From Ruditapes philippinarum (lineage: Eukaryota), in contig NW_026857567.1 in NCBI RefSeq assembly GCF_026571515.1, positions 62,001 to 126,000 of the forward strand: 64,000 nucleotides of DNA, read 5' to 3'. Positions 1 through 64,000 of this stretch are shown piece by piece. Position 1 is the first letter of the stretch, and every line of letters starts with the position of its first letter. The translations under genes and the position numbers were made by a program. The notes beneath the pieces are model-generated. The model searched no databases. It had not been told where the DNA came from and saw only the letters and a program-made list of their open reading frames with translations.

Positions 1-1075
1 TTCCATAAGTAGAGATTATTTGTAAATATTATTATAAAACAAGTGAAGAAATGATATTCAGGAAAGGCACGTTTAGGTTGGTTTCTTGTTTTTTCATAAA
101 GACATATATTTGGCAAAATTAAACTATTCAATATAATTTAATTCAATTTTTCATGTCGCTAGACTATGATAATATTAATAATTGCAAGTAAAACGAGTTT
201 TGCGGACAACTAAATGTTAAAATGACAACTCCACTCCAGAAAAAAGTCTTTTATTCGTTTTATTTCATTTGCATTAAAAGAAGAAACTTACGAAGATACC
301 GAAACATTCACTTGATAAGGTGGATCATTGAATACTGCTTTTGAAGAATTTTCTGATCAAGCATTGTGGAAAGATATTTATGAGAATAAGATAAGATAAA
401 ATTTCACAAATCAGACCATTTTGATAAACTTAATACACAAATATTATTCTAGAGGTAAGCGGTATGTATGATTTTTCTAGATTACAAACAACTTCAATTA
501 AAAAAGCTTTTAGGCGACAGGTTGCAAACTTAGAACTATTTTATTTATAAACATAAAATAGAAAATAAAAATGTTTGAAATGTAAAAGAATTGAAAGCGT
601 TTTTGAATACAGACTGAAAAGGAAGATCATGAATTTCAAGATTGTTAAAATAGTTTATGATTTATTGTTAGGGAAATTATACATAAGGCTCAGATAAAAA
701 TAGACGGTCTCGGCTTAGTGTTTCCTGAACGTGGATTAAATCAAGAACTTAACATTTGATAAGGAAATGTGGAAGTTTAGAATATGATAAGATCAAGAAG
801 GGAAGGCGGATTTAAATCTATCGGCACATAACACTTTATGTCATTTTTTTGTCTCACAATTTGATAAAGGTGTCTAGCCATATTATTATATCCGGCAGAA
901 AATATAATTATACTATATTCTTGTTTATGTGATTTATTTCAGTAATGACTGCATTCCAAATACACATTGCAGAGTTCTCAATGTCAAGCGACACAGTCTT
1001 AGTTGGTCGTAGCAACGTATATGTCTTGTCAAATTTTGCATTTAATTAATATAATTACGTTTAGATATCTAACAT
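1..1075 (+). pseudogene. Decayed Toll-like receptor relic, 3' part (LRRCT and TIR)
   Basis: Read through stops and frameshifts: LRRCT-like 'RNIHLIRWII...RYL*E' (~300-385); TIR-like 'IVREIIHKAQIKIDGLGLVFPERGL...MIRSRR' (664-800); box-3-like 'HSLSWS*QRICLVKFCI*LI' (~990-1050). Motif order matches a TLR. Confidence 0.55.
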
Positions 1076-2419
1076 AACACTGAGCTGTCTGTTAAAAGTC
1101 ATAGTCTAAATAGGTATTTATTTGTAACTACGTCTAAACTATGTATGTTAAAGACAATAATTATTTAAGTCACATATTAAACATAGATAATTAATGACTG
1201 CTTGATCCCATGAGAAAATGTTAGCTGAATGCTAAATGTTTGATTCCACAAAACATAATTTACGCTGTTAAAGATTTCAGATAATGAGCTGACAACCAAA
1301 TAAATTGAATTGAAAAGGAAATACCTTTGACAAGATGAACGTGTATTGTTTGCCTTTAACACAAGGCAATGGTCTGCTTGTTAACCAATACAATATTTGG
1401 TTTATTGTTTTGAGTGAAATTTGACTTTACGTTAAAGATGCAATGTTAATAATTTCTTATGTATTGGAGAAATCGAATTTATGTATTGCGCTCAGATTTT
1501 TTTAGGAATTTCACTGATGTACAATAGCCTAAAAATTAAATTTTGAAATTATCTCTTAACTCAACTGATACACTTAAAATTAAAAAAAGACAATCTGAAT
1601 ACATAAGGTATAAATATTCTCTATCGATTGTTATGAGAAAATTTGCAAATTTGCACAAAAAATGATGATTCCTTTGAAAGGAAGTGAGCTAATGATCTGA
1701 AAATTTGTTTAGGGGCATTTTGTACATAAGTTGTTTGTCAATACATACATCCAGTTAATAATAGAATAATCATTTAGAAAGTAGTGTCTGTCCCTTCGTG
1801 TCAAAAAACCTCAGTTGAGCCCCTTTTAGTCAAGCAATGTTAAAATATGAAATAAAACAACGTGACACTTTTTACAGATTACGGCCCTGGTATATTACCT
1901 TCCAAATAACTCGTTGAATCTATAAACTTTGTGGCCTAATAAGATATATGTGACAGTTAAATAATCAAAATAAAAATACCATAGACTTTACTTACTGCCT
2001 TGTCATACAAACTAAATTTAAATCCATCAACATAAATAACGAAATTATATTATTTTTTCCACATAAATATATATAAGAAAATTAAACTTGCATACAGAAT
2101 AAGTTTCCGTGAATGTGAAATTCATAACTAAAGGACAACCTTCTACATTAGTAATTCAATTAATGAATATACACTATTTTCCTTATTGGGAAACTTGAAA
2201 ATGATAAAATAAAATAATTACCCAATTAATTCGTATTTGGAAGCAATTCTTTAAAAATCACGTCAAATAGCTTACGAAAATAAATGTTAAGGCTTGTGTG
2301 AGATTATTTTCAATTATTAAAAGGATACAAAAATAATACAATTACATATCAAAATAGACGTTTCTTTAAAAGTTATACATTAAACATGTTTATTGTAAAC
2401 ATTTACCACAATTCAGTCA

Positions 2420-3250
2420 GCAATATAGAATTTTGTTATTTAATCTAATAGACAGATAAATAGAATTGACAAAATACCGCTACATCGCATTTGGATAAAA
2501 CTAATTCAAAAGTTGTTTCTTCAAGAATAAGTTATCTGAAAAATAATTCTTTTAATAACTAGGTAAATTCAATTCGAATTATCTAAACTATTTTCTTGAC
2601 AATAAACATTTATTGCATACGTTCCGTGCAACATAAAATAGTAAACCCTTATCCCATTAAGTAATAATCGGCTTATTTACTTATTGCAGACAAAGATTGT
2701 ATCTGCCTTTTGTATTGATTTTCTGTCCGACGCAAATGAGGTGTATGTATAATGTAATGTATTACAACAGTCAATGTTGATTTGGTCGGTTTAAAGACAA
2801 AATAAGAAATAGAATCCGTCTGCTTCCAAGGAAAATACCTTTTTTTATTTCCACCTCATTGGGCAACAACCGTTTATCAGGTGGCAATATTCTTAATATA
2901 TTTATTTGTGTCTAAAGTGATTTCACACAAGCTGGCATTGAAGGACGAGAATATATAGAAAAGTATATTGGGAATAAGAAAAGAAAAAAGACTAGACACA
3001 TTTATAAATATCTGGAAAGGTTACTGCCTAACACATTGATTTCACAAATGAATGACTGTTGAAACATATGTAAATGTTTTGAATAGGATATTCACTTAGC
3101 TGCATAATTGTGATGTACAATATAAAAATATATTCGTTTTTCTCATTTAGTTATGATCATCTCGAAAGAGGTATTCTTCCATTTGTTGTCTGATGATAAA
3201 ATAATGAGGTCACCACACTTACAAAATATCCTGCTTAAACAAACAAATAT
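2420..3250 (+). pseudogene. Decayed LRR (TLR ectodomain-like) relic
   Basis: LRR-like 'NRIDKIP...IQKLFLQE', 'RISYLKNNSFNN*VNS', 'EIESVCFQG' and 'SLGNNRL' (2856-2876), spread over shifting frames. Confidence 0.5.
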
Positions 3251-3781
3251 AAATCAAGAGGAAATACTTTAATAATTGAGTCTAGAGACTAACGGTGATG
3301 TAAGGTCCAATTTGATTATCAGAGGTAATTTGTTATCTGGCTTGGAAGACGGTTTCCAATCAAATTATGTGACAGGTGTTGATTAAACAGCCAAAATGTG
3401 TGATAAAATGCTTTAATCGTTTTTCTTTTAATGGCCGTAGTGGTATTTGAAAGTAAATTACTTTCATTTGAAAAAATCGTGTTGCATGAGAATAACACGC
3501 AAAATATTTACTATCAGCTTAATAAACGCGCTTTCGTATTGTTACGCCTTTTGTAACTCTATTGTTTACGTCAATAGGTAGTCCAAATAATTAGCCTTGA
3601 AAAAAGTTATCTAACATGCTATTTTTATCATTGTAAAATGTAAAATATCAGATTGATAAAGGAAAAACATGAAATAGGTTTTGTTATAGATCTGTAAAAA
3701 CTAGTCACGGGTCGAAATTTTGTCATGGAATTGAGAGCAATTCATGAGTCGAAGTCTCGATGTATCAAAGTTTTTACGCAA

Positions 3782-3817
3782 GTCCCTTCAACTTCGACTT
3801 ACCGAAGTTCTACTGTA
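3782..3817. mobile_element. Right terminus fragment of a Tc1/mariner (pogo/Tigger-like) MITE
   Basis: Ends ...CTTCGACTTACCGAAGTTCTACTG-TA; the reverse complement TA-CAGTAGAACTTCG resembles pogo-like ends. No matching left end found. Confidence 0.3.
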
Positions 3818-6483
3818 CTTCTAAACATCTCTAGCTTGAACTATGTACTGCGAGAAATCTGTTGTTTACAGGGTTTTCGGTTATTACGACTAGGGTTTTA
3901 CTTTTCGATCATGTAAGTCTTACCATTGCCCGCAAATAGATGAGAACATCGACGCGTCAGTTCGATGAATTGTATTATAATAAGTGTGTTTTAAAAGTTT
4001 TTGTTAACAAAAACTTGTGTTGTAAAATTAGTACAAAATCCTCTTATACCGCCGATTATTTTTAAAACACAAATGTATGAGTTTTTTATTTTATTTATTC
4101 AAATCATTCTGAACATTAATCACTTCAGCGGCAAATATCGTTTTGAAATAAACGTTTCGTAAACTATGTTGATGATTTCTCGATGCTCGACTGTAAATTA
4201 TTCGTATATTCATGCGTTTAACTTTGTTTTGTTTTTTCAAGCTTTTTAATCTTTAAATTTTTCTTTAATTTATCTGTATCGAAAATTTGAACTTTATTAC
4301 ACATTGACTATCAAATTATAATGCTTTTCTCTATTATTGATTAAAATTTCTAATTACAAAATACGGGTCATTCATGAGATTGAAGACTGATCCCTGCGTC
4401 TTTCTCTGAAATAATTATTTCCTTGTTCTGTTCTGATAAGAAAACATATTTAATGGCTTTCTGTAATTTAACTGTTTGCTACTTCTGTTTTTTGTTGTAC
4501 CGAAACACATGTTTTTATTTGTGTTTTCTAATCAATTCGAAAACTATAATCAGTTTAATGCGATCACCTTCGGGTAGACGACTACTAGCTAGTTTGGTCA
4601 TGTTTTAGCCCAGATATTTGATTGAATGTTGCTATTGGGAATAAAATGAGCGTAGTCATTTAAACAACTGGTTGTACAGATCCCTGGCCTGTCTTATACT
4701 AATCATGAGATTAGTGGAATCTTTTAAGCTTTCACCACAACATATTCCTGAACAAAAGAGCACATGTTCAAATTTATTCATATTCAAATAAAAGGTCAGA
4801 GATATGATTTGTCAATTGCCAGACATATCATTTTTAAAAATACTCTGTTAAAAGATTGATTGATGAATAATGTGAGTTTAAATATAAATATTGTTTAATA
4901 TCATTTTGCCAATGTAAAATGTATTCTTTTGCTGAAATTGTGTTGTTAAATAGTGTTGTTTTGTCGCGCAAATGGTTCAGGAATATAATGTTTTCAAAGT
5001 GTCTGTTCTTTACCATTAGTAAATTGTTAGTTAAATGTATGGAAAATATTAACTAACAGTTATATGGTATAGCAGTTTTGTGTGCGTTTTCCGCGTACAG
5101 CGTCCTAGGGTGTACTTATATAGTTATCACACAGGCAAGATTTATGTATTTGCGACAGTTTATGATTATTTGTTTTTTTTTTAAATAATATTTAAAAGGC
5201 TATAAATGGTTTATAATAACAAAACGGCATTCATGATAGTGAGACAATGGTATTCTCTTACAGTTATCAAAACGGCAACGTTGTAGTTAATGACCCGTCA
5301 TGAACACTTTGACGCTGCATAGTAATTGGACAATTCTTTTTCTAATTTAAACAAACACCAATAGTTTGCCAAATAATTTAAACATTTATTCAGTTCTTTA
5401 AAATTATGCGTTTTGAATTAAAGTCTTCCGTAATGGTATTTAAAAGTATAAGGGATAAATTATCAGAACTATTTAATTATGACCGATGCATGACCGATTT
5501 ACCGCCGCCGTAAACGTGAGTAGGGATTTTTAAATTTAGAAAACGTTTAAACCTCTCTGTAAATTATAAACTTTACATATGGCAAGTATGACGGTTAAGA
5601 ACAAAACTTGTTTTAACTTGTAAATAACGGTGATAACTGATGAGTCAGCTTTAAAATATCATGATGGTACTTTTTGACCCGATTACCGTTGCATAAAGAT
5701 TTGATGAACGGTCCTAACACTGGGAAAGTTTAGCCTCCCCAAAAATAACTTTGAATGCTTTTGGCGATTTTCTCAAGTATTATGTATAGCTCTTTAAAAA
5801 CACATTACAAATTATACACTTAATTCAAATACTTCTTATTATTTGGTGTCTGTCTTTTTAAAGCCTTTAAAAATAATGATATACTGATACTGACGTGTGA
5901 AAATGATTGAAATATAGTTCCTGGTTGGTTAATGACCAAAGAATCAAACTTCCTTTATCTATTTCATCATTGTTTGCTACGTATTATAAATATTTTTCTT
6001 AATGGAAACGAAAAAATCATTCTACAAAGATACATAGGTAAATATGAGACATTCGGTTACAAAGATGTATACGAATGCCTGTCATTTATAACGCACAAAT
6101 TATTTGTTTTACATCTATAACTATGTATATGCATGGTTAAAATGGTTTCATTGATGCTTTAAAATTTGATTTTGTGATAACAGCAAAGAGAAATATTTAC
6201 ATGCATGTATCTACAGACAATGATGCTTTAACCATTTTATTATTATAGTTACTCAGTAATATATATACATGTATATATATTGTAATCTGGCTTTTTTGAG
6301 TAACTTAAACATTAACTTGCTTATATGTATTCGTAAAACGTTTAAGTCTTGTCTTAAGAATATAACAGCTGTTCATACACTGTTCATACACTTATATAAA
6401 CATATATATCCGAATTGAATGTAAATTGAATGTATATTATATGACTTCTGTGCGCATAATTTGACCTTACTTAAAAAAAAAGT

Positions 6484-7437
6484 TTGATTGGTCCAAAACA
6501 AAAAGCTGAAAAAGTGAAAATACAGAAGAAAACATTAACACCTGCATCCAAACACAGAAGCAGAAGCTCATCTACTAAGAGAAAAGTATCCTCCCCGGAG
6601 GACAACAGTATTTCTGAAAAGAAATACAGACAGACAGATATTGAGAGTAGTAAAGAATCTGACATACATGAGCATATAGCAAAACCTAGTGACAAAACTT
6701 CTTTAAACTCTAAAATGGAAGGTAGTGACAAAATTGTAGATCAAAATGACAGCATACAATATGGAATGCAAGGTGCTAGTGGAATACATCCTCCCCAGAT
6801 TCAGCCTATGCCCATGCCAATCTTTCCTCAAATGTTTAATTTGGGATCCCCACATATTACCCATCCCATGGTGACATCACCAATGGGATCAGCTGTAGTA
6901 ACTACAAACCTAACTGACCAAGATATTTTGAAAATAGCATCTGTGATTAAAGAAACTTTAAAGGAAGAAATAAATGCAATGGTCACTATGAAAGTCAATG
7001 AATCAACAGCAGAAATGAAAAAAGAAATAATAAATCTAAAAAATCAAATTCATGATCTCCAAATGTCAAATGAAGAAATTCAAAAACATCAAGAAGAAGC
7101 AGAGCAATATAGCAGAAAAAATAGTGTAAGGATAAGTAATGTTCCTGAGCAGAAAGGTGAAAATACAACTGACTTAGTCATAGATGTTGCTAAGAAAACA
7201 GGAGCTGAAGTATCAATGAATGATATTGACAACTGTCATAGAGTAGGCCCCTTTAGTAAAGAAAAAACAAGAGACATTATAGTTAAGTTCACCTCATATA
7301 GAGCAAGAACCCAATTCATCAAAGGTAGAAAATCTCTTAGAGACAAGAAGGAAACTATTTATATAAATGAAGACTTAACAAAGTTCAGATCTGACCTAGC
7401 AAGGGATGCTAGACTTATGACGAAAGACCCATTATGA
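6484..7437 (+). CDS. LINE ORF1 protein (coiled coil plus L1-ORF1/Transposase_22-like RRM), C-terminally truncated
   Basis: 317-aa ORF with coiled coil 'EMKKEIINLKNQIHDLQ' followed by 'EQYSRKNSVRISNVPE...DIDNCHRVG...IIVKF...IYINEDLT', typical of invertebrate CR1/L2 ORF1. True start codon uncertain. Confidence 0.85.
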   Translation: MIGPKQKAEKVKIQKKTLTPASKHRSRSSSTKRKVSSPEDNSISEKKYRQTDIESSKESDIHEHIAKPSDKTSLNSKMEGSDKIVDQNDSIQYGMQGASGIHPPQIQPMPMPIFPQMFNLGSPHITHPMVTSPMGSAVVTTNLTDQDILKIASVIKETLKEEINAMVTMKVNESTAEMKKEIINLKNQIHDLQMSNEEIQKHQEEAEQYSRKNSVRISNVPEQKGENTTDLVIDVAKKTGAEVSMNDIDNCHRVGPFSKEKTRDIIVKFTSYRARTQFIKGRKSLRDKKETIYINEDLTKFRSDLARDARLMTKDPL

Positions 7438-10400
7438 TAAAATCTTAAGCACAAGCAAGTTATATATGTATATAATGATGTACAGTTTGTCAAAAGTTAT
7501 ATGTGTATAATGATGTAGTTGATTCAAGTAAAGAGTATATTCTTTTTAAATATTTTTTATTATATAGTTATTATAGTTTGCAGATATTATAACATACATG
7601 CAATTGTTAATTTATGAAAAGGTAATATATTATAATTATAATAATAATAATTATGAAGATGATGATAGTGGTCTATGATAATGTTTAGTCTTAAAATTTC
7701 ATTTTTCTTAGATACTGTCAATTCTTAATACCTAAATCAAAATATTATTTTACATAACTCAAAGATTAAATATCATTCTTCTTAGATACTGTCAATTCTT
7801 AATACCTATATTCAAAATATTATTTTACATTACACATAGATAAGTTTTTTTTTTGTTGTTTTTTTTTAAACAAACAAGGTAAAGAGAAACTTAGAAGCTA
7901 TATTGAAAAATGTTATGCATAATATTAATTGTTGGTTATAATTTGAGTAATCAAATTTTTTGCATGATATTGGAAGGAATCTAGATATGAATCTAGATAT
8001 TTATCGTAAGAAATTGTAAAAATATCTATAGATTAATCAATTCTCTTTGTAAGATAAACTTTTTGTTAATAACTAAATGCACTTAATGATATATTTTTCT
8101 ATAATTGTATCTTCATGTTATATTTGAGTGTCATTGTACCTTTGCTATTTAGTCTCCTGCATATTCCACATTATTAAAGAATTCACTTATCTATCTTTAA
8201 AATATTGTATATTTATGATTATCACATAAAAAGGTAACTATTCAAATAAAATGGAACTAATAAATATAGATCTTACACAATAAACGACGCTAGTCATTTA
8301 TATAAACACATAGTAACTTAAATATGCCATTCACAATAATACATCAATGAAATTTACACCTCATGCGCGAACTGACCAATGAGAAAATAGGATAAACACT
8401 AGTATTACCGTCATTCCACGAAATTTACTTAATTTTCGGACTTTCATTATGTCAACACATATTATAATTTTGTGCAAAATATACAGTGAAACCATGATAT
8501 AAAGATTTGCAGTTTTATAAACCAGACCGCCAAATGAAATCTGTAACTGAAAATTATATACTACTTATTATCCTGCTCTAATAAATTTACAAGTGGGTAC
8601 TTCTGTTTTTCAAAATTAAACAAAAACAAAACAAAAAACCGCAATAGTACAATGGAACCGAATATATATAAATTTATAAAACCTCTGTTTTATACAATCG
8701 CTGCTTATACACTGCCACTTGTAATTTTTAGCAATCAAGCAATACAGTAGAACCCTGATATATAGTACAATTTAATAGTGTCTTAAGTTTTTACGATTTT
8801 TACTGAATACTTAATATTCTTAACTGGTTTTTACTTTACTTATCGTTTTCACTGACATTTACAATCAACTCGTGAAGATTTTTCTCATTATTAATAAATG
8901 CCCATTTTTCTCCAATTTCCTTTTCTCAATTCAACTCTTTTCATATCGATCTTGTCTTTTCTTTTCAATATAACTCCTTTCAAAATGATCCTGTCCTCCC
9001 TTTTCTTTGGTCACTGTGGTATTTGGAATGCCTCACCGTACTCACTTTTCCACCCCAGTATAACATAATGAATATTGAGATTATGCTTCACAGGGTGAGG
9101 GTAGGTCTATTTTTCGCTGTAAATATGAAAATAAAAGGACTCAATCACTTCACAAACTTCGAATGTATTTGCTGGATGTCAATAATTATCCTTTTATCTG
9201 GTGATGTTCATAAAAATCCAGGGCCCGACAATAACATAACTATCAACTCTACTGCATCAGATGTCCTAATTGATTTCAAAAGCTCAATCTCTTTTGTTCA
9301 CTACAATGTTCAAAGTTTTTTCCACAAAAAAGATATTCTCCAGGGTGAATTGTTTCATTTTGATGTCTTGTCCTTTACCGAAACATGGTTATCAGAAAAT
9401 ATAGAAACGGGATCACTACTTTTTGACGATTTTCGTTCTCCTTTTAGAAGCGATCGTCGCGGAGATAACCATGGAGGTGTACTTGTTTTTGTTAAAAACC
9501 ACATTCCAGTTCACAAAAGAACGGACTTATACAGACCGCCAAACTCTTCTTCACTTGTTATGACAAATATTGATAATTCTATAGGGTTAGCATTTGATAC
9601 TAGTATTGATAATATATTGATCACGGGTGACTTAAATTTAGATATGCTTAAGTCTTCCACAAACACAAAAATAAATAGTATAGCTTCACAATATAACATG
9701 ACATAAGTTATCAATGAGCCAACACACTTTACTGAATCTTTTCATTCTCTTATTGACATCTTTCTTTTATCATCAGCATGCAAGGTGACTTTATTTGGTG
9801 TAGGTGAACCGTTTCTTGCTCAAAATGTAAGGTATCACTGTCCTATCTACTGTTGTTTAAAAGCTTCTATACCCCATCGAAAATGCTTCAAAAGATCTAT
9901 TTGGAAATTCGATCAGGGGGATTATAATAATTTTAAAATTGATGTGTGTACTTTTAATTGGAACTCTCTCTTCCACGAAGATATCAACATTTACGCTTCA
10001 AATGTAACTGATAAAATCTTAAAACTCTCAGAAAAACATATTCCTCATAAATCAATTACAGTTCGGCATTCTGACCCACCTTGGATGCACAATGATCTAA
10101 GAAAATTCATGAGAAAGCGTAAAAGAGCATATGACAGAGCAAAAAGAACACAACAAGAACATCACTGGGACATATACAAACAATTAAGAAATAAAACTAC
10201 TGAACTTCTAAGAAATGCCAAACAAAATTATACGATAAAACTTGCAGAGAAAATAAAAAATGAAAATATAAACTCATCTGACTATTGGAAACTACTTAAA
10301 CAATTTATTACACCATCATCACATAACACTGGAATAAACACGCTTATTGATAATGGTACTCCTATTACATCAGATATTGACAAGGCTAACCTTCTAAATA

Positions 10401-11203
10401 ATTTTTTTCAAACTCAAACCGAGCTAAATGATAACAACAAAGACCTTCCACACATTGAAAACAATCCTGATAGTCCTAAACTTAGTCACATCATTATCAC
10501 CATAGATGAAGTAACCCTTATATTAAAATCTCTAACATTAGGTAAAGCGTTTGGGCCAGATACCGTCAACAACAAAATACTAAAAGAACTTGCTGAAGAA
10601 TTAGCAAATCCTCTTTGTAATCTCTTTAATCGTTCTTCATCTATTGGAAAAAATACCTTCTCAGTGGAAGTTAGCACATGTTTGTGCAGTATTTAAAAAG
10701 AATGACCCTCAAGATGTATCAAATTATAGGCCAATATCTCTTCTTAGCACTATCAGCAAGGTCTTAGAAAATATTGTACACAAACATGTCTTTAATCTCT
10801 TTGTTTCAAACAACTCTATAACCTCTTTACAATCTGGTTTTGTACCTAATGATTCTACTTCAAACCAGCTCGTATGTTGGTAAAGAAGTTCGTGCCGTCT
10901 TCTGTGATATTTCTAAGGCGTTTGATCGTGTATGGCATCGAGGTCTATTGTATAAACTAAAGTTGACTGGTGTAGCAGATCAATTACTTGATTGGTTCTG
11001 TGATTATTTGTCAGAGAGGAAACAGAGAGTCGTACTTCCTGGAGCCATGTCTGATATTATCAATATTTCTTCTGGCGTTCCACAAGGTTCCATCCTTGGT
11101 CCTCTTCATATGCTCCCCGAAAAAATTTCGGGGGAGCATATAGTCGCCGCCTTGTCCGTCCGTCCGTCCGTCTTTCCGTCCGTCCGTCCGTCCCCTTTTC
11201 TTG

Positions 11204-12870
11204 TCCGGGACATAACTTTGAAACAACAAGAGGTATCAACATGAAACTATGTAGGTAGATAGATCTCATTGAGTAGGTGTGCAGTGCACAAGAACCGTAA
11301 CTCTGCCTTGCCTAATTTTTAAATTATTCCCCTTTGTTTATTTTTACACTTTGAACTTTGTCCGGGACATAACTCTAAAAGTATAAGAGGTATCAACATG
11401 AAACTTTGTAGGTAGATAGATCTCATTGCGTAGAAGTGCAGTGCACAAGAACCGTAACTCTGCCTTGCCTAATTTTTGAATTATCCCCCTTTGTTTATTT
11501 TACTCTTTGAACTTTGTCCGGGACATAACTCTAAAAGTATAAAGAGGTATCAACATGAAACTTTGTAGGTAGATAGATCTCATTCAGTAGAAGTGCAGTG
11601 CACAAGAACCGTAACTCTGCCTTGCCTAATTTTTGAATTACCCCCCTTTGTTTATTTTACACCTTGAAATTTGTCCGGGACATAACTCTAAAAATATAAG
11701 AGGCATCAACATGAAACTTTGTAGGTAGATAGATCTCATTCAGTAGAAGTGCAGTGCACAAGAACCGTAACTCTGCCTTGCCTAATTTTTGAATTATCCC
11801 CCTTTGTTTATTTTACACCTTGAAATTTGTCCGGGACATAACTCTAAAAGTATAAAGAGGTATCAACATGAAACTTTGTAGGTAGATAGATCTCATTCAG
11901 TAGAAGTGCAGTGCACAAGAACCGTAACTCTGCCTTGCCTAATTTTTGAATTACCCCCTTTGTTTATTTTACACCTTGAAATTTGTCCGGGACATAACTC
12001 TAAAAATATAAGAGGCATCAACATGAAACTTTGTAGGTAGATAGATTCTCATTCAGTAGAAGTGCAGTGCACAAGAACCGTAAACTCTGCCTTGCCTAAT
12101 TTTTTGAATTATCCCCTTTGTTTATTTTACACTTTGAACTTTGTCCGGGACATAACTCTAAAAGTATAAGAGGTATCAACATGAAACTTTGTAGGTAGAT
12201 AGATCTCATTCAGTAGAAGTGCAGTGCATAAAAACCGTAACTCTGCCTTGCCTAATTTTTGAATTATCCCCCTTTGTTTATTTTTACACTTTGAACTTTG
12301 TCCGGGACATATTTCTTGATGTATAAGAGATATCAACATGAAACTTACAATACCGTCCATGAACGGGCTCAATCAAACCGAGCCTGCAACATTTTCAATT
12401 TTGCCGTGTTGGACTTTCTTTAGGGATTCTGTATTTATCTATTTTGTAGGTAGATAGATCTCATTGAGTAAGTTTGCAGTGCACAAGAACTGTAACACTG
12501 TCTTGCCTACTTCTGGAGTTATTGCCCTTTGTTCATTTTGACACTTTGAACTTTGTCTGGGACATCACTCTAAAATTATAAGAGATATCAACAGGAAACT
12601 TTGTAGATAGATAGGTATCATTGGGTGGAAGTGCAGTGCTTAGGAATCATTACTCTGCCTTGCCTTATTTTGAAGTAATTGCCCTTTGTTTATTTTTACT
12701 TTTTAACTTTTGTCCTGGACATTACTTTAAAACTATTAGAGATATCAACATGAAACTTTGTAGGTAGCTAGATATAATTGGATAGAACTGCAACGCTTCA
12801 AGAACTTAAACAAAGCCTGGTCTAATTTTGGAGTTATTGCCCTTTGTTCATTTTTTTATACTTTCCTGTG
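11204..12870 (+). repeat. Tandem array of 10 x ~157-bp units inside the HINE
   Basis: Unit anchor TCCGGGACAT (degenerate in the last two units) at 11204, 11361, 11517, 11674, 11830, 11986, 12144, 12301, 12556 and 12713. Unit 8 carries a ~98-bp insertion. Confidence 0.95.
12347..12443 (+). mobile_element. Truncated terminal fragment of the unclassified ~510-bp structured repeat
   Basis: Interrupts AAACTT|TGTAGG of a satellite unit. Near-identical to the reverse complement of ~19290-19385 and homologous to ~57465-57560. Confidence 0.85.
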
Positions 12871-15800
12871 TCCAGAACCTTCTCGGGGAGCATCACCCGG
12901 TTCAACCGGTTCTTGTTTTTCTTGTCTATATCAATGATGTTGTTTGTGATATAAATTCCACTATTAGACTATTTGCTGATGATACAAGCTTGTATATAAT
13001 TGTTGAAAATCCGATAACAGCTGCGAATATTTTGAGCAATGATCTGGATAAAGTCACTAATTGGGCAAATAAATGGCTGGTTACATTCAACCCAAATAAA
13101 ACTGAATCATTATTAATTTCTCGAAAAGTTACTAAGCCTATCCACCCCCTCTAGAAATGAATGGTACTCAAATATCGGAAGTCATAACTCACAAACATCT
13201 TGGTGTTACTTTTTCAAATGACGGCACTTGGAATCATCATATTGACACTATCAAAGTAAAAGCATGGCAACGAATCAACGTCATGAGAAAATTAAAATTT
13301 ATTCTTGATAGAAAATCTCTAGAAATCATATATATTACGTTTATAAGACCACTTCTTGAATACTCAGATGTCGTATGGGACAACATAACAATACATCAGG
13401 AATATGAAATTGAGAAAATACAGCTTGAAGCTTGTAGAATTATCACTGGGGCCACTAAACTTGTTTCTATCTCAAACTTATACACAGAAACTGGATTTGA
13501 ACCGCTTAAAATCAGAAGAAAAAATCATAGACTTACTTTATTTTATAAGATGAAAAACAACATAACTCCGTCGTATTTATCCAATTTAGTCCCTGATAAT
13601 GTTGGCGATACTACTACATATAATCTCCGCAATTCTGCCAATTCTAGAATTATACACTGCAACACCCAACTTTATTCAAATTCTTTTCTCCCACTTACTG
13701 TCTCTGAATGGAATCAACTCCCAAATGACTATAGAAGTTCTTCATCCTTAAGTATTTTTAAAAGCAAGTTTAACTCAAATTCACAAAAGATCCCGAAGTA
13801 CTATTATATTGGCTCGAGAACTGATCAAGTTTATCACACACGACTTAGGACCCATTGTAGTTCACTAAAGGAGCATTTATTTTCAAAAAATATTATAGAC
13901 AGCCCTCTCTGTGAATGTGGGGACACGTGTCATTACTTTTTTAAGTGTCCACGCTTTAATACACAGCGTGCTGAACTTCTTGACAATTTACGAAATTTGG
14001 CAACAGACAACCTATCTATACTCCTATTCGGTGATGCCAATCTCTCATGCAAAATAATTTTCTTTCATTATGGTAATAATGCACTGGAGTATGCATGCAG
14101 ACGCTTTAAATAACAAGTCATATATATGAACTTGAAATGTTAATTGAATATGGAATCTGGATTATCTTGTTTATCTATGCGATTAAGATACTTTGTAATA
14201 AACTCACAAGGTATTACGCAAGTAAGGGCGCTCTTCATTTCGTTTCGTAAGAGTTACATTATCTTGCTTCCATAGCCTCTGTCTTTTGTGTTTCCTTATT
14301 ATATGCTATAATAATAATAGCATATTGTCACTAGGAAACTTATTACTACATTACTTATAAAGAAATCATTTAAAGTGTCAAAACTTATATAATTATAATA
14401 ATAAAAAAAAAATTCTAGTAATATTCTTAAATAGGACCTACACTTTCCATTATATTACAGTGACCCCCCCCCCCTTTACTCCACTTTTTGTCTCTATTCT
14501 GATCTCTTTTTTTCTTCTTCTTTTGTCTATTTATCTCCCTTTCCCCCATGTCGAGAACTATTTAAATTTGATACAGGCATTGCATTACACACTTGACATG
14601 TTCAGCTCCTCATTATAATCCTTTACAAAGTAGTAGGTATTTATTATTTTCTTGTAATATATGGAAGGAATTAAATGCAGGTACAATGAACTTTTGCTAT
14701 GTCATGTTGTTACTAAAATAAATTGTAGATATGTTTTTTTACAGGAGAGAGTTTCATATAAGCTGCAAGCTTTCTATATGTACTCGATCCTGAATGAAAT
14801 TTATATATTGTAATATTGACTATAAATATTGATGAAGAAATAAATATTGTTTAAACCAAGAATATAACCAGTTATGCATGGAATATATAATTTCTTTGGC
14901 CCGTCCAATTTGACAGAGAATTTTTGAAAAATTGGTTCAGTTCATATTATCATATTTTGTGTATTTTACAAATGGTAATTGACAGACATGGGATTGAACT
15001 TATTACATGAAATAAAAGATTGATGTTTTATAATAGTAATTTAAAGATGAATACTAGAAAAAATACAAATGTTTCTTTACAGCAAAGGTATGAGGCAATT
15101 CCGCCACGCATTATCTATTTAAGAAAAAAGTAAACATTTACAATGACAAACTGACATTAAGATGTCTGATGATACAAACTGGTTCAGTGTCCAATTAGAA
15201 ATTGAGAACTTGTTTTCTGCATCAAAGCATGTAATGTTTATGAATGTTTATTCAGATATATTCAAGGATGATCAGAATCGAAAGTATATTATACCTTTAG
15301 ATCAGTCTTTTGTGTAGTATTTTCATAATGAAGTATTAAGTTTTTTTGTATCAGTGTATTAAATACGATAATGTATATTAACAGTAATTGACAAGCTATT
15401 ATGCATTGTGCATACGCGACTTGATCATACAATTTTTATCAAAATTATATATTAAATTGACAGACATTTGATTGGTATTTTTAACTTGTCATGGAACTCT
15501 TAAGTTGTTTTTTAAACAAAAGTTTAGCTAGTTTAAGGTTAAACAAGCAAGCATATTACTAACTTAAAGTCGTCGACGTCTTCAGTTTCATACAAGCTTC
15601 TCCTCACTCCCAGTACTTCAGTATCAGACATGAAACCATTTTACCGTTATTCGATTTACCATGCATGTATACAGAAATAAACGTAAAGCAAATATTTGGT
15701 GTGTCATTTATAAAGCAATTATAGTAAACGGATTATTTATAATACATGTAATAGGTTTTACTTTTTAGCTAAATTGATTGACCACGACAGATAAAGATAT

Positions 15801-17261
15801 TTATTACAAACATTAAATTTGAATGGAACATAGATTCAGGAAGTCGATAACCAGGAAATATATTTCAACATTATTAAGCATGATTTAAACACGTCATATC
15901 CGTATAACATTTTTGTAAGCTCTTCAGACAGACAACAGATAAGGTTCTGCACAGTCATCTATTTCTTCCTGACGCAGACGCGCTAATGACACTCAATCGT
16001 TGAAAGGTTTAGTTGAATGGCAAAATAATTGTCAAATATTTAACATAATAATGATAAATAAAAAACAGATAGCTGAAAACCAACTTTTAGTTAACAATAT
16101 TTATCTCTTAATAAGAATATTCATAATGGAAATGAAATCTATTTGAAATGATATCCTATAAAATTCGTTCAAATTTATTATTGCAAAAATGCAAATAATG
16201 CACTAAATTTAGCTCTCTTAAAGAAATCATCCTTAAAAAACTGAATAACTGAATTAGGGAGAAATTCGTGTCATGGAGTACGCAGGTTTAATATATAGGT
16301 TTTACTTGTTAGAAGTGAGAAGAAGGTGGAAAAACAGACCCAAAATATATACTTCAATACATTTATAAAAATTTAATGATACGTATACCTTTATCAAATA
16401 TTAAATTATTTGCCTGTCATAATTAAACTTTTACCTATACATTTTTATCTGAAGATTTAAAAGGGGTATTCTAGTAAATCAAGTATGTACATCAGAATGT
16501 ATGCTCAACTAAACCTTTTCATGTACATCTATCGAATCGATCACCTTAAAGAATATTATCTGCTTGCCTTCTTATAATTTCCCTTAAATACCATTTTATA
16601 TCCCGATGACGATATTGGCAGACATGATTGAGTAATTTCAAGTAAATGGATTGATAATCAAGACAGAAGTACACTAATTGGAAATGACAAAGTTGGTCAA
16701 AAGCATGTCGAGTTAATATACCGATGAGGTTATATGAATTGGCTTGATACTTGATATAGAATTGACTTAGCTTCATTGATTTCAATAACTGTGGTTATCT
16801 CACAATGATAAACTTACATGTTGTCTGTCAAATATACTTGAAGGGAAACAAATCTGAATTTGTTTTTGCACATATCTATACAATTGTGTAATGAAATGAT
16901 TGTCAAATATGATAATGATTTTTTTTTGTATTGCATCTTTTCTGGTTGACTTATTCTTTTGAACTGAATAAGGAATACTAAAGTCATTCAAATAGTAGAT
17001 GAATACTGTGGCTATTTCGAAACTGATCATGTATAAGATATAAAATAAAGCAAATTTGTTCGAAAACGTATAGAAGACATCATAAATGTGGTATAATATA
17101 CATCTAAATCTGACAGCGTACCTTGTTAAATATCGGAAATAAAATGCTTTCAAATAGAGAAAGTGTTTGTCATCTTACATCAAGTCATTTGTAGTCATTT
17201 ATATCCGGATTGAAAGTCAAATTATTTAGTAGTACATACAGCTTCAGGACTGCTATTTAAA

Positions 17262-17480
17262 ATAAAATAGAAGTAAATAAGATACACATCTATGTTTACT
17301 TGAAAACAAAAACATTCCCATTTAAGACTTCCGTGTTCAAGTAAAAGGAAGTAAACAAGATGCACATCTATGTTAAATAAAAAAGAGAAACACTCCCTTA
17401 TACTAATGGCATTTAAACGTAAAATGGATATAAACAATATCTACATCTTTCCTAACTAGAAAACAGAAACACTCCCTTTT
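17262..17480. repeat. Degenerate tandem repeat, 3 x ~78 bp
   Basis: GAAGTAAA(T/C)AAGAT(A/G)CACATCTATG...AAACA(T/C)TCCC-like unit recurs near 17270, 17349 and 17427. Confidence 0.7.
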
Positions 17481-19254
17481 ATTGTAGCTTAAAACCTTAC
17501 AAGTGTTAATGGGCAAGAGATCAAATCGCTTGATTGAAAGTAAGGTAAGTTTTTCGATCGGAGAGTGGCCGGCTACTGGGCAATTTTCTCGGAGAGTGGA
17601 ACGAGAATGTGGTCGTTTTCTTTCTCGCTTTATCTTCACATATGAGGTCTGTCAGACATCTATAGCACAATGGAGAATACCTTCAGACGGAATGACGCTT
17701 GTTACATTTTTGTTTTTATTTTACGACGTCATTAACGTCAATTAGTGTGTTATTAGCGTACCTCTTGTCAAATGAAATACACACAGACTCGTTTTTTTTA
17801 AACATATTTTATTGAATTTTCCGCTGTATATAGAGGATATTTTTGGATATTATTATCTCGATAAATTGTGAAATCGTAAAAAATTTGAACAGTAGACCTG
17901 CAGTCCTACTTCTTTTCAAACAACCATCGTATTAAGCATATCATAAAATGACCCTTTTCGTTTGTTTAATGCTAAGGTGTTATGTTTTTCATGTCACGTG
18001 CTTATACAGAAACAAAAACAAAAAAGATGGGGAAAAAACAACTGAAAACGTACTTTCTGGGACAATTAAAATCCTTGAAAGATATCAAGCGGTTATTATT
18101 TATTACTCTCTCTTATGTCGAGAGTAAATCAATTATTCTCTAATCTGCTATAGCAGGAAACAACAACAAATACATAGGAATAACGCTTAATATTTGGTAG
18201 TACATACTACAAATCAATAGAATCAATCGGTATTTATATGTATCTGTTATGTTCTTGTATTTGGGATTCATCAGATGTATAGCATTGTTGCTGTATCCGA
18301 AACTCTGAAACGAAACTAAAACAGATCTGAATACGTGGTTACAAAATATTACAAACAGAATAATATTGTGTAATCTGTAAAATATTAAATAACAAGTTAT
18401 GTTCATTAAAACAAAGAAAATTCATTAAATTATGCAACTTTAATAAGTTATATTTCAAGAAAAGATTTTTTTTTTGAGTGTCATGTGAAGAATGATGACA
18501 AAAGCCTAAATATTCAGCAAGAATGTGTATTAAAATACTTCATCGCAAAAACGTTTGTTGTAAGAAGGGATGGGGTCGGGTGGGGCGTATTTAAACAGGT
18601 TATTTGAGTACCACCAAATGCAAGCGTCGAGTGAAGAAAAACCGCGAAAACACTATATATATACCCCACTAACCCAAGAAATACACGTGCACCGTTAAAT
18701 GAAATTATTTAAGGTTTCACTCCATATTTAACTTAAGGTACAGAAACCATACATAAACACTCATTCAAGCTATATCCGATACGAGAATAATTTCATTTAG
18801 GATTAATTCTTTAATATTGAATATAAAGAGATAGTGATTGGTTAATGATTTAAAATTTTATATTCGATATTCAATATAAAAAAAGTATCAGACTGAAATG
18901 TTTTAAATATTTTATTTTCATCCTGATTATATTAAAAAAATAATGTTTATTTAAAACCATGTTTTTTTGTTCCTTGAAACAAACACATTTCAATAGAAAA
19001 GTAAAGATAACATAACTTTATACTTCGAAAACCTTATGTCTCTTATTTGTTTGCAGCCGTAGGCTGCATGAAAGGCACCTGCCTTCACTTTGTTTATATG
19101 CTTATCGTCTCTGTTTGTCGAAGTGTATCTTAGTTTACTTACTTAAAGATAAAACTTGTATTCATTAAAATGAGAATTTAAATAAGAAATAGTTTCTCTT
19201 TCAGTTATCACATATTTCCCATATTATCAGCTTTCTATCAAACTACAAGTTTCG

Positions 19255-20036
19255 CGGGTGGTCCTTGGCCGAGTAGTTGACTTCAAAAAAATAGAAAAAT
19301 ACAGAATCCCTAAAGAAAGCTCAACACGGCAAAATTGAAAATGTTGCAGGCTCGGTTTGATTGAGCCAGTTCATGGACGGCACTGGAAAATGCAAGTTAC
19401 CGTCCACGCTCCCTAGCACCCACTGAAGCAGAATTCAACATTTAACACGAAAATAGTGAAATTTTGAATTTAGAAACATCCGCAGATGTTTTCATACGGC
19501 GGTTATCATGGAAACTTCAATGTGACACGTCCGTGCCATTCCATGAAAAGCGGCGTATGGTCCCCAAGTAATAAAAAGCGTGTGCCCTAAACGAGAAAAC
19601 AATGAGCGGAACTAAATAAAATGGAATTTTGAAAGGGGATCAGAGGTTATGAAGCCTGCGTATCACAGATAAGGCGTCAAAATACAAATTTAAAAAGCAG
19701 GCAACATATCCTAAGGTTGATTCAAATTATTCAAGTAGGAACCACCAAACTAGAAAATTCCGAAAAGTTGAAACTAAAAATACCACAAGCGCAAGCCACC
19801 ATTTGCCCCTCACAGCTGTGCGAACAAATCCAAAGACGGAATTTGGATTCTTTCATGTCAGGAAGCTATCTAGCTAGCTTACGGAATGTCGGTGGTTCTA
19901 ATCGTGTGTCGGTTCGTGTCTGTAATAATGCGCGGAATTGCACCTGCGGCCTCACTTCATCAGTCAAGCTGGAAACGTTGTCATATGTCCAATACTGTGT
20001 CGGTGTGACGAAAAACCTAATTTAACAAATAAACAA
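19255..20036 (+). mobile_element. tRNA-derived SINE (bivalve Meta-type, tentative), interrupted by a ~510-bp insertion
   Basis: A-box-like TGGCCGAGTAG; body GAAGCTATCTAGCTAGCTTACGGAATGTCGGTGGTTCTA; (CAAA)n tail; near-TSD ACAAGT(T/A)TCG at 19245-19254 and 20037-20046. Confidence 0.8.
19286..19792 (-). mobile_element. Unclassified ~510-bp hairpin-rich interspersed repeat inserted in the SINE head
   Basis: Colinear along its length with the reverse complement of 57046-57560. Separates the SINE A-box region from its B-box region. Strand is an arbitrary convention (T-rich end taken as 3'). Confidence 0.85.
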
Positions 20037-21248
20037 ACAAGTATCGTGTCACAAGACACACACAAATCTAACCACTTAGATAAATGTATTAATAGTAAAG
20101 TTTTTAAATGTTTTTATGAAGTGTTTACATTCAAACAACATTGAATTGCAAGTTGTTCCCTTATGCATGCCTTGTTTTAGGATTATCATGTTTTATGAAA
20201 TACGTACTCCATAAAACCTAAAATACGACCAATACATCAAGATTCACGAGCTAAATGTATTGTAAAAATTCGATGTAATGTAAAAAAATCTGAAATCTGA
20301 AAATCTGAAGCAAATCATTCAGATTGGTTTAAAATGAAGGCAATTGATCCCAAGTTAGTTATTTAGATACATTATTGCTTCACTTCACAAATCTTGTCAA
20401 AGACGTCGGTAGTTCTCGGGAAAAGAAATAAATAATCACCAAACATTTCTTTACATATAATCTTTTTCTACAGAAATAGTTTATTACGATTAAGATTCAA
20501 ATACCATTTGAAGGGTACATGTATTATAAAAGACAAATTTATTATCTGCGTTTACCATTAATTCAACATTTCTGTTAAGGTTATATATTTTATATGACCA
20601 TTTTATTTCATTGTATTAACTAAACATCATTCTCTTATTACACTTTAGGTATACGATGACATGATCTCGAACATTTGAAAAAAAAAATGTTCGTCGCTCC
20701 ATTATCTAGAGGCATTTCGCTGTTTGATATATGTGACCATTTAGATAACATAACGTGGTGGTTATCCTGTACGTTTGTGGAGCTATTTAATAATTTCAGT
20801 AAAAGACTTCATCACAGAAATTATGAACAATTTTAATATCATGTGAGTGTTCGGTGCCAATAAGAAACACCAAATTAATTAAAAAACAGATAAATACAAA
20901 ATTATATAAATAAAAAAGACTGAATAAGTTTTAGAAGTAATCCTTTCTGGCCTTTTCTGACAAATGATTTATAAAAGGAAACCGTTACTGTTATAATCTT
21001 CCTTGTTTGCAAATTGACTTAAATTTCGCCTTCAACAGTGACGTTGAGCATACTTATTAATATAAATTTACCATTTTACATCAACTAATTTCAGATACAT
21101 TGAAAAGAAGCACATCACATTTATTTCAGGTTCATTTCGAACATTTAACAAAACAATACAAGAAGAAAAGTAATGGCTAAAATTTATATACATTTACGTT
21201 AGTGATCATGAACTGGCTAAAAAATGTTAAATAGCATAATTTACTTAA

Positions 21249-22666
21249 AGAGGTACTTCCATGGTTTATAAATAAAAATGAACATGAGCAGTTTTCATTC
21301 AGTTTTATGACATTTGTGTCAATTACAGTTAAACACATGATGTATATAATTTTTCGATACGACGTACAATCATGTTAATTTATAAATATAAAGTCTAATT
21401 AAAATATTAAGTTCAATTGCTGGAACAGAGAAATAATAACCCTTAGCCATGCAATTTTCTCTGCGATAAATAAGTGTATACATAATTTATTTAACTCATT
21501 TCTAACAAATAATGTGGGAAGATGATCCATTTTGTTATTCAATAGAGAAAAAAATAATTTCAGATTTTTTTTACATATTTCAGTTCATCAAAAAAGTTTG
21601 ATCGGTTAATTTTAGGAGCGGGATTTAGGCGCCTTGCTTTCTATGGTTGACAAAAAATATTTTAATATCTACTACAAAATCTAATGATCCAATTCATTTG
21701 TCGAAATATTCCATGAAAATGAATTAAAATGAGATTCACCATCAAAACACAAGGTTATCATGATAAAATACCTCAATATTAAAAGAGGAAAATGCCATAA
21801 TATTTGAGTTTTAAAGAAATTTAGTCCATACTGCAAGTGTTGACAAAAAGCGTTTAACCGTTTGCGGAGATTTTTCTACTGATTCAGTTAATGTGACCAA
21901 TTATTCAGATAAAATATAATAAAATGAGTAATCAATCGAAAATCATTGATGTTTTCCAGGCATTGTGTCATAATATCAGCTTTTACGCAGAATTTCGCCA
22001 AATTTTGAAGTGTGTTAGTTCAAGCAATTGAAAAAGTCGGGCTTGGGTAGAGTAGGATTCATTGAAGCGTGAAAATTATTATCAATCCATTCGATTTCGT
22101 TGAAAGTTTAATAGATTAGCTCACATTAATTGATACATTATTTGGCCCTCGTGACGTTTCATGTTTGTCAAAAAAGGAGTAAATATTGCGTTTGTGTAGG
22201 AATACGTAAAGAAGTGCTGCACGTGGAGTGTAATATAAGCCCCTGTTTGTAAGATTTTCCCACACCGCTATTTTGTAACATTACATTTTCTATGTGGTAA
22301 GTGAAAATAATTCAATCGTAATTTTACAAAAAGGAAACTTTTCCAAATGTTATGTTTTATGTGACATACATATACATGTATCTGCATACTGTTCCCCTTC
22401 TTTATTTAAAGCTATGTTAAACATTTACTTAATCATGCAAGATTTCGCATATTAAGGCAGACATCTCAAACACGGTGAAATAGCTAAAATATCATGCAAT
22501 TACGCTTTTATATAATCTAACTATGAAATGAAAGGGGAAGTACGTTATCTCTGACGACACCTAGCCCCGATATGCACGGTACATGATGACACGAAAATAA
22601 AAAGAATGAATATACCGAAGGACAAAAAAAAAAATCAAACAGTACTGAAACATCGTACGGACCTCT
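21249..22666. mobile_element. Non-autonomous Kolobok-like DNA transposon
   Basis: TTAA at 21245-21248 and 22667-22670 flanking imperfect TIRs AGAGGTACTTCCATGGTTT / AAACATCGTACGGACCTCT. Purine-purine ends with a TTAA TSD are Kolobok hallmarks. No ORF. Confidence 0.7.
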
Positions 22667-23084
22667 TTAAAATAAGCTTGACACTGTTTGGCGAATTTCA
22701 CAATTATTTTGAATGTAACTCAAATGCATAGCAACTTATACATAATATCAGATATAATACAAGTCTTCCTTTCCGACAGATTTTACTTCAACAGTTCTTT
22801 AAAATAACGGAAGCATTTTGACAATTGAACACTTATGTACATGTTTTTAAGTATATCCGTTAAGATGCCGATACGTTGTTCCTGGCGATTTAAAGCTTGT
22901 ATGAATCTTTAAAGGTATCAATGCACAAATATTACCAATAGAGAGAACTGTAATATTTTTATATAATTACAATGTAAAATATTGTTCGCCATTCTAATAA
23001 ATGTTTTAAAATGTAAATAGATGAGGAAGTATTAGATACTTTATCTTTCGTTATGAAGTGTTGATATTAATTTTAATATACCAA

Positions 23085-24400
23085 CACTTACTGACGTGTG
23101 CAAAACTATTCTGAATTGATCATGAAATATATTTTCTGGTGACTGATTAAAATGGCTAAATTTCTGAATCCAAAATAAAAAAAAAAACAATCAAATATCT
23201 GTCTATTGAAACTAACGACATAATTGTGATTATTTAGTTCGTATATGCACAAAGGGATATGTTTTGTTAATACATGTTATAAGTTGCAGAAGTTAATACA
23301 CTAGTGCACGAATTGGGGGAAAACTAAATTCTACCAATAGAAAAAATAACATGGAAGAAGGATATAATATGCCGTGTAAGATTTTGTTTCATTTGCCTAG
23401 AAAGCCTCTGAATAAAAACTTCATAAACATTACTTGATTTTGATGTTTACAAGTTATCTATGGTCGTGTGGGTACTAAACCAATTTGTGTCATCAGACAG
23501 TTTAATGTCTCTCAATACATAATGTGTGATCAAATTGTCAGACATATTTGATGTATACGAAGAAACATTTGAGCCGCGTCATCACAAAACCAACACAATG
23601 GGTTTGCGACAAACATGGTCCGCGCAGTCTGATCAGGATCCTTGCTTTTTGCTTACAAGCCTTATAGCAAGTAGAGAAACTGATAGCGAACAGCATGAAT
23701 CCTGATCAGACTGCGCGGATGCGCAGGCTGGTCTGGATCAATACTGGTCGCAAATGCACTATGTGAGTTTTGACCTGACGTGGCTCAATTTTGTGTAATT
23801 ATTTGTTTCAGTAGTCATCTTTAAATAAGTACAAAATACCAATTTCATATCAATAGGTTCATATCCATTTAACCATAAATTATATGCCTACATAACGGCA
23901 AACATACATCAGCAATAATAAACCAAGAATTGCAAAATTGCAAAATTGAAAATCTTAAGTATGAACAACTACATAACTGAATTAGGCAAGAATGGGTAAT
24001 ATCATGAAAACAGCTGTTATAGAGCTTTGACATGTTGTTTTACTTGTGAGGATAACAAACAAACTAAAAACGGACCTAAAATAGGGAATTGTAGACGAAT
24101 AAAGAAGCACAGTTGTACGAAAAAACCTTATAGATGCTGTTATATTTATTCATTCAAATCCGGCAGTGGACCTCATTGTATTATTTCATTAAGTGGAGGA
24201 AGTGTTTGTCATCAAACATCATGAGTCAATTATATCTCACTTGACGGTTGATTGTTTTTGCAGTACAGACAAGTAAACAAGATCCACCTCATTATATGTT
24301 AATATGAATACAGAAATAATAATTTTTATGACTGATATTTTAAAGTAAATGAAAATAAACAAGTTCCACATTTAACTTTATTAGAATACAGTAACACACC
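23085..24400 (+). pseudogene. Decayed LRR/TLR relic (paralogue of 5782-17230)
   Basis: DNA matches to that relic: TACTGACGTGTG (23089 vs 5888), ATAACTGAATTAGG (23973 vs 16245), TTTTACTTGT...AAAAAC.GACC.AAAATA (~24038 vs ~16300). LRRs 'KYLSIETNDII' and 'KLKILSMNNYITELGKNG'. Confidence 0.5.
23571..23786. mobile_element. Palindromic MITE with GAG...CTC ends (Sola-like, tentative)
   Basis: TIR GAGCCGCGTCA / TGACGTGGCTC; internal inverted repeat TCCGCGCAGTCTGATCAGGAT / ATCCTGATCAGACTGCGCGGA; flanks ATTT / AATT; the left arm has a deletion. Confidence 0.75.
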
Positions 24401-24573
24401 CTTTTATTTTTCTTGGCACTCGTACACGTGTTTACGGGCAAGATTACAAAATCGATAAATACGAAAATAATGTTGTTTTGAAATCGTCAGTAAGCTTAAT
24501 ATCATGAACATAAACTTTTATTTTGATTGGGTGTAATGTTGATGTTTTTGTTCTTGTTTTTTTTTCTATTTTT

Positions 24574-25010
24574 GTGCCCCCACGTTAGTGGCGGGCATTT
24601 AGATTTACCCTTGTCCGTCGGTCCGTCCGTCTGTCCTTCCGTCCGTCCGTCCGTTCACTTTTGTGTCGCACGTAACTCAAAAAGTATTTGACCTAGAGTC
24701 ATGTAACTTTACAGGAATATTGATCAGCATGTGCAGTTGTGCACCAGGTATTTTCGTCTGGATTTATTTAGTATTTTTAGAGTTATTGCCCATCACTTAG
24801 AAAATTTTTGCAATTTTCAACTTGTGTCGCAAGGATTTGACATAGTCATTAAACCTTATGGGCAGGTTGCTCAGCATATTTTAGATTTGCACCTGGGGTT
24901 TCGCTTGTGGATTTATCCAGTATTTGTAGAGTTATTTCCCTTGACTTAGTAATAAGATTGACAGAACAGTGGCGTGGTGGGGGCACCGTGTCCTATGGAC
25001 ACATTTCTAG
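24574..25010 (+). mobile_element. HINE-type non-autonomous element, family 2
   Basis: subTIRs GTGCCCCCAC (24574) / GTGGGGGCAC (24977), 5' stem-loop, (CCGT)n, about 2 internal units, 3' hairpin GTGTCC-TAT-GGACAC, end TTCTAG in a T-run. Confidence 0.85.
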
Positions 25011-25588
25011 TTTTTATTTCCATGAGCTTTTAACTATTATCTAATGTCATCTTTATAAATCAAAAAGAAACAACCAAAATTAAATCCATATTTTCTAGGA
25101 CAATTTCAGTCCTTAAAAGTATATCGAACAGTTATCAGCGTTATTGTTCTTTAATACTGATTATAAGAAGATAGTGATGGGTTGATCATTCAAAAGTTTG
25201 ATATTCGATCTTCAATCCTACACATGTTTTTAGTTAATCTATTTTTTTTGCATACGAACTATACTTAAAGATCATTGTGCATTTTGAACAACACGAGTTG
25301 AAAATGGTTCATTGAAATAAACCCTTTTAAATAGAAAAGTTATTAAAGTAATCCAGAACTTCTTAAAACTTAACTTTCTAATCGGTGTGTTGTCTACACT
25401 GCATGAATGGCATCTGCCTTTGTTTTGTGTAATATTTTTTCGTTCTTGTTTAGTTTCTTATAGAAAGATCGAAATTGTAGAAAGTCTTTATACAGGAAAA
25501 TTTAAATTTAAATTTAATGCATACTCTTTTTACAATAATCACAGATTTCCCATAGTGTCATCAGCTACCTCTTAATGTACAGATATTG

Positions 25589-25870
25589 TTTGTGTGTTTG
25601 ATTGTTTTGGGTTTTACGTCACATCGACACAGGTCATATTGGCAATCCGACGTTCCGGCTTTATTGGTGGAGGAAGACGTCAGGTGCCCTTCCGTGCATT
25701 ATTTCATGCACGAACGGGCATCTGAGTAGACATACTGACGTTCCGTAAAATAGCTAGATAGCTTCCTCACATGAAATAATCCAAGTCCCTGTCAAGATTC
25801 GAACCCACAGTGGTGAGGGGCAGGTGGTTTCAAGTGAACCACCTTAACGTCTAGGCCACGGACGGCCCAC
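25589..25870 (-). mobile_element. tRNA-derived SINE, same family as 19255-20036, full length
   Basis: Minus strand: GGGCCGTCCGTGGCCTAG head, B box GGTTCGAATC, shared body, CAAA-type tail. Near-TSD GTACAG(A/G)TATTG at 25577-25588 and 25871-25882. Confidence 0.88.
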
Positions 25871-27248
25871 GTACAGGTATTGAGTTGATAGACACATACA
25901 AATGTGCACATTTACATAAAAACCATTTGTCAATTACATTAACATTACACAGCATTAGTTTTCAATGCTTGGACAAACTTGTAACTTTAAAAACCACCAA
26001 AAGTTGCATGTCGTTTCCTTACTGTATGCCTTGTTTTAGGATTATCATGCTCTATCAAATACTTACTCCATAAAACCTAAATAAACTTCGTTCATATCAT
26101 GATTCCCACATCAGGTGTATCGTAAAATCTGTATCAAATGCAATAAATGTTCTGTAAATCTGATTAGTATCACACAGAATGTTCCAAAGTAAAGGAAATT
26201 GATCCCAAGTGTGTTTTTGCCTATTTTATAGCGTTTTTGCGACTTGCTAACTATACAACCCTGTTCACAGGCATCAGTGATTCTCGGGAAAGGAAAAAAA
26301 CAACAATACGGAACTGTTCTTTTATATGAAATCTTTCCTGCATAAATTCAGTAAAGTATGATTCATATATTAATATATATGAATCATACTTTATATAATA
26401 TATAATTCATATAATAAGCGTATTATTACAAACATATATATTTTGCGTAAATCACTTATTCAACATTTTGTCATTGTTAACGAAATTTTATGTCAACATT
26501 TTATTCCTTTTTATTAAAAAAAGATATATAACTCTTATGACACTGTGTAGATACTAACGACTTGTCCTCGAACCTAACAAAAATCAAAAGTGTGATCAAA
26601 AAGTGATATTTGATACTATAAGAAGAATCAATTATACCGAAAGACCAACAATTCAAACAATACTGACAAAACATATGTGAAAACTTTGACGATTTATTCA
26701 ATTATGTATAACATGGAAGTGATTTATAAAATAATGAATTGCCAGAGATAATACCAAATATATTTCATGCATTTACAAAAAAGTATAGCAATAAAAATTA
26801 AATATCACATTAACACATGACTACATTTTTGAAGTTATATCAACTGTACTTATATACATCAGCATAAAATGTAAGGCCATGGAATCTCAATTCACAAATG
26901 GAGATCCCTACACTAAGTCTTATTAAAACAAACATTACATGTTTTTATGTACGTGAGTTTAAGTAACAATCGGTTATTCTTCTCTGCAAATGATAATTAT
27001 TGAGACCATCTGAGACAGACATGGCCTTGCAAAACACGTGGTAAGATAATAAAGAATTTTCCTTGCATAAACAGAAAACTCTTAAAGTAATACAAATGTC
27101 AATGAAAATTACACCTATGATGTATCTTCACACCTTTATTGACATTAAGTATTCTTATATTTTAGGGTAAGAACATAGAAGGTTTCCAAACATTTAAGGA
27201 AATTGATATCTTGTATAGTTTGTATACAGTTACATGAAGTTTGTTTTA

Positions 27249-28426
27249 TGTTTTGGGCAAATAGTAATTGAACCGTCCGTCCGTCTGTTCGTACGAGGTT
27301 AACCTAGAACGGCAAGTTGGATTTTTCTTAAGTTCTACCTGTACAGCTTCATAAGTTACACACTTACTAATCCTTACATTATATATGATCTGGGCAAGTT
27401 ACATAACTATGGCTTCCGTCTGCACCAAGTTATGGCCCTTTTCAGCACTCAGAAAATGAATAATGGTTAACCTAAACCGGCAAGTTGGAAATATCTTATG
27501 TTCTATCTGAACTAATGGCTTAACAATTTTCACACTTACTTATCAATACAATGTACATGATATTGCCAAGTTATATAAATGAGCCATTCATTTTCCCAGT
27601 AATTTCCCTTTTTATCACTTTGAAAATAGGGCCTTGTATGCTTAACCTATTCCGCCAAATTGGATTTGTCAAACAAATTCACCTAATTACTAAATTTCTT
27701 TAATGATAGCCTTCATATTTGGTAGGTGGATACCTTTAACGGTCCTCTAACTTAGTGTGGCGTTAGGCGTCTCTGGTCAAGGTCAGTTGCTCATACAGCC
27801 TTTATTTTAAGGTAATGTATTTCATGTTTATAATAGTCATACCAAGGGAGGTCCTCTTCCTTTTCCTTTAGTAAGGGGTCATTTGGGTCAAGGTCACCAA
27901 TGTCAAAAACATATATTTTTTACACTTTTACAGGTGTATTAACCTTATTATATCGACAGATGTCTTGTATATCTTGTAGGAACATGAAATTGAGGTATTC
28001 TCATTTGGATGGAGGAAGGGGTCAGTTGGGTCAAGGTCACCTGTTCTAAAAGTAGATTTTTACACTTTTGCTCATACAGCCTTTATTTATTGACATATTA
28101 GTATTATAATTGGTAGGAGATAACTTACATGGTATTCTTCCTTTGGATGGAGTTAAGGGTCAGTTGGGTCAAGGTCAACAGTGCTAAAATTAGATTTTTA
28201 CACTTTTCCCCATACAGCCTTTATATATTGACAGATTTATTTCATATTTTATAGAAAAATAAGTTGCATGATATATTTCCTTTGGATGGAGTTAGGGATC
28301 AGTTGGGTCAAGGTCACCAGTGCTAAATTTTTCTTTTTACACTGTTGCCCATACAGCCTTTATTTTAAGTATTGTTACTGACAAGAATCTGAGCCGAGGC
28401 ATTTGTGTTTAACAAACACGTTCTTG
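27249..28426 (+). mobile_element. HINE-type element, family 3, with two different internal repeat arrays
   Basis: (CCGT)n near 27272; ~3 units of ~170 bp (TTAACCTA..CGGCAAGTTGGA) then ~5 units of ~140 bp (GGTCAAGGTCA); 3' hairpin GTGTTT-AAC-AAACAC and end TTCTTG. 5' end eroded. Confidence 0.75.
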
Positions 28427-30047
28427 TTTTTGTTTTTGCGTTCCAAAAGAGACTTTATAGCAATTTTCAGTATGTTCAAATATCATATTTGAGCATAGTA
28501 TTTCTCTCATATGTTCAATTTACAGATGCAGATTTATTTTTAGTAATACAATAGTTTTGATTTCTTTGTTTACATACGCCTATTTGTTGACCTGATATAT
28601 ACTTATGAGTGTCTGTATTTTATTATAACCTTATAATTTCATAAAAAAAAATAAGTCCAATAGAAGAAAAGATAGATTTGCATTTTCCTCTTAAGCACAG
28701 ATTCATATGGTGCCGCGTTTTAAGTGCAAGTATTTTCATTTTGGATTATTTTCAGATACACAAATAGGGTCTTCCGTTGCCAAGTGGTAAAGGTCGATGA
28801 CAAGACACAATTTAACAGCAAACGGGGAACATCACCAACACTTTGTAATTATATGATTTTATTTTTCTTAAATCCTATAAATTATAATTCAGACAAATTT
28901 CACATTATTATGATACAGGTATGGCAATCGAACACATTATCATACGATATATGCACATAATTAAATGTATATGACGTCAGAAATGACGCCAATAAACCAA
29001 ATAAAGTCAGAAAAAATACTTTAACGTTAATTGCTTTGTTTAACGTTTTGTATAAGTTGTTCATTAGAATGTTTGAATGACATTTGATATTAATGTTTCC
29101 TGTATTATAGCATAACAATGCACGGCGTTTCCTTCAAATGAATTGTACATTGTAATTAATCTCCCAGGCCTATTGACCTTCGTTATCCATATTGCTACGT
29201 ATTAGAACCTTGAACCGAGGGAACCTCAACAACAATGAACTAAGACTTGTTTTTCCCTTATTGAAGACATTGTTCTTGTTATAATTGTGTTATTCAGACA
29301 AAATAATTGACGATATAGCTAAATGTATGTATGAATATAACATTTATTATAAATTCAACATTAAATCATTCGTTCTTAAATATTACTTTCTAAACCCTCT
29401 TTTAAATACCAACCATTATTGGATACATTAGATCTCCAATTATATAAACATGTAAAACTGAAAATCACATATTCTATTGCGTTTAATTTAAATACATGAC
29501 ATTAAGACTATTTGTATATTAATAATAACCCATAAAAAGATTATTCATAGAGTTATTAGGTTAAATATCCATATGCTCTCACTGTAATGGATAATTATTT
29601 GCAGTGTTTTTATAGCTTAAAGTATTTTCAATACATGACCTTACATTTTTATTTTTTTTAGTGTACAAATGAGAGAATCTTGAAAATCAATCACTTAATC
29701 CTTATTTGTAACAAATCAAGAAAATATTTATATTAAAAAATTTGAGTTAATACATATTTTTATGATATATATCTTTCGCATGTTTATTATTGAAAGAGAA
29801 TAAATTCATTGATTCTACAACAATTCGTATAGAGATTTTTTAAGGTCCTGGAATTATAAACAATTAAGATTTTTATCATTGAAACTTATACATGTAAATA
29901 CATTTGATACCTTAAGTCACAATTTCAGTATTAAAAATATAATGTTTTTGAAGGGATTATTTTTATAGAAGAGGAAATAGTCCAGTTATGCTGTGTATTG
30001 GTATTTTTTCTTTGTGTAATCATTTTTTTAAGAGATTAAAAGAATAC

Positions 30048-31051
30048 CATCGTCGGATAACCACGATTGATTAACATGTCACATAACATGCAATCACTGA
30101 ATGTTATGGTGGCTGATTTGTGCCATTTTGCGTTTTCGTCCCGCGACCCCGCCAAGCGAAAAGTCGAGAAATTAACAATTAAAATGGCGGGGGCGCGCAG
30201 CGAAAACACGCTAATTAGCGGGGGCGCGGGGCAAAAAGTCGAGATTAAATTGTAAAACCGCGGGGCCGCGAAGCGAAATATTTATTGTTATAGGGCGCTA
30301 ATTAGCGTGCTTTTGTCCGCGCCCCCGCCAAATTATTCTTAAAACCTCGACTTTTTGCTCCGCTCCCCCGCTCATTAGCGTGTTTTCGCTCTGCGCCCCC
30401 GCCGTTTTATACATTTATTAAACCTCGTTTGGCGTCCCCGATAATAAGCGTGTTTTTGCTCCGCGTCCCAGCCGTTTTAATTCTTAAATCTCCTACCGCG
30501 ACCCCGCAGAACGAAGTTTTTTCCTTAAATCTCGCCCCGCGCCCTCGCTAATTAGCGTGTTTTCGCCCCGCGCCCCCGCCGTTTTATTACTTACATCTTG
30601 TCCCGCCGGGGTCGCAGGACGAGATTTAAGTAATAAAACGGCGGGGACGCGGAACGAAAACACGTTAATTAGCGGGGGTGCGGGCGAGATTTAATAAAAA
30701 AACTTCGCCCCGCGGGGTCGCAGGATGAGATTTAAGAAATAAAACGGCGGGGACGCGAATCGAAAAGTCGAGATTTTGTAAGAATAATTTGGCGGGGGCG
30801 CGGACAACAGCACGCTAATAAGCGCCATAAAACAATAAATATTTCGCCTCACAGCCCCGCGGTTTGACAATTAAAACTCGACTTTTCGCCCCTCGCCCCC
30901 GCTAATTAGCGTGTTTTCGCTCCGCGCCCCCGCCATTTTAACTTGTTAGTTCTCGACTTATCGCTTGGCGGGGTCGCGGGGCGAAAACGCGAAATGGCAC
31001 AAATCAGCCACCATAGTATGTTAGTGGTTCGGCCGTGGGTATCCGACGATG
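30048..31051. mobile_element. Tiny (~95 bp) MITE with 18-bp TIRs and 9-bp TSD (Mutator-like, tentative), expanded by an internal insertion
   Basis: TIRs CATCGTCGGATAACCACG (30048-30065) / CGTGGGTATCCGACGATG (31034-31051), 17/18 match. TSD AAAGAATAC at 30039-30047 and 31052-31060. Confidence 0.8.
30105..31015. mobile_element. GC-rich 0.9-kb foldback (palindromic) non-autonomous element flanked by TA
   Basis: Ends TA-TGGTGGCTGATTTGTGCCATTT / AAATGGCACAAATCAGCCACCA-TA. Arms pair inward to a loop at ~30604-30616 and are built from subrepeats such as GCTAATTAGCG and CGCCCCCGCC. Confidence 0.9.
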
Positions 31052-31399
31052 AAAGAATACAAGAACATAATCAATTTGTTCTATAATACAAAAGCACAAA
31101 ATTAGAAATATGGCAAAGCTTCAAACAAAGACATTCATGAAGGCTTTTTCGTTTGATAATTTATCAGCCTAATTTGGCATCATTTTCTTGTAAATTTCAA
31201 TAATTTAAAAGATATATAACGAAATAACAAGTAGACTATATAAGGGATGTGTTTGTAACAACAAATAAGTTTCTTATAATTATATAGAATCACTTTATAA
31301 ATTCCCTTTGACCTTAATGGTCAAATGATCAAATGACTGTTTTATGCAAATACATATCATTTATACTATACATTCAATTCTGTTATGCGTTACTAAAAT

Positions 31400-32200
31400 A
31401 TAAGATGTAGATATACCTTAAACTAATACGTTTTCTTCGAAAATTGTAGGTTCCAACCTTGACAACTGATATTTTACTACGACAGCACTGCTTTACTAGT
31501 CTATTTGATTTTCTATAAAATTGTTTTCTTGGAATTGTTGACGTGAACAAAATAGGAGTGTTTGATAGTTGTTGTACATGTGTTTAGAATAAAAAATAGG
31601 TCGTTTATCTGTTGCTGAGGATCTATTATATTGAATTGTCCTTGTTACTTACAAGAGAAATGCCTACATTAATTTCCTAGCCATTTATTACAAGTTTAGA
31701 AACCATCCGATTGTAATATAGAGAAAAGAAATATGTCTTGAATGTCTTTCAATCATGATTTGTGTTTTTTTTTCTTTAGTATCACATTTATACTGGAGAA
31801 ATTGTCATATGTTTTAATTTTAATTTTACCTAACATAAATGATAATCATGTTTTGCAAAAAAATAAGATATGACCTTTCTGACCATGTTTCTGGGGGTAA
31901 TGTGATTTGTCTGTCAAAATTTTCTTGTTCTTGTCACTATTCTTATTATAATACCAATACTAATTATTCGCCTCTTGTAAGCAGTTTCAGCGTAAAATTC
32001 TATATAAAGAATAGTAAAATGGCAATGCTATCTGGTATCTTGTAAAACATGATATAAGAAACGCAGAATTCCAAAGGAACTCAAAAGCAAAATAATTGAG
32101 CAGAAGAATTGATCAAGTTCATTAACGAACCAAAATTGTGTTTGCATTTTGTTTTGAATGTAATGGATGCAAAAAACCCCAAACAAAATGGAAATTTGAA
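31400..32200 (+). pseudogene. Possible decayed LRR relic
   Basis: 'VYLLLRIYYIEL' and 'FITSLETIRL*YREKKYVLNVFQS' fit the LRR pattern. Weak. Confidence 0.3.
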
Positions 32201-32279
32201 GTAGTAGGGGCGATGAATATATGCCATTAAGTAGAGTGTTTACAGAATATCCTGGTAATGGCTCAGTAACGGACTAGAA

Positions 32280-34200
32280 GGAGCTCTAATCAGTATGTAA
32301 TATTTAAAGTTAAAAAATTCAATTTTATTCGATACCTGTTCATTTTTATAAAGACGGACATAAACAAATTCGATAGCTATGGCACATAATTTCAGGCTAC
32401 TGCTAGAATTAATAATGGCGTTTCAACAGAATTTAGTCGCAGAAATTCTCATAAGGAGATGCGCCCGTTGGACTTAAAATCACTCATTCTGCCAAGGAAC
32501 TTAAACCTCGGTTACTATCTTAAATGTCTGAACGGTGTGTCTGGATAATTAAAATTCTTGTTCCCTCGCCGATATGCCTGGTCTGAAGTTGTCATTTGCT
32601 TAACAATACCATAAGTACTAATGTCTTATTTATCAAACAAATATTGGACAAGACATGAAAAAAGAACACATCTTAACCTAATGCAAATTTGTTTTTAGTC
32701 AGAATACCTATACGCACACACTACATATAATTCTAATATATGAATAGGGATAATGCTATTTATAGTGAGGATTAAGAGGGGTCCTTCTGGGCTCCTTGCC
32801 ACTTGTTCTTGTTGCTGGGTCGTGTGGGGGTTGCGTTCATTGCGCCGCCTTTCCTTGTTGATCTTGTTTATCATAATTTGGTTTTGTAACCCTCAATCAG
32901 TACAATTCCAGAGAGCTCTCTTAATTAACGTTTATATTTGATATTTCCTTTCTATTTCATTCAAATAGAGGATATAATGAAAGTTTTAACTTAAGCTTTA
33001 TTTTGAGTGATGATTGTGCCCTCCTCTGTCCCGTTAAGTGTCCTGTAGTTGCGTGTGTGTTTGGATTATGTAGACGCTGCATGGCATGAACGTTGCATTT
33101 TCATAATAAAAGCTCGGTGTCAGGGATTGTTGTGTTGTATAGTTTCCATTAAATTAACAGACAGATATATCAAACGACAGTTTTTTATCACACAAAAGCC
33201 GATTTGTAATACACTGGAGATTATTTGTGTCTTGAAAATGGTTTGTTATACATGACAGTGTAAAAATTGTTAATCAGTCTGGCATAGATGTACCTTAACA
33301 TCTATAAGCGAAATCCAATGAAAAAGCTGTCAACTTCAAAATGAGATTCAGTTCTAGGAAACGTTATTTCCAAGAAAATTAAGTAAATGATTATAGTTAT
33401 CAAAATGACAATGTGACAATGTTAGTTCTGTATATTTTTGTGATTAAATGTAAGAATATATGGAAAAGCTAAAGTGATTTCCCTTTTTATTCACTTATAG
33501 TCTTTAACAAACAGAAAAATTGAATTTCTATAGAACTCCCAGAGCGACAAAATCGAATATGAAACATGCTCGATTTGATTGACACAAACTAAATGTTTCT
33601 AAATAGTAATGTTCCCTGGAACGTCTCTCTACCTATGAGAAATTGTAAGACACATAACAGTTCTTGCATGCACATGTCTTACGCTATTAGAACATCAAAT
33701 AAGTGTAAAACTTATGAGCTAGTATTAGTATCATAAAACAAACGTGAACACAAACTACAGGATAACGATGTGTGGACCTATGCAATGGTGTGCATATATT
33801 TTTTTAAAATATAAAAGACTTGGCACACGTCAGCATTTATATTATCTGTCAAGAAGCGTACGCAATACAGTGCGTAATAACACATTACTATAATGCTCTG
33901 TATGTTAGTACACGTAACACTTACGCAATCTGAGAATTTTATCAATGTGTACTATGGATGAGGTGTGTTGTTTAATGTTTCAAAATCCGGAAAGAATGTG
34001 ATGTGATCTCTCGGAAGCATTAATCTAACAAAAATACCATAACATGCTAATTGTAGAGTTTTATTTTGTGATAAAATAGGATGGCATTGATTCAATACTT
34101 CACAACAGCAGGTGGCAAGTGCCGTGTGACAGTTTAAAAAATTACACCCGTACTTCATTTCAGTGTTGTTATATTTTCTGGTCATTCGGGATCATTGATG
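32280..34200 (-). pseudogene. Decayed TLR relic on the minus strand
   Basis: Cys-rich LRRNT-like segment and 'RLMLPRDHITFFPDFETLNN' (ORF 33952-34185); 'IGRETFQG / LETFSLC / NQIEHVSYSIL' (~33560-33640); LRRCT 'LFHWISLIDVKV...LHC' (~33250-33330); TIR 'YC*ANDNFRPGISAREQ...AHLL...NAII' (FRPG at 32576-32587). Confidence 0.6.
32803..32880 (-). mobile_element. 3'-terminal fragment of a non-LTR retrotransposon (same family as 60237-60820)
   Basis: ~75 bp closely matching 60238-60312; minus strand ends CACACGACCCAGCAACAAGAACAAG. May extend further 5'. Confidence 0.55.
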
Positions 34201-34209
34201 TCAGCACTA

Positions 34210-34350
34210 TGAAGTGTTGAGAATTGAGTACCGCTCAAGCCGGTGCTAGGGGCGTGAGTGATGTTCCACGTAATGCCCCATGTACAGACTATATCAAACC
34301 GAGTCTGCAATTCTCTTTTAATTTTGTTGTGATTAATACTTCCGAGGGAT
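34210..34350 (+). repeat. Divergent relative of the ~510-bp structured repeat (terminal part)
   Basis: GGTGCTAGGGGCGTG...CCATGTACAGACTATATCAAACCGAGTCTGCAA...AATTTTG...AGGGA aligns with the 12347, 19286 and 57046 copies. Confidence 0.65.
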
Positions 34351-36842
34351 CGCCCTTTCCAGAATTGTAGAATCATACTGCTTTATGTGTCTCAACAGCT
34401 GATTATAATGTCTGATTTTTATTTTTGTTTCTAGCTTCCAACTCTTGGCCTTTGCAGTCCTTTGGTATTTATTTTTTTGCTTGCTGAGCGATATTACGGA
34501 TCAGTGAAGTTGGTGACATAACGTCAAGGAATGATTTCATTGCCTGTATTACGTGTTAATGAGCAAAAGTTTTTAGCTTATATGTTTGCCACATATTGCA
34601 AAAACTATGCATTTTTCATATGTACATTTAATTTGTTTTTCGTAACAGAGAGTGTACAAAAATTCACTGTCACCACTGATATGTCTTTCGCCACACTTTG
34701 CAAGATAGGGTTTTAATGTCACTGTTATCTTACCAGTACCGTAAATATTATATATAATATATATAAATAGGCGAATTTGCATCTACGTGACAAGTCATTA
34801 AATTTGCTTCGCATGGCACCTTGAATGTACTATTTAAATGTTGGCTCCAGAATATATACCCTTTCTTTTCCTTCTCCTAATGTTTTATAATTAGAGTGCC
34901 ATTATGTTACAAAATACACCTGTCACAAGTACTTTGTCATTTAGAATTTTACAATTCTATTTGCGAATATGACTAATACTCACATTTAATACTCTTATTT
35001 GAATATGACATTGAACATGTTGGAACATGTACTTTGCACACAAAACTATGCGTCACACTCTTAAACATTCTTGAGTTTTATAATAATATCTCTATGTATG
35101 AATGATTTTACTATGGACACGTTTTTTCCCTTGACATCTAACTGCATTATCTGTGTTCGTTTGCATGTACAACACTAAGTCACATAACGGTTAACATTTG
35201 TGTCAAGTAATACATTTAATCCTCAATGTCCTATGTAAAATACAATCTTTATTATTTCTACTGACATTGACTCTGCATATATTGATTTAGATTATGCTTT
35301 CCATGCACACGTTTAATAAATGAATATGACTTTTACCTCTAAATAAAACCTTTACTTTGGCTTCAGGAACCTACATTTGCGTGTGACACACAGAATAACA
35401 ATAACATTATTAGGCCTTTATGCAAAATATAATAAGTGTAATTTACGAACATTTAAAACAAACCTCAAAAAGATATTCCCCCATTGACTTATACATTTTT
35501 AGAAGTTAATATCATAGTTACTTTGATTTAACTTTAAAAATGTAATTCAATTCTCCCGAAGTTTTTTCTTACGCCTTGTCGTTAATTCACAGCATAATTG
35601 TTATTTATTTGCATTTTTCTCGGACAACTCTCCACTATCCATTGATATCGTACATAAAAGATACTATGATTAAGAAATTCCAGTTGCCAATCATTGTCAG
35701 AATAAAAGGGATTAAAATATAGTTGACTTGGTTACGTATTATTAAGTATACAACCAGTAGACTTATAATTACCAAACAGAGATTTATACACATTAAGACA
35801 CACTAGAATACCAAAAAACTCCCATCCTACTCTCACACTACACGACGTCCCATTTTGTATAGCTCGCAATGAATATTCCAATGTCAAAAATGTCCTTCTT
35901 TAATGACATGATCTTGTATTTGTTTGTTATAGCTTTTATCGAGTTAATTTACTTACTGAACTTTTTTCTTCAGTTCCATCCAAAAGGTATTATTTATTTC
36001 TTAAAGGAAATATAATGGTATTCTTATGTTCAATTTGTTCATTCTTACTCACTTGAGGTTCGTATTGCAAGTGTTTGTGTATATTTCATTAAACTCTTAC
36101 AAACTCAGGGTAACTGGTACCTTTTTTACCTTTTACCTCTAAGGTGGCATAATCTTTGACGTAAAGATCTAGTTCATTCGCACAAAACAACGTCATTATT
36201 TGGTGCACATGTTTGTAAAGTAATACTTTAATCCTACCATGCATGTAGAAAATAAGCCACAGGACCAAAGCTGAATGTTGCTTTGAATAATGCAGGGGAT
36301 GTTTCTTATTAATTATCTTTGTTGTTGTTGTCGTTTAAATATCTATAACATATGAACACACTTTGTTATTACAACATTAAATATATTTAATGAATTTTAT
36401 TGGTAAAATTTGTAAATAATATCAGTTTTTAAAGTGTATAGAGTTTACAAAGCCAGTGAGTTAATGTCAAAATTAAGTTTCACAAGAAATGATGCGTATC
36501 TTCCAGTGATCTTTTATGGTTATCAATGCTTTAATTTGGAATTTTAAATTTTACATTTACACTGAATTAAAAAACAGTAACAATTTTGACTCAAACAAAA
36601 GTATACCTTATTGAATACGGTCCTTATTATAATACGTGATTAAACTGACATAACGCTCATTCTCAATAGAATAAAGCATTTTAGGTTGAAAAATATTAAA
36701 AATTTGATGTTGTCATTGTGTCATTTTTTATCGGTGCAGTAAATGTTTAGGGTATTTTGCAAGTTTGCCAGAAATATTTTGAACAAGAAATTATAATATA
36801 ACAGGATGGCATTTATTTCGGTAATGACACTGTATTTTTTCG

Positions 36843-38485
36843 GTAACGTAGATTTCAGATCTAATAATGTAACACATTGGCTGCATATGAATAACAAATG
36901 TCTGTAAAATATATCAAAATCTGTAAATTCACTATCTAGAGGGACTTCCTAACCCAGGAAAATTCAAGGACCGTGCTAATTTTCAGTTAATTTCTTCAAA
37001 TTTAAAGATTCGTAGAAAGCAAAAATAGTCAATTTTGGAAATGATTATTCTATGTCTTCTTTCAAAGGATATATATCATATATAATATATTAGAGGTCGA
37101 ATGCATACACAAATGTTATATAAGCAATTTTTTTTCCAAAACATTCAACTTTCCATTTTCTTAATATTTGGAAAACTTATTGCTAGGCAGTTCTATATTT
37201 ATCCCCATATAAGATGTCACGTATGTTTCATGTTATTCAAATGTAAGTTAAGGTTGAGGAAACAATTCTTTTTTTTTGTAAAATAATTTATATTTATGGA
37301 TATTATTTTAACATTATTATACATAGAATGAAATACGGCCAGTAAGCTCATTGCAGAAAGGAATTAGTTGTTGCTGAGAACTTCAATATCTTGTAATATA
37401 TTTTTAACATTTCTGCTGGTACATCAACATATTATTAACATATCTTTTCTTTGTAAAATCATTTTGGTATCTTCTTACATCTAATACAAGGTAACCGTTA
37501 CTAACAGGCATGCTTATCCCAACTTTATCTTTAATTTTCAAAAATTGTTGAATTGTAAGTTGGAGTAACGTATGTTTCACACTAGCTTATTTATGAACCT
37601 TATCACGGAATTGAAATTTACATGTAAATTCGACTTTTTTATTTAGGAATCAAATGTACATCGTTGCATTATCATAAAAATGCGATTTTATGTTTTTATA
37701 TATGCATGTGTAAACAATATAAAGTCTGTTTGTACAATGATAAAAGTAACGTTTGTTTCACTGTGGTTACTTAAACAAGTTAAAACTCGACCAAAATTAA
37801 CAAAATTTACTTACTAATGTCAAATTGAAGTTAATGTTGCTGTTATACGTGCTTTCTGACTTCAATTTCCCTTTTGATAAACTTACTTTAAGAAGTTGAT
37901 AACGTATGTTTCTGTAACGTATGTTTCATTTTTACATTGAATGTGGGTTAAAAAATGACGCAAGACCGTTTAACCCGCCATTATTTGTGGTTAATATATC
38001 AGAGTTACACACATGTTAATTTTCTTTCTTGTTTGGATTCTTCTTTGAATGGATTGGCTCTTAAATAATGGTAACGTATGTTTCTTTTTAAATTGCTGTT
38101 GAAAAGATTTGAATAAAAAATGAAAATTTCCGAAAATAGAATGATATTTGAGAGGCTGCAAGCTTATTTTTACTTATAATTATACATATGCTGTATTATT
38201 AAGCATGCATCGATTCAATTATGTAATTTCGGTTTCACTTCTTATTGTTTTAGGTTTGTAATTATTCATTTGATATATGCATTTGGCAACATTTGATCAT
38301 CCATTATATCAATGAGATTTTAACAGTCAAATATAATTTTTACCAATAATCAAAGTGCATATACACACAGCAATGACTAATTGCACATGATTCCTTTATT
38401 CTGGAACTTATTTTTCTGAAACACAATTTCAAAGTTGAAAATTCTAGGTGGCGACAGTAACGTATGTTACATTTTAGGGCATTGA
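36843..38485. repeat. Dispersed same-orientation array of the 14-bp motif GTAACGTATGTTTC, probably the subterminal region of a DNA transposon
   Basis: Copies at 36843, 37216, 37565, 37746, 37899, 37914, 38071 and 38457 (0-2 mismatches). The last is GTAAC-GTAT-GTTAC followed by ATTTTAGGGCATTGA. Confidence 0.7.
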
Positions 38486-38987
38486 TGGTACTTGTAAAAG
38501 AAAAATAACAGATAGAAATGTAAAACTGAGAGAGTCCCTTTTAGACAAGGTGGCAGCCACCTTTCTAACGACATTTTGACCTCAAGAAAAACCTTCGTAT
38601 AAGAGCTACCCAGTGGAACATCAAATGCTGTGTTTTATTGAGAATGAGCGATACACGTTGGCGTTATTTCAATGTAATACATCTTTGATTACAACAGCGT
38701 TGTCAGTAAAAATCTCATCAACAAAAAACGTAACAGAGTCTGTAAAAATAATTTAGTATGCATTAAAGAAAGCGGTATTACAGAAAAGTGTAAAGACAAA
38801 TTATGTTTTATATTTATCTTCTCGTAAAAGAATTGGCTGCCAGACGGTAAATAAGCACCCACATAGTATGTTTTAGAAAATAAATGAGAAACTATTCAGG
38901 AAACGAGCTTAAGTTTGATTAGACAGAGTATTCTTATGACGGGGTATTATTTCATGAACTGTACAACTAAGAAAAAGTGTCATAACC

Positions 38988-41494
38988 TGGTCTCCTGTTT
39001 TGCTTAGTGATAATGTAAATGATGCCTGGAATATATTTAAACAGTTACTTTTATCTGTGATAGACAATATAGCACCTGTGAAACAGACCAGTATTAAACA
39101 GAGAACAGAACCATGGTTTGACTCAGACATTCTTAGTGTAATTAATGAAAGGGATAAAGCTTTTAATAAATATAAATGTGATAGAAACTGTGATAATTAT
39201 GATTCATTTAAGACTCTCAAGAACAAAGTTCAGTATCTTGTTGCCAAAGCAAAAAAGGAATATTTTACTAATACACTGGATGAGAACAAAAATGACTCAA
39301 CCTCTTTATGGAAAACTGTTAAAAATCTTGGTTTGCCTTCCAAGAAGGGTTCATCTTCAACCAGTTCAAATATTTGTTTAAATATTGATGATAATGTGTG
39401 TTTTGAAAAGAAACCTATTGCTGAATCATTTAACAAATTTTATACAATAGTTGCATTTAAACTTGTTGAAAAGTTGCCAGAAAGTATGCATAAATTTGGT
39501 ACGAATTTTGTTAATACTTTTTATGCAAACAAGGGTGTTTTTGCAAACAGTTTTTCTTTTTCCATTGTTTCTGAAAGTAAAGTTCTTAAATACTTAACTT
39601 CATTAGGTGTCAAAAAAGCTACTGGCTTAGATGGTATACCCTCACGTTTTATCAGAGATGGATCCCCAGTTATTGCTAGTCCATTAGCTCATATCATAAA
39701 CTTATCCCTTATCCAAGGTCAAGTACCTGATGATCTTAAATCTGCAAGAGTTGTTCCCCTCTATAAAAAGAACGACAAATTGTCTGTTGGTAATTACCGG
39801 CCTGTGTCCATTTTAAATGTTGTATCTAAAATCCTTGAAAAGGTGGTTAATGACCAGGTTGAAGCTTATTTTAAGGATAAAGATCTGCTGTATAAATTTC
39901 AATCAGGTTTCAGGAGTGGCTTCTCTACTGATACTTGTCTGATTCACCTTACAGACTTTATCAGGTATGAAAATGATAAAGGTAATGTTGTTGGTATGGT
40001 GCTGCTGGATTTGCAGAAAGCGTTTGACACAGTCGACCATTCCAATCTTTTAATGAAACTGCAAGCATCAGGTCTTAGTATTGACGTCCTAAATTGGTTC
40101 AAATCATATTTATCAGATAGACAGCAGCTTGTAGATGTCTCTGGTACTTATTCTTCCAATTCCAAAATAACATGTGGTGTTCCTCAGGGCTCAATCCTTG
40201 GACCCCTTCTCTTTTTAATTTATGTAAATGATATGTCAGCTGTGGTCAAAAATAAATTGCTTTTGTATGCTGATGATTCTGGTATCCTTGTATCTGGTAA
40301 AAGTTTATCTGTTGTTGAAAATGCATTGACAGATGATATGGAATTGGTCAGCCAATGGTTAGTGGACAATAAGTTGTCATTGCATTTGGGTAAAACCGAG
40401 TCAATTTTATTTGGGTCCAGGCAAAAACTTAGGTCACAATCTAACCTGCATATAACCTGTTCTGGTACATCCATTGAATCAACTTCATCTATCAAGTATC
40501 TTGGGATTACTATAGACCAAAATCTGTCATTTTGCGCCATGGCCGAGTCTGTTCTTAAGAAGGCCAACTCTCGGTTAAAATTTCTTTACCGCAAGAAAGA
40601 GTTTCTTACTCAGCATACAAGAAACTTCTGGTTATGTCTCTTATTCAGTGTCACTATGATTACGCATGCTCTGTTTGGTATAATAGCTTGACACAGTCTT
40701 TAAAAAATAAGTTACAAACTTGTCAAAACAAAATAATGAGATTTGTACTTGACTTGGACTCTAGAGCCCATTGACCCATCCCACTTTAAGTCCCTTAACT
40801 GGTTACCGGTCCACAAAAGAGTTGAACAGATAATGTTGTGTCATGTTTTTAAGATAAAAAATGGCCTATCTCCGGATTACATGTCTGAACACTTTATTTC
40901 ACAAGATTCCATTCATAATTATAGTACAAGACTTAGTCAAAAGGGTGGATATTTTCTACCTAAGGTCAAAGGCCAGGGTTCTAAATCATTTGCTTTCTCT
41001 GGTATTAAATTATGGAATGATTTACCTGTAAAGTTAACGGAGATCAACAGGTTACAAAGTTTTAAGGTTGCCATCAAAAGTCATCTTATGAACAGTATTT
41101 AATTTTTTTTAAACATGTTTTTACATATTTCGGCTCAGGATTTTAAATTGTCTTCCATTTATCTTATTACAATTTTAGTAATGTGTTTTAAATCCTAGCT
41201 GTAAACAGGAGTATCATTAACTCAAGATTTGACTGTGATATACATTTTTATGATTTATTAGTATTTTTAAACATGATCATATTAAGGTTTGCCTCTCTAT
41301 GTCATGCCGCCAATACAAAGGACCACAATGGAAATAAGAGCTTTTTTGCCCTTTTTTGTGTTATCCTTGGTTTTGGTGAGCATGTCATAGTTTTACTCGT
41401 ATGTGATATAGTATTTAATAATGCTCATTATTTTATCCTATGTTATATTGTCAACTATGTATATGCTTCCTTTGCCGTAATAAATCTATCTATC
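38988..41494 (+). mobile_element. 5'-truncated L2/Crack-type LINE
   Basis: Begins in mid-ORF2; 3' UTR stem region GGACCACAATGGAAATAAG...TTGTGTTATCC; ends AATAA(ATCT)n; candidate 5-bp TSD TAACC at 38983-38987 and 41495-41499. Confidence 0.85.
39000..41102 (+). pseudogene. Reverse transcriptase (ORF2, no endonuclease domain) with two 1-nt frameshifts
   Basis: NYRPVSIL, QSGFR, DLQKAFDTVDH, GVPQGSILGPLLFLIYVND, YADD. Frameshifts at ~40620 and ~40770; the intervening frame reads KLLVMSLIQCHYDYACSVW...NKIMRFVL. Confidence 0.92.
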
Positions 41495-42434
41495 TAACCA
41501 TAATATACATGTCAATTAGCAATACAATAATAATACAATAATGAAAATATTTTATATTGGAGCATTATGCATTAATATATTTCTCATTCTTCTGCATTGT
41601 AGTGCTTATACGTTAATTTTGTACCATGTATGGCAATCTAAAATTACGGTTTCGGGGTTTTCCTTGAAGTAAGAAATGTTCAGGAAACAAATGACAGTTT
41701 CGAGCACAATGCACACAAATAGTCTGTATCTACTATCATGTTAGGTATATATCTCAAACGGATAACGAGTTGCAAATCACTTCACTACAAAAATGAAATT
41801 ACTTTTTGTAAACGCGTCAGTTTTTCCACACCATGTGACATATGTGCGACACAAAACAGACTATAATGTGTCTATGTTATACAAATTATTTTGCATAATT
41901 GTAATGAGGTCTTGAGATGTGTTCGGGATATATTTATTTTAGAAGTGTTGTGGAGCCGATCTTTTTAGCTGATAATCAATTAACAAAACATTGACATGTT
42001 CTGTTAGAAAGACAGACTTGTGTAAGTTTCAGACAAATACACACTAGGTAATATATCTATAATTAAATGTGTTTTTTTAAGTTTACATATATTTTTATTT
42101 CAAACCTTTTTCAAAAACAAGTTTTATGTGACTCTAATGACTTTTTCTTTCCAAAATGATATGCTGGAATTTTTCGTTTTTCGTTAATAGTGAACAATCT
42201 GGCAATACGTTAGAAAATGAAAATGAAATGTCGATTAATTTGAATCAATGTTCCGATTCATCTGCTGACACAAGACGACTTATCCTTTTTATGTATCTAT
42301 TTTGTTTTAAATAAATGTGTAAAAGTGATTTGTTAAAGTATAGTATGCAATTGCGCTGCAACTACACTATATACAAAATGCATATAATACTTATCTGTTA
42401 AGTGTATGGCATGTTTATAACAATACTAATGCCC

Positions 42435-42660
42435 ATCTACTAGCCCCTCATCGCTGTTGGTTCGAGTCCCGTCAGTGACTTTGTATTCTTATGTAAGAAT
42501 TATAAAGAGGAAGATAGTCAGTAAGCTTACGGAACCTCGCTGATTATATTCTGGTTCCCTTTCGTGCATGAATAATACTTAGAGGAGCTTCACCAGTAAA
42601 ACTGCAAAGTCGTCAGATGTCCATTACGGAGTTTTTGCCACGTAAACTTCAACAATAAAT
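42435..42660 (+). mobile_element. Old degenerate copy of the Meta-type tRNA SINE
   Basis: GCCCCTCATCGCTGTTGGTTCGAGTCCC (B box), GAGGAAG...GCTTACGGAAC, CACCAGTAAAACTG and CGTAAAC match the family. Confidence 0.7.
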
Positions 42661-43012
42661 CTTTTTATATCAGACTGCTTATTTTGAATATATTTCTAAA
42701 TATACTAGTAAGTACTGTAAGTACTAGCGTTTTACAATAACAATAGCGACAGAATTATATTTAAGAGAAGTCTCATTAATTATCTTTTCAAAATTACTTA
42801 TCAGGCACATCAATGAATAAGTTCGATGAGTCAGAATAAATTCAATTATCTACGGTACACGTACACTTGTGTGTGCGTGAGTGCATATGTGTGTATAATT
42901 GTATTATCAAACACCTGAGATTTCTTTCACTTTCAGTTTTTCTTTCTGTGCAATTTTTATTATGCCACGGCTAGCTGCTATTTCGTAAGGTTTACATACT
43001 GAATAGAGAAAC

Positions 43013-43268
43013 TGAAATTCACCTAAAACTCTGAAACCATCAAAATTATTGCCCTTGCTTGAATTCAAGCATATAAACCCAATGTCCCTAACTGATTTTC
43101 AGGACAGTCGTGACAGATATTTGTTATTTTATTAATGATATGAAATTCACCTAAAACTCTGAAACCATCAAAATTATTGCCCTTGCTTGAATTCAAGCAT
43201 ATAAACCCAATGTCCCTAACTGATATTCAGGACAGTCGTGACAGATATTTGTTATTTTATTAATGATA
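43013..43268. repeat. Recent 128-bp tandem duplication
   Basis: 43013-43140 versus 43141-43268; one substitution seen (TGATTTTC vs TGATATTC). Confidence 0.95.
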
Positions 43269-43739
43269 TCAATGTTTCCAAATAGTGTTTATAATGCAAA
43301 AGTTGATTAAGTTTAACTACGTTTGACGCATCAGTTGACCCACCATGCGATTCATTTGAAACATATTCATCCTTTAAAACTTCTTCTTATCGGAACATTC
43401 GTGTATTAATACCAACGGCATTAAGCTATCATAAAAAGCTCCTCAGGTGAATCACCATGAACTACTTTTTGTATTTCATTCGAAAAGGCCAGTTTGAAAT
43501 AACAAGCTGCATTTACCCGAAATTTATCTTTTTATCAATAATTACATGAATTATTAACTTAAATATGTTAGAATCGAAAACGTGTCTGAACATTTGAAGA
43601 AATGTAACGAAAAAAATAAAATTAAATTTGAAACGTTGGTAAAAAAAATTACAACAGCCCTATAACAAAAGTCTATTAAATCTATTCAAGCGCACTTGAT
43701 TTTGGCTTTGTTACTTCTTACATAGGACCATCGAAACAA

Positions 43740-44460
43740 TGTGCCTTTGAAATATGAAAAAAAAATCAAAATAAATGTTGACACCCTTCACATTGACTCA
43801 CTGATCCCTTTCTCAATTTGAAGGAAATTGCATTTAAGATACTTGTCAATAACTAAAAGCTGCAAAAATATAAAATCACTAGTGACCTTCACCCAATTGA
43901 CCCGAACTCAATGCGAAGGAAGAAAACCAAGTAAGTAATCATCCTACTCAATATGAAAAGACATCAGTCAAAACTTGAACAAGCAAATGTGTAGAAATCT
44001 TATTTGCTAACTTTGACATTAACCCACTTACCTTACCGCTACATCACTTTATTCGAATCTTACCATCTGCCAATAATTAAAGAATGTATATGCAAAGGTG
44101 TATCAATCATAAAATACATCTGTCTAAAGTTTAGGTTATTTCTGTAAGTGTAAATATTTTTTTATTTATATTTTATTTATATATTTATTTGTTTATTTAT
44201 TTATCTATTTATTTATTTATATATCTATTTATTTATTTTGCAATCAATTTTGGTGACTTTGACCCAAAACTCAAAAACTAAATGCGAAAAAAGGACCATG
44301 TTATACACGAAAGGCACCACTATAAAAATATAGGCTGTATGAACAGAAAAAGTTTGGCTTTTAATACACCAAAGACCTTGACCTTAACTCAAATGACCAC
44401 TTACTTCACAAAATGAAAGCTGACAATTGAAGATAATCTACCAATATATTGAAGATATCA
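43740..44460 (-). repeat. Eroded HINE-type repeat units with a (TTTA)n tract
   Basis: GTGACCTTCACCCAATTGACC (43882) matches the reverse complement of the GGTCAGTTGGGTCAAGGTCAC unit at 27.8-28.3 kb; related motifs at ~44252 and ~44374. Confidence 0.45.
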
Positions 44461-44779
44461 TTAAATTAATGAAGTAATTAGAAGAAATAGAAGAAACCTG
44501 CAGGTTAAGGATTAAAAAACACTGGGAAAAATAAATGACACAGTTTTATTTCTTTGCAATATCATTTACGTTGCATTGATAAGTTAGTGTGCCATAAGGA
44601 CAGATGTACCTTAAGATACATCCAACTTGCAGGTTTAAGTAACTATTATGTAAGGGAGAAAGGCCGAGTGTCTGTCCATTTCTGAGAAGTAATGGAGACG
44701 AGGCCCCGAAGGATACATAATTTATCTAAAATGGACAGATACGAAACTTTCATCCACTTTCACACCAAGTCATTTTTTT

Positions 44780-44820
44780 AGCTCGACTTTTCTATGAAAA
44801 GGGGAGCTATCCTACTCGCC

Positions 44821-44852
<32 letters not shown>

Positions 44853-45764
44853 ACACCTTGGTTAAGTTTTCGTACCACCCACTTTATTTCAGAAGTATTA
44901 CAAGTATGGCTTTGAAACTTACCATACTTGTTCACCATCATAACCTCCATCTACAGACAAGAGTACATAACTCTGTCAAGGTTTTTGACAGAATTATGGC
45001 CCTTTTTTGACTTAGAAAGTGTATTGAGCTTGGTTAAGTTTTTTGTACCACCTCACTTTATTTCAAAACCATTGGAGGTATTGCTTTGAAACTGACCATA
45101 CTTGTTTACCATCACGACCTTCATCAACAGACAAGAGGACATAACTCTGTCAAGGTTTTTGACAGAATTATGCCCCTTTTTGACTTAGAAAATACATTGA
45201 ATATGGGTAAAATCCACTTATTGCCTTAACCCTTTGAGATATTGCTTTGAAACTTTTAATGCTATTTCACATCATTACCCCCATCTGTACGCAAAGAGAA
45301 GGTAACTCTGTCAGGATTTGTTTTAAAAATTAAGGCCTTTTATCGACTTAGAATCTTGGTTAAGTTTTTTGTACCAGTCAACTTTTTGACTGAACTGGTT
45401 GAGATATTAAATTGAAAGTTGGAATACTTGTTTACCATCATAGTCCCAAACATGGGCAGGAGAAGGTAATTCTGTTTAGGATTTTATTTGAATTATGGCC
45501 CTTTTTGACTTAGAAACTCAGTTAAAATTTTCATTCTTGTCCACTTGTTGACCTAACCATTTGAGATATTACTTTGGAAGTTGGAGTTCTTATGTGCCAT
45601 CATGAGACCTATCTGTAAGCAAGAGAAGATAACTCTGTGAAAATGTTTCTTGATTTGTACTTAGAAATTCCTAGTTAAAGTCTTGTGTGCCCTTAACTGT
45701 CAAAGTTTTGTTTTATAGGCAAGCACTAAAAAAGTCGAGCGCGCTGTCCTTCTGACAGCTCTTG
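44780..45764 (+). mobile_element. HINE-type element, family 4
   Basis: subTIRs GCTCGACTTTT / AAAAGTCGAGC, (GGCGTC)n microsatellite, ~5 units of 152-173 bp, 3' hairpin GCTGTC-CTTCT-GACAGC, end TCTTG in a T-run. Confidence 0.88.
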
Positions 45765-47386
45765 TTTTATTATCTGATAATGATTGATCAATGTTTTGCG
45801 TATGATAGAATTTAATAAGTGATTGGAACCCCTTTAAGTATCGTGTCTGTATCAAACTGGACAAAATTTTCGCACTAATAAAATACTAACACATTAACGT
45901 TTAGTAATGCAGAGTCTATTTACAATATTTTTTGAGTTTTGAGTACAGTCACTCAAACATTTTCTTTTGTGTAAATGACTTTAGTCAAAATATCTAGATC
46001 AGATTGTAACAACAGGCATTCATGTATACAGGGATATTAAACTATGAAAACGAATGCGACACTTAGTAACTGCATTGGGAATTTTTTTTTGTGTGTTTGC
46101 TTTGAAGTTTATTTAAATCTGTCATTCACAAATTTGCTTTTCGAAAATATGACAATGGGAATATTTATGCTGAAATTAATTCGAAAAAAATGTCACTGTA
46201 TGGTTTTATCAGGACTTCTTTGTTATATAAACCAATGCTGCTTTTTAATTTGACTTTATTATAAGTTTGTACATATGAATCGAATATAGATGATGAAACA
46301 CCAAGCTGCCAAAACAGCATTAAAAAATTAATCGTTCTAATAAATTAATAAAAAGTATGCATATTGAAAAGAAAATCATATATTTTATTATTTTAATTTG
46401 CTTTCAAATGATTTATACCCATGAAAAAATAAAGTTTCTGGTATAAGAGACACATAGTATTATATGCAGTGTCTATACTAGGATTTGAAATAAGGGGGTT
46501 GATTTTTATCAAAAAGTAAGAATTTACTGCATTTGTTGTTCTTTTCCTTCTTTCTCTATATAAAATTTTCCCCTATCTCTGGAAAAGGGGGGAATTCTAA
46601 AAAAATATGAGTGAATTCCCCCATCCACATACAATAGATACTGTATAGCTTAGCCACTTATATAATGCTTAGTAAATATGTCGAATTTTGTTTTTTAGAT
46701 TATGCATAGAATGCTTCGCATGTGCATGTACGTTTTTATTATTAAGTTGACTAGACTTCTTCTGCAAGTGTTCTAATTGATAAAATAATTTTATATTAAA
46801 AGATATTACTAATGCCACTTATTAGAGATTTTTCAGACTCGTAATAATCTGATAAGGACATAAATTCTTGATTTTTTTAATTCTTTGTCACAGATGATTG
46901 GACATTGTGTACATAAGCATGCCAAAGGTCTTTCAAGTTATTGAGACCTATTGCAATCAAGAAAAATAATAGACATTTATTGAAATGGATAATCCCAAAT
47001 GTGTAAACTATTTTAACTATTTTATTGTACTGTAAAGGACATGAACTTGGCCAAAATAGCAGCCATAGTTATGTAATTTGTCCAGATCAAGTACTTTGTA
47101 TTGATTTGTATATACACTGTGACGCCATTAGTTCTGGAAGAACTTTAGAAAAAACAACAAAAAATCTGGAAAAAAACAAACAATTGTATAAAAACTTAAA
47201 AAAAATTCATCTTGGATAATACATGAGAAAAAGCAATTTCAAATAAATACAATGAGACGCGTACAATATCTTCAAATATTATCACATGCAATGCTTGTAT
47301 TTTAACGATAAGCTAGATTTGGGTAATTGATAGAACATTTATTAATGAATTTTAATTCATTACGAATTTCAATGTTGTTTAAGCAA

Positions 47387-47422
<36 letters not shown>

Positions 47423-50400
47423 GACATTAGCATAAAATATCGCTATTTTTGCTTAAATTACCTGCTCTAAGTAGATCTAAATGTACTGACTGGCGATTAG
47501 GGTTAGTTTATGAATCTTATTTTATTTTTGAATTTGATTTTATGTCAGTCATATCTTGGCCTGTCTATCTAAATAAAATCTTAATCACTCAAGATGTTTT
47601 TAATCTGTTTGGACATCAAAACAATAACAAGCATTCCGTTCCCTTGTGAATGACTTTCATTATTTCTATTCTAAAATCACGACCTTGCTTCGACAATAAT
47701 TGTGTCAATGACAAATATGTACATGTAATCTTTACATGATGATTGTTAAAGTTTCAGAATCTGCTAATGTGATTATAACTTCTACATTACATTATCTAGA
47801 TTCCCCTTGGTATATTCACAAGAGAAAATGCCACACTCTAAATCTAACGTTTCTGTTGTTTTTATAATATGGTTAATTTTGTAACGGCAAAACTAATCTC
47901 ACAATAAATGATTATGTGTATAAAAGTACACTTTGAATCTTTCAGTCTTTCACTCTTTGTTATATATTACGGTTGCATTGCTTGTTACTGACTGTTTCGC
48001 GTCATTTTCCTTCGATCACGCCCGTATAGTTCAAGTGTTTTATACCTAATAAATTATGTAGTTTCCTTCTCTCAAAAGTATTTTATTTTAAATATTTTTT
48101 CCCCGGGGGAAAACATGAAGTTTTTAATTTAAACACCCAAAATTTTTTGGAATTTATCAACTTTTTAATAAAATACTATTTTAAAAATTAAAATTTAAAT
48201 TTTAAAAAATAAAAATTCGACCCACAAAATAATCCAAAATTTTTTTTTTTTCTTTTTCTTTTTCCAATTTGGGAAAAAACCCAATTAAAAACCCAAAGAA
48301 TATTAAAAATAAATCCGATAAATATGACTAAAAAGTCCAAAATCTTTCTGTTTTTTTCCCTTGAAAAGGGGTCCGATTCTATTTAAGATTTTTTGGGAAA
48401 CTCCCCAAAGCAATTGTAAATACGTTTCAAAAATTAAGTAATTTTGCGCTTTTTGACAATTTTTGTTTTTTTCTGATCGAAAGGGTTCAGGGAAAAAACA
48501 AAGCTTAAACCCTTTATCCTGAAAAAGGCGTTTTTAAAGACAAACCTTTTGAAAATAGCGGGTTAAATTTTGTTAAAAGTATCCCCAAAAAATTAACGCA
48601 GTGAAGTTAAATTTTTGGGGTTTGGCTTTTTAGGGAAATTTTCAAAAATGCGCAAAACCCAAATTTCGTGGATTTAATAGAATTTTTAATCAAAAAGAGA
48701 AAAGCTATTTTTAGGTTGTCGATTAAATACTCAGTTAAAAACAAAAACGTTTTACCCCAAATTAAACTTTAATGCGAGTTTAAAAATTATAATGTCGGAC
48801 TGTTTTTGCAAGGGAATTTTTTTCGCTATATAATTTACTCGATTGTTTAAAAAAAGGTTTTATCGGGGAACAAAATGCCCCCGAAAATAAAAATAATCCC
48901 AAAAACCCCTAAAAGCAAAATTTGGGAAAATTTTAAAATTTTGAACTACTTATTTTATTTAGGTTTTTTTCTTCGGTATGATTTTCCGTGGGGCAAGGGA
49001 AAAAAGCACTCCGCTTAGTCTGTGAGAGGTCTAGGGTTCAAATCGCAGTAGAGGTAACTATGCTTTTTCTTTCTTTATTTTTCAAGTGTCTTTGTTTAGT
49101 AAGTAGCCATGATGTGCAAGGATAAAGTGTGGCTGTCATAATAAAATGAAGATAAATGATTTTTTTTTATTCATCTCTAGTCATGCAAAATCCGTATGTA
49201 TCAAACTATGGTACCCTGCAAGACAAATTATAGTACATAAAAATAAACTTATACAGGAAAATACATACATATATGCAGTACGATTTAGATGGAAAAGATC
49301 AGAAAATAATACAAACCTTGCAGCCTTTTGATTGAACTTATGAGGTTGCAGCTATTTTAAATCATATACTATTCAATTATTTGAGCAATTTGCACATTGC
49401 GTCTAATTGGGCCAAAATGAATGGGGATCTTCCAAATTTTATTATGGTTTTGGTTTTGTGGAAAAACCAAAATTTCAAAAGGCTCCCTAAATATTAAAAA
49501 TTGATTTTAATAAAAAACAAAAGCTAATATTTTTAAAAAAAACATAAAAAAAGCCCCCCAAAAAAAAATACAAAAACCCTTTTTTCCTTTGAAAAGGGCT
49601 GAAAAAAAAACCCAAATTAAAAATTTTAGCATTTTGGGAATGGTGCTGAGAAAGGGAACCCATTAAAACCCAATTCCCCCTGTACAAAAAGGTTTGGGTT
49701 TTCTCCCTATACCCCCCGCCCCAAACTGAATTAATAGAAGGAAGGGATTATCCCCCATCTAATTTTAAATGAAACATATTTAATTTTAAACTGAAGACAT
49801 TCTTATTATTTTTTTTAAAGGCCCTTTTATTGATAGGAAAGACATTATTTTAAAAAGAAAAAAACTGTTATTAATATTTGAATTCAAGACATTAAGTTAT
49901 TTATTTAATACATTTGTAATAATTATACAAGTAATTAAGATGTTGTTTTTTGCTGGGACCGTAAATCAGGTTTCTTATTGGAAATATGAACATTTAATTT
50001 AGCAACTTCAGTTTTAAAGGCTGTTTAAACATGCAAAAAATAATTAGATATTTCTAATTGCTGGCTTCAAAATTTGATTTTCCATTATTTGAATTTGCTT
50101 TCGAAATTTAATTTTTGTAACAACTATCAGCATTTTATTCATTGCAACGATTTTTCCAGTTATTTATTTTACAAAATAAATGGAAACATTAGGTCCATGC
50201 TAACATTGTGTATTATGTATTCGAAACATCAGTTTGCATAGCACACTAAGAGTTTCGAAGTATAATTAAAAAAAATAAGGTTTTTGCACTAGAATTTTTT
50301 TTAATCAACGTGGAGTAACTGGCAAAAAAGTTTAAAAAATAATAACCGCTCCCTGACCGGTGTTCACAAATCTGATACTACGAAAACTAATCCGATCATG

Positions 50401-51161
50401 TGGAGGTTAATGACTACCAAATATTCACCCCTATATACAACGTATAGTAAAAAAGCCAAGTTTGAGGCAAAATATCTCAAATACAGTATGCAAGATGCAT
50501 ACCCTTTCTGAAAGATCTTCAAAAATGAGTTGATTTAAAGAATAAAAATGATATGTTGAGCATTATACAAGAGAGAACATGTTCGTTGTTGTATATAGAA
50601 TTAGTAACAGCTTTTTTCAAGGCAGGGTATCTCGATGTTTGATCGGATCTTTTCCATGAGGTGATTTAACGTCCGCACCGAAAGGGATCAGTTAGTATCA
50701 AACAGCGACCTCGGTCGTAAGAAAACGTACTACAAAAAAATCGGTCGCCCGCTTCATTTTTTGATAACGTCAACAATGTTATGAAGACGATTTTGTTTAA
50801 ACGAGTCAATGTAGAACAGCATTTTATACTGCGAATGATGTTTTGATTGTTTTGATTAAATGTTGAACATTTCATTGTAAATGGATACCCTCATATTCGG
50901 TAGCGTCCATACACTGAATACCTCATGTTGATTTTAATGTTTGATTTTGAATTAAAATGTATGAAATATATCTTAAGGGAAATCATACCAATTTTCAGAA
51001 TGAAACAAGAAAAACGTGTATAAAAATAAAATTAACGGATAAAAAGATATATTTCAAAATACCTTTATAATTATAAAGATACGAAATACACTAAGTCTTG
51101 AAAATTACCAAAATTTAACATCAAATTCACTATCGCAAAAGCTAAAATGGAAATTGGAATG

Positions 51162-51560
51162 TCATAAAGCATAATGGGTGAACTGGCGGATAATCCCTTC
51201 CATATAATAGTGCATATTGACCACTTGTGATAATAGTAAACAGCCAAATAGTTCTTCGTCTTCGATTGTTAATCGCCAATGTAAAAAGAACATGTTAGTT
51301 TTTGTTCCGAACTTCAGCCACCTGTTCTTTACACAAAGTTGCATGTAAATTATTAGATAAATATTTAAGACTTCATAAAAATAAATATCAAATTTCCACT
51401 TTAAGGTAAATCTAGAAATATAATTATGAAATAGTACTAATGATAAGACCTCTATTTGCGTACGTTTTGAATATAGAACTCGTATGTCTGTGCTTATTAA
51501 CATTGTGTGTATCAAACCTTCAGGGGAATTATATATCTTATATTCAATTTAGGATTAGCG
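51162..51560 (-). pseudogene. Possible decayed LRR relic next to the assembly gap
   Basis: ORF 51162-51515 contains 'TDIRVLYSKRTQIEVLSLVLFHNYISRF', which fits an LRR pattern. Confidence 0.35.
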
Positions 51561-51566
51561 AGTCCA

Positions 51567-51712
51567 NNNNNNNNNNNNNNNNNNNNNNNNNNNNNNNNNN
51601 NNNNNNNNNNNNNNNNNNNNNNNNNNNNNNNNNNNNNNNNNNNNNNNNNNNNNNNNNNNNNNNNNNNNNNNNNNNNNNNNNNNNNNNNNNNNNNNNNNNN
51701 NNNNNNNNNNNN
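51567..51712. other. Assembly gap (146 N)
   Basis: Run of N. Confidence 1.
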
Positions 51713-52395
51713 AACATCAACGGAAATCCGATTATGCGTGGTGCTTCTTTAAAATATGGCCAGAAAGTTCAAAATGAAACTTGATTAAAGTAAGGAATTG
51801 CAAAAATTGATATGGTGATTAGATGAAATTATTTTGTCAAATTTATATAGAAAAATATTCCATAGATTATGATTTGAACCACTGCATTTTTACATTCAAC
51901 ATGTCACCAAGCCCAACAAAATACAGATAAAAGACAAATAAAAAAATTCGTTTGCAAGACATTCGTTTATGTCAATTTGCGGGCAAATCCTGTGAATGAA
52001 ATTTGGTTAATTTACAAAAAAAAACCCTGAAGGAATCAAACAGAAATATCTTTTACTCATATAAATCAAATTGGAACTTAATCATCTGTCGTCAAATGGA
52101 AATTGCACGAATACTTCAATTGAATTGCCATTTTCATACATGCAATCATATCGTTAGTCTGTAATCATGAGCAGAAATAAAACGGTGTACAAGAAAGCAA
52201 CTACATCTTGAATTATGCTGAAAGAACTTTGTGATTTTAACTTTATACACATTGTGCTGAGTACGATATAGTTTGGGAATAAAATAAAATTGCCTCTAAA
52301 AGACGTGTTATGCCAGCCAGACACATACGATTCTTAAACGCTTATATTGGACTTCAAAGCAAAAGCACTGCTAAGCACTGACGTTGAATGTCTAT

Positions 52396-52430
<35 letters not shown>

Positions 52431-53150
52431 CTAACCTGCAATCTTACATACTATTTGCGATTATCCTTCCTGCTGTAATGTCAAAATACTTTCTATATCC
52501 TTATTTATCTGAACTCATTTGTTTCATAAATTATAAAGAAAATGGTATGAACTTGAAACATAAACTTTGTTACGCTATGAGTGATTTACTGATTTTCTAA
52601 TCGTTTTCGTTGGCCATTTTCTCCCTTACATTCAAATAATTCATTTACTATAGATAAGTATAGAGGATTATCAACTAATATTGATTAAATATCATATTGC
52701 TTTAAAACTCATTCGCGAGTCAATTGTCAAAATATTTCTTTATATAAAACATGTTTCAAATACCATGGGCAGAGATATGCAATACACCGTTTTCGTATTA
52801 AAATCGAATCTGGAGGAACAATTACTATCATTGCACAAAACGATGACACATATCAATAGTTCTTCACGTTGCCGTTAAACCATGTTCAGTTCATGTTTGT
52901 TTTTTAATTACCACCTTTTGCCGACACCACATAACAACATCTTTGTTACTATTTACCCACTCGAATTTAAACATGTTAAACATGTTTCACCTCACCATGT
53001 GTCATATGTGACATGCAAAGTTTGCTAGTATCGTTTTGCTTTCCGGTTTGTACATTCCATCCTCCGAGTATAAATGTTTAATGTATGGTTTTCATAATTA
53101 CAAACCGTGTTTATATTTTTGTTGCCACTTATACAGCAACTTTGCTTTTA

Positions 53151-53431
53151 GTTTATGTTTGTTTGTATTTGATTTTATCTATACTCGCCACCGGTTACTC
53201 ATATGGGCGAGTCCCCAAGAATAGTATAAGTCATTTTAGATTTTTTGGAGGATAGTGCATGATACAGTTAAAAAAGACGCCCCTATTCCAGAAGTTTCTC
53301 CTGGTTCTTGAATGTGCCAAATGTTTAAGCACTCATACACGAGATTAGTAACTTTTGTTGGCCAGCCCGGGCATCGAACCCACAATGTCGATATTACAAG
53401 TCTCGCATATAACCGAGTTAGCTATGCGGGC
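53151..53431 (-). mobile_element. tRNA-derived SINE of a second family (V-SINE-like, tentative)
   Basis: Minus strand head GCCCGCATAGCTAACTCGG...GTGGGTTCGATGCCC (A and B boxes), body GGCACATTCAAGAACCAGG, CAAA-type tail. Confidence 0.65.
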
Positions 53432-54299
53432 TGGCAAGTAGGTTTTAAGATAAGTATAATGTTAAAATGTTTCAGTCAACGAAGCCGTTCCTTCTTTATT
53501 TTTGTTTTCATATCTTATATTCCCTGTGAATGAAGTCAAACTTATCATTTTCATTACTAATAGATTTATACATGATATATCATCAGAAAATCATAATTTA
53601 CACAAGATTTGTTTCTAATTTGCGGCGGGCTTTCAATTAGATTAATATATAACTTATATAATAAGTGTTTTATGATAATGATGCAGATAAATATATAGTT
53701 CAATGAAAATATGTTTTCCCTCTAGAGACAATACATTCAAGTTCTGAAATGAGTGTGCTGTTTTACTCAATGCATTTAACAATGATAACAGCTATATGTC
53801 AAACATTTTTTTAAAAAGAAACACAAAGCACACATTCAGGCTAACTTATGTACATTTTTTATTTAAATAATATTTACTTTTGCAGGATATTATATTTTAG
53901 AATCAGTATATCTCATAGACGACTTATATATAAAATGAAGAACGTTTTTGAAATTCTCTAATTTGATTAAAGTTCTCGAAAGAGTTCTTCTTTTGATTTT
54001 TATTCATTACCTTTTCAAACGAAACTATCTTTAGAAAACAATTTCCTGGTGACAAAAAATTGGATTGGAGGAGACAGAATAAATAAATAAAATGTTTCGG
54101 TTTACATTTTCTTTTTTAAGGAGTTTACTCTTAGACTATTGTTTTTCAATCAATGAAAGTTTGTCAAAGTGTGATTATTATTTACAGGGTGATATTGATT
54201 GAAAATGGTCTTTAATACAGGTTGAACTGTATATTTTTAAATAGAATATCCTTTTCAAAATACACAGAGAAAGGATTTGAAAATATAATGATTTTACAA

Positions 54300-56400
54300 T
54301 GGACTACTTTAATATTTTAAGCAAACATATGTCATTCCTTTTGTTTCGAATTGTATGAATTTCATAATAATTTGTATTCCATATACACATGTATAACTTT
54401 GCTTCAACAATTTTTCCCTCACTACAGTATTATTTAATGTACTTATTTTTAAATTGAGAAACTGCAATTTGTTTCAATTATCAACATGTTATAATATCAG
54501 TACCCAGTGTTGCTATAATAAATGTTTCATAAGAAAAAAGTCAGCACTCAACATTTATTAAAACTTTGATTGTGTGTACTATGTATACTTACAATAACAC
54601 CGACACAAAAAAAGAAATAATAAAAAATGCATAAATAGTGTCAATTCATTACATGTTTAAGATATATTTATTATTTATTTCAGTTTAACTTCGATATTTG
54701 CTTAAACACATACTTTTTTAAACAACAAAACAAAACAACAGTACAAATCAAATATAAGCTAAACTGAAAATGCACAATTATCATTTAGGGCACAATTATG
54801 CAAGCTTTTATTATCTATTGTGTTATGATATTGTTAAGATTTTTTTATTTCGTGTTGCACATTTTATGTACGTTTAGAAATGACGTCTTTTCGTTTTGAA
54901 TTTAAATAAAAGTGATATTTGAATTTCTTTACCTATCGTCAGGCTCTACACTCAAAAGAAATGATGTATAGTTTTTCAGTTTAATCTGCTTGTCTACGTT
55001 TTTCACAAGTCAATGGAAAATTTAACCCATTTAAACATTATTCCTAAGTTGTATTTTTTTTTCTTTCGGAGAACATTTTACAGGAATAGTCTGAATATAC
55101 GTTGGCTTCTCATTGGTAGTTTTAAAATAAGTATAATAATATGTGGCATCATTCTGAAACGTATGCATGTCGGAATTTTTCAATAATCGTCAGTTTTATC
55201 ATTTCCTGGACAAACTTACTAGCAAAAGTTCTCGGATATCTAAAATCTGTGAACTGCCAACCAGTTTACATATTAAACTGCTTTAAAATGTTAATAATTT
55301 TATAATAAATAGCTTCATATTCAAGAGTTGTTATTGACATTCTGTAAGTTTTGTTCGAAATAACGAGGCTACTAATAACGTTCATGGTTCCGGAAACTCA
55401 TTTGTACACCGGAACAATTCTGATATTCTTAGTAGATTATGTCCAGTATTCATTATATTGTATGAATTTTGATGTGATTAGTTATTGTGACTTCCAATAT
55501 TTCCTATTTTTAATTATTTGTGTATGAGGCATATCATTTATGTGTAATTCTATATATACGACGTGTAACGAAAACACGACAGTTTTATATAGTAACATAT
55601 CTTGCAGTGTTTTCTAGATCTAAAAGAAGTGCTAAGTTAAAACTCTAAAACATGCAAGAAAAAAGCGGTTTGATCTCGTATTTACTAACTTTTTTATGAT
55701 ATTTCTTGTTATTCATTTAAATATTGTTTTTTTTTAATTGCGTAATTCTTCTTGTTTTGATTTATTTTATTGTTATGTGACATTATACTATTTTGAAAGC
55801 GGAATTTATTTCCTGATACACGTAGGAGACTCATTGGAGCGTTCGAGAAAAAAAAGCATCAGCTGAAAATATTGATGTTATTTTTCATCTCTTTTACATA
55901 AGACTAGTTTCGTCAGAATTGTCAGAAAATGATGTATGATTAATCTTAATAAAGTAGCATATTTTTTTACGACAATCGCCTTCTTCTCCGTTTTGTAAAA
56001 TATGCTTCAACTTATTGTTCTATATATATAAATAATGAATTATAATTTATCCTTTTAACTGTTTTTTTTCTAAATTCACAATGGTTCAATTTTCAATTCA
56101 TATTATTTGTATGTTTTAGTCTAGTATCTTTGCTAAGTATGAAATGCATTTTACTGTTCATTTCTCATTTCCTGTTTTTGTAAACTCATTGAATTCACCA
56201 ATTATTTTGTGTTCCAATAATTCTGATCTAAACAATCATAGAACCTATACAAATAAGATCAATACAGTATGAAACTTAGTTTTGTTTCTTTCATGTATTA
56301 ACTGGTAAAGCAGAAATAGGGCTGGACATCACAACACTGTTGTAACTACATATCTCATTATAAGTTTAAAATTACAGCTCAACAAAATATAACTTTATAA
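54300..56400 (-). pseudogene. Possible decayed TLR ectodomain relic
   Basis: 'SITTLEYEAIYYKIINILKQFNM*...YPRTFASKFVQEMIKLTII' (~55180-55340) is LRR-like. Boundaries are guesses. Confidence 0.25.
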
Positions 56401-57045
56401 GCAAAGTAAATTATAGCTAAACAAGCAACGTGAATTGTTACTTGATTTCCCCTTAACTTGTTAATATGGCCATATTTATTATAAAACGTTAATGCATTGC
56501 TTACACTTTAACAATTCCGAAACTTCTAAAATCCGGAAATTTCTGATATCTTAACAATTTGTCAGTGTCCCGTACTTTCTAATTCAGATTGTATTCTTTG
56601 TACTAATAGTTATTAATACTTTGAATTACAGTTTGCAGCTTTTGGCATCTTTCTTTACTGACAAACCAATTTCATTATCAGCATGCATTTTTTGCCATTC
56701 GTTTCAAATACTATATGGATAGGTTTTATTATCAAACTACCCGAGATTTTGTTGTAAACAAATCATCTGAATTTTGATAAAGTTTTAGCAAATGGGGCTG
56801 AAACTCATCTCAAATGAATAAAGAATAGAATTCCCACCTGTATGAAAAATTTGCATAATTTTCTTTTCAGATTTATGTCACGTGACTTTGTTTTGGGCGT
56901 TCGTTGGGGATTCCGTAATTCTCTATCTCATTGACACATCATTGTTATTTGTGCCTTGTGGAGGCTGTAAAAAGTCGTACATATAATCAAAGATGTTAAA
57001 CTTTCGATCCTTGAAGATTGTTCAAAACGACATTAGTGTTGTGTA

Positions 57046-57560
57046 TGCTTGTTATATGGTATTTTTGTTTCTTCTGTTTGCCCTTTTTTAGTTTTGGTGG
57101 TTTCAGTATTCCTACTTGAATACTGTATAATCACCCTTAGGATATGTTGCCTGCTTTTTAAATGTGTCTTTTGACATCTTATCTGTGATATGCAGACTTC
57201 ATAACCGCAAATCCATTTCAAATTTCCATTTTATTTATTTCCGCCCAATGTTTTCTCTTTTAGGGCACACGCATTTTTTAATCGGGTCCATACGCCGCTT
57301 TTCATGGAATGGCACTAACGTGTCACATTGAAGGTTCTATGAAAACCGCCGTATGAACACATCTGCGGATGTTTCTTAATTCAAAATTTCACCATTATCA
57401 GGTTTAAATGTTGAATTCTGCTTAAGCCGATGAAAGGAGGTGCGGACGGCAACTTGCACTTTCCAGAAGCGTCCATGAAGAGGCTCAATCAAACCAAGCT
57501 GCAACATTTACAATTTTGTCGCTTATGGCGTACTTTAGGGTTTTCATTTTTCTCTTTTTC
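57046..57560 (+). mobile_element. Unclassified ~510-bp hairpin-rich interspersed repeat
   Basis: Colinear with the reverse complement of 19286-19792; same T-rich terminus; no TIR, TSD, tRNA head or conserved ORF seen. Confidence 0.85.
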
Positions 57561-57934
57561 AATATTAGTTATAAGTGTTGTTTTTTAGCTAGATTTTCCG
57601 ATGCATTGATGAGTTTCAAGTGTAGTCGAATAAATGATTAATCGCTATGGATTTTCATCACCAGACACTGGAGACATTTTTGCCCATTATCGAAATAACT
57701 CATATGAAATTATCCCTTGTCCAGACGTAGGTATAAATAGAAAATAGCCAACTATTATCTGGAAGAATGCTCATCGTTATTGCGCCTTATTAGAAACAAT
57801 AAACAATTTCACGCTTTTTGTCTATCTTTAGTTTATTTGTCGTTAATATTTGACTTGATGCATCAGCAGTATATGCAATACAACATTTATTGTATATATA
57901 TGTAAAGAATGTTCCCAACGCAAAAAAAATCCAG

Positions 57935-58375
57935 GCCGTGTGTTCATAAAGATTTAAGGATTAGGAACAAGACCAGGATCAAATTAAAATTAAAAAAAAA
58001 ACATTATAATAATTTATAGTATCCGTTGTTTATCCTCATAGATTAAATAGTTATTATAACTGGACTTGAAACAGCATGTTTATGAAATTGTAGTATAAAT
58101 CTCTGGTTATTTTTGCAAGATACTGGCATTTTACAAATTGAACAAAATATTTATTTTGAACCTTAAATTGATTCTTATTTTGATCCGATTATTTTTTGTA
58201 TCTGTTTTGTTATTAGTTGATTTTACCCTAAAATAGGATTTATTTCTTTGTAAATCAGCTAATTTTACATTTTGTTTATGTACCATTTAATTCCATCAAA
58301 ATATGATAAATTATTGTAACATAAAACAGTGAAAATAAAATTAGGATTCTGATTTTTTCTTTGTGAACACGGGGC
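57935..58375. mobile_element. PIF/Harbinger-like MITE
   Basis: TIRs GCCGTGTGTTCATAAAG / CTTTGTGAACACGGGGC; 3-bp flanks CAG / CGG (one mismatch). Confidence 0.65.
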
Positions 58376-60236
58376 CGGATGACATAACTTTCCAGGATAC
58401 ATTATAATTTTTAAAATATTTGCTTTATTTAATTTCTTAAGATCACGGCATTGGTAAATTAATGACGACTCTACGAAAATTCCTTAAATATCAAGATATA
58501 CAATTGTCATCTTTTGCACAAATAGAATTAATAATTATTTACAATAGGTTGGCCATTTTGTTCAAAAGATATAAAACGTTTCGACATAATTTCATTTGAT
58601 ACACATGAAGCGGTTTTATGCTCGGACTGGGTTTGGTGAATGTCCCGTTCCCTTTTTGATTTTTCCTTTTATATTTCATATTACTCGTATATCTGGTTAA
58701 TTGGTTAAAACGAGATAATTATTAATAATTTCTCAGGTGTTAAATTTGTGATGGAATTTGTCTTTCAATCACACGAATATTATAGCATTGATTTAATTAC
58801 GTGATGTTTTGCTACTTATATTGTTAGCATTTTATTTAAGTTTGTTTCATGTAGATCTTAAATATGTGTTTAATATTTTCTTTGATTTGAGAGTGACATT
58901 GAGTATTTTCATCACTCAAACTCTAGTCAACATTTTTGTTTTTATACTTACTTTAGTTGACATTTTTACATCTGGTACGTACAATTAACGTTAATCCGTA
59001 ATAATTATATGTTCTATTTTAAAGTTTTAACATAGCATTGACAAAACTGTTTAAAGCGATTGACATTTAAGCAGTTAGACAGAGAAAGCAATATCCACGT
59101 ATTTAGTTAAAAGAGGATATCGGTGATATATATATATATATATTCCCCGATTGCTTTACTAAATAAATGTGGACTGAAAAGGCCTTTAGAGCAGTAAAGA
59201 TAAAATGTTTTGATGTACACGACCCAACCTTATATATAATAAAATGTTTACTAACATTTAAACAATGTATAACGTTCTTATACTCGACCAATCCTTGATC
59301 ATTATTTATCAATATTTATAGAATTGTAGTGAAACCGAGATTGAAAACGATGTTTCACTTGATTATAACAACCTTATAAAGCATGATTTATTTCTTGCTT
59401 TGCATTCCATAATTTATAAAATGAAAACTAATAAAATTTGTTAGATATAAAGATTTATAATCAAACACAAGAGCTACAAGTATGAAAGACGATTGTGTCA
59501 CGAATTGTATATTTTTTCCCTCTCATTAGATCTGAAAATGACAAATATGTATTATTTATGTATGATATTCTAAAGCGAACACGACAAAATGTCTTTTAAA
59601 AAGGCAGTGAACTGTTTTTCCTGAAGCAACAAATGTTTTTGAAATAACAGTCGGTCTTGATACCTACTAGTTAAGATTTTTGGCGTAGTTTCTGAGACAG
59701 CACAAATGGTGTTATTCATAAACACTGGCCCATTAAAAAAAGTTTTAACGATTCTTTTTTGCTATTTCAAAAGACAAAAATCTTTCAGAACCCTGTACAT
59801 TTATTTAAAGATATACTATTCTTAAAATGTGAAAATTGAAAAGATAAATACTACTTAGCCTCTTTGTAAATACAAAATAAGCATGTTATGAGTTTACAAA
59901 ATACAGTTGGACATAAAACGTGATAATGTAGGGTCATTAAAATTCTGGCGGATTTTAAAGATATTATTTCAGGGAATGCAGCTTCCCATAAACTAATTTG
60001 TAGCCTCCTTTATTTAAATTTAACATAATTATTCATTGAGAACTTTTAATACTATATTTCAATACATCTCCGACATAGAAATATTTCAATACTGAAAAAT
60101 GATCATAATTTACATGTACAAAGTTTTTTATGCTACGTTTACACTATGTTCCAGGCGGGTACTGCACTCCCGATTCCTCGGAATATATTGTGTTGTAGGA
60201 CGTTGTCAAATTTTAATTTCATAAATAAACTGGCTG

Positions 60237-60820
60237 GCTCTTGTTGCTGGATCGTGTGGGGGTTGCGTTTGTTGAACGGCGCCTTTCCTTGTTGATCTTG
60301 TTTATCATAATTCAAATACAATTTTTGTTTGATTTAGCTCAATTTCCTCACGATATATCACGATTGTCGTGACTAGAACGAATACAATAGTCCTAGTTGG
60401 CCTATTAAGTTTCGGCTGCACTTTATAAGAGATCCATGTCCACTACGATGACTTCTGATGGAATTTGTTCTTTTTTGCATGCCTTCATCAATTTCTGATG
60501 CGTTTCATGTCGAAATGACACATATATCAAAGTAGGAATATGGTTAGCTAAGTTAGATATATTTGTTTATCTAAATTATTTTGCTGTGTCTTGGCATTTT
60601 CCTTCATTTTTTTAAGGGCGTTGTATCCACAATATAAAAAGCAAACAAAGCAAGACCAATATTGTACCGAGAAGGGCAAAGTGATGCAGAACTAGAGAGG
60701 AATGTCGGATTCCGTGGAGTTCAAATGAATTCCATCTGAATACAGACCACTTCCAAGTTGTGTTGTTCTTTTCTTCATGGATCTTCTCATTTATGCCTTG
60801 CAGATTCAGATCTTTATATT
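60237..60820 (-). mobile_element. Decayed 3' end of a non-LTR retrotransposon (ORF2 C-terminus and 3' UTR); clade uncertain
   Basis: Fragments 'CGYNALKK', 'FLL*YMCHFDMKR' and 'QKLMKACKKEQIPSEVIVVDMDLL' resemble a zinc-knuckle C-terminus; terminal ~75 bp shared with 32803-32880. Confidence 0.5.
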
Positions 60821-61799
60821 TGAATTACTGTGTGTTCTTTATTATTTATTTCTTTTCATCGTGTCAGCGGAAACCTTTAAAGCGAAACTCATTTCCCGGC
60901 AAACAAAAATCATTTTATGGCACACAATTTGACGTCATGGTTTTGTAATTAAATATCGCTAATATAGTATATGGCTCAACAATATTTACAATGTAATCAG
61001 ATACTTTTAGTCGTAAAATTGCAATATAATGTGATATTATCATCTTAAAATTTAAGTGCTTCAATAATCTAAATACTTGATACATAAGAATTGGAGGATA
61101 AGAAGAATTAAATCATATTTTTATTGCCAAAAATATATATCATTTCAGTACACGTAAAGTATATACCCTATAGCCAAAATTGGGTTAAGTATAATGTTAT
61201 AACAATATTGCCCATATTATAACATAAAACACTATAATATAACGTAATATGAATTTTGAAATAACATGAAATTTTATATAATGTTAAACTTTTAAGACAA
61301 TGTTAAACTTTTAAGACCATTTGACTTTGTAAATTTTTAGCTGCACTTTTTAATATGTGACCAGTATTTTAAACAAGGGTTCAGTAGAAATACACAGAGC
61401 AACTGTGCGACTACATCCGGTTCACTTAACAATCCTTGATTTAATGGATTCAAGAAAAATTACATAATCGGAGTGACATTTGTCTTCATATAATATAGAA
61501 TGTTCGGCTAGACAAGACAATCCTTTCTAAGCCAATAAATTGATCCTTAAACAACAGGTGTTTGGTTCCAATGTTGGATTTAAATCGTTTGTTTCAATCT
61601 TTTAACGTAATAACGTAATGTTACTTTATATATTGCCCTAGAATGTATGCTTTAACAATTCATATACAAACGTGGGTCACACTGAACGTCAAAAATTAAT
61701 GAACCACATTTAGACACATTTAGACACACAAGCGCGCATACGCACAAGCATGCACATGAGTAATATATAGTGTGTTATGACTGTTCTGGTTATATCCGT

Positions 61800-64000
61800 T
61801 TCTTACTTTGAGTTCTTTTAAGGATATGTCAATTGCCCTGTTACATCTGTTACATGTTACCCCACTCATCACGTCAGTGTTTTCCTGTCTTTCGGAATAA
61901 TTGCTTCCGGAATGTTGAGTACCGCTTACTAAAACCGGTTCTTAAAGGATGTGAAAGGTGTTGCACTTTTACATTATTTTTCAAGAACCTAGATGTGAAC
62001 ATTTTAAATCATATTTTAGTTTGAAATGCTTCCAATATTACCCCTTTTTCAAATTATATTCTAGAACAGTACGTGTTAAGTGCCGTGGCATCAGTCACAT
62101 ATTTCCCTGTTTTTTCACTTCAATGTAACAGTTAATATTATTCTGTTTCTTTGAGATGATTGATGCAACTCATTAGTGTTGAACATTTTAAAATTTATAC
62201 AGTAAATGCCGATGATAAGGAGCAAGGGAAGGATGTTTCAATTTTACATAATATTTCATGAGCATACTCAACTAGTCTGTGAATTTAATATACCTAAATA
62301 TTGTTTATATTGCAATGGATGACCCCTTTTTGGGATGAAGATGAAGAACGTCCACACTGTTCAAGTATTTGTGATATAAAATATGTTGTGTGGGATTGGT
62401 CTAATCTCCTGTCCAATATATAAATTTAAAGTATTTCAATTCCTTCCTGTATTGATAGAACTGTTAAGAAATGACATGACAATATTCAGATCAGTTTGTT
62501 ATCTATTCATCGTTTGTCTAATTGATCGCCACTTATTGTCAAAGACTTGTTTGTCTATTTTAAGTTTATGTACGTCAATGTTATAATTATATGCTTAATT
62601 CTTCTAGGATAAGAAATGCAAATAATATCTTCAAATTACTGCTGCCTGAATATTTTAGCTTTAGTTTTATATTAAAAATGATTTTATATGCACTTTAAAT
62701 AAATTAGCAAGGACTTCTTGTATATAAATTAGCTTGTGCATGTAACTATGTTAATTAAGAATGCTAAATGAACATAAACTTTATATTACCCACAATTGTT
62801 TCACGTATCACATATTGTGGATTAAATCTTTTTTAATTTTTCTTATAATGGATTTCTACAAAGTAGTACCGCAATTATGATCAGGTGCTACAATATTCTT
62901 TATGTTTAAATGTGGTAGATTTCAGGTCATCAAAATGTTATCGTCCTCATAACAAGTGCCAGTCTGTCATTTATGACTGCAAGTTATTTGAGATATCGTG
63001 TACAAACTTAAGAAAATACATGTGTGTTAGGTGTCCATCGTCTCAAAAGATGATGCAACATGTTTTGTTTAAAACGGCCCATTATGCCTCAGAAATGCTT
63101 TTTGTGATTGTTTTTATTTTATTTTATTTTTCTCAAAGTAAGCTTTTTTAATTTTGGTGTACTTTCATAGTATCCAAAAACTCATTTATTGACAAATTAT
63201 CTAGACCTATTTTCCTATCTGTTATCGTTTGGCAATTAGCCAGTTTTAGTGAATTATTTATTAAGTATGGAAGCCAAAGTACTAAATTGTTTACATGTTG
63301 CTACTTTTATGACAAATTATTTCACATTTTAACTACTTTCTGAGGTAATAAGCATCTAACATTCTATAAAAACATTATTTACATTTTGTTTTAATTTTAC
63401 TGTTTTTCCTTTTGAAGAAGTAAATATTTATTTGTTACTCAGTCATAGTGTGCCTTTAATTGTGTCTACTGAATCAAGTCAACTAAGCAAAATTAAAGTG
63501 AATGTATGGTATAACCTTATGAATTTAACAATGAGAGAAATATTTTTATCATGGGCTTTTGTTGAAAAGAGAGTTTTTAGAGTGTTCGTTCCTTAAAATT
63601 TAAAACTCGCTATCGCTTTTTATTAATGCAAACTTAAGAAACACTTTTGTTATGAATGACGTTAATCAACTATTCATTTTAATAAAAGACTTTGTGTTCG
63701 AGAGTGTTTCAATAAGCTTATAGCTTCCAACACAATCGAACTAAAATAGATTTGTATAAACCAAAGAATTTGTGGTTTGATACGAGGGAAATGACAACGG
63801 AAGGGTTAGAACAGATTTTACGTAAATGCGTGATAAACACATCTTCAAACACCCGTGTAAATCGACATTATCTCAGTAATTACATGTACATAACAGCCGC
63901 ATTTATATGTAGTATGTAGTCATTGATTATTAAGAGACTAGAACCTTTTATTTTCCTCTTTGTACTACAGTAAATAAATTAAGTGTATGTAAAATCTTCG
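61800..64000 (+). pseudogene. Possible decayed TLR ectodomain relic running off the window
   Basis: 'FRNNCFRNVEYRLL', 'VFQFLPVLIELLRNDMTIF' and 'LFEISCTNLRKY' in short ORFs 61833, 62383 and 62885. Confidence 0.35.

Follow-up and report, generated by a model that had tools for sequence, protein, structure and literature searches.

Opposite-orientation V-SINEs at one homologous site of a clam duplication: probable independent insertions at a loosely favoured target

How could two SINEs of one family come to occupy the same homologous site of two paralogous segments in opposite orientations? The question was raised by the first-pass annotation of the window (the whole 64-kb stretch of clam DNA analysed here), which had described SINEs of the same family on the + strand of one segment (D1) and on the − strand of the other (D2), together with their TSDs and flank motifs; each of these was recovered in place. 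The annotation left two options: either two independent insertions had used nearly the same cut pair, or one SINE had been precisely inverted between its TSDs. Our analysis suggests two independent insertions, which probably postdate the duplication, at a site for which the partner LINE likely has a loose and not a strict preference.

The SINEs are hosted by the two copies of an old tandem duplication. The first copy, D1, spans 17041-20690 (no strand assigned; nhmmer tiling, blastn and nhmmer), with homologous blocks at 17041-17637, 17954-18105, 18807-19254 and 20037-20690. The second copy, D2, spans 24098-26593 (likewise without strand; nhmmer), with homologous blocks at 24098-24566, 25002-25146, 25147-25588 and 25871-26593. 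The two copies are collinear and about 71% identical near the SINE site. Their homology on both sides of the SINEs, as proposed earlier, is clearly confirmed by the nhmmer E-values (1.1e-23 upstream and 4.1e-39 downstream) and by the global alignment scores, which far exceed those of 30 shuffles (306.6 vs. 61.1 ± 13.9 for the upstream flanks and 456.7 vs. 87.8 ± 12.1 for the downstream flanks). The upstream limit assigned to this homology was too narrow, since nhmmer tiling extends the duplication farther upstream, with D1 starting at 17041. No third D1/D2 paralogue was detected by nhmmer tiling within the 64-kb window. In a neighbouring homologous block, the two units run in opposite directions (15065-15480 vs. 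23572-23182; nhmmer tiling). The term "paralogues" is appropriate for D1 and D2 as duplicated DNA; as regards a gene or protein, none was identified, as the 24 stop-masked frames contained no Pfam family above the cut-off, and the homologue and atlas searches for protein identity returned nothing usable. Codon periodicity is absent from the D1/D2 alignment, in which 8 of the 37 gaps are multiples of three. The segments are treated here as non-coding or long-decayed DNA.

In D1, the left TSD copy ACAAGTTTCG (19245..19254, + strand, 10 bp) is followed by the 5′ part of the SINE (19255..19287, +), a tRNA-derived head with a 9-nt deletion, as found by comparing it by eye with the published consensus. 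The head is interrupted by a nested high-copy element (19288..19794, +; loose ends at 19288 and 19794, depth above 10,000), further copies of which are present in the window at 57057-57559 and 12345-12445; neither the deletion nor the nested element had been mentioned before. The body of the SINE, with the V domain and a tail ending in a degenerate (AAAC)n, occupies 19795..20036 (+) and matches the D2 SINE with an nhmmer E-value of 3e-32. The right TSD copy ACAAGTATCG (20037..20046, +) begins with four nucleotides equal to the tail repeat (tail microhomology of 4 nt). In D2, the left TSD copy GTACAGATATTG (25577..25588, +, 12 bp), whose first three nucleotides on the SINE strand equal the tail repeat (tail microhomology of 3 nt), precedes a full-length SINE of 282 nt on the − strand (25589..25870), placed in the BivaV-SINE1 type by a published primer match, and is paired with the right copy GTACAGGTATTG (25871..25882, +, 12 bp). 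The D2 SINE folds with a z of −3.3.

By their sequence features, both elements are tRNA SINEs of the BivaV-SINE1 type (V-SINE superfamily). The primer published for BivaV-SINE1 fits positions 25656-25675 with 2 mismatches (one match vs. 0.01 expected by chance), and the V domain was assigned from this match together with a by-eye comparison of both copies with the published consensus. The Ruditapes consensus (PMC4824008; BivaV-SINE1_RuDe, PMC11481361) and our copies look alike by eye in the head, the V domain, the internal hairpin region and the (AAAC)-type tail, but both copies are decayed, being about 45 and 31 substitutions away (counted by eye), and the D1 copy is interrupted. The tRNA-derived heads with pol III boxes also match the published consensus by eye and were aligned with L001 and L002, the two matches of a metagenome scan, which together represent a single homologous locus carrying a related V-SINE. 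Neither ARAGORN nor Rfam gave a match in the window, as expected for decayed heads. Both tails are of the (AAAC)/(AAAAC) type, and the TSDs of 10 and 12 bp fall inside the 6-18 bp range of bivalve SINEs. In run X21, the SINE read depth was about 6,500 in the D2 bin and about 2,100 in the D1 bin, against some 0.3 in 12 single-copy-like bins. The SINE-free bins around the D1 site had a low read depth. The copy number of the BivaV-SINE1 type comes to about 5,000-27,000 at a likeness of at least 80%, a range set by the assumed single-copy depth. Of the runs with small shares, only X21 and X24 were drawn on here. No additional copies were found in the viral contigs or in the prokaryote genomes scanned. 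A third decayed SINE copy, for which no TSD was obtained, is present in the window at 42437-42652.

When the flanks were aligned with the SINEs removed, they proved homologous, and the insertion points were not offset by many bases. The empty sites of D1 and D2 lie within a single gap-free block of 69 columns, and, outside the TSDs, offset 0 gave 12/18 matches upstream and 16/26 downstream, as compared to 8/18 and 12/26 for the best among 12 other offsets. The D1 and D2 TSDs are shifted by 0-1 nt at one end and 2 nt at the other, i.e., within the 3 nt allowed at homologous sites by the definition in PMC10531181. The TSDs quoted in the first-pass annotation are correct as the right-hand copies, while the left copies (ACAAGTTTCG and GTACAGATATTG) carry one mismatch each; that the TSDs end at the same aligned base holds to within ±1 nt, because the shared last G can alternatively be counted as base 1 of the D1 SINE, and the TSD starts differ by 2 nt.

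It is hardly credible that the opposite orientations result from a local misassembly that flipped a collapsed repeat. The SINE is indeed a high-copy repeat, and the D2 right junction is absent from the 16 contig pieces listed of 120,803, none of which covers a whole SINE; however, read-derived contigs cross three of the four SINE junctions, confirming the opposite orientation. The D1 right junction is bridged by an X1 contig (19940-21806) and the D2 left junction by an X1 contig reaching 36 nt into the SINE tail (25112-25624), both with 0 differences, so that the tail is linked to the D1 right flank and the D2 left flank; X1 may be the source sample of the window. The D1 left junction is supported by a second sample, X5 (contig 18907-19326, with 19 other letters and 7 gaps). 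Furthermore, the D1 and D2 SINEs carry TSDs of their own and have diverged enough for each to be unique.

The sorting of the TSD copies by paralogue provides an internal test of insertion independence. Two TSD positions read A and C in both copies of D1, and G and T in both copies of D2; the free ML value was −27.9 for this topology vs. −32.0 for each of the two others, a test carried by only 10 TSD columns. When two later insertions were weighed against a single earlier one, the likelihood ratio ranged from 2.0 to 99.9 over 18 parameter settings, dropping to about 2 for SINEs of almost the same age as the duplication. The right TSD of D2 has two extra bases, which equal the D2 left flank and lack a duplicate in D1. 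The calibrated divergences of about 0.42 substitutions/site for the flanks and about 0.30 for the SINE bodies suggest a younger age for the SINEs than for the duplication, although the gap is only about 1.6-2.3 sd. Among the 40 rows listed of 600, the differences from the family majority inside the two SINEs are private in 8/8 cases in the gap-free register, and one non-majority base (25756 and its D1 counterpart) is common to both. On the other side, neither an empty allele nor an empty third paralogue was seen: none of the 15 joints listed of 2,079 skips a SINE, with a flank depth below 1 in most bins of the two raw-read runs. Taken together, the paralogue-specific TSD bases, the age estimates and the extra bases in D2 argue for two independent insertions with nearly the same cut pair, the first option of the annotation. 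Its second option, in the form of a single insertion just before the duplication, after which the SINE was inverted in one of the copies, appears very unlikely. Such an inversion is best pictured as a replication template switch via the TTG that the left TSD end has in common with the reversed tail, and it would fit the TTG microhomology at the D2 left junction, the closeness of the uncalibrated identities (0.749 for the SINE vs. 0.715-0.717 for the flanks), the non-majority base in both copies and the inverted state of the neighbouring block (15065-15480 vs. 23572-23182). Nevertheless, the TSD core has kept its orientation in both paralogues (6-8/10 direct matches vs. 4-5/10 for the reverse complement), the TSD copies sort by paralogue and not by side, the two extra bases of the D2 right TSD occur only in the left flank, and the inner TSD edges would be needed as both breakpoints. 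The orientation of the TSD core and the spacing rule out that a crossover took place in outer inverted repeats or within the palindromic TSD. Direct repeats favour deletion, not inversion, and our search of the literature listed nothing relevant on precise SINE inversion.

How would two independent insertions come to share a TSD? Going by a paper on a related family, the reported partner of the D1 and D2 SINEs would be a LINE of the Nimb clade, Nimb being the reported partner of BivaV-SINE1_RuDe in Ruditapes (PMC11481361, Suppl. Table 2). Nimb inserts usually have a TSD of around 12 bp and a 3′ microhomology of 2-6 nt; the 30 de novo inserts of Nimb-2_DR fell into 30 different loci, with a TSD of 10-15 bp in 21 and a 3′ microhomology of at least 2 nt in 24 of them (PMC4245944). 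The D1 and D2 insertions resemble this integration in the TSD peak at about 12 bp and the short 3′ microhomology (TSDs of 10 and 12 bp and microhomologies of 4 and 3 nt here, traits that are not unique to Nimb). In contrast to our case, Nimb-2_DR is a zebrafish element that was studied in chicken cells, and the table in PMC4245944 lists positions without target sequences, so that no consensus can be read from it. Probably, priming of the D1 SINE used a nick in the bottom strand at the ACAA end, and that of the D2 SINE a nick in the top strand at the TTG end. These priming ends, about 10-12 bp apart, would each fit the (CAAA)n tail on the strand concerned. The second cut of each event would then lie at or adjoining the first cut of the other, thereby reducing the shared TSD to one coincidence instead of two: with near-fixed cut spacing, two insertions into opposite strands at a distance of about 11 bp end up with the same TSD. 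As a cause of the coincidence, microhomology of the tail on both strands was considered and rejected, since it does not raise the opposite-orientation overlap (0.088% in the uniform model vs. 0.085% in both microhomology-weighted models); the modelled same-orientation overlap rose from 0.09% to 0.13-0.22%. A cruciform was likewise rejected, as no hairpin is common to both paralogues: in D2, the fold of the empty site ranks in the lowest 2-5% of segment windows, but with p of 0.09-0.40 vs. dinucleotide shuffles, and the D1 empty site forms only a small, different hairpin.

Some looser site preference of the partner machinery is likely, because the uniform chance is low and tail microhomology does not raise it. 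The strong target specificity of the LINE endonuclease, as previously proposed, is not supported by the proxies available, namely the 30 loci of the 30 Nimb inserts, the 11 TSDs published for a scallop SINE whose tail is related, which have no common consensus, and a third match to the proposed motif (ACARGTATYG) at 32330-32339, where there is no SINE of the BivaV-SINE1 type. The same three observations speak against the unlikely case of independent insertions via a strong two-fold symmetric target, where Nimb would nick a CAA-N3-TTG-like site in either orientation; besides, CAA-N3-TTG is found 38 times in the window, and the SINE family has thousands of copies. What speaks for such a target is the opposed CAA and TTG at the site, the low uniform chance of 4e-6 to 4e-5 per copy within a duplicated segment, and the similarity by eye of one of the 11 scallop TSDs, TCAACTATTGT, to the site. 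The TSD of the L002 V-SINE also has ACAAGT, a post hoc observation, as do about 1% of the 14-mers of the window, but this match is out of register with both cuts, and the likeness of the L002 TSD is only partial. It is just as doubtful that, in the clam Nimb/V-SINE machinery, a symmetric target and not the orientation of the incoming RNA sets both nicks, so that the staggered cut could be reused either way. If true, this would offer a genome-scale natural read-out of second-strand cleavage in APE-type LINEs, and such a reading would matter more because second-strand cleavage is not well understood (PMC4245944). Independent insertions without any site preference, i.e., a rare chance event surfaced by scanning very many windows, are unlikely: the uniform probability is 2e-8 to 2e-6 per 1-kb paralogous pair, and uneven, hot-spot insertion is usual where measured in mammals, even though the family is abundant (about 5,000-27,000 copies at a likeness of at least 80%), the near-fixed TSD length leaves a single coincidence to be explained, and the site shows no special structure or unique motif.

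Independent insertion at a loosely favoured site has its closest parallels in mammals, where reverse-orientation parallel insertions with overlapping TSDs have been published for cats and whales. At the CanSINE hot spot of cat locus 133135 (PMC4084570), just as here, independent insertions with overlapping TSDs share a homologous site and one is reversed, but they occur in orthologues across species and not in paralogues within one genome, and they involve the L1 machinery with a TTAAAA-type motif, as opposed to the reported Nimb partner without a known motif. Mammalian parallel SINE insertions resemble our case in a TSD shift of 0-3 nt, include one opposite-orientation case, and are classed as distinguishable from shared descent; unlike ours, they are L1-dependent and arose between lineages, and their homoplasious class was measured at 0.18-0.29%. 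In human multi-copy repeat hot spots (PMC2836564), homologous copies in a single genome are likewise hit repeatedly at the same position, in many cases with no canonical motif to be recognised; in contrast to n = 2 here, thousands of events were evaluated statistically there, the Alu preferences were mostly orientation-specific, and the quoted both-orientation example is a DNA transposon.

The threat that the first-pass annotation saw for SINEs as nearly homoplasy-free markers thus appears weak, given the published cat and whale cases and the opposite orientation, which exposes such events. The D1/D2 case is not marker homoplasy, because its opposite orientation makes it detectable, and SINE markers are little weakened by it. 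In the literature, we found no report of a target preference or repeated insertion for the BivaV-SINE1 family, and no repeated SINE insertion at one site in print for bivalves. The D1/D2 pair is a clean non-mammalian example of one site hit repeatedly by a SINE, in this case a SINE for which a Nimb partner is reported, and across paralogues of a single genome.

The two SINEs lie in a larger collinear tandem duplication, which tiling delimited to 17041-20690 (D1) and 24098-26593 (D2) within a repeat-rich window of 31% G+C. Each duplication copy carries later insertions of its own, and searches of the duplicated segments yielded no assignable protein. The D1 SINE (19255-20036, + strand) is enclosed by the left target site duplication (TSD) ACAAGTTTCG (19245-19254) and the right TSD ACAAGTATCG (20037-20046), and the D2 SINE (25589-25870, - strand) by GTACAGATATTG (25577-25588) and GTACAGGTATTG (25871-25882). 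The homology of the flanks on both sides of the SINEs, proposed in the first-pass annotation, was confirmed by nhmmer (E 1.1e-23 and 4.1e-39) and by alignment scores of 306.6 and 456.7 vs. 61 and 88 for shuffles (30 shuffles each). In the alignment with the SINEs taken out, which the annotation had suggested, the two sites coincide within one 69-column block without gaps; outside the TSDs, offset 0 scores best among 13 offsets, upstream and downstream alike. The TSDs had been described as ending at the same aligned base, and this holds within ±1 nt, since the last G may equally be the first base of the D1 SINE, while the TSD starts differ by 2 nt.

To check the assembly, 24 sequencing runs were surveyed; half or more of the sampled words were present only in the four runs of sample S1, and four runs were compared with the window at 80% likeness. 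In contigs from X1, which may be the source sample, the SINE tail runs with 0 differences into the right flank at D1 and into the left flank at D2, thus fixing the opposite orientations reported previously. The D1 left junction was spanned by a contig from another study (X5), which departs from the window by 19 letters and 7 gaps in 423. The D2 right junction was not found among the contig pieces listed (16 of 120,803), and none of the joints listed (15 of 2,079) skipped a SINE, the raw-read flank depth being too low for allele calls. The read depth reached thousands in SINE bins vs. about 0.3 in single-copy-like bins, indicating a high-copy SINE between low-copy flanks at 80% likeness. As to the region 18500-27200, its flank depth was near 0.3-0.4 in two raw-read runs, and further samples labelled as the same species contained only 0.07-0.10 of the sampled words; this scarcity may mean that coverage was low or that the region varies by presence/absence.

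At two TSD positions, both D1 copies are alike and both D2 copies differ from them; furthermore, the D2 right TSD bears two additional bases, which are found in the D2 left flank and are unduplicated in D1. This supports the earlier suggestion of two independent insertions at nearly the same cut pair. Across 18 settings, the quartet likelihood, based on 10 TSD columns only, preferred two insertions after the duplication by a factor of 2.0-99.9; free ML on the same number of columns gave -27.9 for two insertions vs. -32.0. According to a simulated calibration, the flanks carry about 0.42 substitutions per site and the SINE bodies about 0.30, the difference amounting to 1.6-2.3 sd. Among the listed differences from the read majority (40 of 600), 8 fall inside the SINEs, each of them private; one base common to both SINEs differs from the read consensus. 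Such a star-like pattern rules out that insertion long preceded the duplication and is compatible with an insertion just before it. A single insertion followed by SINE inversion in one copy, e.g., by template switch, would be consistent with the TTG microhomology at the D2 left junction and with the inverted state of a homologous block that precedes both units, but it leaves unexplained both the sorting of TSD bases by paralogue and the two extra bases of the D2 right TSD. The TSD core has an identical orientation in the two paralogues, so that an inversion would have had to break at the inner edges of the TSDs on both sides. In total, the D1 and D2 SINEs are very probably independent insertions.

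The two independent insertions most likely used a loosely favoured site. In a simulation with one copy per segment, 0.088% of trials showed opposite orientation with both TSD ends within 2 nt, a value that microhomology weighting did not raise. If the genome holds one copy per 21-250 kb, the chance of coincidence was 4e-6 to 4e-5 per copy; therefore, some degree of site preference is likely, though chance cases can also surface when many windows are scanned. PMC11481361 assigns a LINE partner of the Nimb clade to the BivaV-SINE1 family. In PMC4245944, 21 of 30 Nimb inserts had TSDs of 10-15 bp and 24 of 30 had 3′ microhomology of at least 2 nt, and all 30 lay at different loci. The first 4 nt of the D1 TSD correspond to the (CAAA)n tail, as do the first 3 nt of the D2 TSD when it is read on its own strand. 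Given a near-fixed cut spacing, nearly identical TSDs would result if the first nicks lay 10-12 bp apart on opposite strands. The strong target specificity put forward in the first-pass annotation was not borne out as a strict consensus: the 11 TSDs given in PMC4758252 for a scallop SINE whose tail is related share no common consensus (one resembles the D1/D2 site), the TSD of the marine metagenome contig L002 includes ACAAGT as the D1 site does, but out of register, and the motif is matched in full at 32330-32339, where no SINE of this family lies. No conserved hairpin was found at the D1 and D2 sites, and it is rather improbable that a symmetric target sets both nicks. L002 and a second such contig, L001, represent one homologous V-SINE locus; the L002 TSD matches at 13 of 14 positions.

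This kind of event is already known. Published sources describe a single locus with four independent CanSINE insertions whose TSDs overlap, one insertion being reversed (PMC4084570), precise parallel insertions in whales at 0.18-0.29%, with one opposite-orientation case classed as non-homoplasious (PMC10531181), and insertion hot spots within multi-copy repeats (PMC2836564). Our search, which covered mostly non-subscription literature, found no published case of repeated same-site insertion for bivalves or Nimb, nor of precise SINE inversion; the host system seems not to have been described for such an event before.

Compared by eye, both SINEs match the Ruditapes BivaV-SINE1 consensus of PMC4824008, with about 45 substitutions in D1 and about 31 in D2; by these counts the D1 SINE appears older, not significantly (p 0.14). 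Membership in this family makes a venerid clam the likely host. Four substitutions are common to both SINEs, and three of the four are also found in other published consensuses, L001/L002 or the read majority. For the published BivaV-SINE1 primer there is 1 match, in D2, vs. 0.01 expected. A third, strongly decayed copy lies at 42437-42652 (+), where no TSD was found. The head of the D1 SINE contains a nested high-copy element (19288-19794) with a conserved internal hairpin at 19493-19559 and other copies at 57057-57559 and 12345-12445; its D1 copy is truncated at 19794, since family reads run on beyond this point.

Upstream of both units, a homologous block is inverted between them (15065-15480 vs. 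23572-23182), being either an old dispersed repeat or a part of the unit that flipped on one side only; at 23572-23182 it adjoins a high-copy palindromic element (23562-23796). A broken LINE with endonuclease and RT Pfam matches (6475-14113) is split at about 11150-12855 by an element that carries a GTCC microsatellite and a 157-bp array and in turn contains the nested-element copy at 12345-12445; a short relative lies inside D2 (about 24577-25000). Another broken LINE with an RT domain occupies 38958-41102, and the G+C-rich stretch 30036-30960 is foldback-like, with many short direct and inverted repeats. Finally, a 128-bp unit at 43013-43269 is present in two head-to-tail copies of 99% identity, either a recent tandem duplication or an assembly artefact.
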